From assembly GCA_964016885.1 (NCBI GenBank), contig OZ024742.1, positions 251,844,001-251,908,000 of the forward strand: a DNA stretch of 64,000 bases. The letters run 5' to 3'. The position numbers and the translations under genes were made by a program. Numbering within the stretch: position 1 is the stretch's first letter; each line of letters opens with the position of its first letter. This stretch comes from Eledone cirrhosa (taxonomy: Eukaryota). The notes beneath the pieces are model-generated. The model saw nothing but the letters and a program-made list of their open reading frames with translations, was not told the DNA's origin and did not search any database. This document shows, piece after piece, positions 1 through 64,000 of this stretch.

Positions 1-51
1 TCGCGATCTTTAAAATATTTTCTAATAATTTAAGATTGAAATCCATTGTGG

Positions 52-980
52 ACATAGCATGGCTTGATGGTTCAGAGGTTCATTTTCAACTCATTAGGTC
101 CCTGGTTCAATCTTGGTGCAGAGCATTTTGGGAAAGTGTCATTTTCTATAGCTTCAGGTTGACCCATGTTTTATGAGTGAAATTGGGTAGGGGGAAACTG
201 TTTGGAAACATATCAGATGGATTGTATCTGAAGTTCTAAAGTCCAGCCTTATCACACACTCAGTTATATTGAATCTCCCTGAAAATTATATTAAGTGTAC
301 ATATCAACAGCTTCTTAAACATTAATTTCATGAGCAAGCTATTCCATTCATCAAACAACTGAAACTCTTATCGGTAAAATCAACAGAGGTCCATTCTATA
401 CCTGTCATGAATAATCTAATTTCACAGGATTGTTCTTTGTTACCCGAATTATTCAACTAATGCAGGCCTATCACCTTTCTTTTGTATCCTTATCTATTGT
501 GGATTTAGCATAGTTGTATCTTAAGAAGTTCATGACACAGTCATTAGATCCCACTCCATGGAATCTTGGGCAAGTATCATTTACCATAGACTTGGGTTAA
601 TTCATGCCATGTCAGTGAAATTTGGTAGACAGAAACTGTTTGGAAGCCCATGAGATTGATTATAACTATAATTCAAATGGACAGCCCTGTCTCTGTCATG
701 TTGAATCTCCCTGAGAATTATGTTAAGAGTACATGTCCGTGGAATGCTCAGTTACTTACACATTAATTTCACAAGGAGTCTATTCTGTTGATTGAACAAC
801 TGGAACACTCACTGTTGAAATTGACGAAGGTTCATTCCATACCTGTCATGTGTAATCCCACCTAATTACAGGGTATACATGTCTGTGGGATGCTCAGTCA
901 CTTGAATGTTAATTTTATGAACAGGCCGCTCCATTGATCAAACAACTGAAATACTCATTGTACAAACCAATGGAGGTCTA
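52..980 (+). mobile_element. Two and a partial degenerate tandem copies of a tRNA-derived SINE-like repeat
   Basis: ~55-420 and ~500-860 share ttggg(a/c)aagt.tcattt...gtgaaatt.ggtag..gaaactgtttggaa...ttgaatctccctga.aattat. A third partial copy lies at 866-980. B-box-like ggttcaatc at ~105. Confidence 0.55.
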
Positions 981-1133
981 TCAATCACAAATTGAAATTT
1001 CCTAAAACCTTCATATTAGGTCAAATATAAGAACACAGTTGATGATTCAGAATGAAGAATTGTTTAAGTAAAATATGTTTGAAAAGTAAAATAACTTTAA
1101 TATTGAAATGAAAACAAAGTAAAAATAGCTTAC

Positions 1134-1325
1134 CTGTTTGTATGTGTACAGATGAGGATTCTTGCAGTTGAATCATTTACCACAATTTCTGAGACTGCAG
1201 TAACCAATGTTTTAGTTTTACCAGTACCAAAAGAACCAAATACAACAAATGGAGGCCTAGGGTTCGTATATTTGGAAAGAATCTGTTTGACAGCGCATAC
1301 TTGGTCTTCATTTAGATATGTATGA
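1134..1325 (-). CDS. HELZ2: HELZ2-like helicase, exon G (Q motif, Walker A, motif Ia); not in the ORF track
   Basis: Manual translation HTYLNEDQVCAVKQILSKYTNPRPPFVVFGSFGTGKTKTLVTAVSEIVVNDSTARILICTHTN, matching the UPF1-like SF1 helicase motifs of HELZ/HELZ2 (G.FGTGKT...ILICTHTNS). Acceptor aatttatag|t and donor CAG|gtaag. Phase matches exon F across a ~30.8-kb intron. Confidence 0.88.
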
Positions 1326-1906
1326 CTATAAATTAATTAGAAGAAATTTGATCATTGAATAACAAAAATTTACAGATTAATGTAAGTATCTTTAGTCAGA
1401 TAGCCTAATTCCATAGTTTGCAGATTTTATGCATCTAATATTTATGTTTCACTACAATGACACAAGCCTGGTGAGCGGAAATGTGGGGTGCATGGAGATG
1501 GCTGGGTATGGAGATGGCTGCAATGTATATTATCTCACTAAATAGCAATTGGATGATTACTTGGGTTACAACTAAGGAAGTAAGAAAGAAGAGTGAACCA
1601 CTGCAAGGTAAGACATGGGCCTAACCGCTAAGTAAGCACAGCTCTGGGGTGTTTTTAAATGCTAATCGAGACAAGAAGAGGAGAGAAGTAGGCTTCACCA
1701 TCCACCCCTGGTCTATAATCTGGTTTTCTTAAGGACAAACTAGCTTCAACCTAATTCCTTTCGCACATAAAAATCAATACTAACTGATAAGTAAATAAGA
1801 CATACCTATTACTTCTATTTTTCCCCCTCTTAAGGGTACATATGTGTCTATGCATGTGTGTATGTATATACAGATGTGTGTGTATGTGCTTATATGTGTG
1901 CATGTG

Positions 1907-1939
<33 letters not shown>

Positions 1940-2527
1940 ATGTATATATATATATTTGTGTATATGTGTAAGTATGTAGATATGTGCGTGCAGGTGTGTA
2001 TTATATATTTACAATATGAATTATAATTGTTAACGTCCACAATTATAATTTTAACACCTCTATCGAGACATTTAATATTGATAAGCATGCACATTCCTAC
2101 ATGAACCAATATTTGTTTACATATGTGAATATTTCCCTAAAAACTCAAATACTACAGCAAAATGAGGAGTGGTAGTTACATATTAACACTACTGCCACTA
2201 AGGTCAACTAGGTCACCTAGACCAAAACACACCTATTTTCTAGGTATATACAGTTATTATAATTGGTTGTTAAAAAGATCCCTAACCAACTGACCTGTTT
2301 CTAGGACAACTGACCTAAGAAATTCAATAGACTTGTTATTGGAATGATAAGTATTTGACAAATGAGAGGAAGGTAAATTCTACCGATGCTTGAATTCGTT
2401 CATTCTAAATCATATGCCACCAGTTCTTTGAGAAAACAACACCATACTTCGGGAAAGGGCATATCAAAGGACCGAAATAACAGAAGTAAACTTTGTTCCA
2501 TCATTATGTTTTTATGTTTGAGCTCTA

Positions 2528-2586
2528 GCTGTCTGATGAGGTCATAGCTGTTGAATAATGGTTATCACTGAAATATATATTGCAGC
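2528..2586 (+). ncRNA. Type-I hammerhead ribozyme in a Penelope pLTR-like relic (~2150-2740)
   Basis: gctgt-CTGATGA-[ggtcatagctgtt gaat aatggttatcact]-GAAA-tatata-TT^-gcagc; stem I gctgt/gcagc. The tail caaccaacacatactcaaa resembles the tail at ~58557-58577. Confidence 0.7.
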
Positions 2587-2921
2587 AAATATGAATAAAA
2601 GAAGTTAATTTTAACCTGTTGACTTACACCTCTTGTTTTTAAATTATTCTGGAGTAAACAGACCCAGCTGCACACCTCGTTTAGTGCTCTACCCTGTAAA
2701 CTGAAGTGTCAGTAACCAACCAACACATACTCAAATTTATATGTATATATATAGTATAATTGAATATAAAAGAGAGATGAACACAGATATATACATATAT
2801 GTGTTCAAATCGTAAAGGACCAGATTCGATAGGGTGAAAAAGATACTAACTATGGTCAATAGGGTTTGCCAGACTCAATTTAAGAATAAATCAAGAAAAT
2901 ACAAACCGGAATTGTGGTAAC

Positions 2922-3000
2922 TACCAGACAGCATTTGGTGATGCTGTTTCGCAATCCAATTGCGAAGAGAATCACCAATTCTTATTGCTCATCAGTGGGT
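2922..3000 (-). ncRNA. Type-I hammerhead ribozyme with a stable stem III
   Basis: Minus strand: accca-CTGATGA-gcaat...attgc-GAAA-cagcat caccaa atgctg-TC^-tggta. Canonical core and GUC cleavage triplet. Confidence 0.75.
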
Positions 3001-3219
3001 GTAAAATTAGCAAACTTTTCACTTCTAAGTATCTCAGAAAAATGAATTGTAAGAGACTATTTTGAGTTTCGAACTCAATATATACTGTTGATATGTGTAT
3101 ATATATATTTATAATTATATAATAAACAACACAATATAATCATTCTATTACAAGTTAGACAATTCAAATAGAAACATCTGGTTCATTCATCAGGTGAAAT
3201 ATCTTATATATATATATAT

Positions 3220-3972
3220 AAGGCGCACAAGAAACGGGGACAAAACAAGGACACATGCCGGGGATTTTTCATACAATCGTGTAAAAATATGAAATAAACA
3301 AATATAACAATCGAAATCCCCAATAGGGGGAGGCGCCACAAATGGGTTGTTTAATACCCTGTAGATAGAACAACCCTCAACTTCAGGAGTGTGTTGTGCA
3401 AGTGCTCCTTTCTTCCTTTTGCTCTCTTCTTCAACCTACAGGTTTATATACAGAGAAGGCCCAATCACTCGGGCCATTTTTGCCACATTCACCCACCTTT
3501 CAGTAAATTTACTGTGGTGCAGTGCCTCTCTCTCCACTCTGATTCACCTTCTAAAGTGGTACCTAAAGAAGGGAATGAGTTGTTGTCCGGAGAGAAAGGC
3601 ATCTGTCCTCAGTCCTCTCAATCTCGTCCACCATATAACCTCTTTCACCATAGCCACTATACAGAGGAAAACCTCTTCTCTTTCGTTTTTGAAAGAAGTT
3701 GCTGGTTTGATCCTTACTATGGACTCGGCAGTCAACTGGATTTGTCCCATACACGACAGCAGTTGTTCTGCGTAGTTCCACAGGTCGGTTACGCTCGGGC
3801 AGTGTACAATTGCGTGCAAGACAGTTTCAATGTCCTGCCCGCATCTTGGACACGTCCTCTTGGAAGGATCCCTGCCGGGGCGTCCGTGCCTGTAGATCTT
3901 GTCACAAACTGGTAGAGCTCCTCGGTAGCACTGCCAAGCCAGGGACCTCTGGAAGTTCTACCAAACAGACTG
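3220..3972 (-). mobile_element. 3' fragment of an L1/Tx1-clade LINE (C-terminal CCHC zf-RVT domain)
   Basis: Minus-strand frame NFQRSLAWQCYRGALPVCDKIYRHG...CPRCGQDIETVLHAIVHCPSVTDLW...KEVIWWTR, flanked by TA-rich tracts. Confidence 0.7.
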
Positions 3973-4066
3973 GTGATAGATAGATATAAATATAAATACA
4001 AATATATATATAAGATGATGATGATATATATGTATACACATATATATATATAAATATATACATCAT

Positions 4067-4222
4067 TTCATCATCATCATTTCATTTTATGTCCGCTTTT
4101 TCCCTGCTTGCAAGGGTGGGACGGGAACTGATTCTGGCTTGATTTCTACAGCTGGATGCCCTTCCTAACACCTACCTCATTTACAGTGAGTGCTGGGTGC
4201 TTTTATGCCGTGGCACCTCCAC

Positions 4223-4225
<3 letters not shown>
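4067..4225 (-). mobile_element. Short non-autonomous RTE derivative (RTE-B 5'-UTR motif plus RTE-B 3' tail)
   Basis: tccgctttttccctgcttgcaagggtgggacggg matches the RTE-B 3' end at ~21082-21116. ggatgcccttcctaacacc...ctgggtgctttta matches the RTE-B upstream region at ~23890-23945. (CAT)n tail. Confidence 0.7.
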
Positions 4226-4270
<45 letters not shown>

Positions 4271-4657
4271 TCATTTATTATACATAATTGCAACAAAGCT
4301 GTGTTGTTGCACTTATGTATAATAAATGAAGAATTAAAAATAGAAGTTAGGAATATTCGCCATCTGTGGTCTACTAGCCATCATAGGTATTTCTTCGCAT
4401 TACAGACCATATACCTCCAGCTTGGGCGATGCAATAACTAAATTAAGTTATTGGGATAAAAAGAGTTGGGTCGAGAAAGAGAGACATGTTAACAAATACG
4501 AATGGTGAGGCAATGTAAAGAGAGGAAAAAATGAGAAAATCAAGTTAATAATTCTTTCTTTTCGAACATAAGAACGTGCGAATATTGACGAGAAGTCAAA
4601 GACGAGTCATTCACAGATTTGCATTTGATGTGTAAATACAGATAGTTAAATCTTCTC

Positions 4658-4740
4658 CCTTGCTGAAGATCCGGGATTTGACTACTATGAGTTTACGGAT
4701 TAATGGTGAAATATATTTCTTTAATGAAATATATTCAAGG
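4658..4740 (+). ncRNA. Putative type-I hammerhead ribozyme with branched stem II, in a pLTR-like relic
   Basis: ccttg-CTGAAGA-tccg...cgga-ttaat...ttaat-GAAA-tata-TT^-caagg; stem I ccttg/caagg. Confidence 0.5.
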
Positions 4741-4918
4741 AAGATCAATCATTTTTAAAAGGTAATATTTGAAGTTCTAGTTAAACTTTAATTAGTTACC
4801 TACATAGCTGTGTGCGCTTACATACTTTACAAATTATCCCCTGTGGTTGTTTCATGTGTTTATTTTAAATATATATATATATCAATCAATTTCTAGTTGA
4901 TATAATATAATATATATA

Positions 4919-4971
<53 letters not shown>

Positions 4972-5010
4972 GATATTAATAAATGGAAACTATATTTATA
5001 AAACCATATT

Positions 5011-5075
5011 TATTTCATTATATATATTTCAAGGATACCAAGTTACATTATGGTATGCCTTCATCAGACAAAATA
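5011..5075 (-). ncRNA. Hammerhead ribozyme in the inverted pLTR
   Basis: Reverse complement of 6931-6995. Confidence 0.8.
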
Positions 5076-6930
5076 CAATATATAACAGTTTTATAAATAG
5101 ACATTGACGTACCCCTTTTAAAAATTGACCGTTGTTTTTGGAGGCCATCAGGATAGTGATTTGTTTACTTTAGTAAGTCATAGTGTTAAGAGTAAGTAAA
5201 AAGATGGAGAGAGAGAGAGAGAAACGTGGAGGAAAGAAAGGGAGAGATAGATAAAGAAAAAGAAAAGAGAACAGAGGAAAAATAACGGGGAATATCAAAC
5301 CATCAGACAGAAAACATCCAGAGAGAGATATATAGAGATAGAGAGATTGGGATGAAAAGCATAAATAAAATTAGAAATATTAATATTCATGAATGGAATA
5401 TAGATATATAATATGAGAAATTACACATTGTTTAATTACGATTAGATATTTAGTTTAAAATTGAGATCAATATATTAAAAATTGGAATTTAAACATTATA
5501 AAATATATATATTGCTAGGGAGATTATCTATCGCATATTACATACACATAGGCAAAGGTACATAAATATATATATATACACACTCACTCAGAAAATACAC
5601 ACTATATCTACTCCCGCACATAATATATATATACAAAGCATAAGTGATTTTTGCCATACATTCCCTGTGTTATTAATTAAAAATTAAAAGTTTTTAGTAT
5701 ATATAGGATTAACTTTCATGCATTTTATTTTTTATTAGATTCATTTTATTTTTTATTTTTATTAGATTTGTTTTTATTCTGATAGCTTCTCATAATGTTA
5801 CTAGATTTATTTTTATTCTGATAGCTTCTCATAATTTTCAAAAGTTTGTCCTTTCAATATCTTGATTAAAATATACGTAAGATTAATTTCTATAATAAAT
5901 ATATTAAACATTATTTTAACTTAAAATATTCTATAGTATTTTGGGATATTTTAGTATTTTGATATTTGTGGAATTCGTTTGCTTTTTAAGTTATATTGAT
6001 ATAATTATATTTCCAAAATATAATCCTTTTGTATTTTATATACTCAATTGTACTATGTTATATGTTGAGTGACGCGTGTATACCAATTGAAGATGCACAC
6101 ACATATCTATTCATGTATAGCTAAGAATTATGGATGTGAATGTACAGGCTTACACATGCAGTTTTTGATTGCAGATATGCATAACTTAACAGCCATAAAT
6201 GCATGAAAGTTAATCCTGTATATTTATATATATATACTAAAAACTTTTAATTTTTAATTAATAACACAAGGAATGTATGGCAAAAAATCACTTATGCTTT
6301 GTATATATATATTATGTGCGGGAGTAGATATAGTGTGTATTTTCTGAGTGAGTGTGTATATATATATATATTTATGTACCTTTGCCTATGTGTATGTAAT
6401 ATGCGATAGATAATCTCTCTAGCAATATATATATTTTATAATGTTTAAATTCCAATTTTTAATATATTGATCTCAATTTTAAACTAAATATCTAATCATA
6501 ATTAAACAATGTGTAATTTCTCGTATTATATATCTATATTCCATTCATGAATATTAATATTTCTAATTTTATTTATGCTTTTCATCCCAATTGTTAACTC
6601 AACTTAATATGACATAACTTAAGGCTTTCGTTCTCTCCCCCCTCTCTCTATCTCTATATATCTCTCTCTGGATGTTTTCTCTGTCTAATGGTTTGATATC
6701 TCCCCGTTATTTTTCCTCTGTTCTCTTTTCTTTTTGTTTTCTTCTTTTTCTTTATCTATCTCTCCCTTTCTTTTCTCCACGTTTCTCTCTCTCTCTCTCC
6801 ATCTTTTTACTTACTCTTAACACTATGACTTACTAAAGTAAACAAATCACTATCCTGATGGCCTCCAAAAACAACGGTCAATTTTTAAAAGGGGTACGTC
6901 AATGTCTATTTATAAAACTGTTATATATTG

Positions 6931-6995
6931 TATTTTGTCTGATGAAGGCATACCATAATGTAACTTGGTATCCTTGAAATATATATAATGAAATA
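6931..6995 (+). ncRNA. Minimal type-I hammerhead ribozyme in the Penelope pLTR
   Basis: tattttgt-CTGATGA-aggcatacca...tggtatcctt-GAAA-tatata-TA^-atgaaata. 8-bp stem I with G-U pairs and a palindromic minimal stem III, as known for PLE hammerheads. Confidence 0.82.
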
Positions 6996-7173
6996 AATAT
7001 GGTTTTATAAATATAGTTTCCATTTATTAATATCGTATATCTACTCCAAATATTTGTTGAGTGCTTTATATCAGTTATAAAAATATTTGCTTGTTGTATC
7101 CCAACAATTTAAATAAAACTTTTGCATATACTCTGCTCCTGTATTGTTGAGCGCTTTACATTATAACTGAAAA

Positions 7174-9402
7174 ATGGAATTCTTTAAGATCTCTTCTTCT
7201 CTAAAAGACATACCTCTACCTAGGAATAAAGATTTTATTAAACAATTAATAGAAAAATCAGACTCTTTTATAAGAAGAATCAGGTGGCGTGCTTTCCACT
7301 TCAATAAATCTAATCTAAGTGAAAATGATTCAAATCTGGATAGAATCTTCAAATCTAAAAAAAATCCACTCCCCAACAAACTACTAATGGATTTTGAAAA
7401 TGATATCGTATCTATCATCCAAAGCATCAAATTCAAAAACAACTTCAAAGGCCAAGATTACTTAAGAGATATTAAAGATAAGATTGAAAACTTGGAGAAA
7501 ACGGAGAAAATTCTAGTCAAGTCGGACAAAACTAATAATCTTTACGGAATACAAAAGGACATCTATAACGACCTTATATTGAAGGAACTAAGGAAGAAAT
7601 ATAAAGTAGCAAATAAGGACGAACTTGAAAAACTGAATACAGATGCCTCTTGTATAATGCATGAACTAGACATTGAAAATAAAACACAACCCTTAATGCC
7701 AAAGAAACCTAAGATCAATATGAAGGATCATAAAAGAAACTTTGAAAATGATTTACCAGTCAGATTAATTGCACCATCTAAATCTGACCTGGGCAGACTT
7801 AGCAAAAATATTCTAGACAGAGTAATACAACAAATTAAGAATTTACCTAATTTATCTTACTTAAAATTATGGAAAGGGACTAGTGAGGTTATCGATTGGT
7901 TTAAAGAAATTAAATATAACTATAATAATAAGTTTATTCAGTTGGATATTGCTAACTACTACTCATCTATCACTCCTAATCTACTGAATAAGGCACTAAC
8001 TTACGCATTTAAACATACAGACCTAACTAGCAATGAAATGCACATTATATTATCGGCACGGAAAACATTAATAGAATTAAATAACCAACTCTGGACTAGG
8101 GCAGATAGAAATAATAATTTCGACATAACTATGGGATCTTCAGACTCAGCTCAGGTAACGGACCTTGTGGGCCTATTTATAATTAATTCTCTACATAGAA
8201 AAATACCAGATGTAACCGGAGGCTTATATCGTGACGACATGCTTTTACTTATAGAAAATAATAGCTGTGAACTAAATAGAAAAAGAAAACAAATTATACA
8301 ATTTTTTAATTACCTTAATCTAAAAGTAGAAATAGAGAATAACCATAAAATAGTCAATTTTCTAGATGTAACACTAAATCTCAACACATGTCTTCATTAT
8401 CCATTTCACAAACTAAATGAGAACTTAAATTATGTCAATTTTAACTCTAATCACCCCAGATCCGTTAAAAATACTATAGTGAACTCTGTTCAAAAACGAA
8501 TTTCAAGAATTTTATCTAATAAGAATATATTTGATGAAAAAGCGCATTATTACAATGAAGCGTTAGGTAGAGCTGGGTATAGAAATAAAATTAAATACAT
8601 CGATAATAATAATAATATACAAAATAACCAAAATAATAACAACTTTAATTACGGTAACAATTTTAACAACCATAATAGAAAATATTACTATAACTCCGAA
8701 AGCCGAAAAAGAAATAGAACTAGGAATATATTATGGTTCGCTCCCCCTTTCTCACTAAATATTAAAACCCCTATTGCTAAACTATTCTTTAAAGCTCTTG
8801 ACAAACGTTTCCCTAGAACACATAAATATTACTCAATTTTTAATAGACATACTATAAAATTAACCTACTCTTCCACCAAAAATTTAGCGCAAAATATTAA
8901 TAGAATTAATAATAGAAATTTAAAACCTAACCAAAATACCAATAATAACCCAAGCAATATTCAATCGAATAACTGTAACTGTAGAAATAAATCCAACTGT
9001 CCGTTAAATAACAACTGCTTAGCTAAAAATGTAGTTTATAATTGTAATGTTAAAACTAATTTAAATTCATTTAACTATGTCGGTTCTACCTCTACAGAAT
9101 TTAAATCCCGCTTCAATAATCATAAAAATTCTTTTACAGATCCAAACAAAAAATCTTCAACTTCGCTATCTAGCCTATTATGGGACCTAAAACGAGATAA
9201 TGTTGAATATTCGCTGATTTGGAATATTATTTCAAAAGCTACTCCTTTTAATTCCTCTTCAGAAAATTGTGACCTTTGTATAGAGGAAATATTTTTTATA
9301 TTAAAGACCAAAAATTCCCTTAATTTAAGGAATAATTTATTCAGTTGCTGCAGACATAGATTGAACTCAACGTTTAAATATAAATATAAATTTAAAATGT
9401 AG
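7174..9402 (+). CDS. Penelope-like reverse transcriptase - GIY-YIG endonuclease polyprotein (742 aa, uninterrupted)
   Basis: KSDKTNNLY, KDHK...P.RLI.P, FIQLDIANYYSSI, MGS, GGLYRDD (RT catalytic), FLDV, NHP; Asn-rich linker; CNCRNKSNCPLNNNC; VVY...YVGST...FKSRFNNH (GIY-YIG); CDLC...CCRH. The pattern is typical of Naiad-clade PLEs. Confidence 0.92.
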   Translation: MEFFKISSSLKDIPLPRNKDFIKQLIEKSDSFIRRIRWRAFHFNKSNLSENDSNLDRIFKSKKNPLPNKLLMDFENDIVSIIQSIKFKNNFKGQDYLRDIKDKIENLEKTEKILVKSDKTNNLYGIQKDIYNDLILKELRKKYKVANKDELEKLNTDASCIMHELDIENKTQPLMPKKPKINMKDHKRNFENDLPVRLIAPSKSDLGRLSKNILDRVIQQIKNLPNLSYLKLWKGTSEVIDWFKEIKYNYNNKFIQLDIANYYSSITPNLLNKALTYAFKHTDLTSNEMHIILSARKTLIELNNQLWTRADRNNNFDITMGSSDSAQVTDLVGLFIINSLHRKIPDVTGGLYRDDMLLLIENNSCELNRKRKQIIQFFNYLNLKVEIENNHKIVNFLDVTLNLNTCLHYPFHKLNENLNYVNFNSNHPRSVKNTIVNSVQKRISRILSNKNIFDEKAHYYNEALGRAGYRNKIKYIDNNNNIQNNQNNNNFNYGNNFNNHNRKYYYNSESRKRNRTRNILWFAPPFSLNIKTPIAKLFFKALDKRFPRTHKYYSIFNRHTIKLTYSSTKNLAQNINRINNRNLKPNQNTNNNPSNIQSNNCNCRNKSNCPLNNNCLAKNVVYNCNVKTNLNSFNYVGSTSTEFKSRFNNHKNSFTDPNKKSSTSLSSLLWDLKRDNVEYSLIWNIISKATPFNSSSENCDLCIEEIFFILKTKNSLNLRNNLFSCCRHRLNSTFKYKYKFKM

Positions 9403-10626
9403 TTTAATTAATTAATTAATTTAGTTAATATATCTAGCCTGTCGATAAATCATTAGATTCCTTCACCTTTTTCATTTTCTTTGGTTAAGTACCCAAGTAT
9501 AAATTTTCTTCATAAATATAATTATAAATATAATAAACTATTCTAGAAAAGTTTATCCTTTCAATATCTTGAATAAAATATACGTAAGATAAATTTCTAT
9601 ACTAAATATATTATTTTAGTTTAAAATATTCTATATTTTAAGAGTTTTTAAAATTTTAAAAAAATTTTAAAAAATTTTTGAAATTTTTGAAATTTTAAAG
9701 GTTTTTTTTTTAATTTTTGGAATTTTTTTGAAATTTTTTTAAATTTTTTAAAAATTTTTTATTTTTAATTTTTATTTTTAAACTTTTTAATATTTTTTTT
9801 AATATTTTGATATCTGTAGAATTCTTGTTTTTTAAGTTATATTGATATAATATTTTATTTTTTATTAGATTTATTTTTATTAGATTCATTTTATTTTTAT
9901 TAGATTCATTTTATTTTTTTTATTAGATTCATTTTATTTTTTATTAGATTCATTTTATTTTTTATTTTTATTAGATTTGTTTTTATTCTGATAGCTTCTC
10001 ATAATTTTTACTAGATTTATTTTTATTCTGATAGCTTCTCATAATTTTCAAAAGTTTGTCCTTTCAATATCTTGATTAAAATATACGTAAGATTAATTTC
10101 TATAATAAATATATTAAACATATTATTTTAACTTAAAATATTCTATAGTATTTTGGGATATTTTAGTATTTTGATATTTGTGGAATTCGTTTGCTTTTTA
10201 AGTTATATTGATATAATTATATTTCCAAAATATAATCCTTTTGTATTTTATATACTCAATTGTACTATGTTATATGTTGATTATATCTATATACGGCTAA
10301 TGTATCTATATGTGTGTGTTGACATACATATACATGTGCTATATGCTTTTTTATGATTATATGTCTGTCTGTATATATGCATGAGTGACGCGTGTATACC
10401 AATTGAAGATGCACACACATATCTATTCATGTATAGCTAAGAATTATGGATGTGAATGTACAGGCTTACACATGCAGTTTTTGATTGCATATATGCATAA
10501 CTTAACAGCCATAAATGAATGAAAGTTAATCCTATATATTTATATATATATACTAAAAACTTTTAATTTTTAATTAATAACACAGGGAATGTATGGCAAA
10601 AAATCATTTTTGTATATATATATATA

Positions 10627-11862
10627 TATTTTGTATTTTTGTTAATCGCTTGTTAAATGCAAGGACCCCATTCAATCATTACCTTCTTGCTAGCTATTTT
10701 CAAACCTTAATTCCTAACGTATTTTCAAACCTCAATCCCTAATTCTAGCGTATCTTCAAAACAAAAAAAACAAAATCCTTTCCTTCTTCCTTCTTCGAAG
10801 GCACGGGGCGGTCAAACGCCTAACACACACAGCCATCATGTGGCCACCCCCCCCTCTCTCTCTCTCTATATATATATATATATCTATATATATATATATA
10901 TATATGATAGGAATTCACTTCGCCATATTTCATTGCTTGCTGTCTAACCCACGATATTCATGTAAACGTAATGTACGGACTTCATTTCTCTCCCTCCACA
11001 AATCCTAATTCTAGCGTATTTTCAAAACAATCCATATTTCGTATCAAGTCCAAATAGCCAATCTATCGCTAAAACAAACTACATTTTCTGTTTCTATTAA
11101 TTGTTAAATACGAAAGTTTTTGGGCGTATTTAACAGAACAAATTTTGTATTTTTGTTAATCGCTTGTTAAATGCAAGGACCCCATTCAATCATTACCTTC
11201 TTGCTAGCTATTTTCAAACCTTAATTCCTAACGTATTTTCAAACCTCAATCCCTAATTCTAGCGTATCTTCAAAACAAAAAAAACAAAATCCTTTCCTTC
11301 TTCCTTCTTCGAAGGCACGGGGCGGTCAAACGCCTAACACACACAGCCATCATGTGGCCACCCCCCCCTCTCTCTCTCTCTCTATATCTCTATATATATA
11401 TATATATGATAGGAATTCACTTCGCCATATTTCATTGCTTGCTGTCTAACCCACGATATTCATGTAAACGTAATGTACGGACTTCATTTCTCTCCCTCCA
11501 CAAATCCTAATTCTAGCGTATTTTCAAAACAATCCATATTTCGTATCAAGTCCAAATAGCCAATCTATCGCTAAAACAAACTACATTTTCTGTTTCTATT
11601 AATTGTTAAATACGAAAGTTTTTGGGCGTATTTAACAGAACAAATTTTGTATTTTTGTTAATCGCTTGTTAAATGCAAGGACCCCATTCAATCATTACCT
11701 TCTTGCTAGCTATTTTCAAACCTTAATTCCTAACGTATTTTCAAACCTCAATCCCTAATTCTAGCGTATCTTCAAAACAAAAAAAACAAAATCCTTTCCT
11801 TCTTCCTTCTTCGAAGGCACGGGGCGGTCAAACGCCTAACACACACAGCCATCATGTGGCCA

Positions 11863-11895
<33 letters not shown>

Positions 11896-12222
11896 ATATC
11901 TCTATATATATATATATATGATAGGAATTCACTTCGCCATATTTCATTGCTTGCTGTCTAACCCACGATATTCATGTAAACGTAATGTACGGACTTCATT
12001 TCTCTCCCTCCACAAATCCTAATTCTAGCGTATTTTCAAAACAATCCATATTTCGTATCAAGTCCAAATAGCCAATCTATCGCTAAAACAAACTACATTT
12101 TCTGTTTCTATTAATTGTTAAATACGAAAGTTTTTGGGCGTATTTAACAGAACAAATTTTGTATTTTTGTTAATCGCTTGTTAAATGCAAGGACCCCATT
12201 CAATCATTACCTTCTTGCTAGC
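10627..12222 (+). repeat. ~510-bp tandem monomer array forming the RTE-A 5' end
   Basis: ttgtatttttgttaatcgcttgttaaatgcaaggacc recurs at 10631, 11145, 11647 and 12159. Unit length varies with an internal (CT)n(TA)n tract. Confidence 0.9.
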
Positions 12223-12449
12223 TACCCAACACCCCTCCCCCCCACCCCCACGCACCACCATTGCTATTACGTGGACCAATCATAAAACAGAGCCCCCACG
12301 TATCACCAGTATTATTACGCGGACCAATCAGAAACCAGAGGCCTATACTATCGCTTGCCTGGTTGCCTTTCGATATATGATGGATGGATGGACCGCGGAA
12401 TCCTGGAGAGTGGAGGTGAGAGAGAGAAAAATCTGGACGCTCAGCGACA

Positions 12450-15400
12450 ATGCCAAAGATAAAGACAAATTCACCTCCTGGACGAGAATGCGAGCACTCC
12501 TCATTGTTTCGACCGCGGACGGCTAACATAACCCCATCGCCCCCCGCCCCCCACCGCCCCCAACCCCCAAACGCAATCCAAAACTTCAGAGTTGGTACCA
12601 TAAATGTAGGCACCCTAAAGGGTCGCGCTAACGAGGTTGTAGAAATGCTTGAACGTAAGGAGGTCGATGTTTGTTGTATTCAAGAGACCAGGTGGAGGGG
12701 TGGGTCTGCTAGGTTCATTGACGGTAAAAAACGATGTTATAAGCTTTTCTGGGTGGGAAACGACGATGGGCTGGGTGGAGTAGGAATCATGGTAGCAGAA
12801 AAGTGGGCAGATAAGATAATAGACGTAAATAGAGTGACCGACAGAATAATTAAAATACGACTTGTCCTCAATAGAACTACGGTGACAGTAATATCTGCGT
12901 ACGCACCCCAATCCGGACTGCCCGGCACTATAAAAGACAGATTCTATGAGACACTGATGCTAACTACCTCCCAAATATCCGACAGTGACTATATAATTAT
13001 CGCAGGCGACCTAAATGGTCACGTTGGACAACATTGTGACGGCTACGACGAAATCCATGGAGGCTATGGGTTTGGTACTAGAAATGAGGAAGGCTCCAGA
13101 ATCCTGGAATTCTGTGATGCAAATAACCTAACTATCTGTAACACTAACTTCAAAAAACGTGACAATCACTTGATCACCTATAGATCCGGGGAACACACAA
13201 GCCAGGTAGATTATATCCTTACCAGAAGACGTGACAGAGTGTCTGTTGTAAACACTAAATCCCTCCCCCATGAAGAATGCACCTCCCAACATAGACTGAT
13301 AATTAGCGACCTCATAGTCAGGACGAGACGTACTCGACAACAGAAGAGGACTATCCTCAGGAGGAAAATATGGAAGCTAAAGGACCCCACAGCCAGGAAT
13401 AAATTTCAAAGCATATTACTTGATGCTTTCGACAGTAAGGAAGAACATTTAGAGTCGGACAATATAGAGGGAGAGTGGGACTTTCTGAAAGCAAACCTGC
13501 TGTTGGCGACAGACGAAGTCTGTGGCTGGAGCAGGCCTGTAGGCAGGAGGAGAGTAACATGGTGGTGGAACAGTAAGGTCGAGGGGTCAATTAAGGCCAA
13601 AAAGCAGGCTTGGAAAGTATGGCGGGATGGGGGAAGTAGAGAGGACTATCAAGTGGCCAGGAGGGAAGCTAGGAGACAAGTGTACTTAGCAAGAAGGGAA
13701 GCTGAGGAAAGAAAGTTCAAGCATGTTCTACAACGCGATGACCAAAAACGTGAGGTGTTCAGGATTGCTAGGCAATGCGTCAAGGAAAACCGTGATATTG
13801 TCGGGGAGAAGTGTGTACTAAACGACGATGGCACACTTGCCATCACCGACGCTGATAAGAAGGTAGCTTGGAAGTGTCACTATGAAAGGCTACTAAATGA
13901 TGAGAATAAATGGGAGAAATACAGTCTCCCCCATATCGACCCAATAGAGGGACCAGCAGTGTTAGTCGAGGGGAGTATAATAAGTAAGGCAATCAAGGAT
14001 ATGAAGACGGGTAAGGCGGCTGGGCCTTCGGAAATAGTTGCTGAGATGCTGAAGGCATCTGGCACGGTGGGACACACCATGGTCACCCGCATAGTTAACC
14101 AAGTCGTACAGAATGGGGTTGTTCCGAAGGACTGGCATAGCAGCATCATCGTTAACTGTTATAAGGGTAAAGGAGACGCCCTAGATAGGAGTAACTATAG
14201 AGGCATTAAATTAATCGACCAGGTCATGAAGGTCACGGAAAAAGTAATAGCGCAACTAATCAGAGAGAGAATTGACCTAGATGAAATGCAGTTCGGGTTT
14301 GTGTCAGGCAAAAGTACCACAGACGCTCTTTTCATAGTACGACAACTACAGGAGAAGTACCTAGCTAAAGGTAAACCCCTCTACTTAGCTTTTGTCGACT
14401 TGGAGAAAGCCTTCGACAGAGTCCCCCGCTCCATTATCTGGTGGGCTCTTAGAAAACTAGGCGTTGACGAATGGCTTGTGAGGGCTATACAAGCCATGTA
14501 TAAAGAAACAGTCAGCAAGGTTAGAATTAACAACGAATATAGTGAAGAGTTTAGCGTAAAAGTTGGCGTCCATCAGGGCTCTGTTCTCAGCCCACTACTA
14601 TTTATTATTGCCCTTCAGGCTATAACAGAGGAGTTCAAGACAGGCTGCCCATGGGAACTCCTATACGCAGACGACCTGACACTCATAGCGGAATCAATGG
14701 CCGAGCTAGAGAAGAAATTCCAAACATGGAAGCACGGCCTAGAGTCAAAAGGACTTAAAATTAACCTGGCTAAGACCAAAGTACTAGTTTGTAGGAAAGA
14801 AAACAAGGCGGCGGTCCCTTCTGGGAAATGGTCGTGCTCGGTGTGTAGGAAAGGCGTAGGTAGAAACTCCATTTTATGTCCTAAATGCAAAGTATGGGTG
14901 CATAAAAGATGTAGTGGGATCACAGGTAAGCTAACTAAGAACATAGATTTTACATGTGGCCGGTGCTCTGGTGCAATAAGTAGCAGCAAGTGCCCACAAG
15001 CTACTAGCTCCTTCAATTGCGCAGAGGGTTCTATAGAAATAGTGGACAGCTTCCGTTACCTGGGCGATAAAATCAGCAGTGGGGGAGGGTGCTCTGAAAG
15101 TACTGTAGCTAGAGTCAGAACTGGTTGGAAAAAGTTCAGAGAGCTTATACCACTATTAGCTGCTAAAGGGTTCTCACTAAAAATGAAAGGCAGGTTGTAC
15201 GATGCCTGCATACGAACAGCAATGCTGCATGGCAGTGAGACCTGGGCATTGTGTGCAGAGGATATACGCAGACTAGAGAGGAACGAAGCTTGCATGCTCC
15301 GCTGGATGTGTAACAGTAATATACGTGAACGGCAAAGCATAAACGAACTAAGGAAAAAATTAGAGATAAGAGGGATCAGATGTTGTTTACTCGAGAGAAG

Positions 15401-15620
15401 GCTACGTTGGTATGGACACGTGATGCGCATGAAAGTCGATAGCTGTATAACAAAGTGCAGGGCAATAAAGATAGACGGTAGTCACGGAATAGGCAGACCT
15501 AGAAAAACCTGGGACGAGCTGATAAACTCCGACATCACACACTTACACCTCTCCAAGACAATGTCACTGGACCGAGACCTTTGGCGGTACTCAGTAACAG
15601 AGAAGACCCGCCTTACCTAA
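12450..15620 (+). CDS. RTE LINE ORF: AP endonuclease + reverse transcriptase + PHD-like zinc finger (1056 aa, intact)
   Basis: GTINVGTL, IQETRW, SAYAPQ, GDLNGHVG, SQVDYIL, SQHR (APE); YRGIKL, QFGF, FVDLEKAFDRV, GVHQGSVLSP, LYADD, FRYLG (RT); RRLRWYGHV, GRPRKTW (RTE C-terminus). Confidence 0.95.
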   Translation: MPKIKTNSPPGRECEHSSLFRPRTANITPSPPAPHRPQPPNAIQNFRVGTINVGTLKGRANEVVEMLERKEVDVCCIQETRWRGGSARFIDGKKRCYKLFWVGNDDGLGGVGIMVAEKWADKIIDVNRVTDRIIKIRLVLNRTTVTVISAYAPQSGLPGTIKDRFYETLMLTTSQISDSDYIIIAGDLNGHVGQHCDGYDEIHGGYGFGTRNEEGSRILEFCDANNLTICNTNFKKRDNHLITYRSGEHTSQVDYILTRRRDRVSVVNTKSLPHEECTSQHRLIISDLIVRTRRTRQQKRTILRRKIWKLKDPTARNKFQSILLDAFDSKEEHLESDNIEGEWDFLKANLLLATDEVCGWSRPVGRRRVTWWWNSKVEGSIKAKKQAWKVWRDGGSREDYQVARREARRQVYLARREAEERKFKHVLQRDDQKREVFRIARQCVKENRDIVGEKCVLNDDGTLAITDADKKVAWKCHYERLLNDENKWEKYSLPHIDPIEGPAVLVEGSIISKAIKDMKTGKAAGPSEIVAEMLKASGTVGHTMVTRIVNQVVQNGVVPKDWHSSIIVNCYKGKGDALDRSNYRGIKLIDQVMKVTEKVIAQLIRERIDLDEMQFGFVSGKSTTDALFIVRQLQEKYLAKGKPLYLAFVDLEKAFDRVPRSIIWWALRKLGVDEWLVRAIQAMYKETVSKVRINNEYSEEFSVKVGVHQGSVLSPLLFIIALQAITEEFKTGCPWELLYADDLTLIAESMAELEKKFQTWKHGLESKGLKINLAKTKVLVCRKENKAAVPSGKWSCSVCRKGVGRNSILCPKCKVWVHKRCSGITGKLTKNIDFTCGRCSGAISSSKCPQATSSFNCAEGSIEIVDSFRYLGDKISSGGGCSESTVARVRTGWKKFRELIPLLAAKGFSLKMKGRLYDACIRTAMLHGSETWALCAEDIRRLERNEACMLRWMCNSNIRERQSINELRKKLEIRGIRCCLLERRLRWYGHVMRMKVDSCITKCRAIKIDGSHGIGRPRKTWDELINSDITHLHLSKTMSLDRDLWRYSVTEKTRLT

Positions 15621-16010
15621 ATATATAGTAAAACCTACTCCAGCCAGTAGGCATCCCTAACAAAATACACCCCGTCCCACCACCCCCACCCCTACCCCAT
15701 CCACACCACCCCGTTCTATGTAAAGTTATGTTGGTGCCGCGCCATCGAGGCCGAAACAAATGAGATCGTGTAGGTGTCACGACAAAAAAACACACAGTCC
15801 ACGCTGTAATGTGGCCGTGTAGGCAACACGGTAAAAACCTCCCAGACCCACACTGTAAATGTGGTTGGTGTTAGGAAGGGCATCCAACTGTAGAAAACCT
15901 GCCAGACAGTCCTATGCGAGCAAGACAATCACTCTTGCCTCAAGTGGGACTACCCCCGTCCAAACCCATGCAAGCGTGGAACACGGACGTTAAACGTTGA
16001 TGATGATGAT

Positions 16011-16337
16011 ATATATACGATATTAACAAATGGAAACTATATTTATAAAACCATATTTATTTCATTATACATATTTCAAGGACACCAAGTTAAATTATGG
16101 TGTGCTTTCATCAGATAAAATATAATATAGAGCAGTTTTATAAATAAATATTGACATACCCTTAAAGAATGCAACCATTACTGTTGGAAGCTCCCGGATA
16201 GTATGAAATAAATATGGTTTTATAAATATAGTTTCCATTTGTTAATATTGTATTTTTACTCCAATTATTTGTTGAGTGCTTTACATCAGTTATAATAATA
16301 TTTGCTTGTTGTATCCCAACAATTTAAATAGAACTTT

Positions 16338-16345
<8 letters not shown>
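16011..16345 (+). mobile_element. Short fold-back Penelope insertion related to the 4965-10607 element; hammerhead on the minus strand at 16058-16122
   Basis: 16017-16200 is a diverged copy of 4970-5160 (inverted pLTR) and 16203-16342 is a diverged copy of ~6988-7130. Embedded in (TA)n. Confidence 0.8.
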
Positions 16346-16407
<62 letters not shown>

Positions 16408-16410
<3 letters not shown>

Positions 16411-19400
16411 TTCGGTTATTTGTGTCAATTTTCATGATTAAGTAAGACAAGAGTTTTCTTTTGTAATTAAGGCTCATTCGGATTTTAATTTACTCTTTGT
16501 ACTTGAAACAAAAGGTACGCTTCCTTGAGACTAACAATATCATTTTCAATATTTCACAACCAGCAATTTCTAACAGATTACTGAGTTAAGTTATAGATTT
16601 GACACTGTATAATTTATCATTTCAAGCTTGATGTTCATACATTAAGTGAAGTCATAACTTTTACAATATTATGCTTAAATGTATCTAAAGGATGGTTTAT
16701 ACATCAAAGACTTAAAATTATTCTATTTTTTCGCATTGATTAGACTACGTTTCTGACATAATTTAGTTATTAACTTACATACCCTGTACATTTTGAACGT
16801 TCTACTGTTACATGTACTTCAAATACATTTTACAATTAATCTTTATTTTTACATTCAATTGTGTTATATCATGTCTACTTTACACATTTTGTTTTGATGC
16901 CTCATGGAAAAAAAAACAGTTGCCTCAGCAGATTGTCGACCGGTGTGGTTAACGAAAAGCAGCGTCGAGCTAATGAAACTGAGGAGCAGAGGACAACAAG
17001 GTATCCATATTAGCTGCCTACAACGCAAGACTCAATACTTCGCATTCATCACATCGATACTCAGTAGAAAAACTTGCAGCCCGTATGGCAAAAAATGCAC
17101 AAACCACTGCTGCTTCATGATCAAATGAGTCTACAGAAGAACGTACTATTCGGTTAGCACTGTATGCTGCCACGACTGCTGCCTCAAGAGCTGCGGAGAC
17201 ACCTAAACAGAGTGCAACTCGAAGAAAACGCAATGTTGTCACGACTGCTGCCTCAAGAGCTGCGGAGACACCTGAACAACGCATACGTTGCCAGGCTTCC
17301 AATTGTGCTTATCAGACTGCTGCGATAGCTTCTGAAACATTGGTTGAAAGAACTACTCAACTACAAACAATTGCGCATCATAAAGCTGTTCTGCTTGGTG
17401 CATCAAAGCCTACGAGGAATAGATGGGTTTTTAAAGACTTTCATTATGACCCCTCTGAAAATTATGCTGACCACAAAGATGTTGCCATTGATTGTATGTC
17501 CAAAATCTGTCTACACTAAATGTAAAGCACTAACTTGGCCGGGAGAGCCTGTTGGTCTATGCTGCTCAAATGGAAACGTTCGTCTGCCCAACAGCCCTGA
17601 AACTCTACAGCCTTTAAAGTCCCTTCTGCTTGGTGAGCATCCATATTCTCAAAATTTCATGAACCGAATACGGGCATACAATTCTGCATTTCAAATGACA
17701 AGTTTTGGTCATAAGCCCATATCTTATGGAAACTTTAATCCCACTTTTACCATTCAGGGACAGGCGTACCATTTAATCGGTTCTCTTCTACCAACAGATG
17801 CTTATCATCATACTTTTCTTCAGATATACTTCATGGGACCAGAGAGAGAGCAAATTGTACGTTGGGCTGCTGTTGCTCCAGGCACATACACGGCTGTTCT
17901 TAGACCTCTTCAGGAAATGCTTAATGAGCACAACCGGTATATCAACCAATTTAAAACGGCTATTCAACGACGCCGGGCAGACAATGCCAACCAACTTTAA
18001 GGTTGTTATTAGAAGTGACAGGACTCCTGTTGGGGAACGTCGCCGCTGTTACAACCGACCCAAAAGAGAGGAGGTTGCTGTTTTGCTTTGTAATACCAAT
18101 GCAACTCTTTCCAAAAGAGATATCATCCTAGAGTGGCAGGACTCACGTGTTAAGAGGATCAATGAATTAAATCCAGCCTATGATGCCCTTCAATACCCCT
18201 TACTCTTTCCCTATGGAGAGGATGGATACAGTCCTGATATCCCTACCATTGTACCTACAACACACCAAACAGCACAGCCTCCAAAAATGGTTTCCCAGAT
18301 GAACTTCTACAGTTACAGATTGATGGTTAGAATGAACAACTTCAACAGTCTTCACAGAGCAGGGGATCTTCTGAATCAGTATTATGTGGATATGTATGCT
18401 AAGGTAGGATTTACTCCCCTTTGAGTCATGTGTACCTATAATTTTTATTAAAATCTTTGCATAACCATCCTATTCCTTACCCTTGCAGATTAACTCAGAA
18501 CGACTTCTTTGGATTGGCCATAATCAAAAGCAGCTCCGTGCAATGAATATGCCAAGGTTCGAGATGAGGTTAATAATGTAACTGCTTCTGAGGTTGGTAT
18601 TCGAATCATCCTGCCATCGTCATATACAGGCGGCCCGAGGTATATGCATGAAAAGATGCAGGATGCTCTCACATAGGTTAGTCTTTACAACTGCCCTGAC
18701 CTTTTCATAAAGTTCACATGCAACCCCAAATGGGAGGACATCCAAATGAGCTTACTTCCGGGCCAACAACCAGCAGATCGCGATGACATCACTACTCGCG
18801 TTTTTCATCTTAAAGTTCGTAAAATAATTGATTTGTTAAAATGTGGTGAAATTTTCGGGCCGATCCAATGTTTTATGTATACTGTTGAATGGCAAAAACG
18901 TGGTCTACCTCATGCCCACATCTTACTCTGGCTACAAAGCAAACTTCGACCTTCTGACGTGGGCACAGTCATAAGTGCAGAATTTCCAAATCCCAATGAA
19001 GGTCCCCAGTTGTACGAAATCATTCGAAAAAGTATGGTTCATGGGCCATGTCGGCACTTTAATTCTACGTCTTCATCCATGGCAAACGGAAAATGCACTA
19101 AGAAATATCCACGAAAGCTTTTGGCTGAGACGATCACAGATAATGATGGTTACCCATCATATCACAGAAGAACTCCTGGACATGGTGGTTTCACAGCAAC
19201 AATCAAACATGGATCTAACCGAGAATTTACAATTGACAATCAATGGGTTGTTCCACATAACAAGATGCTATGCAAGACATTTAATGCGCATATTAACGTT
19301 GAATATTGTAACTCAGTTAAATCTATACATTACGTTTGCAAATACATCAATAAGGGATCCGATAGAGCCATCTTTCAAGTGGCACAAACAGGAACAGCAG

Positions 19401-21040
19401 CTGCACCAACAGATGAGGTAGAACTGTTTCAAATAGGGCATTATATCTCAATCAATGAGGCCGTTTGGAGAACGTTTGGTTTCCCTATACACGAGCGATT
19501 CCCCCCTGTTCAACATCTCAGTGTTCACTTAGAGAACAAGCAGGGAGTTTACTTCACTGAAGAAAACTTACGTCAACAGGTTCTTGCCCCACGTAGGACA
19601 ACTTTGACTGCATTTTTCAAACTCTGTACGGTTGACTCCTCACAAAAACTCTTCGGTATGTTGATGTTCTTCATTATTATTCTTGGAACCACTCAACTTG
19701 CTTATGGCAAAGAAGAAAACAGGGCCGACATATCGATTCAGATCCTGCCATTTTTGAAAGTGACACAATAGGACGCGTCTATACTGTTCATCCTTTGAAC
19801 TTCGAATGCTTCCATCTTTGACTGCTGCTTCAAGTTGTATGTGGACCAAAATCCTTTGCATCCCTTCGCACAGTGGACGGTCAATTATGCAAGACATTCA
19901 AGGACGCCTGCTTTAAACGGGGAATCATCGATATGGACAACCATTATGAGAGTACACTTGAGGATGTGTCTCTCCGTCAAAGCTTCGGCATCTATTCGCC
20001 ATTATGCTGGTTTTCTGCAACTTTGTTAACACGCCTTTGTTGTGTTATAAATACAGGTACCACATGTGCCACGATATATGGCTTCAAACCTGTCAAGCTA
20101 CCAAAAATTCCACCACTGCTTTTACCCCCTCTATGTATAATGCTGGTCTAATTATCTTGGAGGACTTAGTTGTGGCAATTGGAGGCATACTGCCTTCCTT
20201 CTCCAGATAGAAACCAAGAGCAAACTTTTAATCGACCTCTCCTTAGAGAAACTAGCTACGACAAAACCAAGCTTCGACAATACGTAGCTCTCAACGAGCC
20301 TCTCCTTAATCCAGATCAAGAATCTGCATACAAATCCGTTCTAAACAAGGTATACAGCAATACTGGCAGGATTATCTTCATAGATTCGTATGTGTGCGAG
20401 TACAGGCATTGCATGGGTTCTGTATGTGCGTGCATGTTTTTTTGTGTATGTGCTTGTTGTATTTGCATACCCATGGCGGGTGTTTTCACGTATGCATGTG
20501 TATGTTTGGATGCGTGCATGTATATATTTAATTTTTGTTGATTTCAATTACCTCTGTAATTTATTTACATTATTCTTAACTCTGAAGCCGAGAATCATTC
20601 GGTTTCCTAAATAGAATTTTAGTCTACGACTTCAGTTATACGATAAACAATGGTTTTGTCTTTGCGTGTAATTGTTCTCATCGCTCCACATAACGACGTA
20701 TTATCTTCGTTTTTTCTGTTCATTGCCAGAGAACATCTCCACGAACCACCTAATAGAATATTAGTCTACGACTTCATTTAAACCATATACATGGTTTTGT
20801 CTTTGCGTGTAATTGTTTTCACCGCTCCAAATAATGACGTATTATCTTTGTTTTTTTTTCGTTCTTTGCCAGGGAACGTTCCCACGAACAAAAGTATCGT
20901 CTTCCTGTCTTCCTTCGGTTGCAACGGTTTTCGAAATATTTACTTCTGCGTTCACAGATTGATTTTTTTTAGTTTCATAAGGTCCTGTTAAGGGTGAAAG
21001 CAGTGATTCTTTGCTTACACTTTAATCTGTTATTTTAATA
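16408..21040 (+). mobile_element. Helitron, decayed Rep-helicase pseudogene truncated at the start of the PIF1 helicase
   Basis: Across frameshifted ORFs 17344-20390: FQMTSFG, YHLIGSLLP, YDALQYPLLFPYGEDG, ILPSSYTGGPRYM, FTCNPKW, VEWQKRGLPHAHILLW (HUH), MVHGPC, WVVPHN, HINVE, YVCKYINKG, LNPDQ...IIFID. Imperfect hairpin at ~20990-21023. Element ends are approximate. Confidence 0.88.
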
Positions 21041-21048
21041 TATATATA

Positions 21049-24000
21049 TCATCATCATCATCATCATCATCATCATTTTACGTCCGCTTTTCCCTGCTTG
21101 CAAGGGTGGGACGGGTCTTATTCAGCACAGCATCTCTCCACTCGTCACGGTCCCTCGTCATCTCCACCGTGAGATTCAATGATCTGAGGTCTGCTCTCAC
21201 CACCTCCGCCCATGTTTTTCGTGGTCTACCTCTACCACGTCTTCCTTCAACTGGCATTTCCTGGCACTTCTTCACCCATCGGTCATCCTCCATGCGCATC
21301 ACATGTCCATACCACCTCAATCTCCTCTCCCGTACACTACATTCTATCCCTCTCAGACACAGTTTCTCTCTCAACACATTTATGCTGGGTCGTTCACGCA
21401 CATTTACACTGCACATCCAACGGAGCATGCTTGCCTCATTTCTCTCCAGCCGTCGCATATCCTCTGCGGTTGCTGCCCATGTCTCACTACCATGCAGCAT
21501 CGCGCTCCTCACACAGGCATCATACAACCGGCCTTTCGTACGCAGGGAGAAACCCGTCTTCGTCAACAGAGGAAGCAGCTCCCTAAACTTCTTCCAACCC
21601 ATCCTTATTCTAGATACTATGGCCTCGGAACACCCTCCTCCCATGCTAATCTGATCTCCTAGGTACCGGAAGCTATCCACCACTTCTATAGTGCCCTCTC
21701 GCATTTGAAAAATGTGTCTATCAGTGCGACTTCTACTGTCTAATTTCCCTGTACATCTACTGCATACATATTTCTCCCTACCTGTTAGTTTGCCTGCTAT
21801 CCCGCTACATCTCTTGTGTACCCAGGACCTGCATTGTGTGCATTTTATAGAATTTATGCCAGTTCCTTTTCTGCATATCGAACATGGCCATTTCCCTGAC
21901 GGAATCAGGGTTTTGTCCTCTTTTCTACTCATCAACACTTTTGTCTTAGCTAGATTTACTCTCACCAGATGACAGATCGGGGTACCCTATCAAAGGCCTT
22001 CTCTAGGTCAACAAAGGCTAAGTATAGTGGCTTATTCTTCTCTAAGAACCTCTCTTGCATTTGTCTCACCAAGAAGAGGGCATCTGTTGTACTCTTCCCA
22101 GGCACAAAACCAAACTGCATCTCATCTAGTTTGACCCTTTCTCTAATTAGTTGTGCTAAAATCCTTTCTGCCACTTTCATAACCTGATCTATCAGTTTTA
22201 TACCCCTATAATTGCTCCTCTCCAAAGCATCCCCTTTACCTTTGTAGCAATTTATGAGAATACTGCTGCACCAGTCTTTGGGTATGACACCACCATATAT
22301 AGCCTGATTGATGATGCGTGCAACCAGTTTAGTGCCTACGTCCCCTGATGCCTTCAGCATCTCAGCAACTATTCCCGATGGTCCGGCCGCCTTACCATTT
22401 TTCATTTCCCTAATCGCCTCTTGGACCCTATATTCGTCAATCTCAATAGCTGGTCCCTCTGTCGGATCTACCAAGGGTAATTTCTCTCTCTCCCATTCGT
22501 TCTCCACATTCATCAGTCTCTCATAATGACATTTCCAGGCTTCCTTTTTTTTCTGGTCATTCGTGACACTAAGTACACCGGCATCATCCCGGACACATTT
22601 ATCTCCAACAACATCCTGATTTGCATTGACACACTGCCTTGCAATGTGGAACACCGCACGCCTCTGATCTTCCCGTTGCAGAACATTGGCAAACCTCCTA
22701 CTCTCCACCTCCCTGCGTGCTAAGTACACCTGACGTCTAGCTTCTCTCTTAGTGGCTGTATATTCTTCCCTACTCCCACCCTTTTTCCAAGCCTTCCATG
22801 CTAGTCTTTTGTCTCTAATGGCCTTAACTACTGTGCTGTTCCACCACCAGGTCACTCTCTGTCTGGTTGGAGCTCTGCTCCAGCCACAAGTTTCATCAGT
22901 AGCCTGCAGCAAGTTGTCACGTGAGAACTTCCAGTTATTATCTATGTCATACGTCTCTAAATCGTCTTCTTTTTCGTAATATACATCTTGAAGGGCTTTC
23001 CTAAATTTCTATTTTAGTGAAAGGTCTTTTAGCTTCCAGACCTTTCTTCTCCACACCTTCCTATATGTCTCATTCCATCTCTTGCTTACTGAGATATCAC
23101 TAACAACTAACCTATGCTGTGGGGTACATTCTTCCCCAGGGTATGCCTTGGTATTAGACACTATCTGCCTGTCCCGCTGCCTAACTAGCAGGAAGTCAAT
23201 CTGGCTTATGTGCTCACCAGATTTGTAGGTTATTAGGTGATTGGCAGGTTTCTGGAAGTTTGTGTTGCAAATAGTCAATGTACTCGCATCACAAAATTCA
23301 AGAAGTCTCACTCCTTCTTCATTTCTTGAACCGTAACCGTGCCCACCATGTACCCCAGTGTAACCATCCTGGAGCTGTCCAACATGACCATTGAAGTCTC
23401 CTGCTAGCATAACGATGTCTCCGTCCTCTGTCATTGTGGTTGTTTGCAAAAGTTGCTCATAAAAGCAGTCTTTCTCATCTTTGCCTAGGCCTGCTTGGGG
23501 AGCATAGACCGAGATGATTGTCAGTAGTCTCCTACCTACAACTAATCTAAGCTTAATTATTCGATTACTAACTCGAACTACCTCTATTGTCTTATTGATC
23601 CATTTCTCAGCCAGGAAAATGCCTACTCCCCTAACCCATCATCCTTACCTACCCAGAATAGCTTATAGCTAAGACGCTTGCCTACTAGTCTCGCAGAGGC
23701 ACCTCTCCATGTCACCTCTTGCACGCAGCACACATCCACCTGCCTTCTCTCCAGCATCTAAGCTATTTCAGCAGATCTACCTCTGAGAGTGCCAACATTA
23801 AGTGTTGCAACTCTGAGATGCGACGTCTTCATATTTTCCTATGCTGTTTTGTTGCTGTGCTGATAGGCTTTTTGGCATTGATACACTGGTTGGATGCCCT
23901 TCCTAACACCAGCGCCACTTTACAGCATGGACTGGGTGCTTTTATTTGTGCCATCAGCACTAGAGAGGATGTCTTACTAGACTCAAGGCCCCTCTCTACC

Positions 24001-24202
24001 CCTCCATTTTACAGCATGGTCATTAAAAAAAAAAAAAAAAACTTATTGACACGACGCACACACAAACACACCAATACTCATGCATACAAACCACAACCAC
24101 ACACACCAACACTCATTCATGCATACAATCACACACACAACTCACAAACACATATATATATACATATATTACCGACAGTACTGATACAAAATCAAAATCA
24201 AA
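21049..24202 (-). mobile_element. RTE-clade LINE family B, near full length, frameshifted, with an internal deletion of the RT core
   Basis: ORF pieces 23009-23449, 21962-22912 and 21078-21965 (APE, RT, PHD-like, RRLRWYGHV). Compared with 39256-42698 it lacks ~310 nt at ~21964 that include QG..LSP and YADD. (CAT)n tail at 21049-21076. Confidence 0.9.
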
Positions 24203-24240
<38 letters not shown>

Positions 24241-24243
<3 letters not shown>

Positions 24244-26340
24244 TGGAATAAATGCTCTGAAATAGCGATATATATGTGAATATAGACATAGAATATTCGA
24301 AAATATTCTGTATGTTTATAATAAACATTTTGAAGACCTAATCGCTATAGAATAGAATACGTCACGTATTACAATTAGATTCTCGATAAAAGCAAGGGAA
24401 GTAATCTACGCGTTTCATTCTCGTTAGAAATCATCAGGACTACATATCCAGTGCTTTTATCGAGAATGACACAGCTAGAGACTTATAGAATACTTAGCTG
24501 TGTACAGGAACTGGTTTGAAAGAGCGGTTGCCGGTCCGGCAGAAATTAGAAATTGGAATAAATGCTCTGAAATAGCGATATATATGTGAATATAGACATA
24601 GAATATTCGAAAATATTCTGTATGTTTATAATAAACATTTTGAAGACCTAATCGCTATAGAATAGAATACGTCACGTATTACAATTAGATTCTCGATAAA
24701 AGCAAGGGAAGTAATCTACGCGTTTCATTCTCGTTAGAAATCATCAGGACTACATATCCAGTGCTTTTATCGAGAATGACACAGCTAGAGACTTATAGAA
24801 TACTTAGCTGTGTACAGGAACTGGTTTGAAAGAGCGGTTGCCGGTCCGGCAGAAATTAGAAATTGGAATAAATGCTCTGAAATAGCGATATATATGTGAA
24901 TATAGACATAGAATATTCGAAAATATTCTGTATGTTTATAATAAACATTTTGAAGACCTAATCGCTATAGAATAGAATACGTCACGTATTACAATTAGAT
25001 TCTCGATAAAAGCAAGGGAAGTAATCTACGCGTTTCATTCTCGTTAGAAATCATCAGGACTACATATCCAGTGCTTTTATCGAGAATGACACAGCTAGAG
25101 ACTTATAGAATACTTAGCTGTGTACAGGAACTGGTTTGAAAGAGCGGTTGCCGGTCCGGCAGAAATTAGAAATTGGAATAAATGCTCTGAAATAGCGATA
25201 TATATGTGAATATAGACATAGAATATTCGAAAATATTCTGTATGTTTATAATAAACATTTTGAAGACCTAATCGCTATAGAATAGAATACGTCACGTATT
25301 ACAATTAGATTCTCGATAAAAGCAAGGGAAGTAATCTACGCGTTTCATTCTCGTTAGAAATCATCAGGACTACATATCCAGTGCTTTTATCGAGAATGAC
25401 ACAGCTAGAGACTTATAGAATACTTAGCTGTGTACAGGAACTGGTTTGAAAGAGCGGTTGCCGGTCCGGCAGAAATTAGAAATTGGAATAAATGCTCTGA
25501 AATAGCGATATATATGTGAATATAGACATAGAATATTCGAAAATATTCTGTATGTTTATAATAAACATTTTGAAGACCTAATCGCTATAGAATAGAATAC
25601 GTCACGTATTACAATTAGATTCTCGATAAAAGCAAGGGAAGTAATCTACGCGTTTCATTCTCGTTAGAAATCATCAGGACTACATATCCAGTGCTTTTAT
25701 CGAGAATGACACAGCTAGAGACTTATAGAATACTTAGCTGTGTACAGGAACTGGTTTGAAAGAGCGGTTGCCGGTCCGGCAGAAATTAGAAATTGGAATA
25801 AATGCTCTGAAATAGCGATATATATGTGAATATAGACATAGAATATTCGAAAATATTCTGTATGTTTATAATAAACATTTTGAAGACCTAATCGCTATAG
25901 AATAGAATACGTCACGTATTACAATTAGATTCTCGATAAAAGCAAGGGAAGTAATCTACGCGTTTCATTCTCGTTAGAAATCATCAGGACTACATATCCA
26001 GTGCTTTTATCGAGAATGACACAGCTAGAGACTTATAGAATACTTAGCTGTGTACAGGAACTGGTTTGAAAGAGCGGTTGCCGGTCCGGCAGAAATTAGA
26101 AATTGGAATAAATGCTCTGAAATAGCGATATATATGTGAATATAGACATAGAATATTCGAAAATATTCTGTATGTTTATAATAAACATTTTGAAGACCTA
26201 ATCGCTATAGAATAGAATACGTCACGTATTACAATTAGATTCTCGATAAAAGCAAGGGAAGTAATCTACGCGTTTCATTCTCGTTAGAAATCATCAGGAC
26301 TACATATCCAGTGCTTTTATCGAGAATGACACAGCTAGAG
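24241..26340 (-). mobile_element. Retrozyme-like tandem array, left arm: ~6.8 x 310-bp hammerhead-containing monomers
   Basis: aattggaataaatgctctga recurs at 24241, 24551, 24861, 25171, 25481, 25791 and 26101. Minus-strand hammerhead at 24401-24443 and every 310 nt (7 copies). Confidence 0.88.
24401..24443 (-). ncRNA. Minimal type-I hammerhead ribozyme (representative left-arm copy, sense to the host gene)
   Basis: Reverse complement of 26485-26527. Confidence 0.88.
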
Positions 26341-28200
26341 ACATATATATCGCTATTTCAGAGCATTTATTCCAATTTCTAATTTCTGCCGGACCGGCAA
26401 CCGCTCTTTCAAACCAGTTCCTGTACACAGCTAAGTATTCTATAAGTCTCTAGCTGTGTCATTCTCGATAAAAGCACTGGATATGTAGTCCTGATGATTT
26501 CTAACGAGAATGAAACGCGTAGATTACTTCCCTTGCTTTTATCGAGAATCTAATTGTAATACGTGACGTATTCTATTCTATAGCGATTAGGTCTTCAAAA
26601 TGTTTATTATAAACATACAGAATATTTTCGAATATTCTATGTCTATATTCACATATATATCGCTATTTCAGAGCATTTATTCCAATTTCTAATTTCTGCC
26701 GGACCGGCAACCGCTCTTTCAAACCAGTTCCTGTACACAGCTAAGTATTCTATAAGTCTCTAGCTGTGTCATTCTCGATAAAAGCACTGGATATGTAGTC
26801 CTGATGATTTCTAACGAGAATGAAACGCGTAGATTACTTCCCTTGCTTTTATCGAGAATCTAATTGTAATACGTGACGTATTCTATTCTATAGCGATTAG
26901 GTCTTCAAAATGTTTATTATAAACATACAGAATATTTTCGAATATTCTATGTCTATATTCACATATATATCGCTATTTCAGAGCATTTATTCCAATTTCT
27001 AATTTCTGCCGGACCGGCAACCGCTCTTTCAAACCAGTTCCTGTACACAGCTAAGTATTCTATAAGTCTCTAGCTGTGTCATTCTCGATAAAAGCACTGG
27101 ATATGTAGTCCTGATGATTTCTAACGAGAATGAAACGCGTAGATTACTTCCCTTGCTTTTATCGAGAATCTAATTGTAATACGTGACGTATTCTATTCTA
27201 TAGCGATTAGGTCTTCAAAATGTTTATTATAAACATACAGAATATTTTCGAATATTCTATGTCTATATTCACATATATATCGCTATTTCAGAGCATTTAT
27301 TCCAATTTCTAATTTCTGCCGGACCGGCAACCGCTCTTTCAAACCAGTTCCTGTACACAGCTAAGTATTCTATAAGTCTCTAGCTGTGTCATTCTCGATA
27401 AAAGCACTGGATATGTAGTCCTGATGATTTCTAACGAGAATGAAACGCGTAGATTACTTCCCTTGCTTTTATCGAGAATCTAATTGTAATACGTGACGTA
27501 TTCTATTCTATAGCGATTAGGTCTTCAAAATGTTTATTATAAACATACAGAATATTTTCGAATATTCTATGTCTATATTCACATATATATCGCTATTTCA
27601 GAGCATTTATTCCAATTTCTAATTTCTGCCGGACCGGCAACCGCTCTTTCAAACCAGTTCCTGTACACAGCTAAGTATTCTATAAGTCTCTAGCTGTGTC
27701 ATTCTCGATAAAAGCACTGGATATGTAGTCCTGATGATTTCTAACGAGAATGAAACGCGTAGATTACTTCCCTTGCTTTTATCGAGAATCTAATTGTAAT
27801 ACGTGACGTATTCTATTCTATAGCGATTAGGTCTTCAAAATGTTTATTATAAACATACAGAATATTTTCGAATATTCTATGTCTATATTCACATATATAT
27901 CGCTATTTCAGAGCATTTATTCCAATTTCTAATTTCTGCCGGACCGGCAACCGCTCTTTCAAACCAGTTCCTGTACACAGCTAAGTATTCTATAAGTCTC
28001 TAGCTGTGTCATTCTCGATAAAAGCACTGGATATGTAGTCCTGATGATTTCTAACGAGAATGAAACGCGTAGATTACTTCCCTTGCTTTTATCGAGAATC
28101 TAATTGTAATACGTGACGTATTCTATTCTATAGCGATTAGGTCTTCAAAATGTTTATTATAAACATACAGAATATTTTCGAATATTCTATGTCTATATTC
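26341..28200 (+). mobile_element. Retrozyme-like tandem array, right arm: 6.0 x 310-bp monomers, inverted relative to the left arm
   Basis: acatatatatcgctatttcagagc recurs at 26341, 26651, 26961, 27271, 27581 and 27891. It is the reverse complement of the left-arm monomer and runs into (TA)n at 28201. Confidence 0.88.
26485..26527 (+). ncRNA. Minimal type-I hammerhead ribozyme (representative copy; repeats at 26795, 27105, 27415, 27725, 28035)
   Basis: gtagtc-CTGATGA-tttct aacg agaat-GAAA-cgcg-TA^-gattac. Stem I gtagtc/gattac, palindromic stem III ACGCGT, predicted cleavage after GUA at 26521. Enclosed by attctcgataaaagca/tgcttttatcgagaat. Confidence 0.9.
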
Positions 28201-28210
28201 ATATATATAT

Positions 28211-28292
<82 letters not shown>

Positions 28293-28298
<6 letters not shown>

Positions 28299-31200
28299 TG
28301 ATGCTAACTACCTCCCAAATATCCGACAGTGACTATATAATTATCGCAGGCGACCTAAATGGTCACGTTGCACAACATTGTGACGGCTACGACGAAATCC
28401 ATGGAGGCTATGGGTTTGGTACTAGAAATGAGGAAGGCTCCAGAATCCTGGAATTCTGTGATGCAAATAACCTAACTATCTGTAACACTAACTTCAAAAA
28501 ACGTGACAATCACTTGATCACCTATAGATCCGGGGAACACACAAGCCAGGTAGATTATATCCTTACCAGAAGACGTGACAGAGTGTCTGTTGTAAACACT
28601 AAATCCCTCCCCCATGAAGAATGCACCTCCCAACATAGACTGATAATTAGCGACCTCATAGTCAGGACGAGACGTACTCGACAGCAGAAGAGGACTATCC
28701 TCAGGAGAAAAATATGGAAGCTAAAGGACCCCACAGCCAGGAATAAATTTCAAAGCATATTACTTGATGCTTTCGACAGTAAGGAAGAACATTTAGAGTC
28801 GGACAATATAGAGGGAGAGTGGGAATTTCTGAAAGCAAACCTGCTGTTGGCGACAGACGAAGTCTGTGGCTGGAGCAGGCCTGTAGGCAGGAGGAGAGTA
28901 ACATGGTGGTGGAACAGTAAGGTGGAGGGGTCAATTAAGGCCAAAAAGCAGGCTTGGAAAGTATGGCGGGATGGGGGAAGTAGAGAAGACTATCAAGTGG
29001 CCAGGAGGGAAGCTAGGAGACAAGTGTACTTAGCAAGAAGGGAAGCTGAGGAAAGAAAGTTCAAGCATGTTCTACAACGCGATGACCAAAAACGTGAGGT
29101 GTTCAGGATTGCTAGGCAATGCGTCAAGGAAAACCGTGATATTGTCGGGGAGAAGTGTGTACTAAACGACGATGGCACACTTGCCATCACCGACGCTGAT
29201 AAGAAGGTAGCTTGGAAGTGTCACTATGAAAGGCTACTAAATGAGGAGAATAAATGGGAGAAAGACAGTCTCCCCCATATCGACCCAATAGAGGGACCAG
29301 CAGTGTTAGTCGAGGGGAGTATAATAAGTAAGGCAATCAAGGATATGAAGACGGGTAAGGCGGCTGGGCCTTCGGAAATAGTTGCTGAGATGCTGAAGGC
29401 ATCTGGCACGGTGGGACACACCATGGTCACCCGCATAGTTAACCAAGTCGTACAGAATGGGGTTGTTCCGAAGGACTGGCATAGCAGCATCATCGTTAAC
29501 TGTTATAAGGGTAAAGGAGACGCCCTAGATAGGAGTAACTATAGAGGCATTAAATTAATCGACCAGGTCATGAAGGTCACGGAAAAAGTAATAGCGCAAC
29601 TAATCAGAGAGAGAATCGACCTAGATGAAATGCAGTTCGGGTTTGTGTCAGGCGAAAGTACCACAGACGCTCTTTTCATAGTACGACAACTACAGGAGAA
29701 GTACCTAGCTAAAGGTAAACCCCTCTACTTAGCTTTTGTCGACTTGGAGAAAGCCTTCGACAGAGTCCCCCGCTCCATTATCTGGTGGGCTCTTAGAAAA
29801 CTAGGCGTTGACGAATGGCTTGTGAGGGCTATACAAGCCATGTATAAAGAAACAGTCAGCAAGGTTAGAATTAACAACGAATATAGTGAAGAGTTTAGCG
29901 TAAAAGTTGGCGTCCATCAGGGCTCTGTTCTCAGCCCCCTACTATTTATTATTGCCCTTCAGGCTATAACAGAGGAGTTCAAGACCGGCTGCCCATGGGA
30001 ACTCCTATACGCAGACGACCTGACACTCATAGCGGAATCAATGACCGAGCTAGAGAAGAAATTCCAAACATGGAAGCACAGCCTAGAATCAAAAGGCCTT
30101 AAAATTAACCTGGCTAAGACCAAAGTTCTAGTTTGTAGGAAAGAAAATAAGGCGGCGGTCCCTTCTGGGAAATGGTCGTGCTCGGTGTGTAGGAAAGGCG
30201 TAGGTAGAAACTCCATTTTATGTCCTAAATGCAAAGTATGGGTGTATAAAAGATGTGGTGGGATCACAGGTAAGCTAACTAAGAACATAGATTTTACATG
30301 TGGCCGGTGCTCTGGTGCAATAAGTAGCAGCAAGTGCCCACAAAATACTAGCTCTTTCAATTGCGCAGAGGGTTCTATAGAAATAGTGGACAGTTTCCGT
30401 TACCTGGGTGATAAAATCAGCAGTGGGGGAGGGTGCTCTGAAAGTACAGTATCTAGAGTCAGAACTGGTTGGAAAAAGTTCAGAGAGCTTATACCACTAT
30501 TAGCTGCTAAAGGGTTCTCCCTAAAAATGAAAGGCAGGTTGTACGATGCCTGCATACGAACAGCAATGTTGCATGGCAGTGAGACCTGGGCATTGTGTGC
30601 AGAGGATATACGCAGACTAGAGAGGAACGAAGCTTGCATGCTCCGCTGGATGTGTAACAGTAATATACGTGAACGGCAAAGCATAAACGAACTAAGGAAA
30701 AAATTAGAAATAAGAGGGATCAGATGTTGTTTACTCGAGAGAAGGCTACGTTGGTATGGACACGTGATGCGCATGAAAGTCGATAGCTGTATAACAAAGT
30801 GCAGGGCAATAAAGATAGACGGTAGCCACGGAATAGGCAGACCTAGAAAAACCTGGGACGAGCTGATAAACTCCGACCTCACACACTTACACCTCTCCAA
30901 GACAATGTCACTGGACCGAGACCTTTGGCGGTACTCAGTAACAGAGAAGACCCGCCTTACCTAAATACATAGTAAAACCTACTACAGCCAGTAGGCATCT
31001 CTAACAAAATACCCCCCGTCCCCCCCGTCCCACCACCCCCACCCCATCCACACCACCCCGTTCTATGTAAAGTTATGTTGGTGCCACACCATCCAGGCCG
31101 AAACAAATGAGATTGTGTAGGTGTCACGACAAAAAAACACACAGTCCACGCTGTAATGTGGCCGTGTAGGCAACACGGTAAAAACCTCCCAGACCCACAC

Positions 31201-31372
31201 TGTAAATGTGGTTGGTGTTAGGAAGGGCATCCAACTGTAGAAAACCTGCCAGACAGTCCTATGCGAGCAAGACAATCACTCTTGCCTCAAGTGGGACTAC
31301 CCCCGTCCAAACCCATGCAAGTGTGGAACACGGACGTTAAACGTTGATGATGATGATGATGATGATGATGAT
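28293..31372 (+). mobile_element. RTE LINE family A, 5'-truncated copy (open frame 28301-30964)
   Basis: Nearly identical to 12950-16010. Begins within the APE domain immediately after (TA)n and ends in (GAT)n. Confidence 0.93.
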
Positions 31373-31376
31373 ATAT

Positions 31377-31884
31377 ATATTAAAACAATGAAATTAAACA
31401 CAGTAAAACACATTATTTTACGATCGTTTCTGGGGGAGGGGGGTAGTCGTCTGCATGTTCATTTAATTATTGATCTATGTAAAACATATTACAAAATATC
31501 ATAGTGAGAAAAAAATACATACGTCTTCACTACCCGCCATCATCAGAAATAATAACCATTATTTCTGAAGATGGCGGGTAGTGAAGACGTATGTATTTTT
31601 TCTCACTATGATATTTTGTAATATGTTTTACATAGATCAATAATTAAATGAACATACAGAGGACTACCCCCCAGAAACGATCGTAAAATAATGTGTTTTA
31701 CTATGAATTAAGAGTTTTGTGTTTAATTTCATTGTTTTAATATTTCTATTTGACTCTGTATCCAATTGAATTATATCGTTGATAAAAAAATGTTTGTATT
31801 TTAAACTTTGCTTCACAACATCTACATACGGATTACATTGAGTTCTTTATATGGTTTAGACCCTACCATTGAGTGGTAGATTTA

Positions 31885-31890
<6 letters not shown>
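31377..31890 (+). mobile_element. Fold-back Penelope pLTR-type insertion with hammerheads (31557-31693 on +, inverted copy ~31410-31553 on -)
   Basis: Arms 31381-31553 and 31557-31742 are inverted repeats. cattattt-CTGAAGA-tggcgggtagt...actacccccca-GAAA-cgatcg-TA^-aaataatg. (TA)n flanks. Confidence 0.75.
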
Positions 31891-31921
<31 letters not shown>

Positions 31922-32163
31922 CAGATGTATATATCTTTCAGATACTGGCTGACTGCTCTAACCATTGTGCTAAACAGCCGTTTATTTGATACAGTCACAT
32001 TGCTCTTTTGTAATTTTCATGTATGTTGTGCTAATGTGGTTTTATGTGGTACAGGATATTAAGAGTTATAGTAAAAGAATTAGTTGTATAGTCAATTAAG
32101 TAGTAAGCTAATTACAATAACTATTAATAAACATTTTAAATTTAGGAATTTAAAGAACCATAC

Positions 32164-32598
32164 CTGTCAAACTTCTTTTCATTTTCCAGATAAACATTCT
32201 TAGTATTTGGAAAGACAATTTCTGTAGAATTTAGTTGGTCTAAAGCATGATGCATTTTTAAAAAGGCTGATCTATCAAACTTGAAATAAATGTCTACATC
32301 AAAAGATTTTCCATTTGAAAGTTTTAACTCTTTTACTAAATCCTTATCAAAGAACAAATAGAGAGTATTTTGTTGAAGGCTAGTAATATGAATTTCATAA
32401 AATTTATCTTTGTTGGTTTTAAAACAAAGATCCACTGTTTTGCAGTTTTCCAAAATCAACTTTCCTGGATCTGTATTATATGAGAGTGAATTGGTGAAGA
32501 AGATGCTGCCATACAATGACCCATCAACAGCATTTATAAATGTGCCAGTCATATCAATAAAAGAAGTAGAAATCTTCATTTCAGAGTTAAAATTGTAA
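32164..32598 (-). CDS. HELZ2: HELZ2-like helicase, exon F
   Basis: Acceptor ctctttcag|t and donor ACAG|gtatgg. 435 nt containing VDIYFKFDRSAFLKMHHALDQL, matching the HELZ-family F..R..f..MH.A.D motif. Phase 2/2. Confidence 0.8.
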
Positions 32599-32719
32599 CT
32601 GAAAGAGAGTGAAAGAGAGTGATACATAATTCTAGAATATCATTTTAGCTTCAAATTTATATTATTTAACAATATATCTAGCCAAGCAACATAAACATTA
32701 TTTAATGCAACATCAATAA

Positions 32720-33660
32720 TAATTATTTTGTGGTTATGATTGTTTTGCAAATTAGAAATACAAAAGTGAAAACTTAGAGTAAAGTAAAGTAAGAAAAACA
32801 AAAAACAATAATATCATGAAATGTAAGGTAAAGGTGTCTTTTACCTTATTTTTCATATTTTGAGGTTAGGAACTCTTTGTTAAAAGAAAGGAAATAAAGT
32901 GTGGTGCTCACAATGAGCAGTGCTCTACTTCATAGAAATTAGTTCAGAGGTTTAGTGTCATGTGCAAACTGGTGTAGTCACAACAGCTGATCAACTTCAT
33001 GCAACTCATGCCTGCTGTTTATGATTGGTTTCATTCTATTGATGAAAATAGCCTCTTTGATATGCAAAATATCAATACTGTATTTTCAGTCCCACCCTAT
33101 AGTTTGCTCTGCTGATTATCACAGTGGTACTCTCATTGAAATGCGGTAGCTTTAGATAGCATAGACCATCCTTGAGTGTGTGTTCCCTCTTCGGTTGTGT
33201 GTTAGTTTCCTAACATTTGGTGAAGGATGCTGGATAGCCGTTTCTGTCAAAAAGTACCTGCAGAAATGTCACACACAAGATATCAAAGTAACTATTTGAG
33301 GCCATCAATTGAAAAATCAGAAATTTGTGTATCAAAGAGGCTATTTTTAGAAGTAGAATGAGACCAATCATAAACAGCAGGTGTGAGATACATGAAGCTA
33401 ATTGGTTATTGTGATTAGACCTATTTCCACAACTCACTAATCCTCCAAACTAATTTCTATACAGTAGAGCACCACCCATTGTCAACTCTACTCCATTTAT
33501 TTTCTTTCCTTTGAAAAAAATATCTTAACTTTGAAATATTATGGAATAAAGGTAAAAATGTAAAACATTGTTTTGTTTTGTTTTTCTTACTTTACTCTAG
33601 TTTTCACATTTGTGTTTCTAACTTTCATTGTACCAGCTTTGCCCAAACAATCATAAACAC
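32720..33660 (-). mobile_element. Degenerate Penelope-like RT relic flanked by ~90-bp inverted repeats
   Basis: Minus-strand LFDRNGYP...YLKLPH resembles the PLE RT C-terminal NGYP/LPY motifs. 32730-32810 is inverted relative to 33565-33660. Confidence 0.35.
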
Positions 33661-34482
33661 ATATTTTAAAATACTTCATATAAACTATACTGCTTTGAAA
33701 TAATTATTTTGTTTACAATTGTTTCCATTATCGTTGAGATTTTGGAAATGTGGCTAATAGGTTAGTAAATGGCAGGGCCAGAAAGAGTGTTTTACTGGGG
33801 ATGAGAAATACTTTTGTATGGTTGAATTTCCCTGATTAGGCAGATATAAGATGATCCTATGAAAGAAGAGATTATGATAGCAAAATGAAGGTTTGGTTTG
33901 GAAGTAAAGAAAAATAGAGATCAAGTGTATTTAGAAAATCAGTAGGTATATCATGAATATAGGAAAGTGAGGAGATTAACTAGTGCAGGCAATGCAGGGT
34001 GGCAAATGTTTTGGCATATGCACAAGCAGTGTCATTTTTATTTAACCAAAAGTCAGACTTTATCGAGCAGACATAAGATCAAATAATAATTCTGTTTTAT
34101 TTTCATAAGTAGTGTTTCTCAGACTACATTATCCAATGTCCTTTATTTAAAAACAATTGGAAGATATTTTTCATCAAGTTGAGCAATGATGTAAAAGACT
34201 TCACTAACCTGGGAGGAGTAAGATGTATGCAGTGAAGTTAACGAGGATGTATGACAGTTCAACAACTGATGGTTGTTGGATGAGTTTGGAGATCAATAGA
34301 GAGAACAAATGAATGGTAGAATCTTTGAGCCAGATAACTTGAAATCTTTATTGATGATGTTAAAGTAAGAGCAGATTTCATTTAAGTGCAGATATCACTT
34401 TGCAGGAAGAAATTGAAATATAAAGTGAGGTCTAGACACTTTTTTTCAGAAAAAGACTAAAATGTATGTTTGAACATCTTAC

Positions 34483-34958
34483 CTTAATATGATGGTTGTG
34501 CATGTACATTCCTCCACGTAAAGTAATGTGTGCATGGTTTCAGTATAGTTGCTTGTATTTAAACTTAAGTTTATTTCATGTTTATTTGACACTAAGTATT
34601 GAACATCGTTGGGGATTTTGTATTTATCTTTTATACCATCTGATATACAATTTAGCTGAATATTTGCAGGTAATTTGAAACTTGTCATCTTAAGATCTTC
34701 ACTTTTTTTAGTGGGGGGAATATTTATATCTATTGGACAAAAAAGTAAATTTTTTACGCCAAAATCAAATAAAATCTTTACAGAAAATTTTGCACAAGCT
34801 TCTCCAAAATATATAACAGGCACTCTCCATTGATTTTTAGCAATTCTAAACATGTTGGAATCTGTTAAATTTTGATTGGTTATTTCTGCAGTGGGAGTTA
34901 GAAAAAATCTGTCTCCATGTTTGTTGGTCAAAAATGATACTCCTTGTAGGTTATATTT
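34483..34958 (-). CDS. HELZ2: HELZ2-like helicase, exon E
   Basis: Acceptor cacttattcag|AAA and donor TAAG|gtaaga. 476 nt containing ILFDFG and NYTETMHTLLYVEE, typical of the pre-helicase region of MOV10/HELZ proteins. Phase 0 in, 2 out. Confidence 0.8.
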
Positions 34959-35066
34959 CTGAATAAGTGAACAGATGAATTAATAAATATGTGTACACAT
35001 AATAAATGAAATAAAAATTTAGAAAATATTACTTTACATTGTCTTCTATTAAAGTTTGTGTATGTA

Positions 35067-35101
<35 letters not shown>

Positions 35102-36141
35102 CTAGCATCTCAAAACATTTCATATATGCAAAAATGTAATAAACAGAATTTGAAATATTTTAATGTACCTAGCTAAGTTTCATGGGGTAGCAATAAATAA
35201 ATAAATAAAGCATGAATTGTTTGCAGATTTGACTTCTGACTCACATCATCATCATCAATGTCGTTTTAATGTCTGCTTTCCCTGCTAGTAAGGGTTGAAT
35301 GGGTTTACATAGACCAAGTCAGTACTGAAGTAGTGACTACTGATCTCCCAGACAAAAGGGGTTTTGTTATCTTATATATGTATGGTTTCACATTCTACCA
35401 AGTGCACAGGGGAGGTTGTCATGTCTTGGACACAACTGAGGGTACTCCCAACCCTTTATTTGGCAAGCTTACTATGGTTGGATGCCCTTCCTACCACCAA
35501 CGCCTTTACAGCATGAATACCAAATCGAAGATAGCAAGTTTGGATTTTACACCTACCTCCCTTCTTCTGACGACCGAATGCTAATGCTAGCACATTATTG
35601 CACCAGCTCCTGCAATTCTTGCACTTAATTCAGCCTCATGCCTTCCATCACTTGTGAACACTGCCTTGAGATACTTGAACTTCTCCACCTGCTTAAGTGG
35701 AACTTCACTCACATGTAGAGTGCACTGCACAGGCTTCCTTGAGAGGAGGAGTGTCTCATTCTTTGCAGTACTGATTTTCATTCCTGCCATGCAGCACTCA
35801 GCAGCAAACCTATCAAGTGTATGTCAGAGATCACCTTCTGGTCAGTTAAGTGGTACCATGTAATCCGTAAATTCCAGAAAACTGATCATACACTCGCCAG
35901 TATCAATATCAACTCAGCTGCGCATGTCAATCCTATCCATGAAGATTATGAAAAGGAGAGGTGACAGTATGCACCATTAGCAGAGTCTGACACCCACATT
36001 GAATGGTTTCAATTTAGCACCATTTATCTGAACACAAACACTTGGACTTTCATAGAGAGACAACAGGATAACAAGAAACTGTCCATCAATCCCATACTCT
36101 TGAAAATCTTTCCATAACAGGTCCCATGGAATACAATCATA

Positions 36142-38816
36142 CCGTATATACTCGTGTATAGGTCGCCCCGGCAGATAGGTCGCATACCCACTTTTCATTT
36201 AACAAATAGGCTATTTGCCATTGACTCGCAGATAGGTCGCACTGAAATTTGGACCGTCAAACTACTATTTTTTATGATAATTGAAACTAATAATCTGTTA
36301 GCTTTTCATTACTTCACCGTTGCGATATATATGCCAAACCATGTTTTATTTATAAAATAAACATTAACGTCATCGGAATTTTGTCAATTCGAGATTACTG
36401 CGAGATAAAGCCTTTAAGCGTGAAAATTAACTCTTAATATAGTGAAACAACTTGAAATAACACGTCTTTTTTAACGTTGAAAGTATAACAGATTTTTAGC
36501 GTATCAACATGGCTTCCCAAAGTAGCGAATACCGACTTTGAAGGTTTTACATGCGACGACATTCGAAATGAAAAAGAAACACAAGATAATATTAGTGATT
36601 TATCTTCAAATGAATCAGACGTATTTATTTCTGACGATGATAGTTACTTTGAAAGTGAAAGCAAAGATCTGACGGACACACCATTGAAAATATTACAGCA
36701 ACGTGGTTGAAAGATACAACACCAATACATGTTCACACCTGTTAATGAACTTATATATTGGGAACACTCTGTTACATAAATTTACACCATACATTGTGTA
36801 AGAGTAAATTGCAAATATTATTTTGACTGGTGAAAAGGTTTTAGACATTTTTTTCAATGAAAATATTTGCCTGGGATGTAGAGAAAGACTAAAACCTTGT
36901 ACTAATTATATCTGCATTTTTAATTAATTCACCTGTTCGGAAAACTGCTAGAATTGATGGAAGTCAACATTTAGGTCATTATTGAATTTTTTTGCAACAA
37001 ATCTAACAGTTAAGGCAGATAAAGTTTAAATTTTTGTGTTTATCCATAAAGTTATTACTTTTACACCTGTTAATTAAATAGTTTTTTCATTTCATCATCT
37101 GTAACTGTGCATTCGTTATAATAGTCATTCAATTCATCTTCACATTCTTCAATATCATCTCCCTCATCACTCTCCGCATTTTCTGTCTTTTCACCAACTA
37201 AATCCTCATATAACACATCATCTTCAGTCCCATCCATCGCATTTGATATGCCTCATTTTTTGAAAGCCTTCATTATTAACTCTTCGGGGATACTTTCCCA
37301 AGCCTTCTTCACCCACTCCACCACTAATGTCAAGCCAGCTCTTTTCAATGATCCACCTTTGGTAATTTCTTTTTCACCTGATATCATCCAAGAAGTCCAG
37401 AGTTTACGGATATAAGTCTTGAAGGGCTTATTTATTGCTACATCATTTATTGCAACCACCAGGAATCAGTGCTTGTCTTGTTTTACAATCCTTCAGCTTA
37501 GCCTTTACAGACTCACAGCAGTGAGATCGAAACATATCCCAAACTAGCAAACTTTGTGGCTTCAGTAATGCCCCTGTCCTTTTCATCCTCACTTCATCAA
37601 GCCATAACTTTGTGAAGGTATATCCAAAGGGCTGGATGGACGAGAACTTAACAATCACATCGCTTGGAAAATTCTCTTTCAGGATAATTTTCCTTTTGAA
37701 AATAACCATAGGGCGAAGTTTTTTTCCATCAGCCTGGCATGCTAGAACAACAGTAAAATGTTGTTTTTCATGACCTGTGGTTTTGACTGTAACAATTTTG
37801 TTACCTACACTATTCACAGTTGTGTTGCCTGGCATGTCAAAGTACATGGGTGTTTCATCCATGTTGGCTATATTCTCCATGGCAAAATCAAACATTTTTC
37901 TTTCCTTTAACACAAATTTTACAAAATTGTGTACTTTGTCATCAATATCTTTTGGCAGCTTTTGTGCAATATGTGTCTTTTGAAGAAGAGTCAGTCCAAA
38001 CCTATTTATAAACCTGGTGCACCACCCTGCTGACGATTTAAATTGGGATAAGTGGTACTTTGGTGCAAGTTGAGGGGCTTTCGTTCTTATAGAAAGTCTT
38101 GTAACAATGTGTCCATTTTCCCTATCTAAAACCCAATCATTTAGCTCTTTTTCAAGATTTTGATATGGTGATACTCCAAACCTTGCTGCTCTCTTTGATT
38201 TAGGCATTTCTCCCAGCTTGTCTTTTTGTTTCCTCCAACCTCTCACCACCTTTTCTGACACTAAAAACTCCCTTTCTGCTGATCTATTTCCAAATTCTTC
38301 TGCATAACCAACCACCTTTAACTTGAAAACTGTTTGATAACTTTTTTCTTACCGGAATTCATATTTCTCAGTGAATTATAAAAAAAATTTCAACTATCAA
38401 CTTTTCTCACTTGCTAATTTTGAAAAGAAATGGCACATGCAATAATCTGTTTCCTGTTAAAGTAAATACGTCACAATACGTGTTCATAGCAACGCTAAGA
38501 CAATGGAATCACATTTTAAATACCGGGTATGCATTTCTATGGATTTTAATGATGGATGGTTCGGTCAGATAGAAAAAAACGTAAACACTACAAAGTTTTA
38601 GTAAAAAATTTAAAATCTAGAAATATATGTATAAGAAGGTAGATATATGAAATTATTATGTTAAATAATAAAAAATATTAACAAAGTTATTTTTATAAAT
38701 ACCCATCGTCTATGAAAAATCATTGGTCAGTCTGATGTCGATCGGATAGGTCGCATCCCAAAAATTTATACTTATTTATCGTTAAAAAAGTGCAATCTAT
38801 ACATGAGTATATACAG
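36142..38816 (-). mobile_element. pogo/Tigger-type (Tc1/mariner superfamily) DNA transposon with TIRs and TA target duplication
   Basis: Left TA|ccgtatatactcgtgtataggtcgc and right gcaatctatacatgagtatatacag|TA form an imperfect 25-bp TIR. The flanks rejoin into an RTE coding frame. Confidence 0.88.
37150..38362 (-). pseudogene. pogo-family transposase (Brinker/CENP-B HTH + DDE_1), frameshifted
   Basis: MNSGKKKSYQTVFKLKVV...FKSSAGWCTRF...NMDETP...KTTGHEK.HFTVVLAC.ADG.KL...LVWDMFRSH...IPGGC, then a frameshift into DVAINKPFK...WVKKAWESIP. 3' limit approximate. Confidence 0.85.
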
Positions 38817-39255
38817 TATGCCTTTTCAAGGTCTAGAAAATAAGACTATAACTCTTGGCCATACTCCCACGATTTCACAAAGACCTACCTGTGTGAATAT
38901 TTGGTCAACTGACCTGTGTCTGGTGCAAAAACCATACTGTTTGTCAGGTAGCTTGTACTTGACAATATCCCTACATTTCTTTGCTAGATGCTTAGCATAG
39001 ACTTAAATAGGGAGGCTTAACAAGGAGATTCCTCTATAATAAGAGCAATCTCTCTTGATTCCCTTTTTTGAAATTCATTATTGACATAGCTTTTGACTTT
39101 CAACACGTGAGACATAAATTATCAAAAGATTTAACAATTTGCAGTAAGAAAGTAATCAGAAGAACACTGATACATGACAATATAAACATTAACTGTCACA
39201 TTTTTCAAGAAGACTTTCTTTCTCCACTCTTTTTCTGTATTTCCTTAATCCATTT

Positions 39256-42200
39256 ATCATCATCATCATTTTACGTCCGCTTTTCCCTGCTTGCAAGGGT
39301 GGGACAGGTCTTATTCAGCAGAGCATCTCTCCACTCGTCACGGTCCTTCGTCATCTCCACCGTGAGCTTCAATGATCTGAGGTCTGTTCTCACCACCTCC
39401 GCCCATGTTTTTCGTAGTCTACCTCTACCACGTCTTCCTTCAACTGGCATTTCCTGGCACTTCTTCACCCATCGGTCATCCTCCATGCGCATCACATGTC
39501 CATACCACCTCAGTCTCCTCTCCCGTACACTACATTCTATCCCTCTCAGACAGAGTTTCTCTCTCAACACATTTATGCTGGGTCGTTCACGCACATTTAC
39601 ACTGCACATCCAACGGAGCATGCTTGCCTCATTTCTCTCCAGCCGTCGCATATCCTCTGCAGTTGCTGCCCATGTCTCACTACCATGCAGCATCGCGCTC
39701 CTCACACAGGTATCATACAACCGGCCTTTCATATGCAGGGAGAAACCCTTCTTCATCAACAGAGGAAGCAGCTCCCTAAACTTCTTCCGACCCGTCCTTA
39801 TTCTAGATACTATCGCCTCGGAACACCCTCCTCCCATGCTAATCTGATCTCCTAGGTACCAGAAGCTATCCACCACTTCTATAGCGCCCTCCTGCATCTG
39901 AAAAATGTGTCTATCAATGCGACTTCTACTGTCTAATTTCCCTGTACATCTACTGCATACATATTTCTCCCTACCTGTTAGTTTGCCTGCTATCCCGCTA
40001 CATCTCTTGTGTACCCAGGATCTGCATTGTGTGCATTTTATAGAATTTATGCCAGTTCCTTTTCTGCATATCGAACATGGCCATTTCCCTGACGGAATCA
40101 GGGTTTTGTCCTCTTTTCTACTCATCAACACTTTTGTCTTAGCTAGGTTCACTCTCAGTCCTCTTGCTTCCAACTGCTGTTTCCATAGCCAGAATTTATT
40201 CTCTACCTCCTCTACTGATTCTGCTATAAGAACCAGATCGTCAGCATAGAGAAGTTCCCATGGACAGCCAGTCTTAAACTCCTCTGTTATGGCTTGGAGG
40301 ACTATAATGAACAAGAGCGGGCTGAGGACCGAACCTTGATGTACTCCTACTTGTATCTGGAATTCCTCACTAAACTCCATTCCTACCCTGACTTTACTGA
40401 GAGTACCTCTGTACAAAGTTTGCACTGTCCTCACAAGCCATTCCTCAACACCTAGCTTCCTTAGGGACCACCAGATGACAGATCGGGGTACCCTATCAAA
40501 GGCCTTCTCTAGGTCAACAAAGGCTAAGTATAGTGGCTTATTTTTCTCTAAGAACCTCTCTTGCAATTGTCTCACCAAGAAGAGGGCATCTGTTGTACTC
40601 TTCCCAGGCACAAAACCAAACTGCATCTCATCTAGTTTGACCCTTTCTATAATTAGTTGTGCTAATATCCTTTCTGCCACTTTCATAACCTGATCCATCA
40701 GTTTTATACCCCTATAATTGCTCCTCTCCAGAGCATCCCCTTTACTTTTGTAGCAATTTATGAGAATACTGCTGCACCAGTCTTTGGGTATGACACCACC
40801 ATATATAGCCTGATTGATGATGCGTGCAACCAGTTTAGTGCCTACGTCCCCTGATGCCTTCAGCATCTCAGCAACTATTCCCGATGGTCCAGCAGCCTTA
40901 CCATTTTTCATTTCGCTAATCGCCTCTTGGACCCTATATTCGTCAATCTCAATAGCTGGTCCCTCTGTCAGATCTACTAAGGGTAATTTCTCTCTCTCCC
41001 ATTCGTTCTCCACATTCTCTCATAATGATATTTCCAGGCCTCCTTTTTCTGATCATTCGTGACACTTAGTACACTGGCATCATCCCGGACACATTTATCT
41101 CCAACAACATCCTGATTTGCATTGACACACTACCTTGCAATGTGGAACACCGCACGCCTCTGATCTTCCCGTCGCAGAACATTGGCAAACCTCCTACTCT
41201 CTGCCTCCCTGCGTGCTAAGTACACCTGACGTCTAGCTTCTCTCTTAGTGGCTGTATATTCTTCCCTACTCCCACCCTTTTTCCAAGCCTTCCATGCTAG
41301 TCTTTTGTCTCTAATGGCCTTAACTACTGTGCTGTTCCACCACCAGGTCACTCTCTGTCTGGTTGGAGCTCTGCTCCAGCCACAAGTTTCATCAGTAGCC
41401 TGCAGCAAGTTGTCACGTAAGAAATTCCAGCTATTATCTATGTCATACGTCTCTAAATCGTCTTCTTTTTCGTCATATACATCTTGAAGGGCTTTCCTAA
41501 ATTTGTATTTTAGTGAAAGGTCTTTTAGCTTCCAGAATTTTCTTCTCCACACCTTCCTGTATGTCTCATTACATCTCTTGCTTATTGAGATATCACTAAC
41601 GACTAACCTATGCTGTGGGGTACATTCTTCCCCAGGGTATGCCTTGGTATTAGACACTATCTGCCTGTCCCGCTGCCTAACTAGTAAGAAGTCAATCTGG
41701 CTTATGAGCTCACCAGATTTGTAGGTTATTAGGTGATTGGCAGGTTTCTGGAAGTTTGTGTTGCAAATAGTCAATGTACCTGCATCACAAAATTCAAGAA
41801 GTCTCACTCCTTCATTTCTTGAGCCGTAACCGTGCCCACCATGTACCCCAGTGTAACCATCCTGGAGCTGTCCAACATGACCATTGAAGTCTCTTGCTAG
41901 CATAACGATGTCTCCGTCCTCTGTCATTGCGGTTGTTTGTAAAAATTGCTCGTAAAAGCAGTCTTTCTCATCTTTGCCTAGGCCTGCTTGGGGAGCATAG
42001 GCCGAGATGATTGTCAGTAGTCTCCTGCCTACAACTAATCTAAGCTTAATTATTCGATTACTAACTCGAACTACCTCTATTGTCTTATTGATCCATTTCT
42101 CAGCCAGGAAAATGCCTACTCCCCTAACCCATCATCCTTACCTACCCAGAATAGCTTATAGCTAAGACATTTGCCTACGACTAGTCTCGCAGAGGCACCT

Positions 42201-42698
42201 CTCCATCTCACCTCTTGCATGCAGCACACATCCACACGCCTTCTCTCCAGCATCTCCGCTATTTCAGCAGATCTACCTCTAAGAGTGCCAACATTAAGTG
42301 TTGCAACTCTGAGATGCGACGTCTTCATATTTTGTTGTTCTTCCTATTTGTTGCTGTGCTGATAAGCGTTTTGGTATTGATACACTGGTTGGATGCCCTT
42401 CCTAACACCAGCGCCACTTTACAGCATGGACTGGGTGCTTTTATTTGTGCCACCAGCACTAGAGAAGATGTCTTACTAGACTCAAGGGCCCTCTCTACCT
42501 CTCCATTTTACAGCATGGTCATTAAAAAAACCCCCAAAAAAACCTTATTGACACGACACACACACACACACACTCATGCATACAAACCACAAACACACAC
42601 ACGCCACTCACATACCAACACTCATTCATGCATACAAACACACATATATATATATATATATATATATTACTGGCAGTACTGATACAAAATCAAAATCA
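39256..42698 (-). mobile_element. RTE LINE family B, full length but frameshifted
   Basis: ORF pieces 42116-42328, 41130-41927 and 39271-41013 (ATLNVGTL, QEVRW, FVDLEKAFD, LYADD). The stop codon abuts the (GAT)n tail. 5' region shared with 23840-24202. Confidence 0.92.
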
Positions 42699-42739
42699 TG
42701 TCAACTGTTGACTTTTCCCAGTCCAGTTCAGTTTTTATA

Positions 42740-44407
42740 TAATAATAATAATGGTTACAAGGCTGAGAGGGAGATCCCCCATTTATCTTATATGGATAGT
42801 TTAAAGCTCTATGGTGAGATTTTGAAAACAGTCACGGAGTTCACAAAAGACATAAGCATGTAGTTTGATATGGATAAGTGTAAAAACTATGTTCAAAACA
42901 GTAAAGTTAATAAAGAGTGAATCAGTCATGCTTGACACAGACACAATCAAAAACTAGAGCAAGTAGAATACAAGTACCTCAGGATTCATGAAGGAGACTA
43001 TATACAACATGGCACAAAAAAACAAAACAAATGCATCAGGAGAGTTTGAGCCATCCTAAAAACTAAACTGGATGAAAAAAATAATAAAATAAGTGCCCTA
43101 AATAGCAGTCCCAGTTGTAACTTACAGCTTTAGTATCATCAACAAGGAACATAATTGAAATTAATTGGATAGTTACAAAGATCTGAAAAATATTGATATG
43201 CAACAAAATGCACCCTCACCCCAGGCAGATGTTTATCATCTGTACCAGCAAAAGAGCAAAGGAAGCAATGGGAACTACACAACTTGAACTATCATCTAAA
43301 GCAGCAAAATAGGGGTGGTCAGATATGTAAAGTTCACAAAAGATTGGACGTTGTCACAGGTTGTAGATCACAAAACCATAAAAAAACTGCATTCAAAGGC
43401 AAAAGAATATCAAATATATGCCATGATGATAGCAATGAAAATATAAGCCTTTCAATAAATGAGTAACTGGAAAAAACTGCCACCAGGCAAGCTAAAGCAT
43501 CAAGCAGCTAATTAAAATGCAAAGTCAAGAAAAATTAGAAGATCAATGGAAGAAAAAGCCTCTGCGTGGGCAGTATACACTCTGAAGCAAACATGCTGAT
43601 ATTGACAAGAAAACAACTCATCATTGGCTTAGGAGTTTGGAACTAAAAGCAATGACAGAAGACAACACAAGATCAAAACTTGCTTTGCAGAAACTATCAA
43701 CTCCATGCCTTAAAAAATGGTTCAGATCCCTTGTATGCAAGATCTGTTATCAATATGAAGAAACAATAGAACATCTTATTTCAGGCTGTCTGCCACTGAC
43801 ACCAAATGAGTTTAAGACCTGTTTTAACAGAATAAGCCAATACATACACTGGAAGTTATTCAACCACTGCAAAATGAGTACAGCCATCAACTGGCATGAA
43901 AACCACCTAGAGCCAGTAATGGTAGGAGAAAATGTGACAATACTTTGAGATTTCCCTGTTAGCACAGACCAGACAATTCAAGAAAACAGACTAGATATCA
44001 TTATCATTAAAGTGGATTGGCAGAATCGGTAGAGAGTCAGACGCCATGCTTTCCAGCATAGTTACGTCCCTTTATGGTCTGAGTTCAAATCCCGCCGAGA
44101 TTCATTTTGCCTTTCATCCTTACGGGGTCGATAAAATAAAGTACCAGTAATGTACTGGGTAATTGCTGGCCTTGTGCCAAAAGTAGAAACAATTATCATC
44201 AAAAAACAGGAAAGATAACACCTGCAAATTAATTGATAAGATTATTCCATCAGTAAAAGAATTTGAAAAACTAAGGCAATAGGTCTGATAAGAAAAGTAT
44301 GTGAGAAAGACCTTAGCAATATCTCAAGTGAATCATCTATTTAGGAAATTCAAAACATATTATTGACTAGCACTGCACACATACTATAAAGAGTTCTCTC
44401 AATCTAA
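42740..44407 (+). mobile_element. Degenerate R4/Dong-like (restriction-like endonuclease) non-LTR retrotransposon, 3' part
   Basis: IPHLSYMDSLKLY (cf. HL.YMDD.KL), YKYL, CKICYQYEETIEHLISGC, YIHW, (W)DFP..TD.TI..NR.DII, TAHIL; many stop codons. Confidence 0.65.
44008..44195 (+). mobile_element. tRNA-derived SINE with Deu/Nin-like central domain
   Basis: A box tggcagaatcgg, B box gagttcaaatcc, body gcctttcatccttacggggtcgataaaataaagtaccag. Possible target-site duplication attatcat. Confidence 0.75.
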
Positions 44408-45991
44408 ATATGAATTTCAGTCTACCTGTAAATTAATGTGACATACCTTTAAAAAGGGGCTTCTCCTCTGAATTTAAATTATACTTTATACACCTCTAGA
44501 TTTCCTATATATTCAGCACCAAGTTATATATACAAAGCATATATTTATTTCTGTAAATAATGTGCTTTTGTGGCATCATCTACACAGGTAGCTGAAAGCA
44601 TCTACCCATTCATTTACCTTCTCTAGCTCCAAGTCATTGGTAATAGCCATGCATGTGATTGTTTAAAACTCACAAAAGAAGGAATAAAAAAAAAATAATA
44701 ATAAATCAGAACCAAATGCCTATGAAAAAAATAGAAAATACATGTCTCCTAATAGGCATATCAATTCCAATGGATGACAGTTTATATCTAAATTAAATAG
44801 AGATATTATCCAAATATACATTACTAATAATAGAGATATCTCAATAAATGGGATTGGAAACAGAAGCATCTTCCATAATATATGTCTTGGTTTTGATAAA
44901 GAGATCTAGACAAATCTATCGACAAAATGAGAGGATTTGCACATTCAAACAACATACAGAAAACAACACTACTTGGCATTGTGAATTATTGGATAAAATG
45001 CCTTGTAGTAAATGCCCTTTATATTCTGTGTTCAAATATCACCAAAGTCAATTTTGCCTTTCATTCTTCTGTGGTTAATAAAATAATATACCGGTCAAGT
45101 ACTGTGGGTTGATATATCTCTCCCACAAGTTTGGTGCTTTGTGTCTGTCTATGTTAGAATTCAATATTATAGGAAAAAGCAAAAGAATACTACACATACC
45201 CGAGGTATAGATATATGCACTTGGCTCCAAATCAAGCCTGATTGAACAGACCTATGATCAAAAGCATTCCAGCAGTAACCGTCCATTTTTTTTATGAAGG
45301 GTGTAACATAAAAGGGATTTAGCTATTATTCTGGTACTCTGTCAATTTGTCCACCAGCAGCTCTTTGGAAATAATTTCTAATACTCATATACAGCAAGTA
45401 GTGGGTATCTGCATAATGCTCACCTCAATTTTAAAGTCAAAACACACGAACAGAAAATTGAACACGTGGTGAAAAAAAGAGCAATGATCACCTAGCACAA
45501 ATGTTAATCTCAGTTTCAAACTAGGCTTATCTGGGAAAAGAGTAATATTGATTTACAATCTGTCCTTATGAGGAGATTTTACTTAACAAGCAAATGGCAT
45601 GTATAAAAAAATGAAAAGAGGAAAAAGAAAAAGGGAGGCAAGTGGCACTGGAGTTTCCTTCTGATGATTTTTGAGGCAAGCCAATACACTCACAGTATTT
45701 CCATGGGTTGATAGTGAAGTTTTGATACTGGAGCACCCTTGTGAGATAACCTGATACTTCGGTAAGGCAAGACACCAACAATGACAAGAAACTTCATTAT
45801 CAGCACTCCAGCTCCCCCAAGCATCTGGAACAAGTAATTTGCTGATAATTCTTGATCTCATTTATCATGCCTTAGGAGACATGACTCATAAAATTCTCAA
45901 GTATATTATTTATACCTGAAATAAATCTCTTAATCTAAAAAACTAATATTTTTTTCAAGAAAATATTGTTTAACTTAATCCAGATACTTAC

Positions 45992-46099
45992 ATCTGATGA
46001 AATGTCAAAACACCATTGTATTGCATAGACCATATTTTTTGAAGGATCCAGTGAAGTTTTCTTTATTTTTAAATTAACATCAGGAAGATCTGGTAACAT
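45992..46099 (-). CDS. HELZ2: HELZ2-like helicase, exon D
   Basis: Acceptor ttttactctacag|ATG and donor GAT|gtaagt. 108 nt, MLPDLPDVNLKIKK...WCFDISSD, phase 0/0. Confidence 0.7.
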
Positions 46100-46151
46100 C
46101 TGTAGAGTAAAATACAACAACGAAAATCAAGATTTATTTTCTGAAAAAGAT

Positions 46152-46292
46152 ATAATTGTTTCTACGTTAGGCACAAGGCCAGCAATTACCCATTGCATTA
46201 CTGGTACTTTATTTTATCGACCCCGTAAGGATGAAAGGCAAAGTTAACCTTGGTGGGATTTGAACTCAGAATGGCAAGGGCCGTACCTCTAT
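46152..46292 (-). mobile_element. tRNA-derived SINE, same family as 44008
   Basis: ctggtacttttattttatcgaccccgtaaggatgaaaggc...gggatttgaactc is the reverse complement of the body and B box. Confidence 0.7.
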
Positions 46293-46384
46293 ACGTCAGA
46301 GCAAAGATATAATGATATAAGAAGTGGAAAGCAAATGCTTAACAAGATATGAGAATTCAGAATTCAGAATGCATATCATGAAAT

Positions 46385-46632
46385 CATCATTATTATTATC
46401 ATCATCGTTTTAATATCTACTTTCCCTGCTAGCAAAGGTTGGACAGGTCTACATAGACCAAGCCAGTACTGAAGCAGGACTATTGATCTTCCAGACAAGC
46501 CAGGGATCTGCATCTTACTTATGTATGGTCTTACGTTCTATCGAGTGCACAGATGTTGTCATGTTTTTGACACAACTGAGAGTCCCCCCAACCCTTTGTT
46601 TGGCAAGCTTTTTACGGCTGGATGCCCTTCTC
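46385..46632 (-). mobile_element. RTE-type 3' tail / non-autonomous derivative
   Basis: Similar to 35245-35495 (tttccctgctag.aa.ggtt...catagaccaag.cagtactgaag...ggatgcccttc); CAT-rich tail. Confidence 0.6.
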
Positions 46633-48034
46633 AGGAGAGGGAGATGAAGGATGTGGGTTGGGGGCTTTGAAAGTGAAGGAGGTAGGATGAAGGAGTATTA
46701 AGATCAGAGAAAGGGATGAATATATATATAGGTTGACTCTTCTATTTGGATATGAATCCATCAAGGTTGATCCATCTTAAAAATAGAAAGAGATATAGCT
46801 TCCACACCAATAATTTGTTAAAGAGGAGGTCACTCTGAGATAATACAGAACTGAGAGGATAGCTCTAAGTATTGTAAGTCTTGATGATGTTGACATGATA
46901 ATTGTATCTTGCAATTAAATAATTTTTTTAAAAGTATAGTGAGACTGAGACACTTCCTCGTGAAAGACCATATTCTAGTTCGTATGTTAATTCTATAAGA
47001 TCAGACACTTGATGCAAAAACATAGCAGATAACAGCAACTCTTAAATTTTAGTTTCCCCTTAGTCTTCTTGCCTCAACATTATTTATAAAACCTTTAAAA
47101 CTATAATGATGCTTGTGCCAATATTGCTTCAACTACTGGCTATCTTACAAGTATTGCATCAGCTTTCTGAAATGATTCCAGAAGATGGAATTTACATTGA
47201 CATGGACTTCTATCAGTGGTTCATTTGTTTTATCTAGGTAACAATAAAATCAACAAATATTTGAAGGCCATTTTTCTTGCTTGAACAGAAATTAATGTTG
47301 AAGGGCTCCATAGCAGTCTCAATTTTACCCATAAGATTCCCTTTTTGAAACAGTGTTTTGGATGCTGTTCCTGTTTCCAAACCTTTTAGTCACCTCTTAT
47401 GAAACAAACATACAATGTCCCAATTCTAAAACTGGATGCACATATTATCTCATCTAGATATTTAATAGATATTTAATTCTACCATCCATGAATTACATTC
47501 AGAGTTAGCCTACTATATGCTTGTCACTGCTTATCAGCTGTGACAGGAATAAACTATTCTTGTAGCTTAGTAATTAAAATGTCAAATGCTAAAGCAAAAA
47601 AATATTGGAGTTGAGATTAAAGGTTTGCTAAATCAATTTTTGCTTCAGCTTAGATAATCATCATTGCATGGGTTAGAGAGGTTGTCACATTATAAAAAAA
47701 AGTCAGGTCAGGTGACTATGTTTTGCTCATATGGATCTGTATTTTGGCTTAATTTTTACCATTGGATGCCCTTCCTAATGCCAACCATATTAGAGTGTGG
47801 ACTGGGTGCTTTTTATTGTGGCACCAAAACAACCATCTTCCAGGTTAGAATGGGTGCTCTTTTGTCATGTCACGACCACGACCACATTATAGGGTGGACC
47901 AGGTGCTTTTTGTTGAGTCACCAATACCACCACCTTATAGGGTGGACTAGGCACTTTTGATATTATTAATTTAAACTGTATTTTTACTCTTCAAGAATAC
48001 TTTTAGATATAACAAAAGTAAGTGAAAAACTTAC

Positions 48035-48365
48035 AGGTCTAGTCAAATCTGTACAACATTTCATTGCAATGAGTTTCATTTCATTATTTTCAGGTTTCTG
48101 TATCACTTCAGGTTTCTGTATCACTTCAGGTTCCTGTATTTTTTTAGGCTTCTGTATTTTTTCAGGTGTCTCTCTTTTTGGGGGTTTCTGTATTTTTTCA
48201 GGTTCCTGTTTTTTTTCAGGTGTCTCTCTTTTTTGGGGCTTCTGTATTTTTTCAGGTTTCTGTATTTTTTCAGGTTTCTGTATGTTTTCAGGTTTCTGTG
48301 CATTTTCATGTTTCTCTGTGTTTTCAAATTTTTTCTGTGTGTATAGTGGGGGAAAAGATTCATTG
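48035..48365 (-). CDS. HELZ2: HELZ2-like helicase, exon C (contains 6-aa IQKPEK tandem repeat)
   Basis: Acceptor ttaatttgcag|c and donor ACCT|gtaagt. 331 nt open frame NESFPPLY...CTDLTRP, phase 2 in and 0 out. Confidence 0.7.
48088..48325 (-). repeat. 18-bp coding minisatellite (IQKPEK-type units)
   Basis: Repeated ttcaggtttctgtattttt-like units inside exon C. Confidence 0.85.
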
Positions 48366-48439
48366 CTGCAAATTAAAGTTAAAATATAATACATTAATAA
48401 ATTTAAGAAAATAATTTAATAAATTTAAGAAAATAATGA

Positions 48440-48590
48440 TTTTTAATTTAGGCACAAGGCTAGCAATTTTGGAGGAAGAAGGGAAAGTTGATTATATTGA
48501 CCCCAGAAGAATGAAAGGCAAAGATGGCCTCGGTGGGATTTGAACTCAGTATTTCTATGATGCTCTAATGACTCTGCCAATTTGCCAATG
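48440..48590 (-). mobile_element. Degenerate tRNA-derived SINE
   Basis: ggcacaaggctagcaatt...gacccc...atgaaaggcaaag...gggatttgaactc...ctgccaatt. Confidence 0.6.
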
Positions 48591-49549
48591 ATTATATATG
48601 AAAATAATAAAGTGAATCATAGTTCTTTCATGAAATTTTAGTAAGTTCATGCTTATATTTTCACACTAAACTCTGAATCATAGTAATGTATACCCGTTAT
48701 CATAATTTTGCAATGTATTGGCTTAAGATTATTTATGTATATTTTCGACTAATATAATATATTCCAGTTTATTATATTCTATAATATATTCTGGTTTATT
48801 CTATATTATATTCTAGTTTATATTATTTTATATTATATTATTTTAATTCTAGTTAATACTATATTATATTATATGTAAATAAGCAAACACCTAAATCTGA
48901 ACATAAAAACACCTAAAATAAGTTCAAAGTAATCACCAAATGTCCCAATATGTAAAATAATACACTTAGAAAACAAAACCAACAATAAACAAAACACCCA
49001 GGGAATTCTTCTTATTGTGTCCACAAGCTGTAGTGTATTGAGTTTGTTCTACTTTCAGTCTTCACACATGTTATTATTGAGTAAATTAAGAAAATATTTG
49101 ATGCCATTATGCATTATATTATTGTATAAATCTGTAAAATCCTATTATATATGTATATGTATGAATGTATATGTAGCAATATCTGTAGGTGCGAAAAAGA
49201 AAAAGGAAAACAGTGCTCAATCGGGTAGAAAGCAGAAATATATTATTTATATGTTCATTCACAGAACAAAGGCATGTAGGAAGCTATGTTTCGTGTATGA
49301 ACATAAATAATATAATATATATATTTTTTATCTCTATATATTTTTGGTATTATATACTTTATTATATTGTTATATTATTATACTACTTTGTTATGACTTT
49401 ATTATTTTTTTACTATCCTATATCTCATCTCATGGCATTTGATTGTATATGTAATACTACACCGCATAGTACTTTCCATATATAATATAGTATATAATAT
49501 AATATTCATTGACTCCTATATTCAGTAATAGCTGTGGATTTAATTTAAT

Positions 49550-50237
49550 TTAAATGGAAAAAATGAAATTTCATTTCTCACTCTTAGTACGGCTGATACT
49601 TAAATATAAGTATGTATACAGACGTACAGTAGTATGTATATACATACATACATGCACACATACATATATGTACGTATGGGTTTACCGAACATTTATTATA
49701 ATGCTCGGTTTGTTTGTAAACAAACAGCCCGAATTTTTAGCCGTACAGTGTTCGGCAACCATCGTTGCCTTTTTGTTCAACACTGAAAAGGAACAATGAA
49801 CTAGTTTCTAGCTTATTAGCTGTCATCAGCACCGTATACCTTCCTGTCAGTCGATTGAACGTTTGAAAGTATATACCTTCCTTATGCATATTAACGGCTG
49901 AGCAGCCTAATTTGCATATCGAGTGAGTTAGTCGGCCAGGCGTACCGAAAACAATAAATGGAAAAAATGAAATTTCATTTCTCACTCTTAGTACAGCTAA
50001 TAAGCTAGAAACTAGTTCATCGTTCCTTTTCAGTGTTGAACAAAAGGACAACGATGGTTGCCGAACACTGTACGGCTAAAAATTTGGGCTGTTTGTTTAC
50101 AAACAAACCGAGCATTATAATAAATGTTCGGTAAACCCATACGTACATATATGTATGTGTACATGTATGTATGTATATACATACTACTGTATGTCTGTAT
50201 ACATATATGTATGTACGTATACATACTTATATTTAAT
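49550..50237 (-). mobile_element. Fold-back insertion with a minimal hammerhead (49793-49835, minus strand)
   Basis: ~49600-49823 and ~49993-50235 are inverted repeats. Minus strand acggtg-CTGATGA-cagct aata agcta-GAAA-ctag-TT^-cattgt. ~40-bp direct repeat at 49552 and 49956. Confidence 0.72.
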
Positions 50238-51899
50238 TTAATTTAATTTAACTTGAACTTCAGAGTTAACTTCAGCTGTACACTTGCATTTTCTACTTAA
50301 GTATGACTATATGTAACCTCTTTCTCATAATTTATAGCACCATGGAGGCAAATAAGAGTATGTAATATGCTACCTATGCTTTTATCATCATATCATCTGC
50401 TCAGTATTGTGGCTGTTTGAGAGGTGCGTAAATCCAACGACCAGCAACATGTGGTCCTTTGAGTATTGTCCTGTTCAGACTAACTTTGGTTATATATCTC
50501 GAGTGCTTGGAATTGATTAATTAATTGATTAATTTTCCCCTCCCGTCACTTTTTAAATATACTCAGTCACTAGTAACCTACTTACTTTGGACCTCGCAGT
50601 AATATACTGGACTACCGGACTAGTTAAAAATAAACACACCTAATTTAGCCCTCAACGCAAGCGCACATATATAAGCATGAAATAGCTTCACAACCCCTTA
50701 TTCTTCCAATAATGTACTTTCATGAATCCTGGACATTAGAATTTAAAAAATAACTGCCTTTGTTATAATTTATTCAACATAAATTTAGTACATAGTGTTT
50801 GTAAGTTCTGGTAAACTTTATTCTTTTTGAAAATACTTTAATCTTATAATTCTCATTATTCTTGCAGCCTTACAACCTTTATAATTTTTTATATTTTTTT
50901 ATATCTATTTAAAACCCCTATTCTTGTCACTATTTATTTATTTCATTATCGTTATTATTTTTTTTTCTATTTTTAAATTTTACATAGCTCTGTTCTTCTT
51001 TAAATACTGTCATAGTAGACAGACGTGTCGGACTGACGTCCAATAGACTAATACTCTTTGATCTCTGAGGCAGAGAGGCACTGGGGGTAATTAATGAATA
51101 GTATTCTCTAGATCATATGTATCCCTGTTGACACTTGACAACCCCCACCTCCTCCACTATGCCTACCCGCCCACAAAGCTGGCATCAAGTGTCATTCGGC
51201 GGGGAGAGTCTGCTATTGATATAACACCAAATTAGCAGGCTGTCCCCGAATCAAATCAATCCACTATTTTCTATTTTCTCTCTTCTATTTTTTCTATCTC
51301 CTATCTTATGTTTGGGTTCAATGTAATCCTGTTACATAATTCTTCAAATAACGCCTGATGAAATCACCTAATCTTGCATCATAATCGGAAGATAGAGCTG
51401 GGCCATCAAAATATATATAGTGATTTCGCGGAATTAAAATTCTAAAGTAAATTTTCCAGTCTGGCCTTCTGTTGTATAAATGAATACTTTACTTCGTTCC
51501 TGCAACAGCCACTGGATACCACATCTACGATGGATGATTTGCATAACATTGAGTGCTTTAATTAATTTGTTGCACCATCGTTTACTAACCTGAACCACCG
51601 GTTCTACCCAATAGTAAACAGCCTAACATAAATGATATATATATAACCCATGCTAGCATGGAAAAATGGACGTAAAATGATGATGATGATGATGATGATA
51701 TATATATATATCAATACTTTCCCAAGCCAGGAGAGCCTGGTACACCCCCGTAATAACAGACGCCACCCACCCTACCACATGGCATAAGCAGTATATAAAT
51801 GCCTCCATTTTAGGCCACCAAGGAAATAAAGAAATTAAACTGGACAATTTAGTAAATTAAACAAAGTTGTGTAAAGAATCGAAATATATTATCACTTAC

Positions 51900-52128
51900 T
51901 TTAGATAAAATTTTTCATTTTGCTTTGGTGCTTGTGGTTCATTGTTTTTGTGTTGTTTAACGATTGCAGAATAGCCTCCTCGTTCGTTAAAAAACATTTG
52001 TAGATCTAGTTGTGATTTTTTGTTTTCTCTTTGGCTTACATTAGTTTGCTTTGATTTCTGTGAATTGTTGCTTTCTCTCTTTTGTTTAAATTCAGTTTGC
52101 AATTTGAAATACTCATCCAGTGACTTTA
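51900..52128 (-). CDS. HELZ2: HELZ2-like helicase, exon B
   Basis: Acceptor atattttcag|ta and donor TAAA|gtaagt. 229 nt encoding KSLDEYFKLQTEFKQ...NEKFYL. Phases (1 in, 2 out) match the flanking exons. Confidence 0.7.
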
Positions 52129-52244
52129 CTGAAAATATTACACAGTAATATATAGTGTAATAATGATTTTAAGAAAAGAAAATATTTTTCAGGATATGCC
52201 ATGAAAAGATTATGAGTCATTAATGATGAATAAAGAATACAAAT

Positions 52245-52670
52245 AATTGTTTTTACTTTAAGTACAAAGCCAGCAATTTGAAGGGGAGGGAAGAGTCAAT
52301 TAAATTGACCCCAGTGCATTATGGTGCTTTATTTTATCGACCCCATAAGGATGAAAGACAAAGCTAGGGCTGTAACTCTATGCTGCAAAGCAGGGTGTCT
52401 GGCACTCTACAGATATTGCCAATCCACCGCCCTAAGGAATACAAATAATGATTTCTAGTATATACACAAAGACAGTAATTTGGGAGGGGGGGGGCAATTA
52501 AATCGACCACAGTACGTTACTGGTACTTTATTTTATCAACCCCGTAAGGATGAAAGGCAAAGTTAACCTCAGCGGGATTTGAACCCAGACCATGAAGGAC
52601 TGTAACTCTATGCTGCAAAGCATGGTGTCCGACTATACCAACACTGCCAATCCACTGCCCTAAGGAATAC
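52245..52670 (-). mobile_element. Two tandem tRNA-derived SINE copies
   Basis: Both contain ttttatc(g/a)acccc.taaggatgaaag.caaag and end ctgccaatccac.gccctaaggaatacaaataatga. The second has the B box gggatttgaaccc. Confidence 0.7.
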
Positions 52671-53957
52671 AAATAATGAAAAAAAAATCATTATACAAAA
52701 AAAAACATTAAAATAAATGCATGTGTGTGAATATATTTATCATCATCATCATCATCATCTTCATTTAACATTTGTTTTCTCTGCTAGCAAAATGTGGGCA
52801 GGTTGTCAAAGACCAAGTCAGTACTTATCTGGAACTACTAGCCTCACAGTCAGGCAAGAGGTCACATTTTGCTTGCATACATCATTCTACAGAGTGCATC
52901 AGGTGCATTTTATCATGGCACTAACATTAGGGATGTGATGATGTCTTTGACACAACTGAAGAGACTTCTGCAGGTAAATATATATAGATAGGTAAATATA
53001 TAAATATATATATAAATGCAATTTTTTTTTCTTTTTGAATCAATCAACAAGATCCCAGATCTCACTCACTTACTGAGTGGGATTGAGCTCATCAAATCAC
53101 ACCAAGAAAACAATGTTTCCATTGGTATTTCCCTTGTTGTCTACATATGTTTAGCTTTTCAGCTACATTAAAGGTAGATGAATGAGGAAGTAGGGGTTAT
53201 AAATGTATATGAAATGAGACGGGGTGAGAGAGTAGAGGTGAGGTGAGAGTAGAATGGGAGTAGGAGTGGAGAAAATATTTCGAACAGAAGAAAAACAGAA
53301 GAAAAAAGAAAAAAGGAAGGAAAATAATTTTCAAATTTTAATTGAAGACTCCAGTTTCAATAGAAGATAGAGCCAGGCCCTCTCCGCGCAAGAAACCATT
53401 CTCAATACAAAACCACATTTTGGGAGCTTGGGACTGGGTGGCATTACTATGATGAGGGACAGGCCAGTCAGCCACACTGAACCTTACACACAGCAGCACA
53501 TATATATAAAGTGGTCATAAAAAAAAATAAAAAAAATAAAAAAATACATATATATAGTATAAAGTGTAGATTGTATGATGTATTTATATATATATAATGT
53601 GAAGTGTAGATTGTATGATGTGTGTATATATATATATATATATATGTGTGGGTGTCTGGGTGTGTGTGTGATTGTAAAGACCTGACCATTCTGTATACTT
53701 TAACACAGAATGTTAACACAGCCACTTAAAGAATTTCCTTTTTGTCTGCTTAGCATAATTGAAACTTGAAAAAAAAAAATATGCATATATATATATACAC
53801 ACATATATATATATATATATGTATATGTGTGTATATATATATATATATGTGTGTGTGTGTATGTGTGTATATATATGTATATATATGTATATATCTATGT
53901 ATATATATATATATATATGTAATTCCAAAGAAAAAGCAAAGGAAAAAAGAGTGCTCT

Positions 53958-54160
53958 ATGTATAGAACAGAGCTATTTAATTAGAAACTGAACAACACAA
54001 AATATAACTACTCCATTACCAAAGATTTCAGGGCCCTAGACATTATTAATATACATCTGATGAATGATCCAGACATATATTAATATTGTCTAGGTTCCAG
54101 AAACGTTTGGTAATGGAGTAGTTATATATTGTGTTGTTCACTTTCTAACTAAATATATAT
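53958..54160. repeat. Short inverted-repeat insertion with a degenerate hammerhead-like core
   Basis: ttagaaactgaacaacacaaaatataactactccattaccaaa pairs with tttggtaatggagtagttatatattgtgttgttcactttctaa. CTGATGA at 54057 and GAAAcgtt at 54100; stem I is poor. Confidence 0.5.
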
Positions 54161-54529
54161 ATATATATATGTGTGTGTGTATGTATGTATATATGTGTAT
54201 ATATATGAGTGTGTGTGATTGTAGACATCTGACCATTATTGCAGACCTCACCAATGAATACCCATTGTTTGCTTGGAATAAATGAACCTTAAAATTTCAG
54301 TGTGTTTCTGTTTGTCTATACGTACTTATATTGAATTTATTTCTGCCTCTGTATCACTATCTATTTTCTCTTGATATAGTTTTTTAAGATCCCCTTTCTT
54401 TAAATCCATCCACCAATGACCTCCACTCACCCCAATCACCACCCTCTCCTACCACCAGAAACTGTATAAATACCACCATATTACATTGACAGTCGGCTTT
54501 CCTTTCACTTATTATAGAGGTATTTTGCA

Positions 54530-55094
54530 AAGGAATTTACATCAAAGTGCACATTCTCTTAAAGCCAGGTTGGTTTTTTCAACAAGATAACGATCCAAAG
54601 CATACTGCAAAGCTAACACAATCTTGGTTAAGTACGAATGGAATAAATGTTCTAAAATGGCCAAGTCAGTCGCCAGATCTTAACCAGATCGAAAATTTGT
54701 GGAGAGAACTGAAACTCAGAATTTAAAAAAGGAAACCCCAAAATATCCTTGAACTAAAGAAAATTTGTTGTGAAGAATGGAAAAATATTAGCCAAGAAAC
54801 ATGCAAGAAGTTTGTAGGAGGCTACTCCAAACGCCTACAGGCTGTAATTAGCAACAAAGGTTACGCTACGAAATATTAAGAGATGATTTAATAAATGTGT
54901 TGTAAACTTTTGCGTTATAAAAATATTGATTTTTCTTCATGAGTTATTTCCTTGTTATTTTTTTAAAAAATATGATTGTATCATTAAATGCCTCATTATA
55001 TGTTCTATCAGTAGTTAAATTTTCATTACCCTAACTTTATTAAAAATACCTAAAACCGCATTTTTCCTAATGTGTTGTAAACTTTTGCGGGGCA

Positions 55095-55097
<3 letters not shown>
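54530..55097 (+). mobile_element. Tc1-family transposon 3' fragment with right TIR (IR/DR-like)
   Basis: [12 protein letters not shown]...[19 protein letters not shown]...C.KFV..YSKRLQAVISNKGYATKY*, with one internal stop. tgtgttgtaaacttttgcg is repeated at ~54896 and ~55071. Ends ...gcactg|TA. Confidence 0.85.
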
Positions 55098-55147
<50 letters not shown>

Positions 55148-55148
<1 letters not shown>

Positions 55149-57280
55149 CATCATCATCATCATCATCAACGTTTAACGTCCGTGTTCCACGCTTGCATGG
55201 GTTTGGACGGGGGTAGTCCCACTTGAGGCAAGAGTGATTGTCTTGCTCGCATAGGACTGTCTGGCAGGTTTTCTACAGTTGGATGCCCTTCCTAACACCA
55301 ACCACATTTACAGTGTGGGTCTGGGAGGTTTTTACCGTGTTGCCTACACGGCCACATTACAGCGTGGACTGTGTGTTTTTTTGTCGTGACACCTACACGA
55401 TCTCATTTGTTTCGGCCTGAATGGTGTGGAACCAACATAACTTTACATAGAAGGGGGCGGTGTGGATGGGGTGGGGGTGGTGGGACGGGGGTGTATTTTG
55501 TTAGAGATGCCTACTGACTGTAGTAGGTTTTACTATGTATTTAGGTAAGGCGGGTCTTCTCTATTACTGAGTACCGCCAAAGGTCTCGGTCCAGTGACAT
55601 TGTCTTGGAGAGGTGTAAGTGTGTGAGGTCGGAGTTTATCAGCTCGTCCCAGGTTTTTCTAGGTCTGCCTATTCCGTGGCAACCGTCTATCTTTATTGCC
55701 CTGCACTTTGTTATACAGCTATCGTCCTTCATGTGCATCACGTGTCCATACCAACGTAGCCTTCTCTCGAGTAAACAACATCTGATCCCTCTTATCTCTA
55801 ATTTTTTCCTTAGTTCGTTTATGCTTTGCCGTTCACGTATATTACTGTTACACATCCAGCGGAGCATGCAAGCTTCGTTCCTCTCTAGTCTGCGTATATC
55901 CTCTGCACACAATGCCCAGGTCTCACTGCCATGCAACATTGCTGTCCGTATGCAGGCATCATACAACCTGCCTTTCATTTTTAGGGAGAACCCTTTAGCG
56001 GCTAATAGTGGTGTAAGCTCTCTGAACTTTTTCCATCCAGTTCTGACTCTAGCTACTGTACTTTCAGAGCACCCTCCCCCACTGCTGATTTTGTCACCCA
56101 GGTAACGGAAGCTGTCCACTATTTCTATAGAGCCCTCTGCGCAGTTGAAAGAGCTAGTATTTTGTGGGCACTTGCTGCTACTTATTGCACCAGAGCACCG
56201 GCCACATGTGAAATCTATGTTCTTAGTTAGCTTACCTGTGATCCCACTACATCTTTTATGCACCCATACTTTGCATTTCTGACACAAAATGAAGTTTCTA
56301 CCTACGCCTTTCCTACACACTGAGCATGGCCACTTCCTGGAAGGGACCGCCGCCTTATTTTCTTTCCTACAAACTAGAACTTTGGTCTTAGCCAGGTTAA
56401 TTTTAAGGCCTTTTGATTCTAAGCCATGCTTCCATGTTTGGAATTTCTTCTCTAGCTCGGCCATTGATTCAGCTATGAGTGTTAGGTCGTCTGCGTATAG
56501 GAGTTCCCATGGGCAGCCGGTCTTGAACTCCTCTGTTATAGCCTGAAGGGCAATAATAAATAGTAGGGGGCTGAGAACAGAGCCCTGATGGACGCCAACT
56601 TTTACACTAAACTCTTCACTATATTCGTTGTTAATTCTAACCTTGCTGACTGTTTCTTTATACATGGCTTGTATAGCTCTCACAAGCCATTCGTCGACAC
56701 CTAGTTTTCTAAGAGCCCACCAGATAATGGAACGGGGGACTCTGTCGAAGGCTTTCTCCAAGTCGACAAAAGCTAAGTATAGGGGTTTACTTTTAGCTAG
56801 GTACTTCTCCTGTAGTTGTCGTACAATGAAAAGAGCGTCTGTGGTACTTTTGCCTGACACAAACCCGAACTGCATTTCATCTAGGTCAATTCTCTCTCTG
56901 ATTAGTTGCGCTATTACTTTTTCCGTGACCTTCATGACCTGGTCGATTAATTTAATGCCTCTATAGTTACTCCTATCTAGCGCATCTCCTTTACCCTTAT
57001 AACAGTTAACGATGATGTTGCTACGCCAGTCCTTCGGAACAACCCCATTCTGTATGACTTGGTTAACTATCCGGGTGACCATGGTGTGTCCCACCGTGCC
57101 AGATGCCTTCAGCATCTCAGCAACTATTTCTGAAGGCCCAGCTGCCTTACCCGTCTTCATATCCTTGATTGCCTTACTTATTGTACTACCCTCGACTGAC
57201 ACTGCTGGTCCCTCTATTGGGTCGATGTGGGGGAGACTGTCTTTCTCCCATTTATTCTCTTCATTTAGTAGCCTTTCATA
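55148..57280 (-). mobile_element. RTE LINE family A, 5'-truncated copy
   Basis: ORF 55541-57280 closely matches the C-terminal half of 12450-15620, with the same 3' UTR and (CAT)n. TA-rich flanks. Confidence 0.93.
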
Positions 57281-57287
57281 ATATATG

Positions 57288-57318
<31 letters not shown>

Positions 57319-57329
57319 GTATATAAATA

Positions 57330-57948
57330 AATAAAAACAATTTCCTTATATTGAAAAATTCATCCTTTTACAATCGTTTCTGGGATATATATGTGTTGGT
57401 AAGTATATCATGTTAAAGATCTATGTGAAAAAATTATAAATTATCAGAGGGATATACATACCTTCACATATACATACCATCTTCAGAAATAATGAAGTAT
57501 GTTTATTGAAAGTATTAATATAAAACGTCTGTTTGGGAACAGGTTTTGAATTGACCAATAGAAAAGAGTTAGAGGTCAAGTAGATAGAATAACAGTAGTT
57601 ATTTCAATAAACATACTTCATCATTTCTGAAGATGGCATGTATATGCGAAGGTATGTATATCTCCTCTGATAATTTGTAATTTTTTACATAGATCTTTAA
57701 CATGATATACATACCAACACACATATATATCCCAGAAATGATCGTAAAATGATGAATTTTTCAATATAAGGAACGTGTTCTTTGTTTTTATTTCATTGTT
57801 TTTATTAATTTATCTTGACTCTGTTTTCCTATGATTTTTATCGTTGATTTTTTAATGCATTTTCTCTCTTCATGATATCTTCTATATTTGGATTACATTG
57901 AGTTCTCCATACGGATTGGACACTACCGTTTATTTTGGTAGATTTATT

Positions 57949-57952
<4 letters not shown>
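57330..57952 (+). mobile_element. Fold-back Penelope pLTR-type insertion related to 31377-31890; hammerhead 57619-57754 (+) and inverted copy ~57358-57494 (-)
   Basis: catcattt-CTGAAGA-tggcatgtatatg...catatatatccca-GAAA-tgatcg-TA^-aaatgatg. Tail ggattacattgagttct...gtagattta shared with 31830-31885. Confidence 0.72.
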
Positions 57953-57983
<31 letters not shown>

Positions 57984-58134
57984 TATTCAAAATGTTAATA
58001 CATGAAAAATATTCTCATAATCAAAATATATATTTTATTATATATATTTCAAAGGTACAATGGTGTTTAAGTACGTTTTCATTAGACAAAATATATGATT
58101 TGATATGTGACATACCGCTACGGTTATATATACA

Positions 58135-58581
58135 TATAAAATAAAATAAAATAAAATAAATAAGTCAAATGTTTAAAATTTGGCTTTGTTTATTACTGCT
58201 ATATATATTTCGGTGACAGACATCTTTGGCTGTGACCTCTTCAGGCAGTCCGAATCATATGATTCCAGTTCCTCAGTGAAATAACAACCCAACCAGGAAC
58301 TGGGCATATCAGAGTATTGACAAAGTTATACACCTCAACAACATGTGTACTCGTCTCTACCACACTAATTCGGACTGCCTGAAGAGGTCACAGCCAAAGA
58401 TGTCTGTCACCGAAATATATATAGCAGTAATAAACGAAGCCAAATTTTAAACATTTGACTTATTTATTTTATTTTATTTTACATTACTCCGGAGTAACCA
58501 AACCAACCTGCGCACTTCGTCGAGTGCTCCAATCTGCATACTGAGGTGTTGGTATACAACCAACATATACTCAAAATATAT

Positions 58582-58582
<1 letters not shown>
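58135..58582 (+). mobile_element. Fold-back Penelope pLTR-type insertion; hammerhead 58374-58428 (+) and inverted copy ~58194-58248 (-)
   Basis: actgc-CTGAAGA-ggtcacag...ctgtcacc-GAAA-tatatata^-gcagt. Arms ~58141-58255 and ~58367-58480 are inverted repeats. Confidence 0.8.
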
Positions 58583-58647
<65 letters not shown>

Positions 58648-58669
58648 ATATATATACATATACATATGT

Positions 58670-58975
58670 ACACCCAATGCTTGGGCCCCGTGCTATCCGC
58701 CCATGACAAAAATCTCACTCTTATAACAACAATACAGCACAATTATTTCACCTCAATTGGCCCCACTCTCTTTAACATTACAATAAAACACATCAAAACA
58801 GAAACAGACCCCATCAATTTCAAGAAGTCTTTCGACAAATCCCGGATAAGCCTCCTACACCCAGATATGCCTCTGTAAACAATAACTTTCTGCTCAAGTG
58901 AGCCATGGTGCCCAAACCCTGATTTGTAAGACTTCGCCAGTCAATACTGGCCAATACCTATCAAAGTTATCAAAT
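58670..58975 (+). mobile_element. 3' relic of a CR1/L2-group-like LINE
   Basis: HNYFTSIGPTLFNI...FKKSFDK / IPDKPPTP...NN resembles the GP.LFN..P...FK..LD..IPD.P C-terminus of these LINEs. Confidence 0.45.
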
Positions 58976-59081
58976 TATATATACATATATGTATGTTTAT
59001 ATATATGTATATATATATATATACATATATATATATACATATAATATATATATATACATATGTATACATATATATATATAT

Positions 59082-61860
59082 CATGTAACGTAATGTACAT
59101 ATTTTTCTATCATCTCTACCTCCACACTTCTATTTTGTATCCAGTCCAAATATCCAATCTATTGCTAAAACAAATCTGCATTTTTTGTTATCATTAATTG
59201 TTAGATACGAGAGTTTTTGTCGTATTGAACAGAACAAATCTTGTATTTTTGTTAATCGCTTGTTAAATACAAGGACCTCATTCAATCATTACCTTCAATC
59301 CTTTCCTATCTCTTCTTCTTCTTATAAATTCCTTAATTCCTTAATTCTAGCGTATTTTCAAAACAAAACCCTTTTCCTTCTTTTGAAAACTCTAAACTCC
59401 CGCTTCTACTAGCCCTCGACCCCCCCCCCCTCTACTTCACGAGGGCATGGCGGTCAACCACCCCAATACCTACATCATGCGGCCAAACCTCTCTCTCTCT
59501 CTCCCTCCCCCTCTCTCTCTCTTAGCTCTCTATATATATATATATATATAAGATAGAAATCACTTCGCCAAATTTCATTGCATTGCTGTTCCCTCCACGG
59601 TATATCATGTAACGTAATGTACATATTTTTCTATCATCTCTACCTCCACACTTCTATTTCGTATCCAGTCCAAATATCCAATCTATTGCTAAAACAAATC
59701 TGCATTTTTTGTTATCATTAATTGTTAGATACGAGAGTTTTTGTCGTATTGAACAGAACAAATCTTGTATTTTTGTTAATCGCTTGTTAAATACAAGGAC
59801 CTCATTCAATCATTACCTTCTAGCTAGCTACCCAACACCCCGCCCCCACGCACCACCATTGTTATTACGTGGACCAATCATAAGCCAGAGCCCCCACGCA
59901 TCACCATTATTATTATTACGCGGACCAATCATAAGCCAGAGGCCTATACTATCGCTTGCCTGGTTGCCTTTCGATATATGATGGATGGATGGATGGATGG
60001 ACTGCGGAATCCTGGAGTGGAGGAGAGAGAAAAATCTGGACGCTCAGCGACAATGCCAAAGATAAAAACAAATTCACCTCGTGGACGAGAATGTGAGCAG
60101 TCCTCATTGTTTCGACCGCGGACGGCTAACATAACCCCATCGCCCCCAACCCCCAAACGCAATCCAAAACTTCAGAGTTGGTTCCATAAATGTAGGCACC
60201 CTAAAGGGTCGCGCTAACGAGGTTGTAGAAATGCTTGAACGTAAGGAGGTCGATGTTTGTTGTATTCAAGAGACCAGATGGAGGGGTGGGTCTGCTAGAT
60301 TCATTGAGGGTAAAAAACGATGTTATAAGCTTTTCTGGGCGGGAAACGACGATGGGCTGGGTGGAGTAGGAATCATGGTAGCAGAAAAATGGGCAGATAA
60401 GATAATAGACGTAAATAGAGTGAACGACAGAATAATTAAAATAAGACTTGTCCTCAATAGAACTACGGTGACAGTAATATCTGCGTACGCACCCCAATCC
60501 GGACTGCCCGGCACTATAAAAGACAGATTCTATGAGACACTGATGCTCACAACCTCCCAAATAACCGACAGTGACTATATAATTATCGCAGGCGACCTAA
60601 ATGGTCACGTTGGACAACATTGTGACGGCTACGACGAAATCCATGGAGGCTATGGGTTTGGTACTAGAAATGAGGAAGGCTCCAGAATCCTGGAATTCTG
60701 TGACGCAAATAACCTAACTATCTGTAACACTAACTTCAAAAAACGTGACAATCACCTGATCACCTATAGATCCGGGGAACACACAAGCCAGGTAGATTAT
60801 ATCCTTACCAGAAGACGTGACAGAGTGTCTGTTGTAAACACTAAATCCCTCCCCCATGAAGAATGCACCTCCCAACATAGACTGATAATTAGCGACCTCA
60901 TAGTCAGGACGAGACGTACTCGACAGCAGAAGAGGACTATCCTCAGGAGAAAAATATGGAAGCTAAAGGACCCCACAGCCAGAAATAAATTTCAAAGCAT
61001 ATTACTTGATGCTTTCGACAGTAAGGAAGAGCATTTAGAGTCGGACAATATAGAGGGACAGTGGGAATTTCTGAAAGCAAACCTGCTGATGGCGACAGAC
61101 GAAGTCTGTGGCTGGAGCAGGCCTGTAGGCAGGAGGAGAGTAACATGGTGGTGGAACAGTAGGGTGGAGGGGTCAATTAAGGCCAAAAAGCAGGCTTGGA
61201 AAGTATGGCGGGATGGGGGAAGTAGAGAAGACTATCAAGTGGCCAGGAGGGAGGCTAGGAGACAAGTGTACTTCGCAAGAAGGGAAGCAAAGGAAAGAAA
61301 GTTCAAGCATGTTCTACAACGCGAGGACCAAAAATGTGAGGTGTTCAGGATTGCTAGGCAATGTGTCAAGGAAAACCGTGATATTGTCGGGGAGAAGTGT
61401 GTACTTAATGATGACGGCGTACTTGCCATCACCGATGCTGATAAGAAGGTAGCTTGGAAGTGCCACTATGAAAGGCTACTAAATGAGGAGAATAAATGGG
61501 AGAAAGACAGTCTCCCCCACATCGACCCAATAGAGGGACCAGCAGTGTTAGTCGAGGGTAGTATAATAAGTAAGGCAATCAAGGATATGAAGACGGGTAA
61601 GGCGGCTGGGCCTTCGGAAATAGTTGCTGAGATGCTGAAGGCATCTGGCTCGGTGGGACATACCTTGGTCACCCGGATAGTTAACCAAGTCATACAGAAT
61701 GGGCTTGTTCCGAAGGACTGGCATAGCAGCATCATCGTTAACTGTTATAAGGGTAAAGGAGATGCCCTAGATAGGAGAAACTATAGAGGCATTAAACTAA
61801 TCGACCAGGTCATGAAGGTCACGGAAAAAGTAATAGCGCAACTAATCAGAGAGAGAATTG
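59082..61860 (+). mobile_element. RTE LINE family A variant with 5' monomer repeats, 3'-truncated
   Basis: ~524-bp monomer repeat (59082 and 59606) related to 10627-12222. Same 5' UTR; a small deletion near 60147 frameshifts the ORF start. Coding stops abruptly at 61860. Confidence 0.9.
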
Positions 61861-62530
61861 CACTTCTTCACACAGCAATCATCACATGTCCATACCAATG
61901 CAGTCTTCTCTCTTGCACACCACTTTGGATTCCTCTTAACCCAGCTTCTCCTCTGTTCAACAAAGCTCTGCCTTTCTCTCACATTTACATTGTACATTAA
62001 ACAAAGCATGGTTGGTTCATTTCTCTCTAGCCTCTGCAGTCACTACTATACAACACCGTACTTTGCACACAGTTATGATATAGCTGTCCTTTTGTACATA
62101 GGGAGAAACCTTTTGTTGTCAACAGTGGGAGTAGTTTTCCATCCTATCCTTATTCCAGCTATTATGCTCTCAGAACACCTTCCTGTGCTGCCAATTAAGC
62201 CATCTAGATAGCAGAAGCTATCAACCATCTCTGTGAATCCTTCATGCAATTGGATTACTGACACTCTTCCCCTTGATTTCCTCTGTGCATCTTTTACATA
62301 CAAATTCTTTCTTTTCTGTTAGGGTACCTGATATCCTACTTCCTCTTGTGTATCCAAGATTTATTGTGTATTTCATATAGTGTTTATTTCCACTCCTTTT
62401 CTACATAATGAGCAGGATCACTTCCCTGAGGGAATCAGGGTCCTATCTTCTTTCCTACTCACTAGCATTTTAGTTTTGGTCAAGTTTACTCTCAGACCTT
62501 TTGATTCCAAATTGTTTCCATCCACCTCAG
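61861..62530 (-). mobile_element. Degenerate RTE fragment of a related older family
   Basis: Minus strand LESKGLRVNLTKTKML...MVDSFCYL...CSESIIAGIRIGWK...RLHWYGHVM, with indels. Confidence 0.7.
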
Positions 62531-62671
62531 TACACACATACTAACTATTCTGTGCATGCGCGCACACACACACACATACTTCAGTATATACATAATAACT
62601 ATTCTGCATCCACATACAGAATCAAAATAATAAATACAAAGAAAATGAAACTGAAGTCAGTGAAAACATAC

Positions 62672-63772
62672 CTCTGTTAAAACACATCCACTTCCAAATA
62701 TCAATTTCTTCAGCGCTATGAGCAAAATAACATACTCCCCTTTTAGTACATGTGTTATTTTTCATAAAATTGCATATGACAAAGTTCGCATAGGCAGGAA
62801 TCCTAGGAGGTAAAGAACTTATTATTTTTCCATTAGTTTCAGTGATAAATATTGATCCATGTAATAGAGTATGTTGACATTGGGAATGAGTTAACTTCTT
62901 TCCGCTATGGAAACAAACTAAACAGTACTTATTCAACCAATGAGGTATATTTTGTTTTAATGGCTTGCAATAATTCACAAATTCTTCCATAGAAATATTT
63001 TGGTCACGTAAAACCATCCAAGTATCTCTCTCAATGATATTATGGGCATTCTTGCAATTAGTATTTTCACAATTATGAATTTTGCACAATAAATAATCGG
63101 TTCGTATTAAAGGAGGTTTCCTAATGTAAGTACATCCCATCTCTGAAAAGTGTCGTAAAATTTTGGATTTTTCCCAAATATGATATTTGGAACTACAATA
63201 TAAAGTATCTTCAGAATTTTGACCACAAACCAAATTCATAGTTAAACAGTGTTGGCAGACAAAATCAAAAGTTACCCCATGTCTGGAAGTGACAAACTGA
63301 TAAGATATAAGCTTTCCTTTTGATTTTAAAGAATTTATTACAAACTTTTTATCTTTTTCCAAATTCCAAAGAAGTTTCTCTACATTATTGTGTGCATATG
63401 TACAGTTTGCTTGTCCCAGGGAACATGGTCTGTTGGTGCTGATGAGTGATGGACATAATTCATAATCAGAATCTATAATTTTCTTCCTATTTCTGACGAT
63501 CAGCCAGTTTGATGTTCCCACTTTCGCAAATGCCAGAATATTTCGTTTACAATTGTGAGATGAAACTGAATTAGTTTTTGAGATGCAATCTAAACAGAAA
63601 TATCTGTATTTATGGGAATCAACTAAAGGATGCATGTAATTTTGGGAAAATTCACTTTCATTAACTGGTTCTAATGCAGGATCAAATCCAAACTGAAAAG
63701 GAACAGATGTTGTATTTGGTAACAACCCAGGTATAAGTTTATTCTTTTCCTGCTCAAGCAAAGCACTAGTAC
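62672..63772 (-). CDS. HELZ2: HELZ2/HELZ-like helicase, internal exon A (multiple CCCH-type zinc fingers)
   Basis: Part of ORF 62622..63761, with CCCH-like motifs (LCPSLISTNRPCSLGQANCTYAH; LCKIHNCENTNCKNAH; ICNFMKNNTCTKRGVCYFAHSAEEIDIW). Acceptor ttgtattgcag|gt at 63772 and donor AGAG|gtatgt at 62672. 1101 nt, ending in phase 1, compatible with the next exon. HELZ2 versus HELZ assignment is by motif recognition only. Confidence 0.8.
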
Positions 63773-63940
63773 CTGCAATACAAAATCAGAAATACTACTA
63801 TATACAAACAGTATAGTTAGTATGAATTATATGACTTCACATTACAAAGGAATGAAAACCTAATATATCTATTACCTAAAACATAAAAGAAAATGGAATT
63901 GTAGCTAGTTTATAACTGATGAGTATGATATACACATGTG

Positions 63941-63972
<32 letters not shown>

Positions 63973-64000
63973 CATCATTCCATTTTACATCCGCTTTTCC

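Follow-up and report, generated by a model that had tools for sequence, protein, structure and literature searches.

How does a non-coding unit of 310 nt come to lie in two back-to-back tandem arrays that point away from each other at a single genomic site? The question is raised by a locus in the window analysed here, a 64,000-nt stretch of the Eledone cirrhosa genome (assembly GCA_964016885.1, contig OZ024742.1, positions 251,844,001 to 251,908,000), where every unit carries a hammerhead motif. Judging from the sequences of this and related insertions, we consider it about 80% probable that the array represents a non-autonomous non-LTR retrozyme moved by a Penelope-like element (PLE), with a circular RNA as the putative template.

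A two-armed array of hammerhead units

The unit has a G+C content of 34.5%, and its copies are identical throughout, with 0 mismatches in both arms. The minus arm spans 2,103 bp (6.78 copies) and the plus arm 1,861 bp (6.00 copies), in agreement with the ~6.8 and 6.0 identical copies within (TA)n that a first-pass annotation of this DNA had reported. The arms stand back to back with a 2-nt overlap at the centre, and (TA)n flanks the array on both sides (Table 1). The array contains no ORF reaching 150 aa, and the unit is therefore classed as non-coding; nor does the array hold the ORF with reverse transcriptase and GIY-YIG domains that marks an autonomous PLE. Thirteen hammerhead cores are present (7 minus, 6 plus), one for each unit, so that the complete type I motif that the annotation had placed in every copy is seen in 13/13. 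The antisense strand of the unit carries no hammerhead core motif, and the ribozyme motif is limited to one polarity. Unit positions are counted from the first base after the predicted cut.

Table 1. Features of the array, in coordinates of the window.
Feature	Position	Strand	Basis
Left (TA)n target tract	24206..24240	.	sequence
Left arm, 6.78 identical copies, RNA sense leftward, outer end at unit position 167 (site S2)	24240..26342	-	
37-nt 'tail', unit positions 131-167, at the left end only	24240..24276	-	
Central inversion joint, where inner ends at unit positions 235 and 130 meet in a 2-nt microhomology	26341..26342	.	
Right arm of 6.00 identical copies, with site S1 (unit position 130) as outer end	26341..28201	+	
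Predicted 310-nt monomer between successive cleavage sites, non-coding	26522..26831	+	
Type I hammerhead ribozyme of the first plus copy, predicted to be cut after 26521	26485..26527	+	
Perfect 16-bp stem closing the ribozyme (26461-26476 paired with 26534-26549)	26461..26549	+	folding
AU tract of the unit, hosting S1 ends (positions 125-139), complementary to the (TA)n target	26650..26661	+	
Right (TA)n target tract	28202..28293	.	sequence

Elsewhere, the window contains several reverse-transcriptase ORFs with AP-endonuclease domains, as well as a PLE of its own with an intact ORF at 7171-9402.

Ribozyme structure and constraint

The hammerhead comprises a helix I of 6 bp including one G-U, a 4-bp helix II whose basal position is a U-U, and a helix III consisting of a single A-U pair that closes the palindromic loop ACGCGU. 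Because helix III amounts only to this A-U pair on a palindromic loop, we model the ribozyme as a dimer type that should be poorly active as a monomer. Hammerheads with such a minimal palindromic helix III act as dimers (PMC4209133; PMC7229834), and among the axolotl ribozymes described in PMC7229834, HHR_Amex1 has a similar helix III (one pair plus a palindromic tetraloop), while HHR_Amex2 resembles the present motif in the U-U at the base of helix II. In folding calculations the active monomer fold is unfavourable (+0.9 versus -8.1 kcal/mol), and self-pairing of the palindrome gives -7.5. The 110-nt ribozyme region folds better than shuffled sequences (z -4.39, 0/200 shuffles as good), as does the monomer (z -3.91, 1/100 shuffles as good).

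An Rfam scan of 5.5 kb over the array called no hammerhead. When 106 nt were submitted, the only match was Hammerhead_HH9, with a score of 15.8 bits against a gathering score of 52 and an E value of 0.11. The hammerhead models whose use the first-pass annotation had proposed do not call the motif, although the whole core aligns to HH9.

Across 70 loci, 615 of 617 copies retain an intact ribozyme core. Fixed variants within the ribozyme are found at free position 7, in loop II and at the base of helix II, where U-U becomes A-U; others exchange Watson-Crick and wobble pairs in helix I. Likewise, fixed variants at unit positions 20 and 259, within the 16-bp stem, produce G-U pairs. This pattern of sequence variation indicates that the ribozyme is under constraint. 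Self-cleavage and a circular RNA are properties predicted for the unit from its sequence; in Xenopus, cleavage was reported for only one of nine predicted retrozyme dimers (bioRxiv 10.64898/2026.07.22.740005).

A young family and its older sister

A pattern search of the 3.0-Gb genome (1,796 contigs) recovered 4,033 exact copies of the 43-nt ribozyme, compared with 0 for a reversed control. On the plus strand alone, (AT)n junctions number 619 for S1 (near position 130) and 687 for S2 (near 165). Reverse-strand counts were inflated by a variable gap. Doubling the plus-strand counts gives ~1,200-1,400 insertions genome-wide. Twenty consecutive loci have a mean of at least 7.4 units, with 35 of 145 ribozymes of the exact type, from which the total extrapolates to ~10,000-17,000 units, or 3-5 Mb. 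An extrapolated figure of 25,000 units was discarded, since many of the underlying loci had been selected for lacking the reference ribozyme. Sporadic differences amount to 67 in 128.6 kb, a count that includes copying and assembly errors. In addition, two public runs contain a 340-nt contig identical to the unit.

The family displays the sequence traits by which non-LTR retrozymes are recognised, namely a hammerhead in each unit, a unit within 150-450 bp, G+C below 50%, no coding capacity and dispersed loci. A target-site duplication, which in non-LTR retrozymes is longer than 4 bp when present, is unreadable here because both flanks are (TA)n. From its sequence, this is a very young non-LTR retrozyme, new as a family within a class already known. 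The genome-wide counts bear out the retrozyme identity, youth and dispersal asserted by the annotation, and the other genomic loci whose search it had advised exist as dispersed arrays, with more than 1,000 insertions. Its suggestion of an undescribed family holds for the family within the literature covered, while the class itself is published.

We also identified a sister family with a 317-nt unit (99 matches to a 25-nt motif), which is 74% identical to the 310-nt unit over positions 59-215 and ~55% identical elsewhere. This older family shares with the 310-nt one both the pair of ends and the inverted layout. Its hammerhead has a longer helix III and is matched by Rfam HH9 at 21.7 bits (E 0.0016). 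Among 15 distinct sister ribozymes, the 3-8 core pair is U-A in 11 and C-G in 4, with 0 mismatches, and helix II shows compensatory changes.

Two fixed ends and outward-facing arms

Seventy stretches were sampled, all from the first 120 Mb of a single contig (C1). Ten were chosen by an exact ribozyme match, another 40 because they showed an S1 end, and the last 20 because they showed an S2 end without a listed S1 partner; the first 16 or so of the S1-picked stretches were chosen for the absence of an exact ribozyme match. The scored set comprises 69 loci, including the window, with one merged stretch set aside. Both outer ends are readable in 53 of these 69 loci, and all 53 have one S1 and one S2 end, whereas combinations of two S1 or two S2 ends number 0. 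The two insertions of the merged stretch also pair S1 with S2, and the remaining 16 loci are either single-arm (9) or interrupted by a stretch boundary or gap (7). S1 ends fall at unit positions 125-139 (mode 130) and S2 ends at 157-172 (mode 165), with an offset of 35-37 nt and a commonest tail of 35 nt.

The arms point outward in every case, and 43 of the first 51 insertions are inverted. Arm lengths range from 0.3 to ~20 units, with medians of 3.4 and 4.4 that do not differ significantly, and the inner ends are scattered along the unit. Among 40 simple centre joints, 9 contain inserted bases, and 18 of the other 31 show microhomology of at least 2 bases, compared with 18% for random joins. 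Inner ends do not cluster significantly at the cleavage site (ten bins, p 0.075), though positions 13-61 hold an excess. The annotation had recognised a 5′ inversion typical of Penelope insertions. The inversion stands, though it looks less like an incidental 5′ event than like the product of two priming (3′) ends, one at each outer end and each at its own fixed site.

The pure (TA) run adjoining the ends has a median of 24 nt at S1 and 21 nt at S2, a statistic drawn from loci of which most were selected through a (TA)n junction on one side, and with which the 10 ribozyme-only picks agree. The idea that (TA)n was added in telomerase-like fashion, templated by the AU tract, gains no support, as TA runs do not differ significantly between S1 and S2 ends (p 0.38). 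The spread of S1 ends over the AU tract would fit pairing of a (TA)n primer in a sliding register.

An assembly or fold-back read artefact might be suspected from the perfect identity of the window copies, particularly as polishing can homogenise arrays. However, the flanks are unique and not mirrored, and haplotypes and centre joints are particular to the individual loci. In contigs of another public run, possibly the assembly's own sample, the unit likewise passes into (TA)n at the S1 and S2 sites. We give an artefact almost no credence.

L1 twin priming creates 5′ inversions, which have one fixed end and a variable internal site. Such priming by an RTE or other LINE, in favour of which stand the AP-endonuclease-bearing reverse-transcriptase ORFs in the window, is scarcely plausible as the route of mobilisation here, where both ends are fixed and internal to the RNA, lack a poly(A) or short-repeat tail, and resemble those of PLEs.

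The arrays could instead be satellites that expanded in place by unequal crossing-over, or 310-bp DNA circles captured at (TA)n breaks. Indeed, long arrays (L151 and L051/52) contain repeated variants suggestive of later exchange between copies, and the birth of tandem repeats from PLE termini is discussed in bioRxiv 10.64898/2026.07.22.740005. Neither expansion nor capture explains the two fixed ends, the 53/53 pairing of S1 with S2, the single inversion polarity or the matching layout of coding PLEs (see below), and we judge this very improbable reading to be already close to refuted.

Haplotypes and the nature of the template

Seventeen haplotypes were distinguished among 43 inverted insertions, with a probability of 0.18 that two loci match by chance. 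Fixed variants are common to both arms in 34 of 37 testable loci, and nearly all copies carry them. Three arm mismatches rest on single-copy positions, one of them in an otherwise agreeing locus; L175 presents a genuine arm mismatch, in which a variant switches part-way along one arm. Private variants fill even short arrays, as at L036 (4/4) and L048 (4/4). Shared arm haplotypes together with filled short arrays imply a common origin of both arms, in one RNA or in one source, and the filled arrays further imply that a single unit gave rise to many, either during insertion or earlier. These locus-private haplotypes accordingly support the annotation's view that the copies were made from one unit.

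Sporadic variants behave differently from fixed ones, 32 of 34 testable cases being unshared between the arms; the shared cases, at L146 and L157, occupy the same (first) index in both arms. Cleavage junctions lack non-templated indels in 614/614 cases, and their only deviations are one heritable insertion and rare substitutions.

These data bear on whether a PLE might instead twin-prime on a linear multimer, either an uncleaved array transcript or an RNA-to-RNA rolling-circle product, leaving the ribozyme incidental to integration. Such a template would also yield one haplotype in both arms and exact junctions, and it would account for the first-index variants common to both arms at two loci. 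Moreover, PLE insertion in vitro is reported to need no ribozyme cleavage and to have unprocessed RNA as its main substrate (PMC11167929). However, truncating copies only shorten arrays and cannot fill L036 or L048, where some one-unit-to-many step is required, and inherited sporadic variants should be shared between arms, yet 32/34 are not. The ribozyme core is also conserved across families. A linear array transcript is disfavoured because only 2/34 sporadic variants are shared at the same index, and jumping between linear monomers because cut-site scars would be expected whereas the junctions are clean. We therefore regard a linear multimer as an unlikely template overall. RNA-level rolling-circle copying followed by reverse transcription may be a further route.

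On the sequence evidence, a closed monomer RNA copied repeatedly from both DNA ends would be the simplest reading. A pure monomer circle is not sufficient, because of the shared variants at L146 and L157 and the switch at L175, and part of the templates were probably multimers instead of monomer circles. Circular templates have already been hypothesised for PLEs (PMC4209133) and, in the discussion of PMC7229834, for retrozymes.

A Penelope-like footprint

PLE insertions often include an inverted truncated copy, bear a 30-40-bp tail at one end only and occupy microsatellite targets (PMC8557442). Purified PLE protein, a predicted dimer, is able to cut as well as extend both DNA strands, and its synthesis begins at a pair of internal RNA sites that mark the limits of the tail (PMC11167929). 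The 310-nt family has these hallmarks: an inverted 5′-truncated copy, a 30-40-nt tail at one end and a (TA)n target. Its end offset, inversion and target are, as read from the insertion sequences, the published Penelope 'tail' signature.

The genome contains 10,596 GIY-YIG candidates, of which 150 were scored. They include one very young autonomous PLE family (L191), with 89 matches at 94-100% identity, 16 of them with equal score, and many frames of ~900 aa that contain reverse transcriptase and GIY-YIG domains. Eight pairs from this family, picked for being inverted, are all (8/8) inserted in (TA)n with arms sharing variants, and the ends lie 119 nt and 163-166 nt after the element's own minimal hammerhead, leaving a tail of 44 nt. 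An autonomous element of the same genome is therefore seen to leave the same footprint at a similar ribozyme distance. It is at most a candidate partner, given its 44-nt tail and the lack of significant sequence similarity between the L191 PLE and the unit. A blastn search and a profile of the shared module, applied to 46 GIY-YIG loci and the masked window, returned only retrozyme copies, and no pLTR homologue of the unit was found in the 46 loci, the window's PLE or L191. Two candidates were rejected as matches, the window's own PLE with ends ~90 nt apart and one Neptune-like PLE family with ends ~65 nt apart (by eye). The clade labels given to PLEs here (Hydra-, Neptune- and Poseidon-like) we take to be resemblances only.

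Proposed mechanism of insertion

Under the retrozyme reading that we favour, array transcripts would be cut by dimeric hammerheads and the products closed into 310-nt circles by ligation. Both strands of a (TA)n tract would be cut by a PLE protein that is probably dimeric, and each DNA 3′ end would prime reverse transcription on the same RNA, one start lying at the AU tract (~130) and the other ~35 nt downstream (~165). Each cDNA might round the unit 0.3 to ~20 times, after which the two cDNAs would be joined mid-way and filled in. Several observations weigh against this mechanism: none of the loci examined yielded a partner PLE with sequence similarity to the unit, the tail of the youngest PLE is 44 nt long versus the commonest 35, only one arm is present at 9 of 69 loci, and the ribozyme combines an unfavourable active monomer fold with an Rfam score far below threshold.

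There is perhaps an even chance that the arrays record Penelope integration itself, with a PLE dimer and both DNA ends rolling independently on one closed RNA from sites 35-44 nt apart. If this is true, twin rolling-circle reverse transcription on a circle made by the ribozyme would have generated, as side products, the tail, inversions, partial tandems and pseudo-LTRs of PLEs in general, and the 310-nt circle would be a minimal substrate active now.

Relation to known elements

Like the animal non-LTR retrozymes of coral, mussel and axolotl (PMC7229834) and of Xenopus (bioRxiv 10.64898/2026.07.22.740005), the family has a non-coding unit, low in GC and within 150-450 bp, that recurs in tandem at many loci and carries a single type I hammerhead. 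In the portions of this literature available to us, the published examples are described as head-to-tail arrays, with PLEs or LINEs as candidate mobilising enzymes and with RNA expression and cleavage demonstrated, whereas the 310-nt family forms outward two-armed insertions with two fixed ends and is known here from DNA alone. With EN+ PLEs (PMC8557442, PMC11167929, PMC4209133) it shares the inverted 5′-truncated copy, 30-40-nt tail and microsatellite target, as well as partial tandems and a hammerhead with palindromic helix III. Unlike them, it has no reverse transcriptase/GIY-YIG ORF, measures 310 nt instead of ~3 kb, and reaches up to ~20 repeats per arm. Non-autonomous Chlamys elements such as MRC1 are likewise PLE passengers with multicopy head-to-tail insertions, but they are green algal, mostly lack canonical hammerheads, and share 3′ sequence with autonomous partners (PMC8557442); no such shared sequence was found for the 310-nt family in the PLE loci searched. 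Viroids and viroid-like circular RNAs are alike in size, self-paired fold, hammerhead and probable circular form. Viroid-like RNAs replicate from RNA to RNA with no DNA stage and often bear ribozymes in both polarities. The label 'viroid-like' in the annotation is nonetheless an overstatement, since the antisense core motif is absent and the family has a DNA stage at more than 1,000 loci.

PLEs are named only as a strong candidate for the mobilising enzyme in the available text of PMC7229834, whose main text, by term search, contains neither 'octopus' nor 'cephalopod'. A 2026 preprint (bioRxiv 10.64898/2026.07.22.740005) links retrozymes to PLEs through co-occurrence and pLTR phylogeny in 35 genomes, its accessible part containing no junction analysis. 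In the accessible text of an octopus repeat annotation (PMC13282606) the word 'ribozyme' does not occur, and that of PMC7761336 adds nothing on retrozymes with PLE footprints. Our literature search, with most subscription papers outside its coverage, returned no report of retrozymes with inverted two-ended PLE footprints, and within that scope no printed precedent was found for junction-level evidence of PLE mobilisation of retrozymes.

The passages available from PMC7229834, PMC8557442 and PMC11167929 call open which enzyme moves animal retrozymes, whether circular RNA serves as template, and how Penelope elements form tandem, inverted and tailed insertions. With more than 1,000 near-mutation-free insertions, junctions and haplotypes let models be tested by counting. 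The unit also offers a 310-nt RNA with two mapped start sites that is usable in vitro with intact PLE proteins of the same genome. Finally, at an extrapolated 3-5 Mb of units, the family is a fast source of long palindromes in the genome.

Relatives of the retrozyme

The 310-nt retrozyme has an older sister family with a 317-nt unit, which together with one further variant accounts for the genomic stretches L061-L092 and L094. Their ends and layout match those of the 310-nt retrozyme, and their hammerhead differs, carrying C3-G8 or U3-A8. Two additional short hammerhead-bearing elements were found, and in one of them helix II is nearly identical to that of the 310-nt retrozyme. The 3′ regions of three Penelope-like elements (PLEs; L123, L124 and L129), which we take to be Neptune-like, seem on visual inspection to hold a terminal repeat with a U3-A8 hammerhead and a palindromic helix III. 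The genome seems to carry several PLE passengers, nested within one another's TA tracts.

The 310-nt retrozyme loci L175, L146, L157, L151 and L051/L052 depart from the rule of one haplotype per locus. The departures are a haplotype switch within a single arm, sharing of variants between arms at the first index (the place of a unit along its arm) and recurrence of variants at a spacing of seven units.

Contigs identical to the 310-nt unit over the compared stretch (window 26341-26960) are present in public sequencing runs X1, X2 and X6. These contigs come under three organism labels, all different from that of the run with the deepest coverage, and could reflect related species, recent spread or contamination.

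Autonomous Penelope-like elements

The very young autonomous PLE family represented by L191 encodes a protein of 859 amino acids, counted from the ATG, and shows a tandem spacing of ∼3.13 kb. Its hammerhead core bears a U4C change. The start codon lies inside a 44-nt tail, and among eight pairs chosen as inverted, the tailed end is invariably on the left side in assembly orientation.

The window contains a PLE that looks similar to those of the Hydra clade, with a distance of ∼90 nt between its two ends and many intact copies (83-98%) elsewhere in the genome. A Pfam search with its 743-aa ORF gave no match, and similarity of this ORF to another PLE is weak. Most LINE copies in the window encode a reverse transcriptase domain followed by a PHD finger.

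Coordinates of elements and motifs (window positions unless a stretch is named)
Feature	Position	Remarks
Short hammerhead element	L128:183-310	inverted, inside (TA)n
Short hammerhead element	L135:5190-5330 + 5480-5860	inverted, inside (TA)n
Very young autonomous PLE	L191 = G000:C1:64823000-64829100	further copies L192-L205
Window PLE	4971-9600	
Its PLE-like ORF	7171-9402	intact, 743 aa
Its minimal hammerhead motif	6939	
Its inverted terminal copy	near 4971-5730	adjoins (TA)n
Second inverted terminal-repeat insertion, same family		includes core-like motif at 16114 (-)
Tandem repeat, ∼3 copies	10630-12230	unit ∼510 bp; short CT/TA tracts between; immediately downstream of PLE ORF
LINE copies	12420-15620, 21078-23638, 28295-30964, 39271-41019, 55541-57367, 60135-62000	
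Helitron fragment	18677-19771	
Tc5/DDE fragment	37443-38348	
Additional hammerhead-core-like motifs	2533, 36631, 58379 (+); 16114, 49829 (-)

Follow-up and report, generated by a model that had tools for sequence, protein, structure and literature searches.

A tandem hammerhead repeat between TA microsatellites

Within the window (the whole 64,000-nt stretch of DNA that we analyzed, from an AT-rich host genome of 3.0 Gb), a 310-nt repeat forms two back-to-back (head-to-head) arrays, with zero mismatches among the copies and (TA)n on both outer sides. The left arm (24240 to 26342, minus strand) contains 6.78 identical units reading leftwards, and the right arm (26341 to 28201, plus strand) contains 6.0 identical units. 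They meet head-to-head at 26341 to 26342, where both arms are 5' truncated (phases 235 and 130) and share 2 nt of microhomology. In this numbering, phase 1 is position 26522, the first base past the predicted cleavage site, and the 310-nt monomer that self-cleavage at two successive sites is predicted to release spans 26522 to 26831 (plus strand). The left arm has its 3' end at phase 167, in a region that we call site B, and the right arm at phase 130, in site A; the (TA)n target microsatellite occupies 24206 to 24239 on the left side and 28202 to 28293 on the right side.

The unit reads from its sequence as a type I hammerhead at 26485 to 26527 (plus strand), with stem I formed by 26485 to 26490 paired with 26522 to 26527, core motifs CUGAUGA (26491 to 26497) and GAAA (26512 to 26515), and a stem II at 26498 to 26511 that has a U.U at its base. 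Cleavage is predicted after GUA at 26521. Stem III (ACGCGU, 26515 to 26520) is palindromic, as the initial annotation had pointed out, and is predicted to pair between two hammerheads. There are 13 copies of this hammerhead in the window, each with an intact core; variants within the family fall on N7 or in loops or keep the pair. A search against Rfam returned nothing at gathering score in the window and 6 weak hits on two units, none of them to a hammerhead family, and we found no hammerhead core on the antisense strand of the unit.

The longest ATG frame on the repeated unit is 30 aa, so that the 310-nt unit is non-coding, and the GC content of the region is 33 to 35%; retrozymes are recognized as non-coding tandem units of 150 to 450 bp with a GC content below 50%. 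Two core variants of the unit have 4219 and 3942 exact matches in the genome. The 61 insertions that we mapped are dispersed and consist of unit sequence, the non-unit DNA within them amounting to short junction inserts plus one insert of 272 nt, in keeping with the lack of an LTR, PBS, and PPT that marks the class. On the forward strand, the end patterns occur at 690 places for site A and 747 places for site B; reverse-strand counts are inflated by repeated listing, and doubling the forward count gives an estimate of about 1,400 to 1,500 insertions of this family in the genome. Judged by these features and by the fold described below, which together cover all those of the class that can be tested here, the repeat belongs to a known class of element, the non-LTR retrozymes with a type I hammerhead, in agreement with the earlier retrozyme reading.

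We rejected the flanking LINEs as part of the retrozyme because they differ from each other and because (TA)n separates them from the arms. Numerous LINE copies, with endonuclease and reverse transcriptase domains, lie at window positions 12420 to 15620, 21078 to 23638, 28295 to 30964, 39271 to 41019, 55541 to 57367, and 60135 to 62000; several have a PHD-finger match after the reverse transcriptase, and two border the retrozyme divergently. The window also contains a Helitron-like fragment (18677 to 19771) and a Tc5/DDE transposase fragment (37443 to 38348). Further type I hammerheads with an AT-palindromic stem III are found at 2533 (plus), 16114 (minus), 58244 (minus), and 58379 (plus), the last two as a close divergent pair. 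A separate hammerhead repeat of about 430 nt (49553 to 50230), with a stem III of ACTAGT and an octamer-like ATTTGCAT, is likewise arranged as two divergent arms, whose 3' ends differ and lie about 45 nt from each other.

Fold of the unit and its covariation with a sister family

The circular 310-nt unit folds at -67.8 kcal/mol, compared to -48.3 ± 4.9 kcal/mol for 300 circular dinucleotide shuffles (z = -4.0), and beats all 300. The antisense strand folds equally well (z = -4.7), so energy alone cannot name the functional strand. The stability relative to shuffled controls that the initial annotation had asked for is thus present, but its description of the monomer as almost wholly base-paired does not hold, since the paired fraction of the circle (0.60 in the MFE structure and 0.59 in the ensemble) is close to that of the shuffles (0.56 ± 0.04; maximum, 0.67).

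Hammerhead viroids and satellite RNAs are small, structured circles and offer a precedent for dimeric cleavage. The 310-nt unit differs from them in being genome-encoded in thousands of copies, 59% paired, branched rather than rod-like, and equipped with a ribozyme in one polarity only, and we rejected the proposed analogy to a viroid or viroid-like replicon on these grounds. Pattern searches of viral and metagenome contigs gave no match to the unit, and there is no sign of RNA-to-RNA replication.

All of the inverted repeats named in the initial annotation are present in the sequence at 26341 to 26650, and their standing in the fold varies. A 16-bp helix enclosing the ribozyme (26461 to 26476 with 26534 to 26549; pair probability, 0.5 to 1.0, mostly 1.0), the acacagcta/tagctgtgt hairpin (26425 to 26459; 0.9 to 1.0), and the UUCG hairpin (26619 to 26638; 0.65 to 0.97), all on the plus strand, are well supported, and stem I is firm in the circular ensemble. 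In the tgccgg, aatacgt, and tgtttat hairpins, the innermost pair has a probability of 0, since a loop of 1 nt cannot form, and each of the three thus has one pair fewer than originally listed; the tgtttat/ataaaca hairpin (26601 to 26615, plus strand) is also weak, at about 0.44. The long-range atcgctat/atagcgat helix is moderate (0.5 to 0.6), but the unit junction that it was said to span is merely the start of the right arm. In the monomer bounded by predicted cleavage, this helix lies in the interior, and it is stem I together with the 16-bp helix that bridges the two ends; with its ends clamped in this way, the linear monomer folds at -72.5 kcal/mol. An AGAGC/GCUCU helix (26360 to 26407, plus strand) surrounds a U-rich site B loop and a 5-bp UGCCG hairpin (26387 to 26399) and is nearly invariant in both of the families described below.

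We found a sister family (family B) with a collinear 318-nt unit (309 to 324 nt) that is 60 to 63% identical to that of the window's family (family A) and has 1798 matches to one anchor. A sequence-only alignment was made of 4 family A units and 8 family B units, the latter taken from 14 extracted stretches after omission of one without a ribozyme, two deletion variants, and near-duplicates. Across this alignment, 21 of 57 pairs are changed on both sides, a count that 0 of 500 shuffles reach and slid controls keep to 4 or fewer, although this is mostly one deep comparison (A versus B) in which the cells are not independent, the structure is drawn from family A, and related sequences can beat the shuffles used. 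Compared singly to the window unit, each of the 8 family B units has 13 to 17 of 50 pairs doubly changed with pairing kept and 0 to 2 broken, and one-sided changes keep pairing 2 to 5 times and lose it 0 to 3 times; the 50-pair count omits a 7-pair hairpin, acacagcta, which is stable in the window's family but is not maintained in its sister, where 46% of cells are paired.

These exchanges reach most parts of the fold. In the 16-bp helix, 8 of 15 tested pairs are exchanged on both sides in the alignment, and the UUCG hairpin keeps its stem through two compensatory exchanges while its loop becomes GCAA in 7 of 8 sister units; the tgtttat hairpin has one compensatory pair. The catalytic core pair C3-G8 becomes U3-A8, also in 7 of 8 sister units, and core covariation of the U3-A8 type has been reported in Schistosoma PLE hammerheads (PMC4209133). 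G.U pairs on the ribozyme strand outnumber A.C by 13 to 2, which names RNA, and the ribozyme strand, as the selected form. Within family A (44 loci and 384 full units, with haplotypes differing by 3.0 sites on average), 5 of 22 locus-fixed substitutions fall at firmly paired positions and keep the pair in 5 of 5 cases, which with transition bias would happen by chance about 1 time in 30 by our own estimate; the commonest other locus-fixed changes affect the loop of stem II or the tolerant N7 or convert the U.U at the stem II base to A-U. The compensatory changes relative to the sister family support the earlier proposal that selection acts on the RNA structure of the unit.

The two halves of the unit have diverged to different degrees. 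One half (26580 to 26732, phases 59 to 211, plus strand) is 74 to 76% identical to the sister family, and the ribozyme half is 45 to 53% identical between the families with its shape retained. Because both 3' end sites lie in the conserved half (site A at about 26651 and site B at about 26686, plus strand), we infer that this half may be a domain for enzyme recognition and priming. A 163-nt tandem unit (L169:1400-2014) corresponds to the sister family's priming half only, lacks a hammerhead, and terminates in (TA)n at site B.

A monomeric stem III would consist of one A-U pair closing a 4-nt loop (+6.0 kcal/mol), and the ACGCGU self-duplex is calculated at -7.5 kcal/mol. Among the 12 aligned units of both families, stem III is a perfect palindrome in 8 and one pair short of it in 4; its length and sequence vary across families, and palindromy persists. 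The combination of a palindromic stem III and a long helix enclosing the hammerhead is seen again in less closely related repeats of the genome, among them a 466-nt tandem repeat (L131:2030-2990, also in L064 and L125) that has an octamer-like motif as well. Given the calculated energies and the persistent palindrome, it is plausible that neighboring hammerheads would cleave as dimers through the palindromic stem III. The idea is not new: short palindromic helices III with dimeric activity have been published for metazoan hammerheads (PMC7229834 and PMC4209133), and dimeric action for amphibian retrozymes (PMC7229834).

Insertion footprint and source of the template

Our first mapping covered 51 loci (the window plus L031 to L080), from which we left out L065, since it nearly duplicates L064; we also did not count the third arm of L052, which belongs to L053. 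Two divergent arms make up 43 of the 50 remaining loci, and without exception these 43 combine an end at site A (phases 126 to 139) with an end at site B (phases 163 to 172), with the commonest ends at 130 and 165 and an A-to-B distance of about 35 nt. Fourteen of these 43 loci had been picked since both ends were listed, and 29 had not. Among 11 more insertions, picked by internal variants, 7 of 7 two-armed insertions are A+B and 4 are one-armed. The two-armed total is thus 50 of 50 A+B, 36 of them not picked by both ends, and one-armed insertions number 11 of 61. Arm ends run into an AT repeat in 84 of 86 cases, and in the sister family the 5 loci for which we located both ends are all A+B, at homologous sites.

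The 5' ends, in comparison, are scattered around the unit (80 ends at central junctions; KS P = 0.06), with 1 of 80 near the cleavage site, where about 1.5 would be expected. Of 40 central junctions, 28 are clean and 12 carry inserts, and microhomology of at least 2 nt is present in 19 of the 28 clean junctions versus 18% by chance. The median arm length is about 4 units. The initial annotation had offered dimeric cleavage as the reason for tandem copies; this is at most half the story, since the tandem arms look made during insertion and the sister family is equally tandem though its longer stem III could fold alone.

The retrozyme insertions show the footprint of Penelope-like elements (PLEs), namely, a microsatellite target, an inverted 5' copy, and a 30- to 40-bp tail at one end. 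The PLE "tail" is often present at one end only, and its size matches the A-B offset of about 35 nt (PMC8557442). The tail has been traced to two internal start sites that bound it, and the PLE protein, a predicted dimer, is able to nick both strands and to extend each of them (Frangieh et al. 2024, PMC11167929). In the search listings, abstracts, and open papers that we covered, we found no description of two-armed A+B retrozyme insertions and no earlier report of a strict two-arm A+B rule or of cross-family covariation.

The two arms of an insertion share their majority haplotype at 30 of 31 loci (shuffle mean, 5.7; maximum, 13), and units differ by 0.15 per unit within loci versus 3.0 between loci. 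A haplotype combining 119T>G and 131C>T is present in every full unit checked, in both arms, at two loci and in no other array; another has an extra base 2 nt past the cleavage site (L041 and L047). Such one-haplotype arrays ask for a single-unit bottleneck, which most simply would be a circle. A search for a parent monomer of two variants caught none. We rejected a lone 119T>G unit, which is an independent change, as the parent of the double haplotype, and we also rejected the mosaic 46-unit array described below as the direct source of dispersed 210C>A arrays.

Not every unit can be a lap of one circle, because L067 carries two haplotypes and because repeated variant blocks occur in L050, L053, L054, and a 46-unit arm; L071 is also a mixed array. 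The 46-unit arm (L176 to L178, G000:C1 217.795-217.810 Mb) is paired with a 2-unit arm and is still A+B. It is mosaic, blocks of 5 and of 11 units having been duplicated, and has the appearance of a retrozyme insertion turning into satellite. Since old arrays diverge, as in this mosaic, rather than homogenize, homogeneity appears to be set at insertion.

EN+ and Hydra-type PLEs are abundant in the genome, and PLEs of the Hydra clade insert in (TA)n and have canonical hammerheads (Craig et al. 2021, PMC8557442). One Hydra-type PLE lies in the window (4970 to 9402), with an open 743-aa frame (7171 to 9402, plus strand) containing RWR, DKT, and CxCX5C motifs and with hammerheads at about 6938 and near 5067, the second one inside an inverted partial copy of the terminus (minus strand). 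Pfam gave no match to this element; among the relatives listed for a PLE protein in the window, a single one carries a species name, from Argonauta at 39% identity, which points weakly to a cephalopod host. A profile of both families run over 776 kb of genome DNA turned up further hammerhead repeats, and the priming half was not found in any PLE terminus there; similarity to the 310-nt unit at 30 loci of one Hydra-type family is limited to the AT repeat; and two patterns from a related contig end had 0 and 1 places, the 1 being a sister-family fragment. We therefore place the putative partner enzyme among Hydra-clade PLEs by clade only, since no PLE with the priming half was found. A hammerhead family with 24,219 matches has the same stem II base as the retrozyme, the resemblance being limited to the hammerhead. 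Copies of that family (L111 to L140) have a long stem III, often occur as tiny head-to-head pairs in which about 66 nt separate the short from the long end, and lie upstream of Hydra-type ORFs in L120 and L140.

Proposed mechanism and comparison with known systems

We consider it probable that the element is a protein-free retrozyme whose fold is kept by compensatory changes and which is likely cut from tandem transcripts, circularized at 310 nt, and reverse transcribed into TA microsatellites by a Penelope-like (probably Hydra-clade) enzyme that primes both target strands. In this scheme, an array would be transcribed, adjacent hammerheads would pair via the palindromic stem III and then cut, and stem I and the 16-bp helix would clamp the monomer's two ends for a host ligase. 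The PLE protein, as a predicted dimer, would bind the conserved half and nick both (TA)n strands, with one cDNA beginning at A and the other at B; each cDNA would lap the circle a variable number of times, and the two cDNA ends would join head-to-head. Some long arms may grow later through local block duplication. Rolling-circle reverse transcription and a PLE partnership have already been proposed for retrozymes (PMC7229834 and 10.64898/2026.07.22.740005).

The same retrozyme and PLE twin priming could also operate with an uncleaved linear multimer from a homogeneous parent array as the template, the hammerhead and helices then serving RNA stability or later cutting and no circle being copied. 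We regard this as unlikely, although it agrees with much of the data: uncleaved, unprocessed RNA is the main PLE substrate in vitro, where cleavage is not needed for insertion (PMC11167929), the weak stem III would leave multimers uncut, mixed arrays exist (L067 and L071), and the scattered 5' ends and A+B ends fit it equally. However, it leaves unexplained the fixation of new changes in all units of both arms (30 of 31 loci), because long arrays age into mosaics and not into homogeneity, and it does not account for a catalytic core and 3-8 pair that are kept across 40% divergence.

A self-cleaved linear monomer, held near-circular by stem I and the 16-bp helix while the enzyme jumps repeatedly from its 5' end to its 3' end, would produce the same single-unit bottleneck, and both the clamped fold at -72.5 kcal/mol and the haplotype with an extra base close to the cleavage site (L041 and L047) are in keeping with it. 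We think this template improbable, as 5' truncations are not enriched at the cleavage site and unit junctions lack unit-to-unit scars, save for 2 substituted units in L053. Hardly credible, and already largely refuted, is the view of the repeat as satellite DNA, in which template switching or cruciforms maintain the inverted repeats at the DNA level, unequal exchange makes the arrays, and the inversions come from fold-back repair or faulty assembly. In its favor, the antisense strand is as stable as the sense strand, long arms contain block duplications, and the L045 junction uses the 16-nt helix itself. Against it, the G.U excess, the non-nested C3-G8 to U3-A8 exchange, and the UUCG to GCAA replacement are signatures of RNA, and neither a satellite nor an assembly origin suits dispersed sites at which the 3' ends are fixed at two points, the flanks differ, and the junctions are not mirror images.

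Building on the circular template, a bolder and more doubtful proposal, which we put forward tentatively, is that a dimeric Penelope-type enzyme on one RNA circle runs two simultaneous rolling-circle reverse transcriptions, each subunit with its own start site (A or B) and strand; that the circle is modular, with a sequence-conserved loading half and a shape-conserved ribozyme half; and that the RNA may move between species too. If true, this dimeric two-start reading would explain the PLE "tail" and inverted repeats together and would prove that retrozyme circles are the transposition template. On movement between species, half or more of the unit's words are present in 20 public sequencing runs from 17 studies, and the unit is nearly unchanged in runs X2 to X20, under 17 organism labels besides the possible source; the runs listed include no RNA data set, which has no bearing on expression. 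Of four runs assembled, three have a single haplotype. Run X5 resembles genomic DNA, in that its 559 contigs contain variants and have loose TA ends; runs X2 and X10 each yield one 340-nt self-closing contig, and X19 a partial one, an outcome to be expected whether the source is tandem DNA, a circle, or cross-contamination. These runs do not separate related species from contamination or from transfer between species, and they speak neither for nor against such transfer.

That retrozyme circles are the templates of their own genomic spread has so far been proposed and not demonstrated, and how PLEs make tandem or inverted insertions with a one-sided tail was named an open task by Craig et al. 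(2021; PMC8557442). The family described here is young; its more than a thousand near-identical footprints combine, as a strict rule, one A end and one B end with a single haplotype, and its 310-nt substrate, with working parts mapped by covariation, makes both questions testable in vitro. The element class is already known; the window contributes the covariation, and the unusually direct genomic evidence makes an open mechanism testable.

The 310-nt element has in common with metazoan non-LTR retrozymes a non-coding 150- to 450-bp tandem unit of low GC content with a type I hammerhead per unit, a self-paired predicted circle, and co-occurring PLEs (PMC7229834 and 10.64898/2026.07.22.740005). 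Divergent two-armed insertions, fixed A/B ends, (TA)n targeting, and between-family covariation are not described in the passages that we compared from Cervera and de la Pena (2020) and of Li, Clavereau, and Pollet (2026); in the text of the latter, "inverted" occurs once, in a reference title, and "tail," "priming," and "covariation" are absent. Expression and cleavage have been demonstrated for published retrozymes and are predictions for the 310-nt element. The axolotl HHR_Amex1/2 and newt satellite 2 retrozymes are also similar; they have units of about 330 to 350 nt, a very weak palindromic helix III, and a U.U at the helix II base, and they cleave more as dimers (PMC7229834). The sister family differs from these in its longer stem III, and the 310-nt element in its invertebrate host; among invertebrate retrozymes, those assayed showed efficient cleavage of the monomer (PMC7229834).

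EN+ PLEs of the Hydra clade resemble the element in that they target (TA)n, bear at their 5' end an inverted copy that is 5' truncated, have a 30- to 40-bp one-end tail and two internal start sites, and carry hammerheads in terminal repeats (PMC8557442 and PMC11167929). Their start sites showed no strand difference in vitro (PMC11167929), unlike the one-A-one-B rule found here. The 310-nt element also differs from EN+ PLEs in having no ORF, many-unit arms, and that rule in strict form. In L1 twin priming, two target-primed cDNAs are joined head-to-head by short microhomology. That process uses poly(A) and is occasional, whereas in the 310-nt element two-armed insertion is near-obligate, with fixed internal start sites, multi-unit arms, and (TA)n targets.
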